NCBI RefSeq assembly: GCF_963921235.1 | Contig: NC_086122.1 | Coordinates: forward strand, 30,690,001 to 30,754,000 | DNA from: Mobula hypostoma | Lineage: Eukaryota | Reading direction: 5' to 3' | DNA length: 64,000 bases | In this document: piece after piece, positions 1 to 64,000 of the stretch | How positions within the stretch are numbered: position 1 is the first letter of the stretch | Layout of the letters: each line of letters opens with the position of its first letter | Program-made: the position numbers and the translations under genes | Notes under the pieces: model-generated | What the model was told of the DNA's origin: nothing | Databases searched by the model: none | Seen by the model: the letters and a program-made list of their open reading frames with translations, nothing else

Positions 1-342
1 ACTCCTCATACAAACTCTTCTCCCTCCTGCCATCTGGCAAAAGGCACCGAAGCATTCAGGCTCTCACGACCAGACTGTGTAACAGTTTCTTCTCCCAAGC
101 TATCAGACTCCTCGATACCCAGAGCTTGGACTGACACCAACCTATTGCCCTCTACTGTGCCTATTGTCTTGTTTATTATTTATTGTAATGCCTGCGCTTT
201 ATGCAGTCCTGGGTAGGTCTGTAGTCTAGTGTAGTTTTTGTGTTGTTTTACATAGTTCAGTGTAGTTTTTGTGTTGTTTCATGTAGCACTACGGTCCTGG
301 AAAACGTTGTCTTGTTTTTACTGTGTACTGTACCAGCAGTTA
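1..342 (+). mobile_element. Rex/Babar-like LINE 3' end
   Basis: Encodes the LLPSGKR..R..NSFF..AIRLL-type C-terminus also seen at 2782, 10405, 19805 and 54220, followed by a 3'UTR. Confidence 0.65.
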
Positions 343-641
343 CGACTATATCGAAATAAGACGCCATCTACGAACCCCTAAAAGTAAAAAAAAACACGAG
401 CCAGTAGGGCTACTGAAGGGGTAGCCATTCAGATCGAGGCAAGCAAACAGGGGTCTATGTAAACACGAGCACTCCCAGAGAGAGACACCAACAACTGCAC
501 ACTGAGGATGTCACCTCATCTTGCAAGCTAATTGCCTAGCTCGGCAAACACTGCAACGTCAAATGTACATGGTTTCTTTATAAAATGAGGAATATATTGA
601 TGTTAAGGTATTTGCTGAATGCTTTTTAATTTTGGTTTCAG

Positions 642-732
642 ACTTTGCAGCTGCTCAGTTCCGGCAGTATCAAAGACTGGTGAAGCAGATTAAACCAGAT
701 ATGGAGCAATATGAGAAGCAAAGGGATGATGC
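642..732 (+). CDS. SYF2: SYF2 pre-mRNA splicing factor, internal exon ([31 protein letters not shown])
   Basis: tttcag acceptor at 640-641, gtgagt donor at 733. Translation matches the SYF2 DYAAAQLRQY...KQIKPDME segment and the phase fits the next exon. Upstream exons lie outside the window. Confidence 0.95.
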
Positions 733-1569
733 GTGAGTTACTTTTAAAAATGTATTTTCTGATCTTCGTCCTCCTCTCTGTGCAAGGGTGAAAATGCAAT
801 GTGAGAGTGGTGGAGAACCGATTATTACCACTTAGTCTGCAGATGTACAATGGGAAGTTTCATAGCTACTAGCACAGGGATTATTCTGCACTTTTGAATA
901 TAGGATTGCCTTCATATACCACTTTGAATTAGGATAAAATGTCTCTCGGTACTTTGAGGTTGCTGCTCATGTTGGAATTGGTATTGATTATGCTAAATTT
1001 AGTGAACAGGTTTGTGAATATTTATCTAATAACAGTCATGATCGTGTTCAGTATAATGATTAAAAAGGTACAAAGGACAAACAACAGCTAAGGTTCTAGG
1101 TTTCGGTAAGAATGACCTCCGTGTACTGACTGCATTACCTTTGTCAACTGTCCATTACCTCATCAAAGAATTCTACCAAATTGGTTAAACATGATTTGTC
1201 TTCGCTGACTTGCCTTAATTAATCAATTTTCCTCCAGGTGACTTTTCATCCAGTTCCAGATCAATATTTCTAAAAGCTTTCTGACCACTGAGGTTAAAGT
1301 GACTGGCCTCCATTTCTAGGCTCATCCTTGGTCCTTATTTTGAACAAGGAAGTAACGTACAACACATAAGTTCAGCCAACTTTTCTAATGCTTCCATGCT
1401 ATCAATTCTAATGTATTTGGTGTCTCAACTGTCAGCTCCTTCTTCACTAAGGCAGATGCAAGCTAATCATTTAGTACCCTAATACTGCCTTCAGCATCCA
1501 TGTGCAAATTCCAGTTTGTTCTTGAAAGACCTCGTTTTTCCATGTGTTGTCCTTCATTTGTTTATATAG

Positions 1570-3517
1570 ATTCTGGACCAGTTCCTGAGGATTGGAGGGT
1601 GGCTAATGTAACCCCACTTTTTAAAAAGGGAGGGAGAGAGAAACTGGGGAATTATAGACCGGTTAGCCTAACATTGGTGGTGGGGAAACTGCTAGAGTCA
1701 GTTATCAAAGATGTGATAACAGCACATTTGGAAAGCGGTGAAATCATCGGACAAAGTCAGCATGGATTTGTGAAAGGAAAATCATGTCTGATGAATCTCA
1801 TCGAATTTTTTGAGGATGTAACTAGTAGAGTGGATAGGGGAGAACCAGTGGATGTGGTATATTTGGATCTTCAAAAGGGTTTTGACAAGGTCCCACACAG
1901 GAGATTAGTGTGCAAACTTAAAGCACACGGTATTGGGGGTAAGGTATTGATGTGGATAGAGAATTGGTTGGCAGACAGGAAGCAAAGAGTGGGAATAAAT
2001 GGGACCTTTTCAGAATGGCAGGCAGTGACTAGTGGGGTACCGCAAGGCTCAGTGCTGGGACCCCAGTTGTTTACAATATATATTAATGACTTGGATGAGG
2101 AAATTAAATGCAGCATCTCCAAGTTTGCGGATGACACGAAGCTGGGCGGCAGTGTTAGTTGTGAGGAGGGTGCTAAGAGGATGCAGGGTGACTTGGATAG
2201 GTTAGGTGAGTGGGCAAATTCATGGCAGATGCAATTTAATGTGGATAAATGTGAGGTTATCCACTTTGGTGGCAAAAACAGGAAAACAGACTATTATCTG
2301 AATGGTGGCCGATTAGGAAAAGGGGAGGTGCAATGAGACCTGGGTGTCATTGTACACCAGTCATTGAAAGTGGGCATGCAGGTACAGCAGGCGGTGAAAA
2401 AGGTGAATGGTATGTGGCATTTATAGCAAGAGGATTCGAGTACAGGAGCAGGGAGGTACTACTGCAGTTGTACAAGGCCTTGGTGAGACCACACCTGGAG
2501 TATTGTGTGCAGTTTTGGTCCCCTAATCTGAGGAAAGACATCCTTGCCATAGAGGGAGTACAAAGAAGGTTCACCAGATTGATTCCTGGGATGGCAGGAC
2601 TTTCATGTGATGAAAGACAGGATGAACTAGGCTTATACTCGTTGGAATTTAGAAGATTGATGGGGGATCTTATTGAAACGTATAAAGTCCTTAAGGGATT
2701 GGACAGGCTAGATGCAGGAAGATTGTTCCCGATGTTGGGGAAGTCCAGAATGAGGGGTCACAGTTTGAGGATAAAGGGGGAAGAAGGCTACTTGTATTTC
2801 AAAGGATCCCACTCATCCTGGACATCACCTGTTTTCCCCTCTACCTTCTGGGAAGAGATACAGAGCATTAAGTTTGAAAACAAAGAGACTCCTTAACAGC
2901 TTCTACCCACAAGCAGTGAAATGTATAACACCCCCTTCCCTTCTCCTGCCCCCCTCCTAAGACGGCGGCAGCTAAATGCATCACACTTCCAGGAGTGGCG
3001 GGTGTGCAATAGTCCTACCCTCCCATCCATGTATTATTAATTTTGGACTGCACTCCTGAGGTTTTAGAGTTTACTTTATGTATATATTCTTTGTCATGCT
3101 GCAAAACGTTGAGCTGCTGAACTGTGTTTCATTGCTTCACAACAATGACATTAAAGATCTTCTTCTTCTTCTTCTTCCTCCTCCTCCTCTCCCTCCTCCC
3201 CCCCTCCTCCCCTCCCCCCTCCCCCCCTCCTCCCCTCCCCCCCTCCTCCCCCCCCCTCCAAGATTAGGAAAAACTTCTTCACACAGAGAGTGGTGAACCT
3301 GTGGAATTCTCTGCCACAGGAAACAGTTGAGGCCAGTTCATTGGCTATATTTAAGAGGGAGTTAGATATGGTCCTTGTGGCTAAAGGGATCAGGGGGTAT
3401 GGAAGGAGGCAGGTACAGGGTTCTGAGTTGGATGATCAGCCATGATCATACTGAATGGCAGTGCAGCTCGAAGGGCCGAGTGGCCTACTCCTGCACCTAT
3501 TTTCTATGTTTCTATGT
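1570..3517 (+). mobile_element. 5'-truncated CR1 LINE (RT), interrupted at ~2782-3260
   Basis: ORFs 1500-2336 and 2333-2896 contain [33 protein letters not shown] and ALVRPHLEYC. The element resumes at 3261 and ends in a ttctatgt repeat tail. Confidence 0.95.
2782..3260 (+). mobile_element. Rex/Babar-like LINE 3' fragment nested in CR1, with (CTT)n/(CCT)n/C-rich tail
   Basis: PLPSGKRY-type coding remnant, ATTAAA, then a pure pyrimidine run at 3159-3259. Confidence 0.7.
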
Positions 3518-4667
3518 GCTGATAGAATATCTTGGGATCCGCATTTATCTTAGCAATTATCCTTTTCTCATTTTCCTTCCTTGCCTCTCAATGTATTGTC
3601 ACAACCCCTATGATCAGCCTGATATTTGCCTGGACATGTTTTTTGTTGCTTTATAATCTACTGTATCTCTTTAAACATTCTGGACCTCTGGACTTGTTTG
3701 TTCTTCATTACTCCTTTTGGGAATGTACCTCAACTATACATCAACCACCTCTTCCCTAATTGTTTTATTACAATTTTCCCAGTCACCTTTTTGTCTGTCT
3801 TACTGGGTTGATGGACTTTTGTCCTTTTGAAACTGGCCTTTGACCAATTAATTAATTTTTATTCTGGTTTGCTGTTTTGCCTTTTCTATATCTAACCCTT
3901 AATTTTATGCTATTCAATAGCCATCTCCTAAACCTTTCCCTAGAGAAACCTGTACTTAACCACTTTAACCACCTCATTCCCTGGAATCAGATCCAGTCGA
4001 TACCTCAGCACTGAACCCATACTCAGAAAAACAGGTGCCTGACAAAGAAGGAAATATTAAGACAGTGTCTAAATCTTAACAGCAGAGACGGAGGAATTTG
4101 GTCTAGGTGGCTGCTAAATGGGTCAAAGACGTTGGGATGAGTCAATGAAACAGAAACCCACATTGGTAGAAGTTACATAGGTGGGGATGGATGAGGGTAC
4201 AAGTGAGTAAAGGATGAGAATTTGAAATGTTTTGGATGCAGAGGTGGCTCAGTACAAAGTAGGAGCTAGTTTTATTAAGCTCATTTACAGAGGTGAAGAA
4301 GGGGAAACGTTAATAATCAAGCCTGGCAAAGGAGTCAGAGAGGGTTTCAGTAGCAGAAGGGCAAAGTACAAAGTAAATTGTATTATCAAAGTATACGTAC
4401 AGTTTGTCACCATATACAATCCTGAGGTTCATTTTACCGTGGGCATACTCAGCAAATCTATAGAATAGTAACTATAATAAAGTCAATGAAAAATCAACCA
4501 GCATGCAGAAGACGACAAACTGTGCAAGTCCGAATATAAATAAATAACGAGAACATGAGATAAAGAGTCCTTAAAGTGAGGATTATTGGTTGCGGGAACA
4601 TTTCAATGATGGGGCAAATGAGTGTAGTTATCTCTGAAAGGTAAGACGTGCACATATCGTCATACAA

Positions 4668-5011
4668 TGAACATAGGAAATAGGAGCAGGAGTGGTTTGG
4701 CCATGGACTCCTCTCCACCTACCTGCCTTTTCCCCATAATCCTTAATTCCCCTACTATGCAAAAATCTATCCAACCTTGTCGTAAATATATTTACTGAGG
4801 TAACCTCCACTACTTGGTTGGGCAGAGAATTCCACAGATTCACTACTGTCTGGGAGAAGCAGTTTTTCCTCATCTCCGTCCTAAATCTACTCCCCCGAAT
4901 CTTGAGGCTATGTTGCCTAATTCTAGTCTTACCTACCAGTGGAAACAACTTTCCTGCCTCTATCTTGTATATGATTTTCATAATTTTATATGTTTCTATA
5001 AGATCTCTCAT
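4668..5011 (-). mobile_element. CR1 LINE 3' fragment
   Basis: ORF 4628-5011 DLIETYKI...VVNLWNSLP; same subfamily as 59403-59745. Confidence 0.9.
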
Positions 5012-5251
5012 TACTATGAGGGCATTACATTAATGTTGCAGATGCAAAAGAAAAAAAACACACACAAATAAAACCTGATTGTTTAGATTTCCATTTCAAC
5101 TATGTACTTCACTTGATTACTTGGCTTACAAAAAAAAAGTCCTTCATATCACAGAGCAATTACTGATAACATTTGCATTATTGTTATTAATTTTGGGAAT
5201 ATAAAGCATCTTTCTTCCACGCTAAACGTTTGTTTTTATACCTGTGGATAG

Positions 5252-5350
5252 CGGAGAAGAGTTCTATGCCACTGCAAATAGTCTAATGCACGGCACACAT
5301 GTTCCTACCAAGGAGGGAGTGGACAGACTGGTGGCCGATGTCGATAAGCA
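5252..5350 (+). CDS. SYF2: SYF2 penultimate exon ([33 protein letters not shown])
   Basis: ag at 5250-5251, gtaagt at 5351, 99 nt. Matches SYF2 GEEFFPTSNSLLHGTHVP. Confidence 0.95.
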
Positions 5351-6759
5351 GTAAGTTTTTTTTAAATTTACATTGCCTGTTGCATGGTTCTCAGATGCAC
5401 TTCACGGAGTAGGAAAATACATCTTGCAGAAGGGTGGAGTTTTACCTTCCTTTCCACACACCCTGATAGAGACTATTGGTTACCTTGCAAAATTATAATA
5501 ATGTTTTATTGGAAATTTGCTTTAATTACTTGGCTACCAATTTGTGTCAATCATTTTACAGTGATTCCTGTTCATATTAAACAGATGGATCTGTACTAGA
5601 ACAAATGCTAGATAATTTCAAATAAGTTCACATTTTTAAATTGCATTCTAAAGTGCTGCTGGGGGTTAGTGACAAGTTTAGTTATAATTAGGTAGCATAC
5701 CTGTTACGTGTCCTTTAGCTTGAAGAGTCACAATTTTCAAGTTATTCTGATCTAAGACCACTGAAGAATGTGCATCAAATTTCTGGACTGACCCTGCAGG
5801 ACTTTTGGCTGATTCTGAATGTTGGAATTGTTTTGTGATGCCAAGAAAGTCATCCAAAACTTTGGAAGGAGCTAATTCCAACTCTTGCCTCAGTGACAGC
5901 TGTCAGGAAACAAATCCATTGAATGCATTATCTAAGTCAGCCTAGCCCGGGCAGGGTACCCAGCACAGTAGGTCTCCTTGAGTACGTTAACTGAACTGGA
6001 ACAAATAAGGTTGTTCTTTTACCGTCTCATTAAGAGGTGGACGTTTTCTGAGAACTCATGCTGTAGTGAGTTTTCCTTTTTAAAGTTCTAATTACAGACA
6101 CTTCAAGGGCTAAGCAAGCTGTCAGAATATACAGCTATCATACTACGCAGTATTTTTGAATTCTATGTAACTAATGGGATCAAGTGGAAATCTACATTCC
6201 TTTGGGATACTGCAGCCTCTGGTCCCCATGTATCCCTGATGTATTAAGTGAAATTAACAAATATTGAAATATTAGTGCCTAAGTACATCAGAAAAGATTT
6301 GAGGCTCCTCCGTTGGTTGGGGTCGACTTTGGATGTTGCGTCCAAGCTGCTTCCATGGTATGCAAGCCTAGGCAGTGCGATATGGAGAGCAAGCTGCTCC
6401 CCCTCTTCAGATAACTGATGAGTCCAAAGGACTGGCACCGAGACCGATACAGTTTGGCACCAATGGCATCACAGGAGTTGCCAGTGGACATTGAACTCGA
6501 CGTAGAACTACCTTAGGGACTCCAGCTCTGGATTTTTCCTCAGGGTTCACTATGAGTGGGTATAACTGCAAGGCAGCGGAGGTTTGAGATCAGAGTTTTC
6601 CTTCTCCTACAGGAGCTGCCAGCCACAGCTGACAAGCCCCATCTGCCCAAAGCAGCTGGTTTTAAGACATCAGCAACCCATCTATGCCCCTTCTCCTGTC
6701 AGTAGAAACAGTCCTCCAGGCTTAGTAGCTAAGCCACACGTGAAGGCCAGGTGGCGGAT

Positions 6760-7150
6760 TCTCCAACTTCCAGTAATTCCCTCCCCCTCTCTTCCCCCAT
6801 CCCCGTTTCACTCTGCCCCCTCCTCCAGCTGCCTATCACCTCCCTCATGGTTCCACCTCCTTCTACTACCCATTGTGCTTTCTCCTGTTCCTGCTTCACC
6901 TTTCCCCTCCTGCACCCCTCGATCTTTCCCCTTACTGGTTTTTCACCTGGCACCTACCAGCCTTCTCCTTCCCATCCTCCCCCCACCTTCTTTATAGGGC
7001 CCCTGCCCCCTCCCTCTTCAGTCCTGATGAAGGGTCTCGGCCCGAAATGTTGACTGTTCACTTCCACGGATTCTGCCTGACCTGCTGAGTTCCTCCAGTA
7101 TGTTGTGCGTGATGCTTTGACCCCAGCATCTGCAGAGTACTTTGTGTTTG
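6760..7150 (+). mobile_element. Penelope-like element 3' end/pLTR with degenerate hammerhead motif
   Basis: DFSNF-type ORF end, pyrimidine-rich spacer, cagtcCTGATGAagggtctcggcccGAAAtgttgactg at 7019-7056; resembles the pLTRs at 30502 and 31947. Confidence 0.8.
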
Positions 7151-7324
7151 TGGTGGATTTGGTTCTCGGAGGCTTTTTTGAGATACACGAATTGGGAGTT
7201 TATTCGCACTAACCCCTCCCCTGGGTATAATAATCTTAAGGAACCAAGAAAAATATGGTCTTTGTCATTACCAATAACCTATTTCAAATTGGGAAGCTAA
7301 CAAATTACTCGAAGTTGTGGCTAC

Positions 7325-7500
7325 GTTGGTAGCATTCTCAAATTGGAGTCAAAAGGTTGTGGATTGAAGTTACACTGCAGACTTGAACATGAATGATATC
7401 TAGACTGATGCTTCAGTCCATTACTGTAGAAGATTGTGCATTCAGGAATGCCATCTTGTGGGTAAGTTGGTAGTCCAAGAGCCTGACAGCCACTTTAGAT
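7325..7500 (+). mobile_element. Ancient tRNA-derived DeuSINE (SacSINE-like) remnant
   Basis: ggtagcattctc..gagtcaaaaggttgtgg..agacttgaac..ctagactga resembles the recalled shark DeuSINE consensus. Confidence 0.55.
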
Positions 7501-8391
7501 ATTTATTTATTTTTTAATTAGAGATAGATATGGCTCGGTAACAGGCCTGCAAGCCCAATGATCCCATGTTGCCCAGTTACACCGATGTGACTAACCTACT
7601 AACCCGTATGAAACCAAAACGTCTGGAGGAACCCCACACCTTAGAGACAGCAACAGATTTGAATCCAAGTCGCTAGCACTGTAGTAGCGTTTCACTAACT
7701 GATACACTACAAGCGACCCCAGTTAAAATGATTATTTTGTTCTGTTCATTGTGTATCTTTCAATCAACGTACAAAAACTTTGGAGCCGATTCAGAATTTC
7801 TACCATCTGCTGTTCAGTGCATCTTTAGCTTCCATGGAGTCCAGTGCTGGCTCCAGAGCATTCTCAGTTGCACAACCAGGTGCACTTTGTATCTGGTCTC
7901 TTCTTTAGTAGCCATGGTTAGCCTACAAGTGACATTATTAAATGTGACGTTTAGTTAAATATTTTCATTGTTTATTTTCTATCTGCTTTTAATCTAACAT
8001 GGTTTTACTAAATTTATTTCTTTACTTTTGAAAATAATCTTTTAAACTTTTAAAAGCCTCTGAATATCAGGGATATTCAAAATGACAAAAATACCCTTTA
8101 GAGCAGTGAACTTTTCATTATCATTCTCACAGCAGGATAGGTTGAAGTGTAGGATTCTCCAGCACAACCTACCTTGCTGTGTCATAGCAAGTAAGTGCAA
8201 CTTCAGTTGGAGTTGTGGCTTAATTTTTTTTTGTTCCACATTCAGCAGTGATTAGCTTCAGCAAGTAATTCGTTAGATATAACGTGCTTTTAAATATTTT
8301 GGAGGAGACGTGACCATCACTGTGTAAATGCAAGACTTTTGTGTTGCTTGGCCATAAGCAGCAGTATAAAGTTTAAATTCCTTGATTTCAG

Positions 8392-8557
8392 AATCGAGAA
8401 GCGTGCCAAGTACAGCAGACGACGCCGTTACAATGACGATGCTGATATTGATTATATTAATGAGAGAAACGCCAACTTCAATAAGAAGGCAGAACGCTTC
8501 TATGGAAAGTATACTGCAGAGATCAAGCAGAATTTGGAGCGAGGAACAGCTGTTTAA
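8392..8557 (+). CDS. SYF2: SYF2 last coding exon ([26 protein letters not shown]...[10 protein letters not shown])
   Basis: tttcag acceptor, highly conserved SYF2 C-terminus, TAA at 8555-8557. Candidate ATTAAA polyA signals at 9144 and 9160. Confidence 0.97.
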
Positions 8558-9747
8558 TATGACACCTTCGTATGGACAACTTATGCAGAGACTAAATTTT
8601 ATACCTTTGTACTCCGTAAATCTGGTTTGCAGCGAGTGCTGGAGGAACTTTCATGCAAAAAGGGATCCATCTCTGACTGAAGCCATGTCACATCAGTTGG
8701 ATGCAACTTGCTTTTCAATTACTAATATGATTTATATGTTGTTAGGTGAATTAATATGGCTCCATGCAGTCTTTTCCTGTATTTTTGAGGAACAAATATT
8801 AGCCATTAGTAGTATCATCTCAGTTCCTTAGGTGCACATTTGTTTCTCTTAAGATTTAAGATTTACTGAGTAGAGCTGACATTTTTATCACTAAGGAGCA
8901 TTTTTAAATTCAAACATGTGCCGACATATACAAGGTAGTTTTTGCTAGTTTATTTTGCAGGTTAGTAATCTGATGCATGGTTTCTGTGAAGATTTTGATC
9001 AGTTAGTAAACTGATTACTTGGATACAACACCCTGCCAAAAGCAGATTTTTTTTCTAACTGTAAATACCTTGTGCAGATTGTATAGATAAAATGAGCTTC
9101 ATTTAAAATGTTCCCTGTTTATGTGCTATTTACATATCTTGACATTAAAAAGTGTTCAGATTAAACTGTCTAATTTGTAATTCCATATCTGTCCAAAGCT
9201 ACACCACTGGTATTGGAGACCATGATAATTACACTTCAGTTTGCACAGGGCTGGTACGTTAATCAGCACCAGCTCAAATAAGTTCTCTATTGCAGATTAG
9301 AGAAAAGCCAAAAATTGCAGAGATCAAGAGAAACACTACAAGAACAGCGACAAGCATCATTGAAGAACTTTGGGTGTAATGCGAAAAGATGAGAAGTTCA
9401 AGAAATGATAACATTGTTTGTTACATTTGTATGAGGGTGTCGAGCACCATTTTGCTAAATCTTATAACAAACAACAAATAACTCAGAATAGATCAATCAT
9501 AAGTGCGTTTATTTGCAGCAAGAGAAGGCTAGCAGCGTACAAGAGCTGGTGATAGCTTTGAAAAAACAGACAGCATCGTCACTCTTATACACCAGTGTGA
9601 GTTCAAGGATGGTACATTCTGTTATTCTCCTTAATTAGTGTACATGGCATTCTTCCAATAACCAAAATCCACTTGTCTTTCTGCTGAAGGTTCATCGGCA
9701 TAATGTCGCACAAACGCTATTAGCAAAGCCCTCTGGTACAATACAGG

Positions 9748-9911
9748 CAACACACATAAAATATGCTGGTGAGTGCAGCAGGCCAGGCGGCATCTATAGG
9801 AAGAGGTACTGTCGACGTTTCGGATAAAGGGTCTGCTGCCTGGCCTGCTGCGTTCACCAGCATTTTTTATGTGTGTTGCTTGAAATTCCAGCATCTGCAG
9901 ATTTCCTCGTG
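9748..9911. mobile_element. Collapsed Penelope-like element: two inverted pLTR ends with a 16-bp TSD
   Basis: TSD tctggtacaa(t/c)acagg at 9732-9747 and 9912-9927. Both termini match those of the 30502-32361 element. Confidence 0.88.
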
Positions 9912-10885
9912 TCTGGTACAACACAGGTTCCATTTTGTTACTACAAGTAAACTACATTTCCACAAGGGATTTGCCCATTTTGAAGAATTTTCTCTTGAGC
10001 ATAAGTAACATCTGTTTATGGGTTTGCGCTTTGAAAATTGGGCTCCTAAGAAAATGCAGAGCCACCCACCACTCTGCTTCTGCATAGGGACAATTTGGGA
10101 GAATTCGTCAGCGGTAGTCTTATTTTCTTCCCTGTAGAATTACAGTTTAATTTAGAAGCCGCTTCATGAAGATTCAAATCATATGTTATCTCAAATTTCT
10201 AAAGCACCTGCCACATAAAGCCTCTGACTCACTTGAACCCTAGGCACCGCATGTCTTATAAAGCTATAACATAATCCTTAGTCTTATAGTCTTGTCCACT
10301 CAAAATGAATGCTAACATTGCAGTTGCCTTCCTTACCACTAAATCAAATCACAGGTTAACCTTTAGGGAATCTTGCACAAGGACAACTAAGTCCCTTTGC
10401 AGCACTGTAGTGGATCTAACACAGTCCATCATGGGTACAGACCTCTATTGAACACATCTACATGAAGTGCTATCGCAGGAAAGCAGCATCCAACATCAGG
10501 GACACTCAGCACCCAGCCATGCTCTCCTGCTGTTGGCATCAGGGAGAAGATACAGGAGCCTCAGGACCTACACCACCAGGTTTAGGAACAGTTATTACCC
10601 TTCAACCAATAGATTCTTGAACCAGAGGGGTTATTTTCACTTACCCCATCACTGAACTGTTCTCACAACCAATGGACTCACTTTCAGGACTATTCATCTC
10701 ATGTTCTGGATATTTGTTATTTATTTTATTCTTTTTTTCTCTTTCCATTTGTACTTGCATGGTCTGGTTTTGTTTTTTTTTACATATTGGTTGTTGTCCA
10801 TCTTGTTGGATTTCATTGATTCTACTGTGTTTCTTGTAGTCATTGTAATTAGTTGCAACATAAATAAGGGTTGTATATGGTCACA

Positions 10886-12520
10886 TGTTATGTTTTGAAA
10901 CTACAGAAACTAATTGCAAGAAAAACAGGAGTCCACATGAATGTCTATTTACTTTTTCTTTAGTGAGGTGTTCTCTTATGGTGTCCTTGCATAATGATAT
11001 ATGCTATTCATGTATTTTTAAATATAATCCATAAACAACAAAGAATGCTTAATGAAACAATATATTTACAATATTACTGAAATATTACTGTAATATTAAA
11101 TACTCAACTCTTCTCCCTGCTTAGCTATAAACTGCTACTCAATATAGAATGCATCTTAACTCAAATATGTAATGTATTGCTCTCTAGTCATCTTATTAAT
11201 ACAGTATACTATATAATACAACTAATATAGAGACATCCACAGAACAGGAAATTTTAAATTGTCCCATTCAGGCCTAAAGATTTAATTGTTGAGGATTTCT
11301 TCAGTGGGATAATGTCTTTCCTGACAAGGGGGGGTTCACTCTGCTTGGCAGGTGAGACTTGCGGCTGTGAAACAACCTCAGGTTCTGGGGCCTCCTCCGT
11401 GGTCATTGCACGAGTTGACTCTGGGACTGCAGGAAGTAGTTCTAACAACTCTGGACACCTTTCTTCTCTACCAATTGATTCTGCTGTCCTCAGGTGATCC
11501 AGATAACATCCTCACTGTGTAGGAGAGTGGTCCAGTTCTGTCTTCAATCTTTCCAAATCCCCACTTTTGATCTCTGGAGCCCCCAGTTTGTCTCACTGTT
11601 TATCCAGCATACTCCAAGATTGGGTTGGAGGCCGAAGTGTGAGCACAAGGGACGGCCCAGGAACAGCAGAGCTGGTGAGTTGTTGGCTGTGGAGTGTGCT
11701 GCATTGCGATACACAAGGAGGAAATTGGTGAGCTTCTGATTCCGTGTCTGTGTCGTGTGTTCTCCTGACATTGCTCACAGTGTATTCATTAGACTCTGGA
11801 AAAACCTTTCCGCCGAGCCATTTGTAGCTGGGTGGTACGGTGCAGATGTAAGATGTCTTATTCCATTCATTTTCAGGAATAATTGAAACTGTTCCACAAC
11901 AAACTGTGGTCCATTGTGACTAACTAGGTGCTTTGGAATGCCAGTCCTTGAGAGGAGACTTCTCAACACATCAGCAGTGTACAAGGGAGACTATTGGAAT
12001 ACCTCTGGCCACTTTGTAGCAGCATCCACTACTACCATGAAATTTGTGCCCATGAATGGTCTGGAAAAATCCACATGAATCCTCTGCCAAGGCAATGCAG
12101 GCCGTTCCCAGAGACGGAGTGGTGCTTTTCTGCATCTCTAGCGTCCGGAACAGTGTACAACAAGCTGCTCGATCTGCTGCGCTTTCTTTAAACTCAAACA
12201 TTTTTCTCTCTCTCCCCCTTCTGAAGAAAAACATGCTGCTCTTCAACAGATAGATCGTCGTCGCAGGTTCGTTGTAAACCTTCCTCGTCACCACTTTATG
12301 TTTGTAACTCCAGGAGCTAATTGAAAGAAAAACACACCCCATTGGCTGGGATGATGGTCTACTAACTTTTTCTTTAGTGAAGCACTCCCTTATGACGTGG
12401 TGGTGTGATGACGTACGCCATTCACGTACTTTTACATATAAGCCATAATGAATTACGTAAACAACAAAGAATGCTTAGTCAAACAATATATTTGCGATAT
12501 TACTGAAATATTAAGTAGAC
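10886..12520 (-). mobile_element. Internally deleted Ty3/Gypsy LTR retrotransposon
   Basis: Related LTRs at ~10886-11107 and ~12299-12520. PBS-like TGGTGACGAGG on minus at ~12293-12283, PPT on minus at ~11123-11109. Integrase core NGPQF...SAPYHPATNGSAERF (ORF 11775-11984). Confidence 0.85.
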
Positions 12521-14288
12521 TGTATATGTACTTTGATATTAAATCTACTCTGAATTTTCTCTCCATTTAGAAAATATTCTACACCTTTTTTCCTTCTATC
12601 AACGTGCATGAGCATACATTTCCTTACACTATTTGCCATCTGCCACGTTGCCCATTCTCCCTATCTGTCCAAGTCCTTCTGCAAACTCCCTGCTTCCTCA
12701 ACGCTACCTGCCCCTCCACTTACCTTCGTATCATCTGCAAATGTGGCCACAAAGCCACCAATTCCATCATCCAGACTGCTGACATATAACACGGAAAGCT
12801 GTCGTCCCGATACTGACCACTGCAGGACACCACTAGTCACTGGAAGCCCACCATTAAAGTCCCTTTGTATTCCCTCTCCTTGCCTCCTGCCAGTCAGCCG
12901 ATCTTCTACCCTGCCCCCGGCACCAGTTCCTCAGCCACTTACTCATCTGTGCTGTCATCATATTCCTGCCCTGACTAGCATCTGGCACTGGGAGGAATCC
13001 AGACATTAGTCCTATAGAGGTCCTGCTCTTCAGGTTCTTCCCTAACTCCGAACACTCACTGCACAGGGCCTCTTCCCGCCCCCCCCCCAACCCACTCCTA
13101 CCTATTCACCTTGACCTCTGGCTGCTTACTCTCCCTCTTGAGAACAGGGCACTGTTCCTGAATCAGAATCCGGTTTAGTATTACCAGCTTATGAAGTGAA
13201 ATTTTGTTAACTCTGTGGCACCAGTACAATATAATACCCAATAATAGGGAAAAAAAAGTGAATATAGATATTGTGGTTGGCATCCGTCTGTCTCGGAGGA
13301 CAATGGGGTGATGGTGATCATCATCACAAGCCTGGGTGGAAGGTATGGAGATCCTGAGATGCCCAGTTGTCTAGATTCCCCTCTCGGCCTCACCAGTGTA
13401 GTCCAGCGGAAAGCTTATGAAGTAATGCATTTGGGCTGCAGGAGCTGCCAGAAGGATGTTCATTGACTTCTAGCAGCCTTAGGGGCTCCACTCTGGATCT
13501 GTTGTCTGGGTTTACTCCCGTAGCCTTCGTCTCTCCCAAGGTAGTGGGGTTATTTGTCCATAGCTGGGGATCTGGTTCACGAGCACCGGGGCATGTCCAC
13601 ACCCTAGTGGGCCTGTGTGCTCCGTGTGCAGGGGCCAGACCTCCTCCCCATCCTCTGTAGTTCAGCCCGCGTCTGAAAGGAGGCCAGTTTCCGTGTATCG
13701 CCAGCGAGGAAGCACTACATGAGGCTTGCTGTTGGAGTGGCTATGTACTGGCAGGGAGAGACTCACACATTCAGCTCTCCTTTTTGCTAGCCAGCAGTGG
13801 AACCTGAAAGTGAGACCGACAGGCACTGCTCACTACACTGCCACCCTAGACGCATCACAGCAAAACCGTTTTGGCACCTATTAAATAGTTGAGTTAAATA
13901 AGTCGTGCAAAAACAGAAATTAAAAAGTAGTGAGGTAGTGTTCATGGGTTCAGAAACTGGATGGCAGAGGGGAAGAAGCTGTTCCTGAATCGCTGAGTGT
14001 GTGCCTTCAGGCTTCCTGGAAAATCTTAACCAATTTCCCCCAGGATCAATAAAGTATGACTATCACTTTGACTATGACTGATGGTAGCAATGAGAAGAGA
14101 TCATTACTAAGAAATATACATCCATAAATCCTAGGTGAAGTTAAGATTAGGCTCAGCTCATATGGTGTGTGCAGTTAGTCAGCTTTCAGATCCTTGCCAC
14201 CCTGTTTCTCATTGTGCTTCATTTGAATGATGTGGGAGGGTCCTATTGTAAAAATGAGGGGCTGCATCAAGCAAGAACAGCCAGCGTC

Positions 14289-14302
14289 TGCCCCCTGCTG
14301 GA
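14289..14302 (-). promoter_or_regulatory. Candidate CTCF site
   Basis: TCCAGCAGGGGGCA on minus fits the CTCF core. Confidence 0.45.
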
Positions 14303-15439
14303 AGTATCGGTGCATAGAAAATTAGAAACTACAGTACAGTACTGGAGATGCAAGAGACGGCAGATGTCGGAATGTGCAGCTCATTAAATACTGAGAACAT
14401 GAGGCGCAGAGTGAAAGTGAGTCCATAGGTTGTTGAGTCAGTTCAGAGTTGAAGTGTGTGGAGATATCCATGCTAATTTAGGCACCTGACAGTTGAAGGG
14501 TTAAAAACTGTTCCTGAACCTGGTGGTGTGGGACCTCCTTCCCGATGGAAGCAGGAGCTCTTGATAATCATAGCTGTAATTGCATTTGAATTTACAACCT
14601 CTATAACTTACTCCCCAACAAAGTGTCCGCAATAAGTATGAAGGAAAACTAAATACAGAGTAATTTATTGCAAACTTGCAATACCCTTCATCTGTACACA
14701 CAGTACTGTCCAAATGACTTAGAGTCAGAGAAATGTATATAGCTCAGGTGCCCAAGACTTTTGCACAGTACTGTATTTGTCAAAGTGGAGTGGAGAGCGA
14801 GTTTGTAAATCTGGCGGGAGCAGAGGATGTTGGGAATGGTGAAGGTGGAATGCTAGGGGACAGGTGGCAGCGGGGGAGTGCCAGTGTTGGGGCAGGTGAA
14901 TCATAGTTATACAGAAAGGAAAAGACCCTGTGGCTCAGCTGGTCTATGCCAACCAAGATGTGGATCAAATAAGGTTAGATCATATAGCACGAATGGTCGA
15001 ACCCTGGAGAACACTGAAGGACAGAGGGACCAAGGTTCATCCATTGCGGCACTTGGGATATTGGCCTTCATTGGCCAGAGGATAGAATAAAAGAGCATTG
15101 TGGTCATAGTACTCTGCGTGAAACGTCGACTTGGTCACAGCTAGAATATTGTGCACACTTTTCAATATGCTATAGGAATGGAGTGATTGCATGGGAGACA
15201 GGTGCCGAGGAGATTTTCCAGGAGTGCAATGGTCCCATTATGAGAAGAGAGCACATGGCTGAGCTTGGAGTGCAGGAAACTCAGTGGAGCTGTGGGTGGA
15301 AGATTGAAAACCTGATACTTGACTACAAAACTGACAGCCTGTCGGGGGAGGTAGTCAGAATCTTCTGCTGGCAGAGGTGATTAAGAACAGAGGGTTTATG
15401 TTGAGGGGCGACTAAAGGAGGATTTTTTTTGTATTGAGA

Positions 15440-15700
15440 CACAGTGTGGCCCTTTGAGCCGTGCCTCCCAGCAAACCCCCCCAATTTAATCCTAGCCGAA
15501 TCAAGGGACAATTTACAATGAAAATTAACCTACCAACCGGTACGAATTTGGACTGTGGGAGGAAACCGGAACACCCGGAGGAAACCCACGTGGTTACAGG
15601 GAGAACGTACAAACTCCTTACTGGCCACAGCGAGAACTGAACCTGCGTTAAATGGACTGTAAAGTACTGTGCTAACAACTACACTACACAGTGCCACCCA
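15440..15700 (-). mobile_element. V-SINE-like element (related copies at ~7515-7720, 50180-50440, 60800-61070)
   Basis: ttggactgtgggaggaaaccggaacacccggaggaaacccac block, the reverse complement of the V-domain. Confidence 0.75.
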
Positions 15701-16007
15701 TGCAAGGGGTAGTGGCAATCTAGAATGCAGTGTCCAAGAGGACAGTGGAGACGGGTACTCTCACAATATTTAATCAGTATTTGGATGAGCACTTAAAATG
15801 GCAAGGTATAGCAGGATACAGACCGAATGCTGGTTAGTGAAATTACAATAGTCCATGTTCGACAGACATAGTGGGCCAAAAGGGCCAGTTTCTGTGCTGT
15901 GTATATATATATATATATAAAGCATTCTGAAATTATTTAAATAGCACTCTGTGATTTTTTTGGACAGGTTTATTTCTAAAAATCTGAGTTTGAAAAAAAT
16001 AGATTAG

Positions 16008-17027
16008 CCGGTGACTAGTGGTGTGCCTCAGGGATCTGTACCGGGTCCAATGTTGTTTGTCATATACATTAATGATCTGGATGATGGGGTGGTAAATTGG
16101 ATGAGTAAGTAATCAGATCATCCTTGTAGGTGGAGTTGTGGATAGTGAAGTAGGTTTTCAAAGCTTGCAGAGAGATTTAGGCCTGTTAGAAGAGTGGGCT
16201 GAAAGATGGCAGATGGAGTTTAATGCTTATAAATGTGAGGTGCTACGTTTTGGTAGGACTAATCAAAATAGGACATACATGGTAAATGGCAGGGCATTGA
16301 AGAATGCAGTAGAACAGAGGGATCTAGGAATAATGTTCCCTGAAGGCGGAATCTCATGTGGATAGGGTGGTGAAGAAAGCTTTTGGTATGCTGGCCTTTA
16401 TAAATCAAAGCATTGAGTATAGGAGTTGGTTTGTAATGTTGAAATTGTACAAGGCATTGGTGAGGCCAAATTTGGAGTATTGTGCACAGTTTTGGTCACC
16501 GAATTATAGGAAACATGTCAACAAAATAAAGAGAGTACAGAGAGGGTTAACTAGAATGTTACCTGGGTTTCATCACGCAAGTTACAAAGAAAGGTTGAAC
16601 AAGTTGGGTCTATATTCTTTGGAATGTAGAAGGTTGAGAGGGGACTTAATAGAGGTATTTAAAATTATGAGGGGGATTGATAGAGTTGACGGGGATAGGA
16701 TTTTTCCATTGAGAGTGGGGGAGATTCAAACAAGAGGACGTGAGTTGAGAGTTAAAGAGCAAAAGTTTAGGGGTAACATGAGGGGGAACTTCTTTACTCA
16801 GAGAGTGGTAGCTGTGTGGAACGAGCTTCCAGCAGAAGTGGTTGAGGCAGGTTGGATGTTGTCGTTTAAAGTTAAATTGGACAGCTATATGGAGAGGAAA
16901 GGAATGGAGGGTTATGGGCTGAGTGCAGGTCGGTGGGACTAGGTGAGAGTAAGAGTTCGGCACGGACTAGAAGGGCCGAGATGGCCTGTTTCCGTGCTGT
17001 AATGGTTATATGGTTAAACGGTTATGG
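16008..17027 (+). mobile_element. CR1 LINE 3' fragment
   Basis: ORFs 16138-16365 and 16358-16942 (WAERWQMEFN, ALVRPNLEYC, RGDLIEVFKI). Confidence 0.93.
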
Positions 17028-17054
17028 TAAAAGCAAGCGGTGTGTTGTTCTGTT

Positions 17055-17070
17055 GCTGCCATCTAGTGGC
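17055..17070 (-). promoter_or_regulatory. Candidate CTCF site
   Basis: GCCACTAGATGGCAGC on minus fits the CCASYAGRKGGCRS core. Confidence 0.5.
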
Positions 17071-17165
17071 AGTCCTGGGTACCCCCGCTTAGAGAACAGC
17101 AAAGGAAGAAAACTGTCAGCCAGAAGCAACGCCCACGTTTGTAAATGTTCAAAAGCAGGGAAGTG

Positions 17166-17385
17166 TGTTATGTTTTGTAATTTCAAAACATTAAAACTTA
17201 TTCAAAGGAAGACACGGGAGTCCGAAATGTGACTCGACTTCGTGTTTACTTTAAGTGAGCCGCGCACGTGTCACGTGGTAGCGTGTTGACGTATTAAAAC
17301 ATATAACCCATAATTACCTCTTTAAATGAATAAGAATGCTTAATCAAACAATATACAAGATTACTCAAATATTAAATACACAACA
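17166..17385 (-). mobile_element. Solo LTR related to the 10886-12520 element
   Basis: TGTT...AACA termini, shared aagaatgcttaatcaaacaatat block, imperfect 5-bp TSD aagtg/aaatg. Confidence 0.75.
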
Positions 17386-17783
17386 AAATGGAGCAGCATT
17401 GTTGAGTGCAATCACATCCAAAGTCATATAATCTCACAAAAAAACCGGTGTTCTTCCATGAACTAAATACTGTAACTCAAAAATATTTGACGAAGAAGAG
17501 GAAAACCTTTACATGCTTTTAACATTAGTAATTAACGATGGAGTCTCCAAAAGAAAACCGGCAATAAATGGACAAACCTTACGACTTTCCTGGCACATAT
17601 CGTTCAAGTGAGATTTGGCCTAGGTTATTAGCACTGAGGTAGCAGCGGATGTGCCATTGTGTAAGGGTAGTCTTCCAGAACTGAAGCACAGCAAACTACA
17701 CAGAACTCAGACTCGGGTTCAATTGCCATTCAACCATACGCATGCATACAACTAAATGTACATTAGTATTATTATTATTAGTA

Positions 17784-18526
17784 TTAGTCATACTTTATTG
17801 ATCCCGGGGGAAATTGGTTTTCATTACAGTTGCACCATAAATAATATAGTAATAACACCATAAATAGTTAAATAGTAATATGTAAATTATGCCAGGAAAT
17901 AAGTCCAGGACCAGCCTATTGGCTCAGGGTGTCTGACCCTCCAAGGGAGGAGTTGTAAAGTTTGATGGCCACAGGCAGGAATGACTTCCCATGACACTCT
18001 GTGTTGCATCTCGGTGGAATGAGTCTCTGGCTGAATGTACTCCTGTGCCCAACCAGTACATTATGTAGTGGATGGGATACATTGTCCAAGATGGCATGCA
18101 ACTTAGACAGCATCCTCTTTTCAGACACCACCATTAGAGAGTCCAGTTCCATCCCCACAACATCACTGGCCTTACGAATGAGTTTGTTGATTCTGTTGGT
18201 GTCTGCTACCCTCAGCCTGCTGCCCCAGCACACAACAGCAAACATGATAGCACTGGCCACCACAAACTCGTAGAACATCCTCAGCATCGTCCAGCAGATG
18301 TTAAAGGACCTCAGTCTCCTCAGGAAATAGAGGCGGCTCTGACCCTTCTTGTAGACAGCCTCAGTGTTCTTTGACCAGTCCAGTTAATTGTCAATTCGTA
18401 TCCCCAGGTATCTGTAATCCTCCACCATGTCCACACTGACCCCCTGGATGGAAACAGGGGTCACTGGTACCTTAGCTCTCCTCAGGTCTACCACCAGTTC
18501 CTTAGTCTTTTTCACATTAAGTTGCA
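17784..18526 (-). mobile_element. Rex1/Babar LINE 3' fragment
   Basis: QLNVKKTKELVVD, YRYLG, MFYEFVVASAIMFAVVCWG, KSFLPVAIKLYN. Confidence 0.9.
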
Positions 18527-19804
18527 TACATACATTACATACAGTCACACAGCACACACTGTTATGAAAGCACATAATCACAAAATATTAGCAGAAATGC
18601 CCTAGTGGCACAGCTAGAAGATTGATGGTGCATGGGATGTTGCGCTTAGCCATGTTCTTGAAAGAATAAGCATGCAGCAGTTCCTCATCTCCTGCAGCCG
18701 AAGGAAATCCTGCTCATCTTCCATTCAGAAGAACACGAGAGCAGCACCCACTGGGGAGCTGGCCTATAATGGCCAGACTCCAACCCCACATGGATTCCCA
18801 TTCACCCCTCATGCCTCCGTTCACTCCCACACTGCCTCCTTCCCGTATGGCTTTAACAGGTGATGTCACAGCCTGAGGACCTGATCTTCAGGCTGCAATT
18901 CCAGTGCACACACCACCTCCTTCCCTAGGTAGCTGTAACAGGCGACACCTCAACATGAGGGACTGCTCCATGTCACAACCAAGGCTGCACAGCTCACCTA
19001 CCATTGGTCATCAATAAACCAAAGAACTAGACTTGCAGTATTTTGCATTATCAATATCCAACAGTCTTGTGATCACAAGAAAAATAAAGACATTTACACC
19101 TTTCATTGGACAGAGGCTGCAGTCAGAAATCAGGTACCTCAACTAAGTGAATGTGAAGCAATACAAAGGAGAAAACAGGGATAAGAGATTTGACCAAGTA
19201 CTCACCTATATTTAATTTCTGTAATTTCACCAACACAAAGAGCTTGCTTGCACAGCTACAGGATATCTTCACAGAAAAGGATAACAAAGCCTTATTTGTG
19301 CAAGGCTCATTTTCAAGAATATTGTGGTCTATGTTGAAATTTATATCAAAAATCACAAGTGATGCAGTATCCTGTTTTCAAGCCAACTCCTTCAAACATC
19401 ATTTCCATTAAACTTAAAATCAGAATGTAGTCCTACAGACACATTTGTCTACACAAGGATCTGTCTCAGTGGATGTGCAAATTAACGATCCTGAAGTGTG
19501 TGAATGGAGTATTTTACTGTGGGGTTGGTCTGAGAGAATAGGTTGCTTTCCCCTCAATTTTCACCTGCCCATCATCTCCCTCTGGTGCCCTTCCTACCCT
19601 GACCCACTCTTATCACATCTTCAGCACTTTACCATCACTTCCTAGCTTCCAACTTCATCTGACCACCCCCCCCCCCCAACCTATCATCTGCCAATGTACT
19701 CTCTCCCCCTCACCTTATTCTGGCTTATGCTACCTTCCTTCCCATCTGTTGAAGCATCTTAGCACTAAACTGTTTATTCCCCTCCACAGATGCTGCCCAA
19801 CTCT

Positions 19805-20390
19805 CCAGATCCTCCAGTAAAACCCTTGGCAAACTTCTATAGATGTGTGGTGGATAATGTGCTGACTGACTATATTATAGCCTGGTATGGGAACACCAAA
19901 GCCTTTCAGCAGCAAGTCCTACACAAGGTGGCAGATTTAGCCCAGTCCATCACGAGTAAAATCCTCCCAAGCATTGAGCATATCTACATGAAGCACTGCC
20001 ATAGAAAAGCAGCATCCATGAAAAGATCCTCACCACCCAGGCTATGCTCTTCTTCTTGCTGCTGCCATCAGATAGAAGGTACAAGAGCCTCAGGACTCAG
20101 ACCACCTGGTTCAGAACAGTTACTACCCCTCAACCACCAGGCTCTTGAACAAAAAGGGATAACTACAGTAATTCTACTTCTGGCATTCCCACAACTAATG
20201 GCCTCACTTCAAGGTCTCTTTATCATGTTAGTTCATGCTCATTTATTATTTATTTACATTTGTATTGGCAGTTTGTTATCCATTGATCCCATTCAGAGTC
20301 ACCGCTCCATGGAATTGCTAAGTATACCTGCAGAAAAATATCTTGGGGTTGTACATGGCAACATGCATGTACTCTAAATTTCTCTTTGAC
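19805..20390 (+). mobile_element. Rex/Babar LINE 3' fragment
   Basis: NFYRCVVDNVLTDYIIAWYGN remnant plus the family 3'UTR. Confidence 0.8.
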
Positions 20391-20786
20391 CTTCATGTAG
20401 ATTTCTCATAATTAACTTGCAGGCCAAGTCAGAAAAATTCATTTATAAATTATCTTTATTGAATTCTGAAAAAAAATTTACAAAAAAGTATTTTGTGGCA
20501 CAAAGCCCCATGTGAAATCTTGGTAAATTACTTCCCTTACCTGTGTATTATTTCAGAAGATTTATCATATACTAAACATTGCTCAGTATCTGCACAACAT
20601 GTTACAGAGAAGTGTTAATCCAAATAAATGCATAACATTTATACAAAACTATAACTGGCTCCAAAGTTTCACATTTATGATACAAGTTTCACAAATCATG
20701 CCAAGTTTCATGACAAAATTCAATCCAGCTGGCTTAAAATAACTGATTACAAATGCACTTTAAATTTTAAACACTATTCTGAACCT

Positions 20787-20933
20787 TCACTGTGTCTTTG
20801 TTCTACCACCACTCTTATGACCACTCTGTACCGGTATCCACTGTCCATATGGGCTTCTTTTCTGCTTATTCTCAGGAGACCCTTTAACAGGGCCACTTGG
20901 TGACCTTTGATTCAATGGTTTTGCTACCGCATT
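20787..20933 (-). CDS. RSRP1: RSRP1 last coding exon (NAVAKPLNQ...KRSPYGQWIPV...TKTQ*)
   Basis: ttttgcag acceptor. NSVAKP and KKSPYGLWIP-like motifs of the RSRP1 C-terminus. AATAAA on the minus strand at 20455-20460. Confidence 0.92.
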   Translation of the reverse strand, partial: NAVAKPLNQRSPSGPVKGSPENKQKRSPYGQWIPVQSGHKSGGRTKTQ

Positions 20934-21350
20934 CTGCAAAATAATGAGACTACGTAAGTAAATTCCAAGGGTCATCGTAATAGTCTGCATGGAAGTTACA
21001 TTTTAACTACAGGAATCTAAATACACAAGTTTGTCAGCCTATGCCAACATTGCTCCAGAACCACAATGCAATATAGATTTATCAATTTGATCTAATTACA
21101 CAGAAGAAGTGATATGTAGAAGTGCAAGCTACCACAGGTTTCAAAAATAACTGAGGTAGTCTTGAGCTGAAGCCCATCACTCAACACACAAAGCAATGCT
21201 TCATGGGCAGGAAACCAGTCAAAATTTAAATTACATACAGTATAACCTCCAGCATCAGACAAGAACACCGTTGAATGAGAAGTTGCTACTGTTTTAGTAA
21301 ATTTTGCTTAATATTCAATCAATATTCTTTATTTTAAAGTGCCTACTTAC

Positions 21351-21449
21351 TTTAACACTGAAGGCTATCCAGTGGTTTGTTTCCGATCTAGAAGGGGCAC
21401 TTCCTAACTTCTGAACTGGTTCATCCTCTTCATCTTCATTTGCTTGTTT
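21351..21449 (-). CDS. RSRP1: RSRP1 exon (KQANEDEED...HWIAFSVK)
   Basis: gcag acceptor, gtaagt donor, 99 nt phase 0-0, IAFS motif. Confidence 0.9.
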
Positions 21450-24400
21450 CTGCATTAGAAAAACAAAGTCCAATCCAATGAAAACTGTGATTAACAATCA
21501 GAGTTAAAACATGTAGCACTGGTTGGACAAACCCATTATTCTATCAGTAGATTTCAAAATACATGTCACTATCATTCTACCTGTTGTGGTAGAATCTGCA
21601 GGAAAGTTGATACTGATTCTTGCAGCTTGGCACTATACTAGCTCTGAAAATGTGCACCAAATGGCCAACAATTCAGAAAACATGAACCTCACTTTAGCAT
21701 ATTCAACAAAGAATAAAGATTGAAATTTGCAATGCTGAGGTTCTAAAATTTCTAATCAAGTTTGAGTACAAATTACTTGAAATCTGTAACAAGATTTACA
21801 CCAGTCTGAATTACCATAAGCATTTATTTGGTTCCATGGTAATTCCCATTAAGAGCACAAATGCTTTCAAGCACTTTCTGTAATGTGTCAAATGATACTT
21901 GAGTGTACAACTGAATGCAGCCATGTTGATAACATATTCTAGGCTATAAAGCCAATGAACTTATCTTCAAAAAACGTTGGCCTCTTCTTCGGCAATGATC
22001 TGATATTCAAAACCTCCTGGAACACAGTGAATAAGTTATGAGGACAAGAAAATCCTAGAACAGAAGTTATGCATGGACAATACCAAATCCAACAGCAGAA
22101 ATTAGTTAAACCTCAGCTTCATATGCCTCAGTGCCCTTGGAGGAACTAAGTGATTTATCAATGGGAAATCATAGATAACCAACATCAAGGACTGATCCAA
22201 GTTATGTAGACTTGAGTGTCATTATTTAAACTACTTAATACTTTAACTGTGTTCCAGACATTGCGAACTAAAAATGTTATTCCAAGTAAAATACATCATT
22301 GCTGCATAAAGCATGGCATGATAGTTTTGTTTACCTTCTGTTTATGAGCAACAAGTGGGCTTTCTGGCCCAGTATTAGATCTATCACTCCAAGGTCAAGT
22401 ACACTATTAACACGCAGAGCAAAGCACCCTCCATTCTGCATCCAATAATGCCTCATACCTTAACTTCAGCTATTACATAGCTATTATCAGTCAATTCAGT
22501 ATCTTTTGAGGATAGACTCCTGCTCTGAACAAAACTGAGGTAGTAGCAAAACACATTCCAATTAAAGCTGGGCTGTGAGCTGTTTAAATTCAAGCCAATT
22601 TGAACATTAAATTCTGCTAGGAAACAGGTGTCTGAAACACGACAGGTTTCTTGGATCATAGGCCAAAGCAGGGGTAGTGCAATGCTATTAAAATGTGCAA
22701 ACATTAATTTTATTTATGGCTCAACCCTACAGAGAGCAGGTAGCTAGTGTTCCCTTAGCAAACTGATCTTTGTACAATTGCATCTTATGATTCAAACTAT
22801 CAAGTTCAAGGCTGATTCTTGACTATATAAATGGTTTTTACTAAAAATGTAAATTTATACTTAACTAGTTATTGATGGGTCATCTGGATGAACAATTTGG
22901 TTAACATGGATTGCCTAAGTTTGAAAAGCAAAGTCAGTTGTGTTGAACTGTTGACAGTGTTAGTGCTAACAGAAGTAACACCATGCCTACCTACTGTTGC
23001 AATCAATCATGGCAAAAACCTTCCCTTATTATACTGGCATTTCTTTCATCTGCTAAGTTTAAAGTAGCCTCTAGAGTCCATAAAAAGTAATAATTAAAAA
23101 AAACAAGTGGCCTCTTTCCCATCCACATAATGTAAACTGAAGTTTGATCTGGGATTCTCAAAGATCAGATGATATGGAGCAAGGAAGTAACAATGGAAGG
23201 CAAATTAGCAGGTGTAATGCAGAGTTACTGGATAAAGATATTAGAAAGCAATGTTCTACAATGATCAATATTGAAAATATTGGTTCTGGAAATATTATAG
23301 TATCAAAACATACACATTAGAAGTAGTAACAACAAAATATTGAAAGTTAACCACTTAGATGGCAAATTAAATTCACTGAATCTGTGATTTACTTTGGTAG
23401 GAAAGTTGGGAATAGAAGTATCACCTACATATTCCAAAAAAAAAACCATGGATAGAAGAGCAAAGAATTTCAGACTACAGACATGAAAATAAGCAGAGTT
23501 AAAAATGCCAACAGAAAGAACAGAATCAGAGTTATACAGGACAAGCCAGATTTGAGTGCAGGATAGTCGCCTCCATCTTAGATGAAGGACAGTGCAATCA
23601 CCATGTAAGGGGAGGAGTTGGGGAAAAAGATGGCACCAGCATAGTGGATTGTTTTATTCATAGCACCATGGCGGAACATAGCACCACCCAGGTAGCCCAG
23701 TTAAATAGCTTTCAAGAGAAATAATACACAAGAGAAAAGGAAAATGTACAAAAGGGCTACAACAGGTGAATGGAAAGAGGCTCGTGTGCAATGCAATTTG
23801 CAGCTGGGCTGAACAGTACATTTACACAAACAGCAACATCAATGAAGCTGCTTATTTCCATCCAAAATTCTGTCAGCTGCCAGACTTCTTAAATGAAATG
23901 GACATAGGCAAATGGTTCACGTCACTCGATTCCCATCAAGATTAACTAAATATCATTTGGCCTGCTGGAATTAAAATGTATCATGACAAAACTAATTAGG
24001 AGACAATGCAGTATAATGAAGTACCAAATATAGCACTGCCTTGACTTTTGACTGGGAAGAAATACACCAAGCTTCTCCATTCTCCCCTTACTTCTACAAG
24101 ATGGCTTGATAGAGGTCACAAGCTCCCTGATCAGAAGAAAAAATACAAAACAGAATGCTTCATCCCTCACGCACAGATATGGAAAGCCATCGTTTTCATA
24201 ATGATAAAATGCATTTGTTTACGGTGTAGATAGTGCCATAGGTTCATTTATAATCACATCTTTTAAAGCCATCTTTAGTTATTACACTGGCCAATCTGCC
24301 CCTAATAACTGCACACATGCAGATACAAAGATACCACCTCATATCTTCCAAGAAGTGCAGTCCATTTCAAGGCTTCTATAAAACAGAAATAAATCAAGTC

Positions 24401-24940
24401 ATACAAACCAAATTTATAGCTTTTATATGGAAAGTGTTTGAATGACATGTTGAGTAAAACAAGCTGGCTGAATCATTACTGCACAATACAATCTCCCAAT
24501 TATGATTAATATACTTGAGGACCAAGAATTCACTTTAGGGAATGTCCAGAATTTGTAAAGAACTATAAATTGGAAATTCCTCATTGCCTAGCTGAGAAAA
24601 CATTTCTATGTTAATCTAGGAATGACTACAATTGTAAGCATCTTACATTTCTCATTAGAAATTAGAGTAAAACTGAGTTTGCTCAAAACAATTTGGATAA
24701 CAAACCAAAGCAATTAAAAGCCAAGTTAGAAAAGGAGTACAACTCAATTTATTCTACCCGAACACAGGAACACCAGTATGAGTGTCAAAATGTACTTAAA
24801 TGGACAACGTTGACTTCATAGCTAAGATCACACAACTAATAGTGCAGGAGTTGGTGTTCAAATATTTGGACAGAAGTAACCTTCTACATTCAAACATGCA
24901 AAAAGAAATTTCTTCAATGTAATGAAATGTTATCACTCAC

Positions 24941-25104
24941 CCTTCTGATCATCTCTTTAGCTGCATCAATGTTGGACTTCTCAAAATTATAATTCTCATC
25001 TCTGAAAGGATTGGTAGGCTTCAGGCTAGGTGGCATCTGAATACTGCTTTTTCCAAATAATTTATCAGCATTTGCCTTTGCTATTTCAAGCAAAGTATTT
25101 TTAT
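24941..25104 (-). CDS. RSRP1: RSRP1 exon (DKNTLLEIAKANADKLFG...MPPSLK...EMIRR)
   Basis: ctttcag acceptor, gtgagt donor. LLEIAKxNA and LPxSL motifs. Phases 1 to 0 fit both neighbours. Confidence 0.93.
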
Positions 25105-26203
25105 CTGAAAGAACACAGCATTAATAAACTTTAGGTTGCTACCCTTCAAACTTAGAAAAACACATGACCAAATGCAAAATGTTGATGGGCAATTGGGAGC
25201 TTTGAGGATGATACCTAAAACTAAATGGCAAAAGCTGCAAGGAGGAAAACTTGTGGATATGATATACCAGTATTTTCACAAGGGGCCATTAAAATTGCTG
25301 AAAAGAGCACATGGAATTGGAGGACACAGCAAGTTAATCAAGCACATTTAGGGAAGATAAACTAGTGGGCCACTAGAGATTAGTGCTGAGGCAACATCTA
25401 TTCCCTATCTACAAGTTAGTCTGAAGAGATCAAAAGCAATGTTTTCAAGCTTGCGAAAGACAAAACCAATGTGAAGTAACGAAAATGTATATAGGCTTTG
25501 GCAGGATTGTACAAGAGCTGAAACAGAAGGCAACATAGACAAATAGTTAGTTTAGAAAATACAAGGTGAGCCATTTCAGTGATTTACACAAAAATGGGAT
25601 ACTTTGAATGAGAAGTCGGGAAATGCTCATGTTCAAACGATCTGGATGCCTTGAATAACTCACTGAACGTCAACATGTAGCTGCAGCAGGTAAACAGAAA
25701 GGAGCGTGACAACTTTTGCCTTATTTACAGACTAGTGTAAAGATGTTTCACTACAATTACATCTGTCCTTAACAAGACCACATCTTGCATATGTTTGTTA
25801 GAGGGAATGAACTGATCCCTGGCATGGCAGGAGTGTCAAGACAGCCAGGCTTTTAGTTTAGAGGAATGAATAGACCTTATTGAAAAGTCAAATATCGTAA
25901 GAGAACTTAGACAGGGTATATATTGGAAGATGCTCTGATTGAGAAATCTCAAAATAATCGCTTCACCATTTGGGACTAAGTATTTTCCTCTGGTAAATTT
26001 TTGGACTTCACTACAGAAAGCTGAGGGTCAATCACCAACTTCATTAACATCAGATCAAATGATTTTTGGACATAGGAATCAGGAGGTTTCAGGGAAAGTA
26101 CTTATGCAGTTGAATAAAGACTAGAAATCAAGAGATCAAATGGTTACTCCCACATCCATTCATGATTATTCATATTCCTTATCATAATTTCAATATATTC
26201 TAC

Positions 26204-27023
26204 CTTTTTGTGTTAAGTGAATAGATCTTCCCCTTGATCTGCTTCGACTTCTGTGTGAAGAATGGGTTCTGTACATAAAACTATGGTAGTTCCTTGGACG
26301 CTTGGATGAAAATCTTGACCTTGATCCTGAGCGGGATCTTCTGTACCTCAAGCTAGACCTAGATCTTGATCGGTACCTGAGGGGTGACCGATACGACATA
26401 TGATATCTTGATCTTCGGTAACAAGACCTTGAGCAGCTTCGAGACCGGGATCTTGAATGGGTTCCTCTTGATCTTTTGTATCTCTTCTCACGTGATGCAC
26501 ATCTTGACCTTGAAGCCGAATTAGTGTATTTTGAACTTGATCGGTACCTTTTTAATGAGGACACAGAACCCAAATAGGAACTGCCTGACGAGGACACCGA
26601 ACTTGATCTGGAACTGCCAGAAGAGGACATTGAATCTGACTGAGAGCTACCAGAAGATGAGACTGAACTGGAACGAGAGCTACAGGATGACGATACCGAA
26701 CTCGATCGAGAGCAACTCGATGATGACATCGAACCAGATCGTGAGCTGGCAGAGGATGAAACAGAATCTGACCGAGAGGTAGCAGAAGATGAGCAACAAC
26801 TTCCCAAAGATGATACTGAACCTGACTTCAAGATTTTGCATTTCTGATAGCCTGGAGTTCTGGACCGTGACACTCTCTTACACTTTTGAGGCTTATCTGA
26901 AGCAAGACACAATTCATCCACACCAATTGCAATTTTCTCAGCCTTCTTCTTCTGTATACTGCACCTATTTGTTCCCCACTTCATTTCAGACATTTGTTCA
27001 CGTTCCAGATTATGCAAATGCAT
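26204..27023 (-). CDS. RSRP1: RSRP1 first coding exon, Ser- and Arg/Ser-rich region
   Basis: (CT)n-cccctgccccag acceptor at 27030-27029, ATG at 27023, RS-rich ORF ending RSRGRSIHLTQK with donor gtagaa at 26203. The start codon choice (27023 vs in-frame 27149) is uncertain. Confidence 0.88.
26541..26771 (-). repeat. Coding 33-nt tandem repeat (7 units, consensus SxSVSSSGSSR) in RSRP1
   Basis: SDSVSSSASSR/SGSMSSSSCSR/SSSVSSSCSSR/SSSVSSSGSSQ/SDSMSSSGSSR/SSSVSSSGSSY/LGSVSSLKRYR. Confidence 0.85.
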
Positions 27024-27040
27024 TTTACCTGGGGCAGGGG

Positions 27041-27071
<31 letters not shown>

Positions 27072-28822
27072 AGAAAAGTCAGTATAGGATAGTGTAGAGG
27101 GCAGTTTGCTCGGGAGAGCATGCGCAGAGTCACCAGATACCGACGCCATATTTCAAGTACTTACACAAACTGAATTAATTCAAATGGTACAAATTTCAGC
27201 TGCTATTTTCTAGTACTGCATTTATAGTATGAAATACAACTTTATTTCTTTGAACTTTAACACACAGGAAGTCCCTTACTCATTTGGCTATGCTGGCTCT
27301 ATAATCTTTATATTAGTTCAAGTGCTCCATTCTCCTGCACAGATCTCCTTTTCCAAGTAATTCCTAGTTCACTGCAAGTAGATCCTATTCTGCTTTAAAA
27401 GTACTGTAACTGCTATATATTAGATTTTCTTTTCAAGCAATGTTATGATCAATTGAACATACAAAATCTTCATTTTTCTTCTGGTTCTCTTGGCCAAATA
27501 ATTTCAATTAAACCCCTTAGGACAATTTCCAAGTACTGTACAGATTCTTTTTTATTGTATCAAATAGATGAGACTGAATTTTAATTGAATCCTTAACCTT
27601 CTTTGCATTGAAGGCAAAAAATACATCAATACCAAACTTACCAAAGCTGGATTTCTTTTTCATCAGTTCCCAGGATAAATCAGTTGAATCTGGCCTGTTA
27701 ACACATAGAAAAATTAAATTGAAACATGGGACACTTATGTTTATGCAATTACAGGGAGGCTGCTGATCTGCAACGCAATTCTCTCCATGTGTAGATACAT
27801 CAGATATATATACACACACACAAAGAAATAGAAGTTACAAGTTAAAATTGACAATTTCAAGTGAGCAATTTTTATTATCACACTGCTAAAGTGCAGATAC
27901 TATCTGTAGTTCAATTTACAGTAATTAAAGTTCCATCGAGGACTCAACTCGCAAAAGTTTATATCTTACTTATTGAAAAATGAACCTGATTATCCATCTC
28001 TGTATGCCACAAAACCCTTTCCAATAACTATTTCCATGTACATTCAATACCCAAATCACAGACTTTCATAGACTCTACTTTCATCAATACCAAAGTCCAC
28101 TCATTGCCAACACTGCCTCCAGATCAAAAACTATTTTTTTTTTAATTCCCAGTTTAAAACAAGTCATTGACCTTATTGCAGCTCAAATTTGATACTGCAA
28201 TCTAAATCACTGAAATTCAATTTCCTTAAACAAGACACTACCTCAAGATCCAGAACCGAAATGGACTCTTCCCACCACCTCCACCTTTTCTCAAGGTGGT
28301 CAAGACTTTGTTTAAATGGAAGTCTGACTTACAATATTAGTAAATTGGATGGGAAGCCAAACAACAATATTCTAACAGTACAAGTAAAAGCTATACTGAT
28401 TTTAAACTTTTAGAAAGTGGCAGACTGGTACATATGCATGAGATTAAAGTTGAAGGCAAATTAGACAGGATTAAAAATATTTTAATTTTTTTAGAATTAA
28501 TTTTTAAGTAGGATATTTCTCCTAGAAGTTTACAAGACTTTTGTTTTATACAGCCATAGATTGCTAACCAGTAACTACAGCTATACAGTTCATTATACTC
28601 CATCTTTTTGTGAGAAGTATTTAATTGGTCAGTTGCATTCTAGATGTTTCCAGCTAAAAGCTTCATTGTATATTGACCATTACCACAAAATCCAGGCAAT
28701 AGTTCAATTCAGTGAATCCTGTCCTTTGATTTGCATGCTGGATAGCAATACCTGTGCCATTTTCTCTTCACAATAGGGGAAAATACTCAAGCACCTCCAT
28801 CCTATTGGCCCCATCAACTTAC

Positions 28823-28914
28823 CTGGACTCTATCATAATTCACTTTTTAAGAAGTGCTACATTCATTTTTAGATTGGACCCATTAAGAAAACATTTTTCC
28901 TTATTAAATTGAAT
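28823..28914 (-). other. RSRP1: Candidate RSRP1 5'UTR cassette exon (92 nt)
   Basis: tttttgtattggcag acceptor and CCAG|gtaagt donor; stops in the frame of the main ORF. Confidence 0.5.
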
Positions 28915-29836
28915 CTGCCAATACAAAAAGTGACCAAGTTGCTATCTTGAGAAGCAATTAGGGAATGCTTGCCCAAGGATCAGCATTAAGAGTCCCTACG
29001 TGAGCATCTTATTAACTCACCACTGCCATCCAATGGCGAATTAGGACTTTTTCCAGAACATTTCAACGCTTGAGGGTTCACGAAACTAAAACGGTTGGAG
29101 GGTGGGGCAGTCCGATTAAGTAATAAAAGGATTAACAATCTCAATGACAAAGGTCATCCGATCCTAGAGGTTCAGCCTCTTCTTCCTATAGTCATGCAAA
29201 TTGTCGTCAACGGTTTAAAAAAAAGTTAAAGGAACAATTCGGTACTGATAGATTACCGATTTATGGTGATTGTTTCACGAAATTAAACATTTCGATGTCA
29301 AATACCCTGGGTCTGTCCCAAACTCTCTTCAAGCACGCCCAAGCAATGACTTTGACCCCAATCTCATCTGTATTTTATGAACCCGACCTATAGACGTTGA
29401 CCCTCGAATTTAGCTGCTGACTCTGCGACCTAAACAACAAAATACCTCAGGTACAAAAGTTTTTTTAAACAAGAAATTCCAGAAACGGCGGGTATGTTAT
29501 ATTTAACTATGACCAGAAACTGTTAGAAACGCTCAACAGGTCAGGCAGGCGGTTGTGAGAGTGACGAAGACATTTTAGCCTCAGATAAAATGACACCGAC
29601 AGAAACACTGACTAAATCCTTCTCTATTGTCCTTGCCAGTATTTTTTGTTTCCAAAACTACCTCAAAAACTGAGTTTGGCTGCGTGACAAAGCCCCCGTC
29701 CGCCTTCAATAAAAGACTGCGTCATACTCAACAACAGCGCATAAAATGGCCTTATAAATTAAGACTTCCAAAAAAAAGCCAAGGAATTTAAATCGAAACC
29801 TCTATATTTAAAAAAAAATGTCACTTCAGATCTTAC

Positions 29837-30030
29837 CGTTTACAATTATTGCCTTTAATCGCCGAGGATTCCACAAGGGCACTAACTCCCCTGCTATCCG
29901 TCGCCACCATCTTATGAACTGCAGCTAAGCGAGCACTTCTCTCCTTTTATGACCATTGTGACACCGGGGGGCCGCCTTCACTTCACTGTTATTGGCTCGC
30001 TGACGCATAACCTTATTCCCATTGGCTGCT
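29837..30030 (-). promoter_or_regulatory. RSRP1: RSRP1 core promoter and first exon
   Basis: Two CCAAT boxes (ATTGG on plus at 29991 and 30021), TGACGCA at 30001, CATAAAA TATA-like box on minus at 29951-29945, AAGATGG YY1/TISU-like motif at 29913-29907, donor ACG|gtaaga at 29836. Locally CpG-rich. Confidence 0.8.
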
Positions 30031-30501
30031 GTGGAGAATGACTGAAAATTTAGCCTATCAGGAAGCACGGAGGCGTTTAATCGGCGCTTGGTCCCGGCTG
30101 CTTCTGTCTATTCGAAGCACGAATGGGCAGAACGGCTGTCAATCAAGAGCGATGGCCACAGGAGAAACAATTAAATACAGAGACTAAAGAAAGGTAGAAT
30201 ATGAGCAGATGATGATGAGGCGGTTAAGGAGCAATTGTCAACTGATGCTGCCTGGCTGCTTCATCATAATGCAATATCAGTATCTTGGATGAGGATCTTC
30301 CAACCCAAAACACTAATCAAATTTACATGCCAAAAAGTAATCCTATGCCTTCCTCCACCTTCATATCTGGCTTCTGCCCTTCCTTTCCAGTCCTGGCGAA
30401 GGGTCTCGACCAGAAACGTCCTCGGTTTTATTCCCCTCCATAGATGCTGCCTGATTTGATGAATTCCTCCTGCATTTTCTTTGCCTGTTAATTTTATTTG
30501 T

Positions 30502-32361
30502 CAACACACATAAAAGTTGCTGGTGAATGCAGCAGGCCAGGCAGCATCTCTAGGAAGACGTAATAGTTGACGTTTTAGGCCGAGACCCTTCGTCAGGACT
30601 AACTGAAAGAAGAGCTAGTAAGAGATTTGAAAGTGGGAGGGGAGGGGGAGATCCGAAATGATAGGAGAAGACAGGAGGGGGAGGGATGGAGCCAAGAGCT
30701 GGACAGGTGATTGGCAAAAGGGATATGAGAGGATCATGGGACAGGAGGCCCAGGGAGAAGGAAAAGGGGGAGGGGGGAAAAACCCAGAGGATGGGCAAGG
30801 GGTATAGTTAGAGGGACAGAGGGAGAAAAAGGAGAGAGAGAAAAAGAATGTGTGTATATAAATAAATAACGGATGGGGCATTAGCAGAACTTTGAGAAGT
30901 CAATGTTCATGCCATCAGGTTGGAGGCTACCCAGACAGAATACGAGGTGTTGTTCCTCCAACCTGAGTGTGGCTTCATCTTTACAGTAGAGGAGGCCGTG
31001 GATAGACATATCAGAATGGGAATGGAACGTGGAATTGAAATGTGTGGCTACTGGGAGATCCTGCTTTCTCTGGTGGACAGAGCGTAAGTGTTCAACAAAA
31101 CGATCTCCCAGTCTGCGTCGGGTCTTGCCAATATATAGAAGGCCACATCGGGAGCACCGGACGCAGTATATCACCCCAGCCGACTCACAAGTGAAGTGTC
31201 ACCTCACCTGGAAGGACTGTCTGGGGCCCTGAATGGTGGTGAGGGAGGAAGTGTAAGGCCATGTGTAGCACTTGTTCCACTTACAAGGATAAGTGCCAGG
31301 AGGGACATCGGTGGGGAGGGATGGGGGGGATGAATGGACAAGGGAGTCGCGTAGGGAGCGATCCCTGCGGAAAGCAGAAAGAGGGGGGAGAGGGAAAGAT
31401 GTGTTTAGTGGTGGGATCTCGTTGGAGGTGGCAGAAGTTACGGAGAATTATATGTTGGACCCGGAGGCTGGTGGGGTGGTAGGTGAGGACAAGGGGAACC
31501 CTATTCCTAGTGGGGTGGTGGGAGGATGGAGTGAGAGCAGGTATGCGTGAAATGGGGGAGATGCCTTTGAGAGCAGAGTTGATGGTGGAGGAAGGGAAGC
31601 CCCTTTGTTTAAAAAGGGAGGACATCTCCCTTGTCCTGGAATGAAAAGCCTCATCCTGAGAGCAGATGCGGCAGAGATGGAGGAATTGCGAGAAGGTGAT
31701 GGCATTTTTGCAAGAGACAGGGTGAGAAGAGGAATAGTCCAGATAGCTGTGAGAGTCAATAGGCTTATAGTAGACATCAGTAGATAAACTGTCTCCAGAG
31801 ATAGAGACAGAAAGATCTAGACAGGGGAGGCAGGTGTTGGAAATGGACCAGGTAAACTTGAGGGCAGGGTGAAAGTTGGAGGCAAAGTTAATGAAGTCAA
31901 CGAGCTCAGCATGCATGCAGGAAGCAGCGCCAATGCAGTCGTCCAATGCAGTACCCCATCCGTTATTTATTTATATACACACATTCTTTTTCTCTCTCTC
32001 CTTTTTCTCCCTCTGTCCCTCTCACTATACCCCTTGCCCATCCTCTGGGCTCCCCCCACCTTTTCTTTCTCCCTAGGCCTCCTGTCCCATGATCCTCTCA
32101 TATCCCTCTTGCCAATCACCTGTCCAGCTCTTGGCTCCATCCCTCCCCCTCCTGTCTTCTTCTATCATTTTGAATCTCCCCCTCCCCCTCCCACTTTCAA
32201 ATCTCTTACTAGCTCTTCTTTCAGTTAGTCCTGACGAAGGGTCTCGGCCTGAAACGTCGACTGTACCTCTTCCTAGAGATGCTGCCTGGCCTGCTGCGTT
32301 CACCAGCAACTTTTATGTGTGTTGCTTGAAATTCCAGCATCTGCAGATTTCCTCGTGTTTG
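30502..32361 (-). mobile_element. 5'-truncated Penelope-like retroelement (RT C-terminus and GIY-YIG endonuclease) flanked by inverted pLTRs
   Basis: ORF 31281-31946 (DDCIG..NFHPALKFT..YLDYSSSHP) and ORF 30881-31174 (IYCVRCSRCGLLYIG..R..EH). Inverted ~380-bp repeats at 30502-30880 and 31947-32361. ~12-bp TSD aatt(t/a)tatttgt at 30490 and 32362. Confidence 0.93.
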
Positions 32362-33037
32362 AATTATATTTGTCATTTTATTTCATAGGCGCAGACTTGG
32401 GCTTTTCTTTTGGTCAATCAATATGTACTTTTTTCCAGAAATAAATTGCGATGAATTAATATTTTGTTCCTTAAATTTGGAAAATTTCTGAAGTCTTGAT
32501 TTAAGATTATCTCCTTGCTTCCATGTTGTTCCCTTCTTTAGCAAAACTCAGTGACGTCACCAGACAAGCAAGATGGTTACGGCCATCCAATTTAAGCTTC
32601 AACAACCTGCTCAGATCCAGGAGGATCCTCCAGTAGAACTGACCATACAATGTCCCTAGGAAGATCTGGAACTAGTACTAGAACAGACTAGTCCAGCAGT
32701 TGCACTGGTATGTCACAAACGATATGCCAGATTTTTCCATCGGACCAGAAGTGATGGTGCAGGCGTCTGGTCAAAATCTTTTAGGATTAGGTCAAACATA
32801 AGCAAAGAACCCTCTCACCATTTACCACCCCACATAAACGGTGCAAACGTGGGTTCATATCCCATTCTCATTAGAATAACGCACACACAGAATGCTGGAA
32901 AATGCAATCGAGCAGTGATTAATTAGATAAACTCACTACACAATGCAGATTACAAGTTGCTAGTCTTTTCTACACCCAGAGTAATGGTTACAATTCAGAA
33001 CTATATGCAAATTTTCAAAGCACATATACAATTCGTT

Positions 33038-33337
33038 GGCGCGTGGCCAAGTGGTTAAGGCATTCCTCTAGTGATTTGAAGGTCGCTAGTTCGAGGCTTG
33101 GCTGAGGCAGCGTGTGTGTCCTTGAGCAAGGCACTTAACCACACATTGCTCTATAATGACACTGGTGCCAAGCTGTATGGGTCCTAATGCCCTTCCCTTG
33201 GACAACATTGGTGTCGTGGAGAGGGGAGACTTGCAGCATGGGCAACTGCTGGTCTTCCATACAACCTTGCCCAGGCCTGCACCCTGGAAACCTTCCAAGG
33301 TGCAAATCCATGGTCTTATGAGACTAACGGATGCCTA
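33038..33337 (+). mobile_element. tRNA-derived SINE
   Basis: A-box TGGCCAAGTGG and B-box-like AGTTCGAGG head followed by a non-tRNA body whose 3' part recurs at 37121-37219. Confidence 0.8.
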
Positions 33338-34817
33338 TACAGTATATACAATTTATTTTAAGCAAAAATAGCATAAGAATAACTATACACATACTAAACA
33401 TGTTTTAGATGAAGACTAAGCTTTTCTCCATATTGAATAGCATTTGGAAGAAACAGAGAAAAACAACAATAACATTTGAATGGAAGACTGCAATATCTCC
33501 AACTAAGGGCAACATTTCAGATCGCTTTAAGTCATTGCTGCTTCATTACCTCTAACCCTTGTGCTGGTCCAGATGCAGAAGCACCGCCTGTTTTTTAAAA
33601 AATATTACCGGGAAAGGTTAAGATGAGGGTTCCATTCTCTGACAAAAAAAAGTTGCCTGTATGGTAATTCCGCTCCCAGGGTAGCCCAAAACTACGAATT
33701 GATCGGGGTTCAATTCCCGCCACTGTCCTTAATGAGTTTGAGCGTTCACTCTGTGATCGTGTGACTGTCGCTGATACTAACGACGTTATTTAACTGTATG
33801 CCTTGATGTACACTCGACGAATAAAACAAATTTTATCTTAAATATGTGAAGATAAGATATGTGAATAAATCCAGCAGGAAATAGAAAGACAGACTTGCCC
33901 TAAATACCAAAATCATTGAATTAGGTAAAGTTAATATTTCCAAGAGAAAGTGAAATAAACGCAAGGAAAAATATAGAATATGGTGATAAGAGTAATAAAA
34001 AAGTTTGGGGGAATTGCAATTATATTAGTATAGACCACTTGAGCCAAATAGTTAATTACTCTGTAATTTCAGCAGCATTGACAATTTCGAAAATTCCTAA
34101 TTAATAACTAGAGGAGTGCAGTAAACAATTCCAGACATTTAAGGTAAAATTACAAGAGGGAACCCATACATTTCGCCAATGTAAAGATTTTAACCAATTA
34201 GAGGGAAAGAAAAAAATCAAATATAATAGAGAGAGCCGACAATATATTTATATCTACCGATAGAGAGCAGCTGTCAACATGGATGGAAAGAAAGTATTTT
34301 CGGGAGAACGGAGTAACAATTGTTAACCATAAGTAGGGAAGTAGGGAAATTGGGGGGGGGGGAACATCTCTCTTCCTAAAGAGAAAGCATGGGGCTTCGA
34401 TTTTCATCAGCATCATGTTTTTAACCTAGAGTTGAGAAGCCAACATTTTTCCCTTACAGAAAAGGAAAGATCGATTTTTTTTCCCCAAAAGAGAGCAGTT
34501 TTCACCTAAAGAGAAAAAAAAATCGAACATTTTTTTTCTGCAGGAGCAACAATTTTTTTGTGCAAAGACTTATCTACAAAGTAAAGCAATAATTTTCATG
34601 CAGAGGACGCACAATCCAACCCTCTTTGCAGAGGGGGTGCAGAGTTGGAGGGGAGGGGGGAGCCGGTGCCCCAGAGGGTGGGGCGCACAGAGGTCGCGCC
34701 TTTGGTAGGAGGAGGGCGCGCTGTTCCGATCCTTGGCTTCGGCCTCGCCGTGTGCCAGTGTCCAGAGCCGGCCTCCAGCTCACCCCGCCTCCGGGGCCAG
34801 GCCTGCCCGCCGCCCCT

Positions 34818-34973
34818 ATGCAGTACGTGCCGCCGCAGAGTGCGAAAGCCCACCCCACTCAACTCATACCCCCTCAGTTCGGCTACGTGATCCTGGTGTT
34901 CATTTACAGCTGGGTCATGCTGGCTTACCTGGGAGCCAAAGTGGGCTTCGCCAGGAAGAAATACAACGTCAAG
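34818..34973 (+). CDS. mgst3b: Microsomal glutathione S-transferase 3-like (mgst3b type, MAPEG) exon 1 (MQYVPP...FGYVILVFIYSWVMLAYLGAKVGFARKKYNVK)
   Basis: ATG inside a GC-rich island (~34630-34970), AAG|gtaagg donor, ARKKYxVK motif of MGST3 and FGYVI..YSW typical of fish mgst3b. Confidence 0.9.
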
Positions 34974-35257
34974 GTAAGGAGAAATCAAAACCCTTATCTA
35001 GGGTTAGTTCCATTCCAAACACCAGAGCTTGGGTTTACTTCTTTATCAGCTGAAGGTTTTCAGCAAACACTGCGTTGCGTTGTTCATCCACCCGTTGTCT
35101 ATCCACCTGGTTAACATTTAAAGTTCCTTTGAATTCTCCCGTGGGTTTTGGTTCCTGAAATTGGAGGGAGGCTCCCTCTTGGTGACAAGGCCCATGGCTC
35201 CATTTTCTCAAAGGGGAGTCTTTTTCACAACCATAAATTTTCATCAAAATATACCTA

Positions 35258-37304
35258 CAGTGCCTTGAAAAAAGTGTTCAGCCCCCAACCCTTTGCTTGC
35301 ATAAATGAGTATTGCAACCAGGGATTTTGATTAATTTAACTGAGAATTGTTATTTGTAAATCACATACTCCTTTCTTCACAGTAGAGCCAAAAAAAACCC
35401 AGAAAATTGTAAAATATGGAAATCTAAAACTTCAAAAACTGAAATGTCTGTTGTTCAAAAAGTATTCATCCCCCATTGCTCAATACTTAGTTGACCTGCT
35501 CCAGAGGATATCACAGCCAGCAGTCTTTTTGGATAAGTCTCTGTTAGCTTTGCACAATGTGATGGAACAAGATTTGTCCTTTACTCCTTGCAAAATTGCT
35601 CATGCTGTGCCAGGCTAGTTGGGGAGTGTGAGTGGACAGCAGTCTTGAGGTCTTGCCAGAGATGTTTGATCAGGTTAAGGTCAAGACTGACTGAGTCACT
35701 CAAGAACATCAATATTCTTCCACTTGAAGCCACTCTATGGTTGCTCTGGCCTGCTGAAAGACTAACTTCTTCCCCAGTTAACGCTTTCTAGCAGAAGCTA
35801 GAAGTTTTTTTTAATCCAGGATCTCTGTATTTAGCAGTGTTTATCTTCCATCAATCCTGACTGGATCTCCAGTTCCTGCTGCTGAAAAGCATCCCATAGC
35901 ATGATGCTACCTCTACCATACTTTACAGTAGGGATGGTGTTACCAGGCTGATGCGCAGTATTAGATTTACACCACACGTACTGCTTAGTGTTGAGGTCAA
36001 AAAGTACAACTTTAGTCTCATACGGCATGAAGACCTTCTTCCACATCTTTATAGTATCTTCTAAGTGATGCTTTGAAAGCCTTTATGGACAAGCGTATGC
36101 TTTTTTTAAAATAAGCCAGAGCTTCTTCCTTGCCACTCTTCCACAAATTCCCTTTTTTTTTTGAAAGGCCTTAGAGATGAGAGGTGACCTGATAGAGGTA
36201 TACAAGATGATGAGAGGCATTGATCGTGTGGATGGTCAGAAGCTTTTCCCCAGGGCTGAAATGGCTAGCTCAAGAGGACACAGTTTTAAGGTGCTTGGAA
36301 GTAGGTACAGAGGAGATGTCAGGGGTAAGTTTTTTTACGCAGAGTGGTGAGTGTGTGGAATGGGCTGCTGGCGACAGTGGTGGAGGCGGATACAATAGGG
36401 TCCTTTAAGAGATTCCTGGACAGGTACAAGCAGCTGAGAAAAATAGAGGGCTATGGGTAACCCTAGGTAATTTCTGAGGACAGGACATATTTGGCACAGC
36501 TTTGTGGGCTGAAGGGCCTGTATTGTTCTGTAGGTTTTCTATGTTTCTAGATTGTGGAGCCATGAACTGGAGTCATCTCCAGTTGCAGCTCACTCAGAGT
36601 GACTGTTGGCATCACAGTAGCCTCTCTTACAAGTCTATTCTTCTCCAGCAACTACGTTTAGAGGTGCAGCCTGACCTAGGCAGTGTGGCTATGGTTTCAT
36701 ATTTTTCCACAATGGATTGCTCTGAGCTCCAAGGTGTGTTCAGTGCCTTTGAGATGGTCTTGTGCCCATCTCCAGATCTCTATTATTTCTCTGACTTGCC
36801 TTGAATGCTCTTTTATCTTCATTTTGGTTTGGTCTGTTGAATATCTACCGTGCTGTTGGACCTTACAGAAAGAGGGGTGTTTATTCAGGTGATCCTCCAA
36901 TTTTCTACATCAACAGATTGGATGAGTTAGTAAGGTAATGCACAGTATATTGCACCTGACCAAAGTCAGTGGAGTAGTTACAAAGGGGATGTATACCTCA
37001 CCATTTTGATTTTTGGTACATTGTTGATAGGGTTGGGGAATTTTTCTTTTGATTTGACATGATGCACAATGTTTTGTAGATTAGCTCAAAAAGTTATACT
37101 TAAATATGTTTTAAATTTAGAACTGGTGGTCTTCCATACAACCTTGCCCAGGCCTGCGCCGTGGAGAGTGAAGACTTTCCGGGCGCAGATCCATGGTCTC
37201 GCAAGACTAACGGATGCCTTTAATTTAAAATTTAGAAAATTTAGAAAATGAGACAGTAAAATGTGAAAATAGTTGTGGAGGCTGAATACTTTTTCAGGCC
37301 ACTA
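35258..37304 (-). mobile_element. Decayed Tc1/mariner DNA transposon with nested CR1 (~36173-36548) and SINE fragment (37121-37219)
   Basis: TA|cagtgccttgaaaaaagtgttcagcc left TIR, ggctgaatactttttcaggccact right [28 protein letters not shown] transposase remnant. Confidence 0.88.
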
Positions 37305-39254
37305 TGGGCTTATATTACTGATTTTCTCAAAAATTTTGAATGAAAAATACAAGTGGTATTTAAAATTCTTTACTTTATACTTTATTGTCACCAAACAATT
37401 GGCACTAGAATGTACAATATGTAAATATTGGTACTAGAATTTACAATATGTATTTTAGTTAAAATGAGCAGAGAGAAGTAATCAGGATATGGTCATACAG
37501 TTGGTATTAATTATGTATTACTCACAAAGTCCTAATTATTCCTCATCATATGTTTAAAAAAAATCACAAAAGACTATCCATTTCGGATAGAGGCATTCTG
37601 TGCACCTAAATTCTTTTGCTTGACTCTAGGATCCTGACTGCTATTTTGTGGTCTAATTACATTAATATTTGCAGACTTTGATTTATTTTAATTTATTATC
37701 TGATTCTGTTTCCGTTTTCTACATGACAACTACCTTCAATTTTGAACATTCATACCAATATTACCTGCCTGGAATCTGGCGATTTTTTTCGATCCCCAGG
37801 TTCTTTTAGGCGTCCAAGAATGCGCAAAAACTTATTGCTTCATGATCGTTTATTTTAGAGCTTAAACATAGGACCAGATGCAGAATATATGAAACCAAAG
37901 ATCCTCAGGAAAATACAAAGAACAAGATGGTGATATTTGCAGAGCCTGACAGTTTTGTACTTAAGGTAATGCAAATTCCTGAGATAAGGAAGAACCAATT
38001 AAAAGATACACAGTCACAGCACGTGTCATGTGCTAACACTTAGCCAGTGAAAAAAGAACAACCTGTTGTGAAACTGCTTTACCCCCTTTCCACCAGTAGA
38101 CGGAGCCAAACACTACATAATTGTGAAAATATACTTATTTAAACATAAATTGTGTGTTGGTAAAACTGATGATTTTAGTCTTGCTAAAAATCTTGTTAAA
38201 AATACAAAACACAACCAATTCGAACAGCTACATCCTACGTTCTTGTTCATGGGTAACTTTCATTTTTATTTTAGACAATCCCATATTTGCAAACTGCTCT
38301 ACAGTTTCTTTGCCTTTTTTTTAAACCTACTGCACCAATTTTGCTGTCATCTTTTCACTTCTGCCATTTCAACAAATGCTGCTTATAGTCGCTTGGGGGT
38401 ATTGCATGAATATTTTAAATCATTTTTGTTCACTTTTAGGGATTGTTATCAAAGGTTCAATTTAATGTCAGAAATGTATACAATATACATCCTGAAATGC
38501 TTTTTCTTCACAGGACATCCATTAAAACAGAGAAGTGCCCAAAGAATGAACAAAAGTTAAATGTGAGAACCCCCAAAGTTCCCCCCCCCCAGCATGTAAG
38601 CAGCAGAAAAGCAAGAATTATATTATCATATCAGGTCTTTATATTTCCTATCATCAGCACGTGCTGTGTCATATGATGTGGACGATCATGGTTACCATGA
38701 ATGTTATTGGCAAATTTTGTTTTCTACAGAAGTGGTTTGCTATCGCCTTCTTCTGGGCAGTGTCTTTAAAGATGGGTGACCCCCCGCCCCAGCCATTATC
38801 AGTACTCTTCAGAGATTGTCTGCCTGGCATCAGGGGTCAGATAACTTTTCTAGAAATCATGCCTCTTGGTTCTGCTTAGACAGAGAAAAACTTCTCTCAG
38901 TTTCACATGTTAAAACTTGTAGTAATTGTATAAATTGCAAGATAACTCTCCTCATTTATGTAAACTTTAAAAAATAAATACCATTTTACTCAATCTCTCA
39001 TGTCAAACCCGCCATCTCACCAAACCATTCTAGTGAGCTGTCACTGTTCCCTTTCAGGCAAGTACTTTGTTTCATCCAACAACATGTTTTGATCCATTGA
39101 CTGATTCATTTGATTTAATTAACCTGCTTAATCCTTTAAATACATATCTTCACTGTTGTCATTACCTCACCAAACCCTTTCACTCAACAAAATTCACACT
39201 CTGTATATTATTTGGCAATGTATTTAGAAACATTCATTAAAGAATAATATATTA

Positions 39255-39610
39255 TTTGTGTGTGGCTGGGTGGAGATGCAAGGCGCTCCTTCCCTCCAGT
39301 AGCCTGCAGCTCGCCCTTGGGTAGCACTTGCTAGCCCCCACCTCCCAATCAGGGCCACATGGAGCCATCGGAGCAGGTGGTGGATGATCCTATGAGAGCT
39401 GGTGCATATCACATGTCCTGGCTATGCGACCACTGACACTAGGCAGACAGTCTCTGAAGAGTATTGATAATGGCCCCTCTTGTAAAGACACTACCCATAA
39501 GAAGGCAATAGCAAACCACTTCCGTAGAAAACTTGGCCAAGGACAATCATGGTCACATGTTGAAAGACCATCATCGCCCATGTCATACAACGAGGCTCAG
39601 AATGAATGAA
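39255..39610 (+). mobile_element. Short interspersed repeat family with copies at ~38660-38845(-), 45645-46040(+) and 61620-61980(-)
   Basis: Shared blocks such as aggcagacaatctctgaagagtattgataatggc and tgtaaagacactgcccagaagaa in four places. Confidence 0.8.
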
Positions 39611-39761
39611 CAAACGTTATGTTATTTGAAATGGAACTTGTGTGGATTAATTTTCCATTGGTGAACATTGAAGGTGGATTTTTGAAGCTGAGGCATTCAC
39701 AAAAGTTATGGGACTGTGTTAGTTATTAGTTTTGTGACAGTATCTTCCAATTTCCTTCCAG

Positions 39762-39884
39762 TATCCAAACATGTATAGTGATAAAGAACCCATATTCAAC
39801 TGCATCCAACATGCACATCAAAACACATTGGAGATATATCCTCAATGGCTGATCTTCCAACTGATAGCTGGAGTTGTCTATCCG
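39762..39884 (+). CDS. mgst3b: MGST3-like exon 2 (YPNMYSDKEPIFNCIQHAHQNTLEIYPQWLIFQLIAGVVYP)
   Basis: ttccag acceptor, gtaaga donor, 123 nt, FNCIQxAHQNTLE signature. Confidence 0.95.
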
Positions 39885-41447
39885 GTAAGAAAATGGCAGT
39901 GTAGTTAATGGGGATATTCTGCCATATACAATCTCATTGCTGTTTCCAGTCAGGTGATGGGTATTACAGTATAATTTCTTCAGCTTTTGTCTAAAGCTCT
40001 TCCTTACTTCCAGCCCATAATGCCACTGGTGTTTAGAGCAGTAATGAAAGTCTTCCATCTCTGGTAGTGGTCTTCGTGTCATTATTTTCCTCTTGGTTTT
40101 CACTACTGTCAGTCATGCAAGCTGAGGGTGGAGTCTCAGGAATATCATCATACTCAGATTTAGAAGGAATCTTCATTGCTGTTTCCGTAACAATTTTGGT
40201 TTACCAGTCAGGGTTGTTGGCCTTGAACTGATTCCCCCAAACCTGGAGGACCGGTGGACCACTACCCTTTGACCTGTTTGGCATGGGTGACCCTACCAAG
40301 AACCAAACCATAACCCCTTACTCCAGCCAACTTAGCTCTCTGGGTCACTGAGGCAAACAGGCCTCCAAACCACAAGCGGATTGTGGTCCTCTTGAAGCAT
40401 CTAAAGGTCTACAAGATTTAAGTTAAGGTGTAACTAACACAGTCTTGCTCCCAAAAATGAAAGCGATATTTTTAACATGATTACTCATAAAAAAATTATC
40501 GTGCAGAATCCTAGGGGGAATGGGGCAGTTGCCTGAGAGTCAAGAGTTAAATATCTTTTCACATAATCTGCAATCCTAAAGATTGTAAAATAAGGGAAGT
40601 GAAAGACAGTATTCTGCAGTACTTGTCAACGAGTATTACTCAGCAGGCAAGAAAAAAAAATCCCAAGCATTGCACAGCAACAACAGATGTCCAAATATTC
40701 CTTCAGGTGCTGCACCCATTTGTCTTGAGTCCTCCCTCAGCACTGCCCTAATATTGGCCAGAGAATTCCCTTGACAGTGAGCCAATCTTACACTTGGAAG
40801 TGCCCGTTGGTGATGGGCTGGATCAATGAACTTTTACAATTATTAAAATTTCAGGATAAGAAATAGATTATTATCACCCGGTTGACATCTGTTTGATCAA
40901 AATGCATTTCACTGGATAAATTCTATAATACTTAACTCTGTCCAACTCGTTTTCACAGAGGAAAGAAATACTCTTCCTCTAGCAACATATTTTTCCTTGT
41001 TTATGTGTAAAATGGCCATTTTCTAATCTTGACCCTCCCCGCAGACTAATTATGTGCTTAGCTGTGCCTTGAATCTATTGGTACAAAACTATGTTACAGA
41101 CGAGGTAAAATTGGGCAGATGGTATGCCATCATATATTCTTGTTTCTCTTTAGATTAAGAGGTTTCAAATGAATTCCCTATTGTGACTGATACCTATGAA
41201 AAAATATATAGATTTACAAGAAATTTTACTCTAAATACTGTATACTGTACACCTTAATCAGAAATATTGCAGTGTCTTAACTTTAAAATCTGTGATTTTT
41301 GTAAAATTCTGAGTAGCAACTTTCAGTACAAGAACAAAAGCTGTGAAAATGTTAGTAAGTAAACAATATTTATTGAATATGTTAAGTCTTTCTTAATGTT
41401 TCTCACTCTGAACATGGGGATAATATAGTGTACTTAATATTTCACAG

Positions 41448-41520
41448 ATCACTGCTTCTGTGCTTGGTGTCATTTGGGTAACCAGTCGATTTACTTATGC
41501 ATGGGGATATTACACAGGGG
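41448..41520 (+). CDS. mgst3b: MGST3-like exon 3 (ITASVLGVIWVTSRFTYAWGYYTG)
   Basis: cacag acceptor, gtaggt donor, 73 nt, RxxYAxGYYTG motif. Confidence 0.95.
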
Positions 41521-42487
41521 GTAGGTATTATGTAAATTATGTCTGTACAAATATATCACTTAAATATTCAATAGATTAATGAATTTGTTTAATAATGTTA
41601 AAGTACAATACCATAGTGCCAGCAGGAAAGAAAGATGCACTTTTTGCATCACAGGACTCCAACTTATCAAAGCAGCATATTGTTCAAGTACAATGTAAAT
41701 TCAGCAGGTATATCCACATTCAGCAAAGAAAACTTTTAGTAATATCATTTGAGGGAGGAATCTAGAAAATACCCAGGATTGTTAATACTTATCAAAACCA
41801 ATGGATCATTTTGACTATATCTCAACATAGCATCTCTTAGAAAGGATGAGACTCCCAGTAATGCAGCAATAATAGACAAGATTCTGCAAGGAAATTGGAA
41901 TTTACTTACCGGTGCAAAGGTAGGCATTACCAACCAGTGAACACTGTCATCTAGAGTCAGTGTAAACAGGAAATGAAGCAGCAAGAAGTGTTTTTATATC
42001 CAAAATAATTATAAAGAAAGTTTTAAAGGAAGTGACATAGCTTGGTGTCAGTCAAAACAATTATATAAATGTACATAGGTAAAAACTAACAAAAATGGTC
42101 CTTAGTTTCAGAAAAGCTAACACAAGAAAAATACATTTAATATGGCAAGACCCTGAACAGTGTTGATGAACAGAGGGATCTTGAGGTCCAAGTTCATAAC
42201 TCCCTAAAAGTATCTGCACAGGTTGATAGGTGGTTAAGAACGCATATGGTGTGCTTGCTTTTATTCGTTGAGGCATTCAGTTCAAAAGTCAGCAAGTTAT
42301 TTTACAACTTTATAAAACTAGTTAGGCCATACCGGGTGTATTGCATACAGTTCTGGTCACCCCAATATGGGAAGGATGTCAAGGCTTCGGAGAGGGTACA
42401 GAATAGGTTCACCAGGATCAGAGGGCGCGTAATATAATGAGAGGTTGGACGAACTTGGGTTTTCTTCTCTGGAGCAGTGGCTTTCTA

Positions 42488-45400
42488 AAACATAGAAAGT
42501 CTACAGCACGATACAGGCCCTTCGGCCCACAAAGCTGTGCTGAACATGTCTTTACTTTAGAAATTACCTAGGGTTACCCATAGCCCTCTATTTTTCTAAG
42601 CTCCATGTACCTATCCAGGAGTCTCTTAAAAGACCCTATCATATCCACCTCTACCACCGTTGCCGGTAGCCCATTCCACGCATTCACCACTCTCTGCATA
42701 AAAAACCTACATCTCCTCTGTACCTACTTCCAAGCACCTTAAAACCGTGCCCTCTCCTGTTCAGCCCTGGGGAAAAAGCCTCTGACTATCCACACGATCA
42801 ATGCCTTTCATCATCTTGTACACCTCTATCAGGTCACCTCTCATCCTCCATCGCTCCAAGGAGAAAACTCGACCTGTTCTCATAAGGCATGCTCCCCAGT
42901 CCTGACAACATCCTTTTAAATCACCTGTGCACCCTTTCTACGATTTCCACATCCTTCCTGTAGTGAGGCGACCAGAAATGAGCACAGTACTCCAAGTGGG
43001 GTCTGACCAGGGTCCTATATAGCTGCAACATTACCTCCCGGCTCCCAAAATCAATCCCAAGATTGATGAAGGCCAATGCACCAAATGCCTTCTTAACCAC
43101 AGAGTCAACCTGCACAGCAGCTTTGAGTGTCTTATGGACTTGGACCCTGAGATCCCTTTGATCCTCCATACTGCCAGGAGTCTTACCATTAATATTATAT
43201 TCTGCCATCATATTTGACCTACCAGAATGAACCACCTCACGCTTATCTGGGTTGAACTCCCATCTGCCACTCCTCAGCCCAGTTTTGCATCCTGTCGATG
43301 TTCCACTGTAACCTCTGACAGCCCTCCACACTATCCACAACACCCCCAACCTTTGTGTCATCAGCAAATTTACTATCCATCCCTCTACTTCCTTATCCTG
43401 GTGATTTATAAAAATCACGAAGAGTAGGGATCCCAGAACAAATCCCTGAGACACACCACTGGTGACTGACCTCCATGCAGAATATGACTTGTCTAAAACC
43501 ACTCTATGCTTTCTATGGGCAAGCCAATTTTGGATCCACAAAGCAAGGTCCCCTTGGATCCCATGCCTCCTTACTTTCTCAATAAGCTTTGTATGTGGTA
43601 CCTTATTAAATGCCTTGCTGAAATCCATACACACTACATCTACTGCTCAACCTTCATCAATGTGTTTAGTCACATCCTCAAAAAATTCAATCAGGCTCGT
43701 AAGGCACAACCTGCCTTTGACAAAGCTATGCTGACTATTCCTAATCATATTATGCTTCTCCAAATGTTCATAAATCCTGCCTCTCAGGATCTTTTCCATC
43801 AACTTACCAACTACTGAAGAAAGACTCACGTGTCTATAATTTCCTGGGCTACCTCCACTCACTTTCTTGATTAAGGGAACAATACCTGCAACCCTCCAAT
43901 CTTCTGGAACCTATCCTGTCCCCATTGATGATGCAAAGATCATCGCCAGAGACTCAGCAATCTCCTCCCTCACCTCCCCCAGCAGCCTGGGATACATCTC
44001 GTCCAGTCCCGGTGACTTATTCAACTTGATGCTCTCCAAATGCTCCAGCACATCCTCTTTCTTAATGTCTATATGCTCAAGCTTTTCCATCCGCTGTAAG
44101 TCATCCCTACAATCACCAAGATCCTTTTCCGTAGTGAATACTGAAGCGAAGTATTCATTAAGTACCTCTGCTGTCTCCTCCGGTTCCATACACACTTTTC
44201 CACTGTCACACTCAATTGGTCCTATTCTCTCACGTCTTATTCTCTTGCTCTTCACATACTTGTAGAATGCCTCAGGCTTTTCCTTAATCCTGTCTGCCAA
44301 GGCCTTCTCATGGCCCCTTCTGGCTCTCCTAATGTTATTCTTAAGCTCCTTCCTGCTAGCCTTATAATCCTCTAGATCTCTATCATTACCTAGTTTTTTT
44401 AACCTTTCGTAAGCTTTTCTTCTTGACTAGAATTACAACAGCCTTTGTACACCATGGTTCCTGTACCCTGCCATCCTTTCCCTGTCTTATTGGAACGTAC
44501 CTATGCAGAACTCCACGCAAATATCCCCTGAACAATTGCCACATTTCTTCCATACATTTCCCTGAGAACATCTGTTCCCAATTTATGCTTCCAAGTGCCT
44601 GCCTGAGAGCCTCATATTTCCCCTTACTCCAATTAAACGCTTTCCTAACTTGTCTATTCCTATCCCTCTCCAATGCTATGGTAAAGGAGATAGAATTGTG
44701 ATCACTATCTCCAAAATGCTCTCCCATAGAGATCTGACACCTGACCAGGTTCATTTCCCAATATCAGATCAAATACAGACCTACATATTGTGTCAGGATA
44801 CCTTTCTGAACACACCTAACAAACGCCACGCCATCTAAACCCCTTGCTCTAGGGAGATACCAATCAATATTTGAGAAATTAAAATCTCCCACCATGACAA
44901 CCCTATTATTATTACCCCTTTCCAGAATCTGTCTCCCTATCTGCTCCTCGATGTCCCTGTTGCTATTGGGTGGTCTATAAAAAATACCCAGTAGATTTAT
45001 TGACCCTTTCCTGTTCCACCCACAGAGACTTCGTAGATAATCCCTCCGTGACTCCCTCCTTTTCTCAGCTGTGACACTAACTCTGAATGGCAGTGCCACA
45101 CCCCAGCCTCTTTTGCCTCCCTCTCTGACAATTCTGAAGCATCTAAAGCCTGGCACTCTATGTAACCATTCCTGCCCCTGAGCCATCCAAGTTTCTGGAA
45201 TGGCCACAACATCATAGCTCCAAGTACTGATCCACGCTGTAAGGTCATCTGCTTTGTTCAAAATACTCCTTGCATTAAAATAGCCACATCTGAAACTATT
45301 GGACTGAGCACATCCCTTCTCTATCACCTGCCTATCCTCCCTCTCGCACTGTCTACAAGCTTTCTCTATTTTGTGAGCCAGCTGCCTCTTTCTCCGTCTC

Positions 45401-45555
45401 TTCAGTTTGGTGAAGTTTAAACTCTCCCCAATAGCGGTAGCAAACCTCCCTGCCAGGATATTGGTCCCCCTCATATTCAAGTGCAAACCGTCCTTTTTGT
45501 ACAGGTCACACCTGCCCCAAGAGTTCCAGAAATCTGAATCCCTGCCCCCTGCACC
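42488..45555 (-). mobile_element. Long decayed CR1 LINE (ORF1 esterase end, APE endonuclease, RT) nested in an older plus-strand CR1
   Basis: WGRCDLYKKDGLHLN (ORF1 SGNH-like), YFNARSI/GIFYRPP/VGDFN (EN), SDHN, KSPGLDEMYPRLL, DFSKAFNKVPH. Host CR1 lies at ~42130-42480 and resumes at ~45556. Confidence 0.93.
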
Positions 45556-46459
45556 GGCTGAGGGGAGATCTGATAGAGGTTTATAAGATTGAGCAGCATA
45601 GATAAACAGTCTGTTTTTCCAAGGGTTGAAATGTCTTAATACCAGAGGTGGGGTGGCAGGGAGCGAATGTGTCTTTACCAAAGGAAATGTAAGGCTCTCC
45701 TTACCTCTGCGAGCCTGCAGGTCACCCTTGGGCAAGGTGTAGTACCTGCCTAGCCCTCCCCGATTATGGTCAGGTAAAACCATGGGAGCAGGTGGTGGAT
45801 GGTCGTATGAGCAGCTGGTGCACATCACAAGTCCTGGTTATGCGATCACTGATGCCAGGCAGACAATCTCTGAAGAGTATTGATAATGGCTGGGGTCACC
45901 CTTGTAAAGACACTGCCCAGAAGAAAACAATGGCAAACCACTTTGGTAGAAAAATTTGCCAAGAACACTCATGGTCATGTAAAAGACCATGATTTCCCAC
46001 ATCATACATACAATACAGCAGATAACAAGTGAATGAACGTAAATAAATATAATGAAAAGGTGAAATTCATCATCTCCAAAGATTATCATTGGTCACACAT
46101 TGATCCAAACTGAGCACATACCAATTATCCATTGGTTGTTATCCCTGCTTATTTATTCCTTGTTTCAGCCAGTGGGTTACTCCCAATTTCATCAGCTCTT
46201 ATTTTTGTTGTTTCCCTCCAACTTCTTGTGTTACATTTGCCCATTCCCATCTCTGTATCATTGACATTGATAAATTGATATCAAACTCAAATTGTATTAA
46301 TCACCTTGAGAGTATTTATCAAGTTTTTTTTCTCGTTTCTTTTCCTTTTGTAATACTAAAATGTCCATTTATTGGTCTTTTTGGTGTTTACAAATATTTT
46401 CGTGGTTATTTTTAATCTGGCCAGTTTTTATTTTCCTTTCCTAGTCTACATGCTTAATA

Positions 46460-47430
46460 TGGTGGATTCCAGTTAATTGAGACCAGTGCATTTTGGCCCA
46501 ATAAAGCAGCTGTCCCATTTAGCTGAACTTTCATGGAAATAGTTTTCAAAAAACCATTTAACTGAGTAACAGATTATGTATTTAAATTAAAAGAACGAAC
46601 AAATTTGGAGACTAATAATGCTACTAGTGCTATAAAACTGTATTAGTTCCTAATAATTATCGATGGAATTCATCCAGTGTATACCACCGTGTTCTTTTGA
46701 CTGTATATAAACAATCATAGACACCTCATGTAGATAAGACTACCTTCATATAATCCTTTCATTGGTTGCATCCTCTAATCTTTATTTTCATTGTAATGTT
46801 CAAGATCGTCGATACCTTTTAAAATCTTCATAGAATTTAAGGATCTTTGTCGAATTCTTCATGCTTGTTGAAGTAGTGAAATCGTTCATTATAAGGATCT
46901 ACCCCTTTAGTAATAATAATCGAAGCACAGAGAGTTTCTATATACCAACAAGTAGCCTTTATTGTCTCAACTAAAATGCTCGTGGGTTCACAAACTGACT
47001 ACAGCTGTGCACCCCCACTAGTATTCCCCGACCCTTCATGAACAGTTAATGAAGAGAAAAGGTATTACCCGGGAGAGGAGTCTACTCCGAGTCAGGCTCT
47101 CCTTGTCTTCACGCTCCTATCTCTACGTGTCCATGGGGTCACCTCTTGTAATAGTTTAATTTTCACTCCTGGACACTTTTAACATCTCCAAATGTGAATG
47201 CTTAAAACCAGCGACCAAAATAGTTCTGAATTTTCTTACTGTTTATTTCTTGCCAACTATGTGATAAAATCAGTGCTTTTTGAACACAAACACTCACAAC
47301 TTACGGTATTTAAGTACTGTTCACTCTAAGCATGGCAAAGTGGCCACACCAGTGCATGTGACCAAAGCTTGTTGGCCCAAATAAGTGACTGCCTCTATTA
47401 ACTAATGGCCCAATTAACCAGAATCTACTG
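46460..47430. mobile_element. Tigger/pogo-like non-autonomous DNA transposon with a probable internal LTR-like insert (~46890-47150)
   Basis: TA-flanked TIRs tggtggattccagttaattg / caattaaccagaatctactg. Confidence 0.7.
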
Positions 47431-47692
47431 TATTTGTAATTGCGATTCTAGCTTTTTTGCCAAACATTCACCAACCATTCTGTAGCCTTTGATTCTTTAC
47501 CCACTCTTTGGTCAGTATGTAGCTTCGAAAGAGTGATCTACACTGGTCCACAAGCCATAAAGCTCCTATTTTCGTACAACACCAACTATTCAGCATACAC
47601 CATCTAAAACTTGCAATTTATATTTTTAAAAAATAATTAAACGTTTAAGAATACAGATGGTGGTTCATCCGGTATCTGCTTTTTCTTTACAG

Positions 47693-47793
47693 TGCCAGAG
47701 AGAAGAATGACTGGGTCCTACGGATACATTGGCCTTCTGGGAGTCATTTTCCTGTCCATATTCATTGCTTTTAAAACCCTTGTTTCACAGTGA
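47693..47793 (+). CDS. mgst3b: MGST3-like last exon (VPERRMTGSYGYIGLLGVIFLSIFIAFKTLVSQ*)
   Basis: ttttctttacag acceptor, phase fits, TGA at 47791. AATAAA candidate at 48618. Confidence 0.93.
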
Positions 47794-50571
47794 TAAAACT
47801 ACCACAACAATAGGTTGTGAAAGGTTTAAAAAAAAGTTGTCAGGCATTCAACATATCCAGCCATTTTGAAATGGACACCAGCTCCGAACTTCTTCCTGCT
47901 CCTTGTTTATCAACTGGTTTAAATATTGCCAACATGCGGTAGAGTTTTCTTCCAGCTATGTTATGCACTACAGTTTTGTTATATTTAATCAAATGGTATA
48001 CTGGGAAACAAGATTAAATTCCAAATTTCTTTTTTTTTTTAATCTTTAGGCTAAATTTTAATTTTTACTTTTTAGCTAAATTCTGTGATTCTTGTTGAAG
48101 TAATATTGAACTGAGTTTAATATTTTTCATCTTTCAAGATGGTCACTAAAGTTATTTCAAAATTTTAATCTAACAGCCTCAGTTTATATTATGGGTTGAA
48201 TTTAAATCTGACAAAAGATTACAAGTAGAAAATATAAATGTACAGAACTGGTGAAAGAATGTTAAGTTATAATTCAGCTGATAGGAACATATCAACCATT
48301 GAAAGAGAAAGCTAGGGAAAGGCAAGGCTGTGATTCATCAATGAATGCCCTGACAGTGACAACTGAAACAAGTATACACTTTTCATATGTTCACTGACTT
48401 GTATATTACGTGTTTGACAGATTTTCAAAACCATTAAATGTTATCCATTTTAAACTTCATTCAAATCAAATAATGGAATGGCTTTTAGTATAATTTTGTC
48501 TTAAACTTCATGCATCTTGTTGTAACCATTCATCAGGATCCAACTAGTCAATTATTTCCTCAAAAGTGCATTTTTAATGTACAATTCTTGATGTGGTTGT
48601 TCCCGATTTAATTTCTAAATAAATATCAACTTTAAAACTAACGTTAGTTATTTTTGTGGTACAAAAACTCTATAAATTAAAAAGCTGTGTAATGTATAAA
48701 TGGACAGCAACAAACCATCCAATACTTTGCAGAAAAATGCTGAAGTAACAGGATACAACCTTCATAGATTGCAACAAAAAATTCTTCACACTACAATAAC
48801 CAACACCCGGTCCAGGAGTTAAAAAGAAACATAATGGCTATCAGTGACAATGGTTTTAAATGCGTACTCCATTTTTAAGTCATTTTAAAGTTTTTCTTCA
48901 CTGAAGTTTCATCACTGAACTGTTCCCACAACCAAGATTCATTTTCAAGGACCTTTAATCTCATGTTCTCAATACTTATTTTCTTTTTGCATTAACAGTT
49001 TCTTGTCTTTCACACACCGGTTGTCCGCCCTGGTGATGCGACCTTTCATTGATTCTACTATGGTTATTAGATTTAATGATTATGCCCACAAGGAAATGAA
49101 TCTTAGGGCTGTTTCCAGTGGCATATGTACTTTGATAATAAATTTACTTTGAACCTTTAAGTTATTTTTCCCCCTTAATAGTGAGGCTTCATGCTCACGC
49201 TACCCTCATAAGCTGTTTGTACCTTCATCATGTGAGTTCCAATTGCTACAGCCCAATCTACTGTTAAAAATATGCAAAAGCAATGTTAGAAATTTCCGAA
49301 AATAATTGTACGTAGAATCCCTTTTGCATTTGCTAACCAACGGTGGAAATACCTGTGTAGACAGCAACGCACAAGACCCAGCAGGACTCCACATGGACAA
49401 ATAGTCCAACATTTGGGCAAAGGAAAAGTGCCCATCACCCACAGCATTCTAGAGGAGAAAATGTACTGAGCAACCTCCGGTAATGTTAATTCCGTTATTT
49501 GCAAAAAGTGTCAGAAGGGATGTTTTTTGCCATCATAAAAATATTTATCTTCTTTTGCCTATTAGTGTCCCCTTTGTTATTACAATCCTAGTAGTCAAGG
49601 CATCAAGAACAGCAAAATTAAAACGTGTTTTTTAATTACAGTACCTTTTTCTACATATGTTTATATACCTACTCAACAACCTCTTTGCCTTCTGGTTCAT
49701 CATCTCTAGCACTACACCCAAAACTACTGGTTAATCATCAAATACCTGATTAAATGGGAATACATTTAACTGTCAAGAGCACCAAGTCACAGTGCAAACA
49801 CCAGGGATAGGCTTTGATTCATTCTTGGCATGGTCTGGGGGTCCAACAGTTGAAATGAATTGTGCTCAAGAGGCAAAGTGAACAATATTCTTCCCAAGCC
49901 ATGTTGGTACCTTGCTAACTATCTCACAGGAGTAGCCACAAGAAAATGCAATCTAGTGACATACATTAGGAAAGTTGACTTTTAATATTAATAAATTTCA
50001 TTATTGGGGGAAAAAGACTACAGATTTCATGAGAAGCCTTAAATATGAAGTGAAGCATGTAATGCTAACAAGTAAATTCAATACGGTACAGTTTATCTTT
50101 GTTCAGAATGTTATCCTATTTCACTAACTATAGAAAGGGTTCAGAAGTGGTCTTGATAAGGTACTGCTACTTATTTAATTAGATACAGGAATAGGTCCTT
50201 CTGGCCCTTCAAGCCATGTCACTCAGCAACTCCCAATGGCCTCCAATTTAACCCTAACCTAATCACAGGGCAGCAATGACCAATTAATCTACTGATAGGT
50301 ACATCTTTGGACTGTGGGAGGAGACTGGAGCACCCCAGAGAAAACCCATACGATCCATGGGAAGGAAGCACATACTCCTTTGCCGGGATTGAACATCAAT
50401 GCCCCGAGCAGTAATCACGCTGCACTAACCACTGCGCTCTTCATGAAAGCTCAAAAACAAATTCTTGCCAACCAAATCACAAACAAGAGAAAGTTTGCAG
50501 CTGCTGGAAATGCATGTTGCTTGCCAACCAAATCCTGGTTTCCAAAGGAATGAGCCCATATTTTTCTAATA

Positions 50572-50623
50572 CAGGGTTTCCCAACTTGGGGTCTGTGGCA
50601 TAAAAGTTTGGGGGAAACCCCTG
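50572..50623. mobile_element. 52-bp hAT-type MITE
   Basis: TIRs cagggtttccc / gggaaacccctg, 8-bp TSD ttctaata/ttcaaata. Confidence 0.75.
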
Positions 50624-51900
50624 TTCAAATACAACATTGCTTCAGCAAGAATGGCAGAGCAAAGAGTTTCATGGCAATGTTGTTTTTTTCCATTTTAAAT
50701 CTAACCAAAGTTAAGATTTTCTATCGAACTTCAAATATGAACGTCAGTGACAAAGAATAACAATCTTCCCATCTCCATTACATCAAACAAACACAATGTC
50801 ATTATCAGGCTAGATTTCATTCAACAGTTCAACAGAAGTTGGATTTGAACTGTGATGATGTAGATTTAAGTGGATGCTATGATTGAGTCAAGCATGAACA
50901 TATTTCATTGGAAACAGCATGGTACACTAATTAGAATGTTCCACAATAAATATTAGCTGGAAACATTCCTCTAGATGCCTTAATTTTGATGGCATGGTTG
51001 AATTTTTAGCAGAACAAACTACTCTTTCAGTTAAATACAAGTGCTAGAAATTCAAATACACTTCACAAAGAGGGAATCTCATACATAGACAATCAGATGT
51101 GAATTGGTACTGTTTTAAACAACTTATCATGCGGTGCTGGAAGATTGTGGGTTCAACTGCCAAAGCAGAGATTACCATCCCCACTGTCACTTCATTCAAA
51201 GCTGTTTCGATTGGTTAATGGTTCCAGTCAAGTTTCTGCCAAAATATCAAGCAGTTAAAGAAAATTAGGTCAACCAAAGAATGTTTATTACAAACTAAAA
51301 AATTATATATCCAATGTTACAAGATTTCAAAACAAAGTATAACCAATTCGTGTCTTTTAACAACAGTGTACTTCAAGCAACGCTTTCCAGTCAGTTGATT
51401 CATCTGCTTAAAAGGCAAATTTAAAACGTCAATATTTTGACTAATTGCCTTATACAGTTGGGTCAATCACCTCCTGTGGATTTGGGGGTCTTCAACTCTG
51501 TATAAGTTTTAAACCCTGAACAGAACAAGGATTTTCAACCATACATTTTTTAAAATTTTCAGGCCAAAATAATGTGGCACCGAATGAATGGACAATTAGA
51601 ATCTCAAAAATACACTGGGGGAAATAGCAATTGTACAACTTCTTAAAAAAGTAACACACAACCCGGCCCTTTCCTCCAGTCCGTCAGTAAATCCCTGAAC
51701 TGGACAGTACACGTTAATTCAAACTTGCAAGTGGGAAATCCGCTCACAGTTCGGTTGTTTAATGAAGATGGCGACATGCTTCGACTCTGTAACAAAAGAG
51801 TCAACGAACTGATTTTGAAACGGTGGCGCTGCCGTCCGATTGTCTCGGTTCAGGTTGCGTGAAACTTCGCCCTGGCTAATGTCCCTGGTCCAGGCGTTGC

Positions 51901-52386
51901 TTATCTGGTCGAGCGTACTAATCCAGGTCGTGAAGGCACCACCATCGGCCGGTGAGGCCCCATCATCGGGCCGGGCATCATGGGCACCGGGCCGCTGATG
52001 GGCGGTCTCATCCCCGGGCCCACCAGCATCATACCAGGAGGCGCAGGGCCCATCATCGGCATCATGGGCGGCCCTCCCATTGGGGGTCCGGGCAGGATGG
52101 CGGGCCGCGGCGGCGGCACCCCGACGTTCCCAGGCGGAGGTGGGATGGCGGCCCCAGCCGGGGGCGGCCCGGCCGGCGCCGGGAAGGGGGCCGTGGGCGG
52201 GATTTTGCCCTGGCGGAAGGCGGCCGTGGTCTTGTCGATGAGGCTTTGGGCCTGCTCCTCCATCCATTTCTGATAGTAGTCTTTGACGTTCTCCTTGTGC
52301 TTGCGCCCCTCACAGTGCGTCTTGCGGACGGACGGGGAGTCGTGAGTGAGGTAGGTGTCACAGTAATCGCAGTAATACTTCGGCAT
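51901..52386 (-). CDS. SNRPC: U1 snRNP protein C (U1-C), intronless CDS, 161 aa
   Basis: [57 protein letters not shown]: matrin-type zinc finger with C6, C9, H24, H30 intact, then a Pro/Met/Gly tail. Uninterrupted ORF. AATAAA on minus at 51289-51284. Confidence 0.96.
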
Positions 52387-52425
52387 CTTGTCTCCGTCCG
52401 AGTCCGAGAGCGCGGCTGCGTCACG

Positions 52426-52659
52426 GCACACGTGACTACCCGGAGCCAGACCGCCTCGTAGCACACGTGACTACCAGCCGCCAGACCGCCTCTCAGCACA
52501 CGTGACTACCAGCCGCCAGACCGCCTCTCAGCACACGTGACTACCAGCCGCCAGACCGCCTCTCAGCACACGTGACTACCAGCCGCCAGACCGCCTCTCA
52601 GCACACGTGACTACCAGCCGCCAGACCGCCTCGCAGCACACGTGACTACCCGCCGCCAG
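52426..52659. repeat. 35-bp tandem repeat (~6.7 copies), each unit carrying a CACGTGAC E-box, directly upstream of SNRPC
   Basis: Unit gcacacgtgactaccagccgccagaccgcctctca starts at 52426, 52461, 52496, 52531, 52566, 52601 and 52636. Confidence 0.97.
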
Positions 52660-53304
52660 GCATGCGCAGTAGCTTGCTCCAGCCTCAAGCCATGTGGTTT
52701 TGCCACAATTTAGAATTAAATCGATGGGGAAAATCCTGGAAATGTGAAATACAGACGCAGTGATCCCTGCAGGGATATATAAAGTTAACGCTACAGGTTT
52801 TAACTGAGTGTCTTTAATGCAATATGTGAACTGTTTTCTTTGCCTGAATTGTTGTGTCAGCAATTCAGAATCAGGTTTCATTTCACCGGCGTGTCGTGCA
52901 ATTTATTGTCTTTACAATAGCAGCACAATGTTTTCTAATAATAAAAAAAACAAGAATTACAGGAAGTGTACAGATATATTTACTAGAATTCGTGTTTTGC
53001 ATATTATATAATATATATTAGTTTAAAGAGTAGTGCAAAACTAGAAATAAAAAATAGTGAGGTAGTGTTCATGGGTTCAATGTCCATTCAGAAATCTGAT
53101 GGCAAAAGGGGAAGAAGCTGTTCCCGAATCGTTGACTCTGTGCCTGTATACTTCCTTCCCGATGGTGGCAATCAGGGTCCTTAATGATGGACGCCGCCCT
53201 TTTGAGGCATTGCTCCTTGAAAATGTACTACGAATGGAGATGACTACGTTTACAGTTCTCTGCAGCTTATTTCGATCCTTGCAGTAGCTGCACCCCCCCC
53301 CCCA

Positions 53305-54190
53305 TACTCACGGCTTCAGAGCTGTGTGTCAGACATGGTTATAAGCAGCACTGGGACCCCCCAGGGGACTGTATTGGCTCCCTTCCTGTTTACCTCGGAC
53401 TTTAGATCCAATACTGAGTCATGTCATCTGCAGAAATTCTCTGACGACTCAGCAATAGTTGGATGTATACAGGGAGGGCGGGAGGATGAGGCCCTAGTGC
53501 AGGACTTTGTCAAATGGTGCAAGCTGAATCATCTGCAGCTGAACATCAGTGAGACAACGGAGATGATGATGGACTTTAGGAAGACGAAGCACTTGCCCCT
53601 ATTACTATTGGTGGTGAGGACCTGGGGGTGCACCTGAGTGGACCACCAACACAGAGTCTGTGTACAAGAAGGGCCAGAGTCACCTCTACTTCCTGAGGAG
53701 ACCGAGGTCCTTTGAAGTGTGCAGGCCTCTCCTTCGCGTGTCCTACTCGCCTGTTGTCGCCAGTACAATCTTTTATGCAGCGATGTGCTGGGGCCATGGC
53801 ATCAACAAGGGTGATGCCAACAAACTAATTAGAAAGGTTGGTTCTGTTATAGGAGTCAAACTGGACGCACTGGAGGATGTGGTAGAACAAAGGATCCTAC
53901 GGAAAATCCTGACAATTCTGGACAATGTTTCTCACCCTCTGCATGCCACCTTGGCTGAACAGAGGAGTGCTTTTTGTAATAGACTAAAGACAACTGCGCT
54001 GCTCCAAAGAGCACTGTATAAGGTCATTCCAACCCTCGGCCAGGGCAAGTGATGACCCCCCCCCCCCCGTTAGACTGTTTGAGGCAACTTTTTTTAATAC
54101 TTTCTTACTTCTAATATTTGTATATCTGTGCACCTGTAAAGCCACTGTGATACTGTAATTTCCTTTGGGATCAATAAAGTATCTTTCTAT
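53305..54190 (+). mobile_element. Rex1/Babar LINE RT fragment
   Basis: STGTPQGTVLAPFLF, QKFSDDSAIVG, HLQLNISET, LYFLRR. Confidence 0.92.
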
Positions 54191-54219
54191 CTATACCGGA
54201 TGATGACATTACTGTTTCA

Positions 54220-54665
54220 AAAGTCACCAAAAAGTTGCAGAAAACTTGTAAAATTAGTCGGCTCTGTCGTGGGTACTCGCCTCCGTAGTATCCAAGACGT
54301 CTTCAAGGAGCGGTGCCTCAGGAAGGCGGGGGCCATTATTAACGACCCTCACCACCCAGGACATGCTCTCTTCACGCTGTTACCGTCAGGAAGAAGGTAC
54401 AGAACCCTGAAGGCACACACTCAGCGATTCAGAAACAGCTTCTTCCCCTCTGCCATCCGATTCCTAAATGGATATTGAACTCATGAACATTATCTCACTA
54501 CTTTTATTATTTTGCATTACTTAATTTAACTTACTACTTAATAGACATATGTATACTTAATGTAACTCAGTCTTTTTTCTCCATATTTATCATGTATTGC
54601 ATTGTACTACTGCCGTAAAGTTAGCAAATGTCACGACATATGCTGATGATATTAAATTTGATTCT
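54220..54665 (+). mobile_element. Rex/Babar LINE 3' fragment
   Basis: DPHHPGHALFTLLPSGRRYR..FRNSFFPSAIRFLN. Confidence 0.88.
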
Positions 54666-55539
54666 GCACATTTCTTTGTTGCAGCAACAGGGAGTAATCC
54701 GCTGGCGAGATACAAGAGAACTGAAACCTGAAACCGTGTTCAAGCCGTTGTAATAGCAACCATCCATTTCCCTCCACTGATGTTGCGTGTGTTTGCAGAC
54801 TCCAGTATCAGCAGTCTCTTGTATCTGTTTTACTGGGGGGGCTCAGCGGGTTCAGCAGCAACTGCGTGGGAGGGAAGGAAGGAATTGCAAACGTCACGGA
54901 TCGAAACCGTCCTGATGAAGGGCGGCGGTCTGAAACGTCCGTTGGCTATAGGGGTTCCCAACCATTTTTATGCCGTGGACCCCTACCGTTAACAGAGGCG
55001 TCCTGTGAACCCCATGGTCGGCTCTTTATTCCTCTCCATAGATGCTGCCCGACCTGCTGAGTTCCTCCAGAACTTGTGTGCATTGCTCTCGAAACCTTGC
55101 ACTCGGACTGTTGCTCCCCACATTTAACAATATAAACTTTTATAAGTACTGTATTGATAATGGAATATGTTTACAAGAATAAACCGTTTTCATTATTTGC
55201 ATTCATAGTCAATGCACATCCATGGCACTGCTGCCACTCTGGGGTGGTATACTGTTCCAGATATAATTGAGGGGCTTCCTCCCCCAACCCGGCCCCTCGC
55301 TCTCCAGCAGGAGACGAACCCCACAGTCTGGACCTTACCCACCGAGCTCTTGTGGAGACAACCCCATGTTTCATTGCCTCTATGTCCCTCCCCATTCTGA
55401 AATGTATCAGGCGGCAGCATTCTTCCACGGAAATCTCGATGCGCTGGCAGACCAACTTGTTTAGCAAGACAGTGGTTCCCCGCCCCTCCTTTTTTATATA
55501 TATCTAAAGGAAAGGTGGAGCTGTCCCTAAACTTTCACT

Positions 55540-55719
55540 GGTGCGCATGCGCACCACTCCCTCCCTCCCTCCGCTTGTTATGCACTGGAGACGGGAGGAT
55601 TGCGTCATGGGGGTGACGCCACCGATCACGTGACGGCCAGCTCCTAGCGGGCATGCGCATCACTCCCTTGCTCGGACGGGGCAGCTGTCTATTGTTTGTC
55701 CGGATTTGTGGGTTGTGAA
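55540..55719 (+). promoter_or_regulatory. TMEM50A: TMEM50A CpG-rich promoter and non-coding exon 1
   Basis: NRF1 palindrome TGCGCATGCGCA 55542-55553, TGCGTCA 55601, CACGTGAC 55627, GCATGCGCA 55651, donor GAA|gtaagt at 55720. Confidence 0.8.
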
Positions 55720-58589
55720 GTAAGTACGGATTGTGAGGGGTTTTTTTGTTTTGGCAAGCCGAAAGTTAGCGTTGACGGTTTTGTTCTTTTCCTACTATCA
55801 ACGTGGCGCACACAATACGGCCATGGATGCGGTTCTAAAATTGGGGTTTTATTGCCCCGGCCGGTGTTGGATTGGTAGAGGTCTGTGGTAACCGCACACC
55901 AGTTTGGAATGACGACGGGCACTCTGCTCGCGGTGGGGGAAATTATCCCGCTTCGTGGCAGAATGGGCTTGTAGCCGTGGAAAATGGACTGGCAGATACC
56001 CAGGAGTGCAAATTGAACGTCATCGTTTGGCGTATGCATACACATTTTCTAGTCTTAAATCTTTGTAGCTGGTATTCATTAAAGTTCTGATGAAGGAATG
56101 CAGACAGGACCTCGACCATGGTTGGCTTAATGATACAGGGAAGGAGGTGAAAGGTCAAGTGAGTAAGAATGTTCTTGGGTGGGAAAGCAACCTGGTGTTT
56201 GCAGATGTGGTGGTGGTATAGTATGATGCTTCTGTGATTTTAGAACTAAGGATTTTACTGAAGTTACTGTAGGAAATTCAGGAAGGTTGAATGTACCCCC
56301 ATATTGGAACCAACAATGTAAATAGAAAAGAAAAGGAGGTTTTCCAGACAGATTTTAAGGAGATGGAACTCAGAATGATAGTATTAGGATTGCTCCCTAT
56401 GTCACATGCCAATAAGAATCAAAATAAGATATTCTAAATAACTATGTGCTCAGAGAAAGTAGAAGAGGATTGGCATTGGGACAATTCTCAGGGATCTCGT
56501 GTATTTTGACTTTCAAAAGGTATCATATGAGGGTATTAAATAAAACTAAAGTCTACAATACTGGGGTAATAAATTTACAATTAGTTAATGGGCAAAAGGC
56601 AAATGGTTGGAATAGATGGTTTATTTTCTCACTTGCGGACCTGAATAGGATATTGAGGAGAAAACTTGTGCCACATTGCAAAGATATGCATAAGCTTGGA
56701 TGGATGGTGGCTGTTCATCGAGTCCAACGATGGTGGGAAACCAGTGCGGTAGAGTTTTTAAAATGGAAAAAGTAGGGCAGTTCCACACTCTTCACCTCAG
56801 AAGTCCGGGACCAGTGATACAAACTGGGGTTGTCTTTGGTTTCAGTGCATGACCATGATATCTTGTATGCTTTGTCGTGCCCTTCCCTCTCCATGGAGTG
56901 TTGCAGTGCTGCCTTCCTAGCTATTGGATCTCACTGTAGATCTCATCTGCCCGGTCCTGCAGAGCTGACTTCACATGCTAGGACAGGAATGTCCCTATCT
57001 CACTGGGCTATGAGGCCGCCAGTGACCCTCGCCTGGTTTAACTGCCTGTCAAAGCGGTGTGGCTGCTAGTACTAGTATCTGTGCTAGTATCTTTCCTGTA
57101 ATACCAAGGGCTCTTTACTTGTTAACTTCAACTGAGATTGCAGTAAATTCAGGGTTGAAGAGTGAGAGGAGTTCCTCAGCGTGTTAAAAGCCTCGATCAG
57201 CTTGTTTCCAGCCCGAGAGGAACTTGACCTTGCCTGAGTTGGATATGAGTCTATTTAAAGGCAAATTGCTTCACTTTTATCAGTTATGGACCGTGCAGTA
57301 CTTGTTATGACCAGTGATCAGGGGCTTGAGTAACACCAAAATAAACATATTCAATTGGAGAAGAGCTGGTAAGAACAGAGCTAATGTGAATAAACTGGAA
57401 TTAAAGCCCTAATTGAACAACAGCACACCATTTACATTGGGAGGTGTTATATCTGCAAATCTAGGTACTTTGCCATGAGGGAGAAACAAAGGGAACTCCG
57501 TAGTTGCAAAAATAATAAAGATCAAAATAGTGGGAGTGGGGGAAGAGCAACTGAAAGATTGATGCAAGTGAGAAGCAGGTCAATTCCAATGTGTTCAGAG
57601 AAGTAAGAAAGGAAATGAGGCAGGGAATAAGCCTGAACAACCTTTAACTTTTAAAAAAAAATATATATATATACTCTAAATTACACTTATTATTATGTGT
57701 TGCAATGTACTGCTGCTGGAAAACAACAAATTTGAAGACATTTTGTGAAGTTCTTCAAGATTCAAGATTGTTTGATGTCATTTCCTGTACACGTGTAAAG
57801 GAGAATGAAACAATTGTCACTCCAGATCCGATACAGCACCAAACAAACACAAAAGATAAAAAATACAATAATAATAAAAAAACACATGTAAATACATAAA
57901 GATAGCTTGTGTACAATGTACGTCAATAAAGTGGTGCTAGGCACAGATCTATACATAAGGTGACTGACAGGAAATTATAAAGTACTGCTGTGATATTAAT
58001 ATGCCGGTGATATTAAACCCTGGTTGTGATTGGTACATTTGAAGAGAGGTGGGAAGGCTTATGAAAAGTGCAGTAATGATTTTGAAACCTATCTCCAGGG
58101 AAGGCAAACTTTGGCTTTGTACATAAATGGGAGAAGCTGGGATAAAAGTAATAAAATCATAAAGGATAAAGATTGAGAAGGCAGAAATAATTATTCTGTT
58201 CAGCCTAGGGCTCAAAGAACAAATGGACAGAGAATGAAAACAATTGGCAAAAAAAAATTCACATGGTTAAAGTGGGGAATGCAAATTCAATTGTGGTATT
58301 ATAACGGAAGCAGAAAGAATTTGCTGGACTATAAAGGGAAGATGAGAAGTGGAGTTTCTAAAAAGGATTTTGTTTTTCAGGATCAGAATGTGGCTGGCAA
58401 ACCCAGCATTTAGAGTCTGGCCCTATTTGTCTTTAAATGCAGTGGTGTAATATATTTCTAAATCATTATTATGTGTGAATTACAAGGGAATCTGCCTTTC
58501 GGGAGTTTCCAAGGAGGTCAAAGGTTTGAGAGGTGCTAACATGTATCCTGGGTGTGAAACTGCAGGCTGTCGCTTGAGTGGTGCTAGTG

Positions 58590-59260
58590 AACCCTATGCA
58601 AGATTGAGAAAGAGTCTTTGAAGAGCACAACCCACAGATCCAAACTCTGTCGAGCAGTTGTCCTTCCTACATTACTGTATGGAGCTGAATCACCTTCAGG
58701 AGACACCTGAAATCTCTGGAACAAATCCACCAAAGATCCTGATGAAAGATTTTGTGGCTCAGCTGGAAGGACTAACACCAGCGTACTGGAGGAGGCCAAC
58801 ATGAACAGCATCTCCACCGTGATAGGCTACACCAACTCCGACGGATAGGTCACATTGTCCGGATGTCTAACTCGCACCTCCCCAAACAGATCCCGTACTC
58901 CCACTTGAAGGAAGCTCAGCAAGCCCCCGGTGGGCAAAGGAAATACTTCAAAGGCAACATCAAAATCAGCCTGAAGAAATTCAATATCACATCTAAAAAC
59001 AGGGAAGACATTGCACCCAGTAGATACACCTGGAGGAATTCTGTTCAAGAGGGAGCTGTAGTATGTGAGAACGGTCTCCGTTGTGCTGCAGAGGACAAGT
59101 GGCAGCTGCGAAAGGAGAGACTGAACAACCAAAAGACCCCACCATGAACCGCAGCCCCCACTTATTCCTGCCCACCCTGCACCAGAACATGTAGATCCTG
59201 CATTGGCCTCCTCAGCCACCCGAAGACCCACTAACAGACCATCCCTTGGGAAAATATATT
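58590..59260 (+). mobile_element. RTE-clade LINE 3' fragment
   Basis: AVVLPTLLYGAE remnant and LPKQIPYSHL..GGQRKYFK..K.SLK. Confidence 0.85.
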
Positions 59261-59402
59261 CAACTCGAATGATCGCACTGTTACTACATGCTGTTGTGCC
59301 TGTGTACATTAGTGGAGAAAATGAATATTTAAACTAGTGGGTAAAGTTTCAGTCAAGTGGGTAGGTTTGTCCTAGATGGTGTCGAGCTGCTTGAGAATTA
59401 TC

Positions 59403-59745
59403 ATAAGAACATAAGGAATAGGAGCAGGAGTAGGCCATCTGACCCATCAAGTCTGTTCTGCCATTCAGTAAGATCATGGCTCATCCTGCCAGGAGTCATC
59501 TCCACCTACCTGCCTTTTTCCCCATAACCCTTAATTCCCCTACTATGCAAAAAATCCATCCCACCTTATCTTAAATATATTTTCTGGGGTAGCCTCCAGT
59601 GCATCATTGGGCAGAGATTTCCACAGGTTCACCACTCCTTGGGAACAGCAGTTCCTCCTCATCTCGGTCCTAAATCTACTCCCCAAATCTTGGGGCTATG
59701 CCCACTAGTTCTAGTCTCACCTATCAGTGGAAACGGCTTTTCTGT
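59403..59745 (-). mobile_element. CR1 LINE 3' end
   Basis: Closely similar to 4668-4950; cataagaacataag tail. Confidence 0.85.
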
Positions 59746-61211
59746 TCTCATTCATTCTTTACAAATAGAGCTGGTAAGGATGTCAACAAACTGAATGGCT
59801 TTTTGTGGTAAGAACAGCCTGTGATTAATTTATTCAGGATCTTTCATGCGATGCACAAAAGGGTAAAGGGAATGCTCATTACTAAATAAATGAGCATTCT
59901 GAGTGTTCTGTGGATTATTTGGTTAACTGAGAATTGTGAGTATTTTAAAGTGGAAAAGCTATTGACTTCCATCGAGTACTGTACGTGTTCTTTAAAAATA
60001 TAACATAATTAGGATTCTACCCTCAAACTGTGGAGCAACACTTTGTTTAATCATTGTAAACACTAATGCACTTAAATTGTATACTGCATACATTCTCTGA
60101 TATTAAAATAAACCTTTGAATCTTTCTTGCCTGCCTTCATTGTAGCTTAAAGCTGCTTCGCTCTCAACTTTCCCTGTTGCAGACTGTAAATATTAACTTT
60201 CTCCCTCCTTGGCTATTGCCTGATATGCTGGATATTCCATTTTTTTGTTTTTATTTTAAATTCCAGCTCTTAAGAACACAAAATAAGATTGCAGTTGTAG
60301 CTGAGCACCAAAAGTGGTAGAAAGTCATGTGGAAAGAATCCAGAGTATGTAAAAAGATGAGATAAATAAATGGGTAAAAATATGACGAGGAATAAGTTCA
60401 TGACTGATTGAATCTCACCCTCTATTTTCCTATCTGATACCTACCAACAGGTTTAAGTTTAATTGTCATTCAACCATACACAGGAATTCAGCCAAACAAC
60501 AGCACTCTTCTGGTGCCAATGTGTAAAGCACAGTTACAAAAAAAAATCAAACAGTAATAACATATCCCAATTCCCTGAGCGTCATGGCCTGCAGACTGAA
60601 GCTTGTCTTCTCAGGAGTGAACACTAGAGGGCAGTACCAACAGGAGGGGCAAGCCCCCAACCCAGTACGGGGTCCAGCGGCACACAGCAGGCTTGGCCTC
60701 ACCTCCACCGGCAACCACGAGGCACGGGGGGCTTGTCTGCACAACAACTGAGGGATCAAGCTCTCCTGTCTCACCAATGAACCGGTGATACACTGTGGAG
60801 TAGGTCCTTCCAGCCCTATTGAGACGCCCCACCCCAGCAATCCCCAGCAAATCCGGTTAACCCTAACCTATTCACGAGACAATTTATAACTACCAATTAA
60901 CCTACCCAGTGCGTCTTTAGACTGTGGGGAGGAAACCAGAGCACTTGGGGAAAAACCCTACACATTCTAAGGGGGGGGGGGGATGGTCAGAGACTTCTTG
61001 CAGAACTGTGCTGGAATTGAACTTGAGAATACCACCAAACTGTAATAGCGCCACGCTAGCCACCTCACCAACAGTGGCAATCACTCCTCATTCTTCTAAA
61101 ACTAAAGTATTTGGATGTAGCCTTGTGAATTTATTCTGAATTACCTCCAATGTTATTAAATCCTTGCTTAAACTTTGCATTTAAGTTAAAGTCTAAGTAT
61201 TGCACTTTTGA

Positions 61212-61352
<141 letters not shown>

Positions 61353-62954
61353 TGACGCCTGTGACCTGTTTAGTGTGACAAAGTTGATCTGGTCTGGAAG
61401 CTTCCTTGATCTCGGTCACAGTGGTACAAAATAACTTGGTCAGTGTTGCCTGGTTTATGTAGTCTAATTAAGATGCTCCTTGTCTTGACTGATACAACAA
61501 GAACATCTCACAGTTGTATCACTTTTCAAGTCATATTTCTTGTGGGCAAGTCACCTATTCAGTGTAATAGCATAGTTTGCTTACTAAAGTACCCTTTTAA
61601 TTTCAAACTGATTTGTTTGTTCGTTATGTGCCATGTCATATGACTGGGGTGATCATGGTCTTTCCATGACCATGATTGTTTTTGGCAAATTCTTCTACAG
61701 AGGTGGATTGCCGTTGCCACCTGGGCGATGTCTTTACAAGACGGGTGGGTGGCCTTAGCCATTATCAATAATCTTCGGAGATTGTCTGCCTGGTGTCACA
61801 TAAACTGGGCTTGTGATATGCACCAGTTGCTCATATGACCATCCACCACCGTCTCCCATGGCTTCATGTGACTTTGGGGGCTAAATAGGTGTTACACCTT
61901 GCCAAAGGTGACCTGCAGGCTAGCAGAGGGAAGGAGCACCTTACACCTCCTTTGGTAGAGACGTATCTCCACCCCATCACCCATCAAACTGATTCCTACT
62001 TGTAATTTACATTGAGAATTGAAGTCTGCTGTTTGTTTGAATCAATGCCTGCTGTATTTCTGTTAATGCTGAATCCCTTACAGCATGTAAGTAAATGTAT
62101 ACTTTTTCCCATCTTCACTCTTCAACAAGCACTCTGATATCACTGATGCTGCATTTGTCAGTCACAAGTTTCTGCAAGTTAACAAATTTCATGCGCATGC
62201 TGGTGGTAATAAACCTGATTCTGATTTATCTTGTAACTCCTGTAACCCAAGGTCAATCCTGACTTCTGTTGCTTTCCATGTAGAGTTTATATATTCTTCT
62301 TGTGACTCCATAAGTTCTTCTGCGTGCTCTGGTATCTTTCCACACCTTAAAAAGTATGCTGGCTGTTAGCTCCTATAAACTGCCCCTAATGTAGATAGAA
62401 AGTGTCAATGAGAAAAAATGGTTGCTGGGAAATAGTGGACTGGGATTGTTCTGAGAGTTACTATAGACTCCATGATACCTTCTACCCTGAGGAAAATGTA
62501 CGGGCATCCCATCTCTTTCCACCCACCCACCCCGCCATCCTCCCCACTCAGCTCAAAATGGACTTTGCTATCTTTTCTGCTCCTTCATTCAAGATGATAA
62601 CACAGTTTGAGTGGTTTGAATTTGGGATATTAACAGCCAAACCTAATCTCAGCCTGTACATAATTAGCTGGATTATGTGATCAGGGACCAAGGCTGATTA
62701 TCCCAACCTCTCAGACTGAGACGGATGGGTGTTCTTACTGCCTTGCCTTTCAGCACTTGCTGTCGTGGATGAGAGACGGGGTCGGCAGGCATCTCATTTG
62801 ACGCTACTTGCTCTCACTGACTTTGGATGAATTATCTTTAGTGCCTTTTATTGGTTTAAAGGAAAATGTTCTGTATCCTTGAACTGTCAGACATTACTGT
62901 GAATAAGTTAAAACTAATTCTGGATTCGCTAACACAATTTTGGTGCCTTTGTAG

Positions 62955-63068
<114 letters not shown>

Positions 63069-63272
63069 TAGGTAGAGATGAATTTTAGCAATGAGATTTG
63101 TGTTTGTTTCCTGGCCTTTGACTATGTCACTGCCTCCAATATTGCTGTAGTTAGGGCTGCGCTCCTGTCCTAAATCAGATTGTTTGAAACCTCATTGACC
63201 ATAGAGCCTTAGAAAAGTACAGCACAGAAACAAGCCCTCTGGCCCATCTGCTCCATGACGAGCCATTTAAAC

Positions 63273-64000
63273 CAGTGGTCCCCAACCACCGGGCCGCAAA
63301 GCATGTGCTACCGGGCCGCGAGGAAGCAATATGATTTGGCGATATGAATCAGCTGCACCTTTCCTCATTCCCTGTCACGCCTGCTGTTGAACTTGAACGC
63401 ACGCAAGGTCATTACGCATGCGAGGCCATCAGTGACCCAAGACGTGCAAAGGAATGGTTCCGTGACCCACTTGTGAATGTCCCCGGTGAATCATCCGTGT
63501 CAGCGCGGGAAAAAGATCAACTCCTCGAGCTTGCAAATGACGGTGGGCTGAAAAGTATGTTTGACATAATATCTCTGCCGGCATTCTGGATCAAAGTCAA
63601 GGCTGAGTATTCTGAGATAGCCATGAAAGCACTGAAAACGTTGCTTACATTTCCAACACCATATCGAAGCGGAGTTTTCTGCAATGAATGCAACGAAAAC
63701 TAAATTGCGGAATAGACTGGACATAAGGAACCCCCTTCGAGTATCACTGTCTCCCATCACCATTTGATGGGTCCGTCTTGTTGCAGGGAAACAAGCCCAG
63801 GGCTCCCACTGATTCAGCGATATTGATGTGTTGCAATGATTTTATATGTTCATACAAGAAAAATATGCGCTATGTTTTTAATATTCAAACGTTACTTAAA
63901 ATGTTATGATGCTATTGACTTATAAGTGACTTATAATTCAGTGGTCCCTAACCTCCGGGCCACGGACCGAAACATTGCCTCGAAGAATGTGCCTCTGATC
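63273..64000 (+). mobile_element. hAT (Charlie-like) DNA transposon derivative
   Basis: cagtggtccccaacc terminus. ORF 63344-63703 WFRDP..QLLELAND..FW.KVKAEY.EIA.KALK.LL.FPT.Y (hAT C-terminal dimerisation region). A second terminus-like sequence at 63939. Confidence 0.85.

Follow-up and report, generated by a model that had tools for sequence, protein, structure and literature searches.

In the ray Mobula hypostoma, SNRPC, which encodes the core spliceosomal protein U1-C, is a single uninterrupted exon next to TMEM50A. The same intronless gene lies at the same place in all of the cartilaginous fishes that we sampled, its locus is unrelated to the ancestral one, and it is under purifying selection. 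We consider it likely that the working SNRPC of cartilaginous fishes is a retrogene that arose in their stem lineage, with its own promoter and with its parent most likely lost. We also lean towards a broader view: for more than 400 million years, this one intronless gene would have been the sole source of U1-C in all cartilaginous fishes, with the parent lost, and it would owe its expression to having inserted beside the CpG-island promoter of TMEM50A, with which it shares an NRF1 and E-box pair that was amplified sevenfold in rays. If so, U1-C production in these animals would be uncoupled from splicing. Coordinates are positions in the window, which is the whole stretch of 64,000 nucleotides that we analyzed. 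The features of the gene are:

51901–52386, minus strand: SNRPC (U1-C) coding sequence, a single uninterrupted exon of 161 codons plus TAA
51268–51900, minus strand: SNRPC 3' UTR, about 633 nt, conserved in batoids as far as the cleavage site
51284–51289, minus strand: polyadenylation signal AATAAA (TTTATT on the plus strand), 611 nt past the stop codon
52387–52425, minus strand: GC-rich proximal leader, downstream of the repeat array and ending in GACAAG just before the ATG; putative 5' UTR
52426–52659, minus strand: 35-bp tandem repeat, 6.7 copies, part of the putative SNRPC promoter
52660–52667, minus strand: NRF1-like GCGCATGC motif, 13–14 nt upstream of the first E-box
51736–52786, no strand assigned: CpG island that takes in the coding sequence along with the promoter and the first part of the 3' UTR

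A sequence-only reading of this window had described an uninterrupted U1-C reading frame of 161 amino acids with four zinc ligands, high GC and CpG content extending upstream of the gene, and an AATAAA about 610 nt past the stop. All of these descriptions were accurate. The reading frame runs from the ATG at 52386 to the TAA at 51901–51903, and the protein matches the zf-U1 profile over its entire length (PFam PF06220, E = 6.1e-23, profile positions 1–38 of 38). As read from the translation, all four ligands (Cys6, Cys9, His24, and His30) are present. The coding sequence has a GC content of 0.67 (0.81 at third codon positions, or GC3), while the flanks are at 0.32–0.40. Relative to the ATG, the island extends from about −400 to +650, with a GC content of at least 0.5 and a CpG observed/expected ratio of at least 0.6; the ratio there is 0.8–1.15.

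The ray protein aligns over its full length with human U1-C (PDB 6qx9 chain 1C, E = 9.5e-70): residues 1–160 are collinear with human residues 1–158. Residues 1–61 also match the structures 2vrd and 4pjo (E = 1.6e-37). Besides the finger, the helix that follows it (residues ~31–61) and the Pro/Met/Gly-rich C-terminal tail are both present, as in other vertebrate U1-C proteins (6qx9, 3cw1, 4pjo/2vrd). Given these similarities, the ray protein should act as a canonical U1-C in the U1 snRNP, and its N-terminal zinc finger would stabilize the duplex of the 5' splice site with U1 snRNA.

The differences from other vertebrates lie in the structure of the gene and in its location; in the protein, Glu26 stands in place of Ser or Gly. 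In lamprey and teleost, SNRPC has six coding exons, and the five introns are at identical positions and phases (three follow nucleotides 8, 51, and 160, and the remaining two are in phase 1). The ray reading frame continues through all five of these sites, and the coding sequences from ray, chimaera, skate, and shark have no introns at all. In lamprey, the gene is 3.5–4.5 kb long and is flanked by BLTP3A and by an ETS/SAM_PNT gene, which we call SPDEF-like from its PFam domains and its position; in the teleost, it is 1.5 kb long and also adjoins such a gene; and frog SNRPC spans 10.1 kb and adjoins an ILRUN-like gene. Human SNRPC is at 6p21.31. Vertebrate SNRPC is normally multi-exon, and an intronless SNRPC beside TMEM50A is not a general feature of gnathostomes: the teleost and frog genes are multi-exon and lie elsewhere. 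GC3 also differs, at 0.8–0.95 in the intronless chondrichthyan genes versus 0.55 in the teleost parent.

The neighbors of the ray gene include:

47682–48734, plus strand: 3' end of a MAPEG gene (MGST3-like) that converges on SNRPC, comprising the last coding exon and the 3' UTR
55540–55719, plus strand: probable TMEM50A promoter and non-coding first exon, with GCGCATGCGC, GATCACGTGAC, and GCATGCGC and a splice donor (GAA/GTAAGT) at 55720
61221–61319, plus strand: first coding exon of TMEM50A (PFam UPF0220, E = 0.0012)

The window was originally described as a SYF2-RSRP1-TMEM50A neighborhood, and this holds. SYF2 is recognized by PFam in exons at 584–733 and 8294–8554, and the TMEM50A coding exon is listed above. 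An Arg/Ser-rich reading frame at 26190–27149 on the minus strand is consistent with RSRP1, which we take it to be, although it did not match any PFam family. The MGST3-like gene, which spans 34.8–48.7 kb on the plus strand between RSRP1 and SNRPC, was absent from that description. Both TMEM50A and the MGST3-like gene retain their introns.

We found an uninterrupted SNRPC coding sequence of 480 or 486 bp, with a divergent TMEM50/UPF0220 gene on one side and a convergent MAPEG gene on the other, in 6/6 chondrichthyans: a ray (M. hypostoma, GCA_963921235.1), two skates (Amblyraja radiata and Rhinoraja longicauda), two sharks (Chiloscyllium plagiosum and Scyliorhinus canicula), and a chimaera (Callorhinchus milii, in which an Rh gene lies beyond TMEM50A). 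The ray gene is the orthologous SNRPC of all of the sampled cartilaginous fishes, including the chimaera, at one shared position. The sequence-only reading had proposed a search for copies beside TMEM50A in other chondrichthyans, and five more species have one. Its view of the gene as a retrocopy stands, while any specificity to the ray genome does not.

The intact reading frame is maintained by purifying selection. By the Nei-Gojobori method, dN/dS is 0.042 for ray and chimaera, 0.065 for ray and Amblyraja, and 0.073 for chimaera and Amblyraja, which is far from the value near 1 that would have indicated a pseudogene (binomial test against neutrality, p = 1e-17 to 1e-24 across the three pairs). 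Among these three species, there are no replacements in residues 1–61, despite a dS of 0.5–0.7.

Conservation extends beyond the coding sequence. A single blastn block links 52392–51257 of the window to 9995–11185 of the Amblyraja locus (L002); the similarity spans the coding sequence and the entire 3' UTR and ceases about 27 nt past the AATAAA. In a four-way alignment of ray, Amblyraja, Rhinoraja, and a retrocopy from Narcine bancroftii, the AATAAA is kept within TTTTTAATAAAC, and the poly(A) of the Narcine retrocopy begins right after a conserved TTTGGTTGA(C/T)C, at the equivalent of about 51268 in the window. The SNRPC mRNA probably ends there, about 20 nt past the AATAAA, and would be an intronless transcript with the 161-codon reading frame and about 633 nt of 3' UTR.

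The Narcine retrocopy (L003, "U1C-like") sits in an intron of a cadherin gene. It has the same 3' UTR and AATAAA, followed by a run of nine A's, and a target-site duplication that matches at 13/15 positions. It is a processed copy of the mRNA of the intronless SNRPC, and of no other source, which would imply that the intronless gene is transcribed in the germline and would place the 3' end of its mRNA near 51268. Together with the conserved 3' UTR and poly(A) signal, the retrocopy suggests germline transcription of SNRPC. In contrast to the chondrichthyan SNRPC genes, the Narcine copy is young and decayed. Its poly(A) tract and target-site duplication can still be seen, 45 codons are deleted, the end is frameshifted, the C-terminus is lost, and there are eight replacements within residues 1–61, at residues that are invariant elsewhere. 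It illustrates what a non-functional copy looks like. Its pairwise dN/dS (0.06–0.09) is uninformative, since the functional lineage accounts for the greater part of the path, and we relied on its unique replacements and its deletion.

Upstream of the gene, the CpG island probably serves as a promoter. SNRPC would be transcribed from this promoter of its own, in which the NRF1-like GCGCATGC site is followed by a TCACGTG E-box. The ray and both skates retain this pair 5' of the ATG. Where the ray has its repeat array, skates have just one E-box; the array, including a flanking partial copy, holds seven GTCACGTG E-boxes, the 35-bp tandem repeat having multiplied the E-box in this ray. (There are 9 occurrences of GTCACGTG in the window, versus 0.55 expected.) The alignment score for the promoter cores of ray and Amblyraja was reached by 1/300 shuffles, while blastn of ray against skate found no upstream conservation beyond position −6; only the short motif pair is in common. 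In Callorhinchus, we found E-boxes and a GCGCGTGCGC motif upstream of SNRPC. Just before the start codon, GACAAG-ATG is common to ray, Amblyraja, Rhinoraja, and the Narcine retrocopy. A splice acceptor just upstream of the ATG is unlikely because there is no polypyrimidine tract in the sequence just 5' of it.

The probable TMEM50A promoter is head to head with SNRPC, about 3.2 kb away, and it is conserved between ray and Amblyraja (score reached by 0/300 shuffles). In both promoters, TGCGCATGCC is followed 14–20 nt later by GTCACGTG, as read on the SNRPC-sense strand. We also considered that the SNRPC promoter might be a copy of the TMEM50A promoter. However, the local alignment of the two was not significant (its score was reached by 10/300 shuffles in ray and 3/300 in Amblyraja), and we keep this idea as a lead.

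SNRPC is multi-exon and at another locus in the outgroups while it is intronless and beside TMEM50A in chondrichthyans, which supports the relocation of a fully processed copy before chimaeras split from elasmobranchs, roughly 420 million years ago. We propose that, before that divergence, reverse transcription of a fully spliced SNRPC mRNA in the chondrichthyan stem lineage gave rise to a copy that inserted between TMEM50A and the MGST3-like gene (within the RSRP1-TMEM50A interval), landing head to head with the CpG-island promoter of TMEM50A. Around SNRPC, the window shows neither a poly(A) tract nor a target-site duplication, as had already been noticed, so we infer retroposition from the loss of the introns and from the relocation. 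Erasure of both marks is expected after more than 400 million years; they are a hallmark of young copies, such as the one in Narcine, and not a requirement. An old retrocopy kept under selection, as first suggested, agrees with what we found: 5/5 introns gone, a non-ancestral locus, and dN/dS of 0.04–0.07.

Could the gene instead have moved as DNA and lost its introns separately, such as by recombination with cDNA, with no single retroposition event? The missing poly(A) and target-site relics would fit, and so would the E-box (CCACGTGACC) that we found 85 nt before the ATG of the lamprey parental gene, as such a move could carry a promoter along. In view of the lamprey site, the chondrichthyan E-box may have arisen by convergence, or the gene's origin may be less simple than we propose. 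But the E-box is weak evidence, as the teleost parental gene has none within 1.5 kb. None of the ancestral neighbors (the ETS/SAM gene, ILRUN-like, and BLTP3A) accompany SNRPC, whose neighbors here are TMEM50A and the MGST3-like gene; all five of its introns are gone at once, yet those two genes retain theirs; and retroposition of SNRPC mRNA is documented in this lineage by the Narcine copy. We consider a DNA-level move quite improbable. We give next to no credence to a non-functional processed pseudogene whose reading frame is open by chance. Intronless SNRPC pseudogenes are common (the Narcine copy, as well as many mammalian "U1C-like" entries), but chance is already refuted by the selection test (p below 1e-17) and by intact orthologs in six species that span the class. 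Furthermore, the 3' UTR and the promoter motifs are conserved, and the damage to the Narcine pseudogene has no counterpart in the intact genes.

The sequence-only reading had left two options, a second paralog or a replacement of the parent, and our results favor the latter. Among the best 120 of 1355 matches in a collection of 5.8 billion proteins, and in the 90% cluster, we did not find a second full-length SNRPC from a chondrichthyan; the cluster has one SNRPC protein per species. In six annotated chondrichthyan protein sets, the intronless gene is the only full-length SNRPC, and a separate Ensembl model from Callorhinchus (P0052) represents that same locus but contains an artificial gap. 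Judging by these annotated protein sets, the intronless copy probably replaced the multi-exon SNRPC. The original gene beside SPDEF, ILRUN, and BLTP3A would have been lost, leaving an orphan retrogene. It is unlikely, in our estimation, that the intronless gene is instead a functional second paralog, with an intron-containing parent that persists at the ancestral locus and is absent from annotations. This alternative draws on the nature of the evidence, which is annotated proteins, and on the incompleteness of the collections: the clustered one lacks both the protein from the ray window and the main SNRPC of Narcine. It seems harder to reconcile with the six protein sets and the independent Ensembl model, which yield the intronless gene alone; with the name that NCBI uses in other chondrichthyans, which is plain "U1 small nuclear ribonucleoprotein C" without "-like"; with the invariance of residues 1–61 over more than 400 million years, as expected of a sole essential copy; and with the Narcine retrocopy, which comes from the mRNA of the intronless gene.

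Orphan retrogenes are functional retrocopies whose parental gene has been lost (Ciomborowska et al. 2013, PMC3548309; Carelli et al. 2016, PMC4772013). The chondrichthyan SNRPC resembles them: purifying selection acts on it, it lacks introns and has a new location, it would have the ancestral function, and its parent is undetected in annotations. The placement of SNRPC next to a neighbor's CpG-island promoter also matches a route by which retrocopies acquire promoters in these sources. Their catalogs cover human, other mammals, chicken, and worm, while the chondrichthyan gene is fixed across a class and encodes a core spliceosomal protein, with loss of the parent judged from annotations. The intronless rhodopsin of teleosts (PMC6650399) is another ancient, clade-wide retrocopy of an essential gene that became the main functional copy, in that case by taking the retinal role. 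However, the intron-containing parent of rhodopsin reportedly survives as a separate gene, while none was found for chondrichthyan SNRPC, and the two families are unrelated. In the searchable literature on SNRPC retrocopies and on retrogenes of cartilaginous fishes, we found no account of the intronless SNRPC. The annotation of SNRPC in public chondrichthyan genomes is already known; what is new is its origin.

Essential parents are rarely replaced by retrocopies. If true, the replacement of a gene for a core spliceosomal component throughout a class, dating back more than 400 million years, would rank with the oldest clear cases. If the parent was replaced, then U1-C synthesis in cartilaginous fishes is beyond control by the splicing of its own pre-mRNA, while other vertebrates retain five conserved introns. 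This amounts to a natural experiment: intron-dependent controls on U1-C, and the features that allow good expression of an intronless housekeeping mRNA, can be compared directly. The SNRPC-TMEM50A pair may also suit the study of how NRF1/E-box modules are gained and amplified in head-to-head CpG-island promoters. The intronless SNRPC at TMEM50A is a clean synapomorphy for Chondrichthyes.

SNRPC, the gene for U1-C, is intronless in Mobula hypostoma (the ray) and is, judging by its sequence, a real, functional, and ancient retrogene of chondrichthyans. The relevant features of the window are:

584-733 and 8294-8554, forward strand: last exons of SYF2 (Pfam SYF2)
26190-27149, reverse strand: Arg/Ser-rich ORF, consistent with RSRP1
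34869-48734, forward strand: MAPEG gene of four exons with an MGST3-like reading (FNCIQHAHQNTLEIYP), between RSRP1 and SNRPC
51284-51289 (forward-strand coordinates): AATAAA of SNRPC, 611 nt past the stop
51901-52386, reverse strand: SNRPC ORF, 161 aa, from ATG at 52386 to TAA at 51901-51903
about -400 to +650 from the SNRPC ATG: CpG island
52426-52659, reverse strand: 35-bp tandem repeat, 6.7 copies, directly upstream of the SNRPC ATG
53326-53637: reverse-transcriptase fragment (weak match to RVT_1)
55540-55719, forward strand: putative TMEM50A promoter and non-coding exon 1, CpG-rich, with GCGCATGCGC, GATCACGTGAC, GCATGCGC, and a GTAAGT donor
61221-61319, forward strand: first coding exon of TMEM50A

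Translation confirmed that the ORF is uninterrupted. Pfam's zf-U1 matches residues 1–38 from end to end (E = 6.1e-23), and all four zinc ligands (Cys6, Cys9, His24, and His30) are kept, as the sequence-only reading had stated. Human U1-C from the solved U1 snRNP (6qx9) is collinear with the entire ray protein (E = 9.5e-70), and U1-C from 2vrd/4pjo matches residues 1–61 (E = 1.6e-37). Compared to known U1-C, the ray protein is ordinary. The coding sequence has a GC content of 0.67 (GC3 of 0.81), versus 0.32–0.40 in the flanks. The high GC and CpG content reported earlier was thus borne out, as was an AATAAA about 610 nt past the stop. On re-inspection, the surroundings of the ray gene again showed neither a poly(A) tract nor a target-site duplication, so the earlier observation is confirmed in full.

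TMEM50A is the head-to-head neighbor of SNRPC, and the MGST3-like gene is its tail-to-tail neighbor. (The Arg/Ser-rich ORF had no Pfam match. Long LINE-type reverse-transcriptase-like ORFs at 1500-2896 and 16358-16942 on the forward strand, within or downstream of SYF2, are ordinary repeats.) In GCA_963921235.1, the exact ray protein is encoded by a 486-bp gene between UPF0220 (TMEM50) and MAPEG genes. Its nearest protein cluster comprises Chiloscyllium plagiosum, Scyliorhinus torazame, S. canicula, Callorhinchus milii, Amblyraja radiata, and Rhinoraja longicauda, all named "U1 small nuclear ribonucleoprotein C" by NCBI. We examined the loci of five of these six species (all but S. torazame). 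In all five, the gene span equals the coding length exactly (486 bp, or 480 bp in Callorhinchus), and SNRPC has the same two neighbors in the same orientations; the MGST3-like gene adjoins SNRPC in 6/6 chondrichthyans compared, including the ray. In Callorhinchus, an Rh (ammonium-transporter) gene lies beyond TMEM50A, as it does in mammals. An intronless SNRPC at this position is common to holocephalans, sharks, skates, and rays, so it originated before the crown-chondrichthyan split, about 420 million years ago.

Elsewhere among vertebrates, SNRPC is found in another setting. In lamprey it spans 3.5–4.5 kb and is flanked by an ETS/SAM_PNT gene and BLTP3A; in the teleost Denticeps it spans 1.5 kb and adjoins an ETS/SAM_PNT gene; and in the frog Hyperolius it spans 10.1 kb and adjoins a UBA_4/N_BRCA1_IG (ILRUN-like) gene. 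Human SNRPC lies at 6p21.31 amid SPDEF, ILRUN, and UHRF1BP1/BLTP3A. By exact exon reconstruction, the lamprey and teleost genes each have six coding exons. Introns follow nt 8 (phase 2), nt 51 (phase 0), and nt 160 (phase 1), and two more phase-1 introns are at homologous sites. These loci and shared introns indicate that the ancestral vertebrate gene was multi-exon and lay beside SPDEF-like, ILRUN, and BLTP3A genes. The ray ORF reads through all five intron sites. The chondrichthyan gene is thus both relocated and completely processed, which is the signature of a retroposed, spliced SNRPC mRNA. The alternative that SNRPC is intronless at this position across gnathostomes does not hold, since the teleost gene is multi-exon and the teleost and frog neighbors differ.

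We ran the dN/dS check that had been suggested (Nei-Gojobori):

Selection on SNRPC in pairs of chondrichthyans
ray and Callorhinchus: dN/dS 0.042, dS 0.91
ray and Amblyraja: dN/dS 0.065, dS 0.51
ray and Rhinoraja: dN/dS 0.060, dS 0.51
Callorhinchus and Amblyraja: dN/dS 0.073, dS 0.77

Neutrality is rejected (binomial p of 1e-17 to 1e-24), and residues 1–61 have no replacements in any pair versus 12–15 synonymous differences. These ratios, far from the value near 1 of a pseudogene, and the invariant residues exclude a pseudogene. With the intron loss and the new locus, they support the earlier idea of an old retrocopy kept under selection.

That idea had left open whether the retrocopy is a second paralog or replaced the original multi-exon gene. 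A protein search gave 1,355 matches, and the best 120 extend down to 160 bits; a parent gene, had it been kept, would score far higher than this. The only chondrichthyan entries among the best 120 are the one-per-species cluster, an Ensembl model of the same Callorhinchus locus (P0052), in which there is an artificial gap, and a Narcine pseudogene. Because no second full-length chondrichthyan SNRPC was found among these 120, replacement is favored over a second paralog, and from the annotated proteins we consider it fairly probable.

The gene probably fits the category of orphan retrogenes (PMC3548309, PMC4772013). The intronless rhodopsin of teleosts (PMC6650399) is likewise a clade-wide functional retrocopy. 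Full-text searches for SNRPC as a retrogene, retrocopy, or intronless gene, and for cartilaginous-fish retrogenes, returned no description of this case. It is a clean, class-wide case involving a core spliceosomal protein; the mechanism of retroposition is already well understood, and the gene was already annotated.

One alignment block between the ray and Amblyraja begins 6 nt ahead of the ATG, takes in the coding sequence and some 640 nt of 3' UTR, and ends about 27 nt past the AATAAA. In Narcine bancroftii, an annotated "U1C-like" ORF inside a cadherin intron is a retrocopy made from the processed mRNA of intronless SNRPC (L003 9939-10965, including the target-site duplication). It contains the 3' UTR and ends with AATAAA, 15 nt, and nine A (10921-10950), and a direct repeat (13/15) borders it, with GAGCAGTTGATGGAC at 9939-9953 and GAGCAGTGGATGAAC at 10951-10965. 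Its poly(A) maps cleavage to the conserved TTTGGTTGACC, at about 51268 in the window. This copy also indicates that intronless SNRPC is transcribed in the germline. Unlike chondrichthyan SNRPC, the Narcine copy is the picture of a dead copy: a deletion has removed 45 codons, the end is frameshifted, and residues 1–61, elsewhere invariant, have eight replacements.

The retrocopy may have become expressed because it inserted beside the CpG-island promoter of TMEM50A. In the compact genome of Callorhinchus, no more than about 0.5–1 kb separates the two CpG islands. The SNRPC upstream sequence does not align between the ray and Amblyraja, but it retains a pair of motifs, an NRF1-like GCGCATGC and then TCACGTG 13–14 nt on (-281/-258 in the ray, where the E-box is then repeated seven times; -116/-94 in Amblyraja; -77/-55 in Rhinoraja). 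For the ray and Amblyraja promoter cores, 1/300 shuffles reached the observed alignment score. In Callorhinchus, CACGTG occurs five times within 400 nt, and GCGCGTGCGC is at -59.

The ray's 35-bp repeat and its partial copy contribute seven GTCACGTG E-boxes (9 in the window versus 0.55 expected), against a single E-box at the corresponding place in skates. The repeat is likely a lineage-specific promoter VNTR and is possibly polymorphic. The facing TMEM50A promoter also has the motif pair, and its order is unchanged when read on the SNRPC-sense strand. This putative promoter, with two NRF1-type sites and the GATCACGTGAC E-box, is conserved between the ray and Amblyraja (0/300 shuffles). In Amblyraja it contains a 68-bp tandem repeat (L002 6095-6308, 3.1 copies), and both GCGCATGCG and TCACGTGA are in each copy. 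The motif pair has thus been amplified again, on the other side of the gene pair and in another lineage. We also considered that the SNRPC promoter might be a copy of the TMEM50A promoter, but the similarity was not significant in a shuffle test. In lamprey SNRPC (L004-L006), CCACGTGACC lies right before a TATAAGAG box at about -85 from the ATG; since this promoter is of the parental type, the retrogene is not alone in having an E-box close to the start of SNRPC.

In the ray, a transposable-element insertion (53107-54449) parts the two promoters and is without counterpart in Amblyraja; 39-nt inverted repeats (53107-53145 and 54411-54449) bracket its reverse-transcriptase fragment.

What the first reader, a model, noticed from the sequence alone, without database searches (positions are those of the whole stretch)
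52426..52668. SNRPC promoter built from a 35-bp VNTR with seven E-boxes
Seen: seven CACGTGAC motifs at exact 35-bp spacing, starting 40 nt upstream of the ATG, bracketed by TGCGTCA (52417) and GCATGCGCA (52660). Internal units are identical while the outer units diverge, which points to recent expansion. Known: GTCACGTG is the preferred site of USF1/2 and MiT/TFE factors and contains the MYC/CLOCK E-box core; GCATGCGCA is an NRF1-type site. Inference: copy number could tune U1-C dosage and so 5' splice-site choice, possibly under circadian or metabolic bHLH control.
Basis: partly seen in the sequence, partly recalled or inferred. Interest (0 to 1): 0.78.

Follow-up and report, generated by a model that had tools for sequence, protein, structure and literature searches.

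The report
E-box repeat array upstream of SNRPC retrogene
A real 35-base repeat carrying seven identical E-box motifs sits just upstream of an intronless, relocated copy of the spliceosome gene SNRPC in a cartilaginous fish; it is a lineage-specific expansion of an older one-E-box promoter core, and nothing yet shows that the copy number tunes anything.

Summary
There are 6.7 head-to-tail copies of a 35-bp unit at 52426-52659, seven CACGTGAC at exact 35-bp spacing, TGCGTCA at 52417 and GCATGCGCA at 52660. The array starts 40 nt from the ATG (52386, minus strand).

This SNRPC is an intronless retrogene lying head-to-head with TMEM50A. That arrangement is shared by sharks, skates and a chimaera. 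Lamprey and a teleost keep the multi-exon gene between an ETS-domain gene and BLTP3A. The promoter was therefore recruited, not inherited.

With the array collapsed to one unit, the promoter aligns colinearly with a skate's SNRPC promoter (z 6.9). The shared core is an NRF1-like site, 13-14 nt, one TCACGTG, then the ATG. Two skates manage with one E-box. The array is a lineage-specific expansion of a conserved core inside a CpG island (CpG o/e 1.0 against 0.36 for the window).

Three other lineages carry different tandem arrays in the same TMEM50A-SNRPC intergenic region, and one of them has no E-box. This suggests a mutation-prone promoter region as much as selection for E-box number.

USF-type binding is plausible but untested. 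Circadian control, metabolic control and splice-site tuning have no support. The closest known analogue is the human TYMS 28-bp repeat with USF1 sites.

The parts
52426..52659 (-). 35-bp tandem array, 6.7 units. In gene orientation each unit ends in GGTAGTCACGTGTGC. The seven E-box hexamers start at 52429 + 35n on the + strand.
52659..52668 (-). NRF1-like site (GGCATGCGCA on +, TGCGCATGCC in gene orientation), 14 nt upstream of the distal E-box. The same site and spacing (13-14 nt) occur in two skates and the elephant shark.
52417..52423 (-). TGCGTCA (TGACGCA in gene orientation), a CRE/ATF-like heptamer between the proximal E-box and the ATG. It is not conserved as such in skates.
52387..52425 (-). 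Unique leader between the array and the ATG, ending in GACAAGATG as in skates. The TSS probably lies here or within the array (inferred, not measured).
51901..52386 (-). Uninterrupted U1-C (SNRPC) coding sequence, 161 aa plus stop.
   Evidence: zf-U1, E 6e-23; aligns 1-160 to human U1-C, E 1e-69
51284..51900 (-). Probable 3'UTR ending at AATAAA (51289-51284). No poly(A) remnant is visible.
   Evidence: CpG o/e 0.83
55601..55659 (+). TMEM50A core promoter with the same three motifs in the same order on the + strand: TGCGTCA at 55601, TCACGTGAC at 55626, GGCATGCGCA at 55650. A full NRF1 palindrome lies at 55543-55552.
   Evidence: orthologous to the skate TMEM50A promoter, z 11.2
55660..55719 (+). 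Probable non-coding exon 1 of TMEM50A, followed by a GTAAGT donor at 55720.
   Evidence: inferred from conservation with the skate and from the donor site
53326..53637 (+). Reverse-transcriptase fragment within the 3 kb that separates the two promoter modules.
   Evidence: RVT_1, E 0.002, below Pfam's cut-off

Best explanation
The array is a lineage-specific minisatellite. It formed by tandem duplication of a 35-bp piece of the core promoter of an ancient SNRPC retrogene, and that piece happened to contain the promoter's single conserved E-box.

Shown: the gene is intronless and relocated next to TMEM50A in all cartilaginous fishes sampled. The ancestral core is an NRF1-like site, 13-14 nt, TCACGTG, then 50-90 nt to the ATG. 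Here that core carries seven E-boxes instead of one. The region is a CpG island.

Inferred: the E-boxes bind a T-flank-preferring bHLH-zipper factor, most likely USF1/2, with TFE/MITF or BHLHE40 as alternatives. Together with NRF1 they drive constitutive transcription that starts in or just downstream of the array. The extra copies probably raise or buffer promoter strength modestly, or are nearly neutral. I see no reason to think the number is set by selection, or that it confers rhythmic or metabolic control.
For: The array and its motifs are real.

The gene is intronless: 161 aa, zf-U1, full-length match to human U1-C. The gene span equals the CDS length in Chiloscyllium, Callorhinchus, Amblyraja, both Scyliorhinus species and Rhinoraja. 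A divergent TMEM50-family gene lies within the fetched flank in four of these species, and a MAPEG gene lies downstream in all six.

Lamprey and teleost U1-C are multi-exon, with ATGCCGAAG followed by a GT donor, and sit between an ETS/SAM_PNT gene and BLTP3A.

With the array collapsed, the promoter aligns colinearly to the Rhinoraja SNRPC promoter from the NRF1-like site to the ATG: z 6.9, 1 of 2000 dinucleotide shuffles. It also aligns to Amblyraja (z 2.7) and to a Callorhinchus module (z 3.3).

The skates have exactly one E-box and no array.

CpG o/e is 1.01 in the array and 0.84 in the CDS, against 0.36 for the window.

20 of 21 chondrichthyan E-boxes in these modules read TCACGTG on the SNRPC-sense strand. 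All 7 substitutions between units fall outside GGTAGTCACGTGTGC (P about 0.02, block chosen post hoc).

Known precedents are the TYMS 28-bp repeat with USF1 sites (PMC7712088) and retrocopies that use a neighbour's bidirectional promoter (PMC4772013).
Against: The TSS could lie upstream of the array.

The substitution argument is weak: P is 0.16 if only the 8-bp GTCACGTG is counted.

Factor identity rests on flanking-base preferences that I recall from the literature, not on any test here.

Only two skates and one chimaera could be read as DNA. Shark loci were too large to fetch, so the age of the array is not known beyond 'absent in skates and chimaera'.

The species identity (earlier notes say Mobula) was not verified.
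Confidence: 0.6

Rival explanations
1. The array is a neutral by-product. CpG-island promoter DNA in this intergenic region is prone to tandem duplication, and the array persists because it does no harm. Seven E-boxes mean nothing beyond what one would do.
For: Independent arrays with different units occur in the same TMEM50A-SNRPC region. Amblyraja has 68/69 bp x 3.1 at 97% identity. Rhinoraja has 69 bp x 3.1 at 99% identity, covering a different segment that has an NRF1-like site but no E-box. Callorhinchus has units of 62-69 bp in about 2.3 copies. In both skate loci and in the window, these are the only strong minisatellites. Skates express the same gene from one E-box.
Against: Perfect retention of the E-box and its flanks in all seven units, including the diverged outer ones, hints at constraint, but only weakly. 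Landing in promoter modules three or four times could also reflect selection rather than mutation bias.
Confidence: 0.3
2. One reading: copy number sets U1-C dosage and hence 5' splice-site choice, under circadian (CLOCK:BMAL1) or metabolic (MYC/MondoA/TFE) control.
For: CACGTGA-type E-boxes can be bound by these factors (recalled knowledge). Promoter repeat number changes expression at other genes (PMC7712088, PMC4857002).
Against: There are no expression data. Hexamers are 29 nt apart, not the 6-7 nt of circadian E1-E2 pairs or the 5 nt of carbohydrate-response elements (recalled knowledge, compared). A T flank at -4 disfavours MYC-MAX (recalled knowledge; flanks). Orthologues with one E-box exist. 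Any link to splice-site choice is speculation several steps removed.
Confidence: 0.07
3. The array is transcribed. The TSS lies at or upstream of the NRF1-like site, and the repeats form a long GC-rich 5'UTR that acts on translation or RNA stability.
For: NRF1-type promoters often start close to the site (recalled knowledge). The TYMS repeat is itself partly 5'UTR. Only 39 nt of unique sequence separate the array from the ATG.
Against: A 284-nt leader would fold at -133 kcal/mol, which is unfavourable for an abundant housekeeping protein. It is no more structured than shuffles (z -0.04), so there is no sign of a selected RNA structure. In Rhinoraja the single E-box is only about 50 nt from the ATG, which implies short leaders in this gene.
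Confidence: 0.15
4. Assembly artefact: the true locus has fewer or more units.
For: Tandem arrays can be mis-sized, and no reads could be laid here.
Against: The array is only 234 bp and the record is a 40.7 Mb chromosome-scale sequence. The diverged edge units give it unique anchors. Comparable arrays stand in three independent assemblies of other species.
Confidence: 0.04

Closest known systems
Human TYMS enhancer-region repeat (TSER, 28-bp VNTR with USF1 E-boxes)
   Same: Head-to-tail units of about 30 bp end next to the start codon of a housekeeping gene. Individual units carry an E-box bound by USF1, and alleles differ in the number of sites, which has been tied to transcription (PMC7712088).
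   Different: TYMS units carry the variant CACTTG and usually number 2-3 (up to 5 sites per person in that cohort). Here there are seven canonical CACGTG sites. Polymorphism, USF binding and any effect on expression are documented for TYMS and untested here.
Retrocopies expressed from a neighbour's bidirectional CpG promoter
   Same: An intronless copy of a multi-exon gene lies head-to-head with an unrelated gene and next to that gene's CpG-island promoter motifs (PMC4772013). In the elephant shark the two genes' starts appear to be about 400 bp apart.
   Different: The mammalian cases are young duplicates alongside a living parent. This one is shared by chimaera, sharks and rays, and is the only U1-C found for them in the protein search. 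In the window the two genes are 3.2 kb apart and each has its own module. Paralogy of the two modules is only weakly supported (z 2.6).
Promoter tandem repeats as expression modifiers
   Same: Repeats are concentrated at gene starts, and length variation acts as an expression or methylation QTL (PMC4857002, PMC3566118).
   Different: Those surveys are human and mostly cover short units. No population data exist for this array.
Circadian E1-E2 elements and CLEAR elements
   Same: Both have a CACGTG core. One half-site reads GTCACGTG, as in the CLEAR motif.
   Different: The spacing is 29 nt rather than 6-7 nt. The second half-site is CACACGTG, so the 10-bp CLEAR palindrome is incomplete. The gene is not lysosomal. 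The definitions of these elements are recalled knowledge, not tested here.

Membership tests
Promoter/5'UTR VNTR carrying transcription-factor sites (TYMS TSER type) | Head-to-tail units of roughly 10-100 bp | tested here: met
   Period 35, 6.7 copies, 96% matches
Promoter/5'UTR VNTR carrying transcription-factor sites (TYMS TSER type) | Lies directly upstream of the start codon, within the promoter or leader | tested here: met
   The array starts 40 nt from the ATG and lies in a CpG island. The position is shown, but the TSS was not mapped.
Promoter/5'UTR VNTR carrying transcription-factor sites (TYMS TSER type) | Each unit carries a recognisable factor motif | tested here: met
   Seven identical TAGTCACGTGTGC sites. 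This shows the motif only, not binding.
Promoter/5'UTR VNTR carrying transcription-factor sites (TYMS TSER type) | Copy number varies among individuals | not testable with these tools
The metagenome scan found nothing.
Promoter/5'UTR VNTR carrying transcription-factor sites (TYMS TSER type) | Copy number changes expression | not testable with these tools
   Needs reporter assays or allele-specific expression.
Retrogene with recruited promoter | Intronless where the parent type has introns | tested here: met
   Continuous ORF. Gene span equals the CDS in six chondrichthyans. Lamprey and teleost genes span 1.5-4.5 kb with an intron after codon 3.
Retrogene with recruited promoter | New genomic location relative to the parent | tested here: met
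   TMEM50 (UPF0220) and MAPEG neighbours, against ETS/SAM_PNT and BLTP3A neighbours in lamprey and teleost.
Retrogene with recruited promoter | Poly(A) remnant and target-site duplications | tested here: not met
   No A-tract after AATAAA, and no flanking direct repeat in the repeat finder. This is expected for an insertion older than the chimaera-elasmobranch split, so it is not informative.
Retrogene with recruited promoter | Promoter shared with or copied from the head-to-head neighbour | tested here: inconclusive
   Same motif order and strand in both modules, but the alignment is only z 2.6. The Callorhinchus arrangement suggests one shared region.
CpG island | GC above 0.5-0.55 and CpG o/e above 0.6 over at least 200-500 bp | tested here: met
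   The bin 52001-52500 has GC 0.67 and o/e 0.88. The array has o/e 1.01. The window has o/e 0.36.
Circadian CLOCK:BMAL1 tandem E-box (E1-E2) | Two E-boxes separated by 6-7 nt | tested here: not met
   Hexamers are 29 nt apart throughout. The definition is from recalled literature.
CLEAR element (TFEB/TFE3) | 10-bp palindrome GTCACGTGAC | tested here: not met
   Units read GTCACGTGTG, 8 of 10. The T-flanked half-site is still compatible with MiT/TFE binding.

The most novel reading that the evidence does not exclude
An essential spliceosome gene lost all its introns by retroposition more than 400 million years ago, and with them any intron-dependent boost or splicing-based autoregulation. It has since relied on a borrowed NRF1/E-box module. 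Repeated independent tandem amplification of that module in chimaera, skates and this ray or shark would then be selection adjusting the output of the shared TMEM50A-SNRPC control region, with this seven-E-box array as the extreme case and copy number setting U1-C dosage.
Probability: 0.12. Interest if true: 0.65.

Novelty: new member of a known kind. Interest (0 to 1): 0.4.

Why it matters
Taken alone, this is one more promoter minisatellite that carries factor sites, a class well known from TYMS and other human genes.

The setting adds some interest. U1-C helps select 5' splice sites. In cartilaginous fishes it appears to be supplied by an intronless retrogene that took over from the multi-exon gene and runs on a recruited NRF1/E-box promoter beside TMEM50A.

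The same short control region has been tandemly amplified at least four separate times in different lineages. That makes it a compact natural system for asking whether promoter repeats arise from mutation bias in open CpG-rich DNA or from selection on output. If copy number varies among individuals and tracks SNRPC mRNA, it would be a rare non-human example of a dosage-setting E-box VNTR at a core splicing factor.

Tried and rejected

Rfam gathering scan of the whole window: no RNA family.

RNA structure of the array as a leader: stable but not above shuffles, so a structured-RNA reading was dropped.

Metagenome scan for a 46-nt stretch spanning one unit junction: no match.

Shark orthologous DNA (Chiloscyllium, both Scyliorhinus species) could not be fetched because the files were too large. 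The array can therefore only be dated as absent from two skates and the elephant shark.

Paralogy between the SNRPC-side and TMEM50A-side modules: motif order and strand agree, but alignment scores are weak (21 of 1000 and 54 of 2000 shuffles reach them). I treat it as a lead, not a result.

A 5'UTR intron bringing in a distant promoter: there is no polypyrimidine tract before the only AG between the array and the ATG (read), so I judge it unlikely.

Literature: no paper on an intronless SNRPC in cartilaginous fishes in the held library.

The sigma-70 promoter scanner was not used because it does not apply to a vertebrate.

Full report
**Observation.** The sequence at 52426-52659 is a clean tandem array with period 35, 6.7 copies, 96% matches and no indels. 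CACGTGAC occurs seven times at exact 35-bp steps from 52429 to 52639. The 64 kb window holds nine copies where 0.35 are expected. TGCGTCA (52417) and GCATGCGCA (52660) flank the array. Four central units are identical and a fifth differs by one base. The unit nearest the gene differs at five positions, and the farthest unit is partial and merges into the GCATGCGCA site. No other minisatellite of comparable quality exists in the window.

**The gene.** The coding sequence is on the minus strand, with the ATG at 52386 and the stop at 51903-51901. It encodes 161 residues without interruption. It carries the U1 zinc finger (PF06220, E 6e-23) and aligns over residues 1-160 with human U1-C (E 1e-69). 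An AATAAA lies at 51289-51284. The exact protein is encoded once, on a 40.7 Mb record of assembly GCA_963921235.1. Its nearest relatives are the U1-C proteins of sharks (96-97%), skates (93%) and the elephant shark (92%). Earlier notes of this scan call the genome a devil ray. I did not verify that.

**A relocated retrogene.** In Chiloscyllium, Callorhinchus, Amblyraja, Scyliorhinus canicula, S. torazame and Rhinoraja, the called gene spans exactly 480-486 bp, which is the coding length. A MAPEG gene lies downstream in all six, and a divergent TMEM50-family gene (Pfam UPF0220) lies upstream within the fetched flank in four of them. The window has the same layout.
- In three lamprey assemblies and a teleost, U1-C spans 1.5-4.5 kb and does not translate straight through.
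- It begins ATGCCGAAG followed by a GT donor.
- It sits between an ETS/SAM_PNT gene and BLTP3A. From memory, that is the arrangement around human SNRPC.

The intronless copy beside TMEM50A is therefore a derived state shared by chimaeras and elasmobranchs. Its promoter cannot be the ancestral SNRPC promoter. No second full-length U1-C from a cartilaginous fish appeared among the best 120 hits. The only extra hit was a shortened Narcine copy. Loss of the parent gene was not tested directly.

**What the array expanded from.** The two skates share a conserved SNRPC core: a GC box, TGCGCATGC, 13 nt, then TCACGTG, then 50-90 nt to GACAAGATG. Unrelated sequence lies upstream, and there is a single E-box and no array. 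In the window, the distal end of the array reads TGCGCATGC, 14 nt, TCACGTG. When I collapse the array to one unit, the promoter aligns colinearly with the Rhinoraja promoter from the NRF1-like site to the ATG (score 37 against 17.3 +/- 2.8; 1 of 2000 dinucleotide shuffles). The matches to Amblyraja (z 2.7) and to a Callorhinchus module with the same 14-nt spacing (z 3.3) are weaker but point the same way. The array is thus a tandem amplification of a 35-bp piece spanning the ancestral E-box with about 14 nt on one side and 15 nt on the other.

**Chromatin proxy.** CpG observed/expected is 1.01 in the array, 0.84 in the coding sequence and 0.83 in the 3'UTR, against 0.36 for the window. The TMEM50A promoter scores 0.77-0.89. 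This is the signature of DNA that stays unmethylated in the germ line, and it fits an active promoter. For the young central units the figure says little.

**Relation to TMEM50A.** The TMEM50A promoter at 55601-55659 has TGCGTCA, TCACGTGAC and GGCATGCGCA in the same order and strand as the flanks and units of the array. It is followed by a probable non-coding exon ending before GTAAGT at 55720. That promoter and exon are clearly orthologous to the skate's (z 11.2). The two modules within the window align only weakly (z 2.6). In the elephant shark, a probable TMEM50A first exon and its NRF1-like/E-box module lie about 400 bp from the SNRPC ATG. That looks like one shared bidirectional region. 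A retrocopy using a head-to-head neighbour's promoter is a documented route (PMC4772013). My inference is that the retrogene landed beside the TMEM50A promoter, and that in elasmobranchs the region later split into two modules separated by inserted DNA. That DNA includes a reverse-transcriptase fragment at 53326-53637. This step is plausible but not shown.

**Recurrent arrays.** The same intergenic region carries other tandem arrays.
- **Amblyraja:** 68/69 bp x 3.1 at 97% identity on the TMEM50A side. Each unit has TGCGCATGCG, a GC box and TCACGTGA.
- **Rhinoraja:** 69 bp x 3.1 at 99% identity, but covering the adjacent TSS-proximal segment, which has an NRF1-like site and no E-box. This segment is single-copy in Amblyraja.
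- **Callorhinchus:** units of 62-69 bp in about 2.3 copies, with TCACGTGA, a GC box and a (TG)n run.

In both skate loci and in the window, these are the only strong minisatellites. The elephant shark locus has another one elsewhere. Four independent events in a few hundred bases of promoter DNA are not chance. Because one array lacks an E-box, they argue for a duplication-prone promoter region at least as much as for selection on E-box number.

**Which factor.** 20 of 21 E-boxes in these chondrichthyan modules read TCACGTG on the SNRPC-sense strand. From the literature as I recall it, a T at that position favours USF and MiT/TFE proteins (and BHLHE40) and disfavours MYC-MAX. USF together with NRF1 is a common housekeeping pairing. 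The array's hexamers are 29 nt apart. That matches neither the 6-7 nt spacing of circadian E1-E2 pairs nor the 5-nt spacing of carbohydrate-response elements. All seven substitutions between units fall outside the 15-nt block around the E-box (P about 0.02). The test is post hoc and drops to P 0.16 for the 8-nt core. The lamprey's ancestral-type promoter also has one CCACGTGAC about 85 nt upstream of the ATG, while the teleost has none. I attach no weight to this.

**Promoter or leader.** If transcription began upstream of the array, the leader would be about 284 nt of GC-rich repeat folding at -133 kcal/mol. It would be no more structured than shuffled sequence. Skate spacing implies short leaders. 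I therefore favour starts within or just downstream of the array, but only 5'-end data can settle it.

**Verdict.** The promoter reading is reasonable, with the caveat that this is a recruited retrogene promoter. The claims about dosage, circadian control and splice-site choice are unsupported. The closest known case is the TYMS 28-bp repeat with USF1 sites next to its start codon (PMC7712088). Promoter repeats as expression modifiers are well described (PMC4857002, PMC3566118). I found no paper on an intronless SNRPC in cartilaginous fishes. I file the array as a new member of a known kind, of moderate interest, mainly because of its setting and the recurrent amplification of the same control region.

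Noticed in passing
window 51901-52386; L001-L003 6001-6486; L004-L007: The intronless SNRPC beside TMEM50A and MAPEG is shared by chimaera, sharks and skates. Lamprey and a teleost keep a multi-exon gene between an ETS/SAM_PNT gene and BLTP3A. No multi-exon U1-C from a cartilaginous fish appeared in the protein search, so the retrogene may have replaced its parent.
   Followed up: partly
L002 2095-2308: The Amblyraja TMEM50A promoter holds a 68/69-bp x 3.1 array at 97% identity. Each unit has an NRF1-like site, a GC box and TCACGTGA.
   Followed up: partly
L003 2020-2235: The Rhinoraja TMEM50A promoter holds a 69-bp x 3.1 array at 99% identity. It covers a different, TSS-proximal segment, probably including exon 1, with no E-box. 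This is an independent event of nearly the same period as in Amblyraja.
   Followed up: partly
L001 5560-5960: The elephant shark intergenic region has five CACGTG sites. Three of them are TCACGTGA, and two of those sit in repeated units of 62-69 bp with (TG)n runs. A probable TMEM50A exon 1 lies only about 400 bp from the SNRPC ATG.
   Followed up: partly
L006 7900-8003 (lamprey): The ancestral-type SNRPC promoter has one CCACGTGAC followed by TATAAGAG about 85 nt upstream of the ATG. The teleost Denticeps has no E-box there.
   Followed up: no
P0089 (Narcine bancroftii): A 111-aa 'U1-C-like' protein lacks the central proline-rich part and has several changes in the zinc finger. It is possibly a decaying second copy of the retrogene.
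   Followed up: no
window 17265-17277: Two CACGTG hexamers are separated by a single T (CACGTGTCACGTG) in a CpG-containing stretch. This may be another promoter.
   Followed up: no
window 26590-26746: An imperfect 33-bp repeat (73-77% matches) lies near the region that earlier notes assign to RSRP1. It may be a coding repeat.
   Followed up: no
window 53326-54478: Open reading frames resemble the reverse-transcriptase and C-terminal parts of a LINE, between the SNRPC and TMEM50A promoter modules. The RVT_1 match is below Pfam's cut-off.
   Followed up: partly
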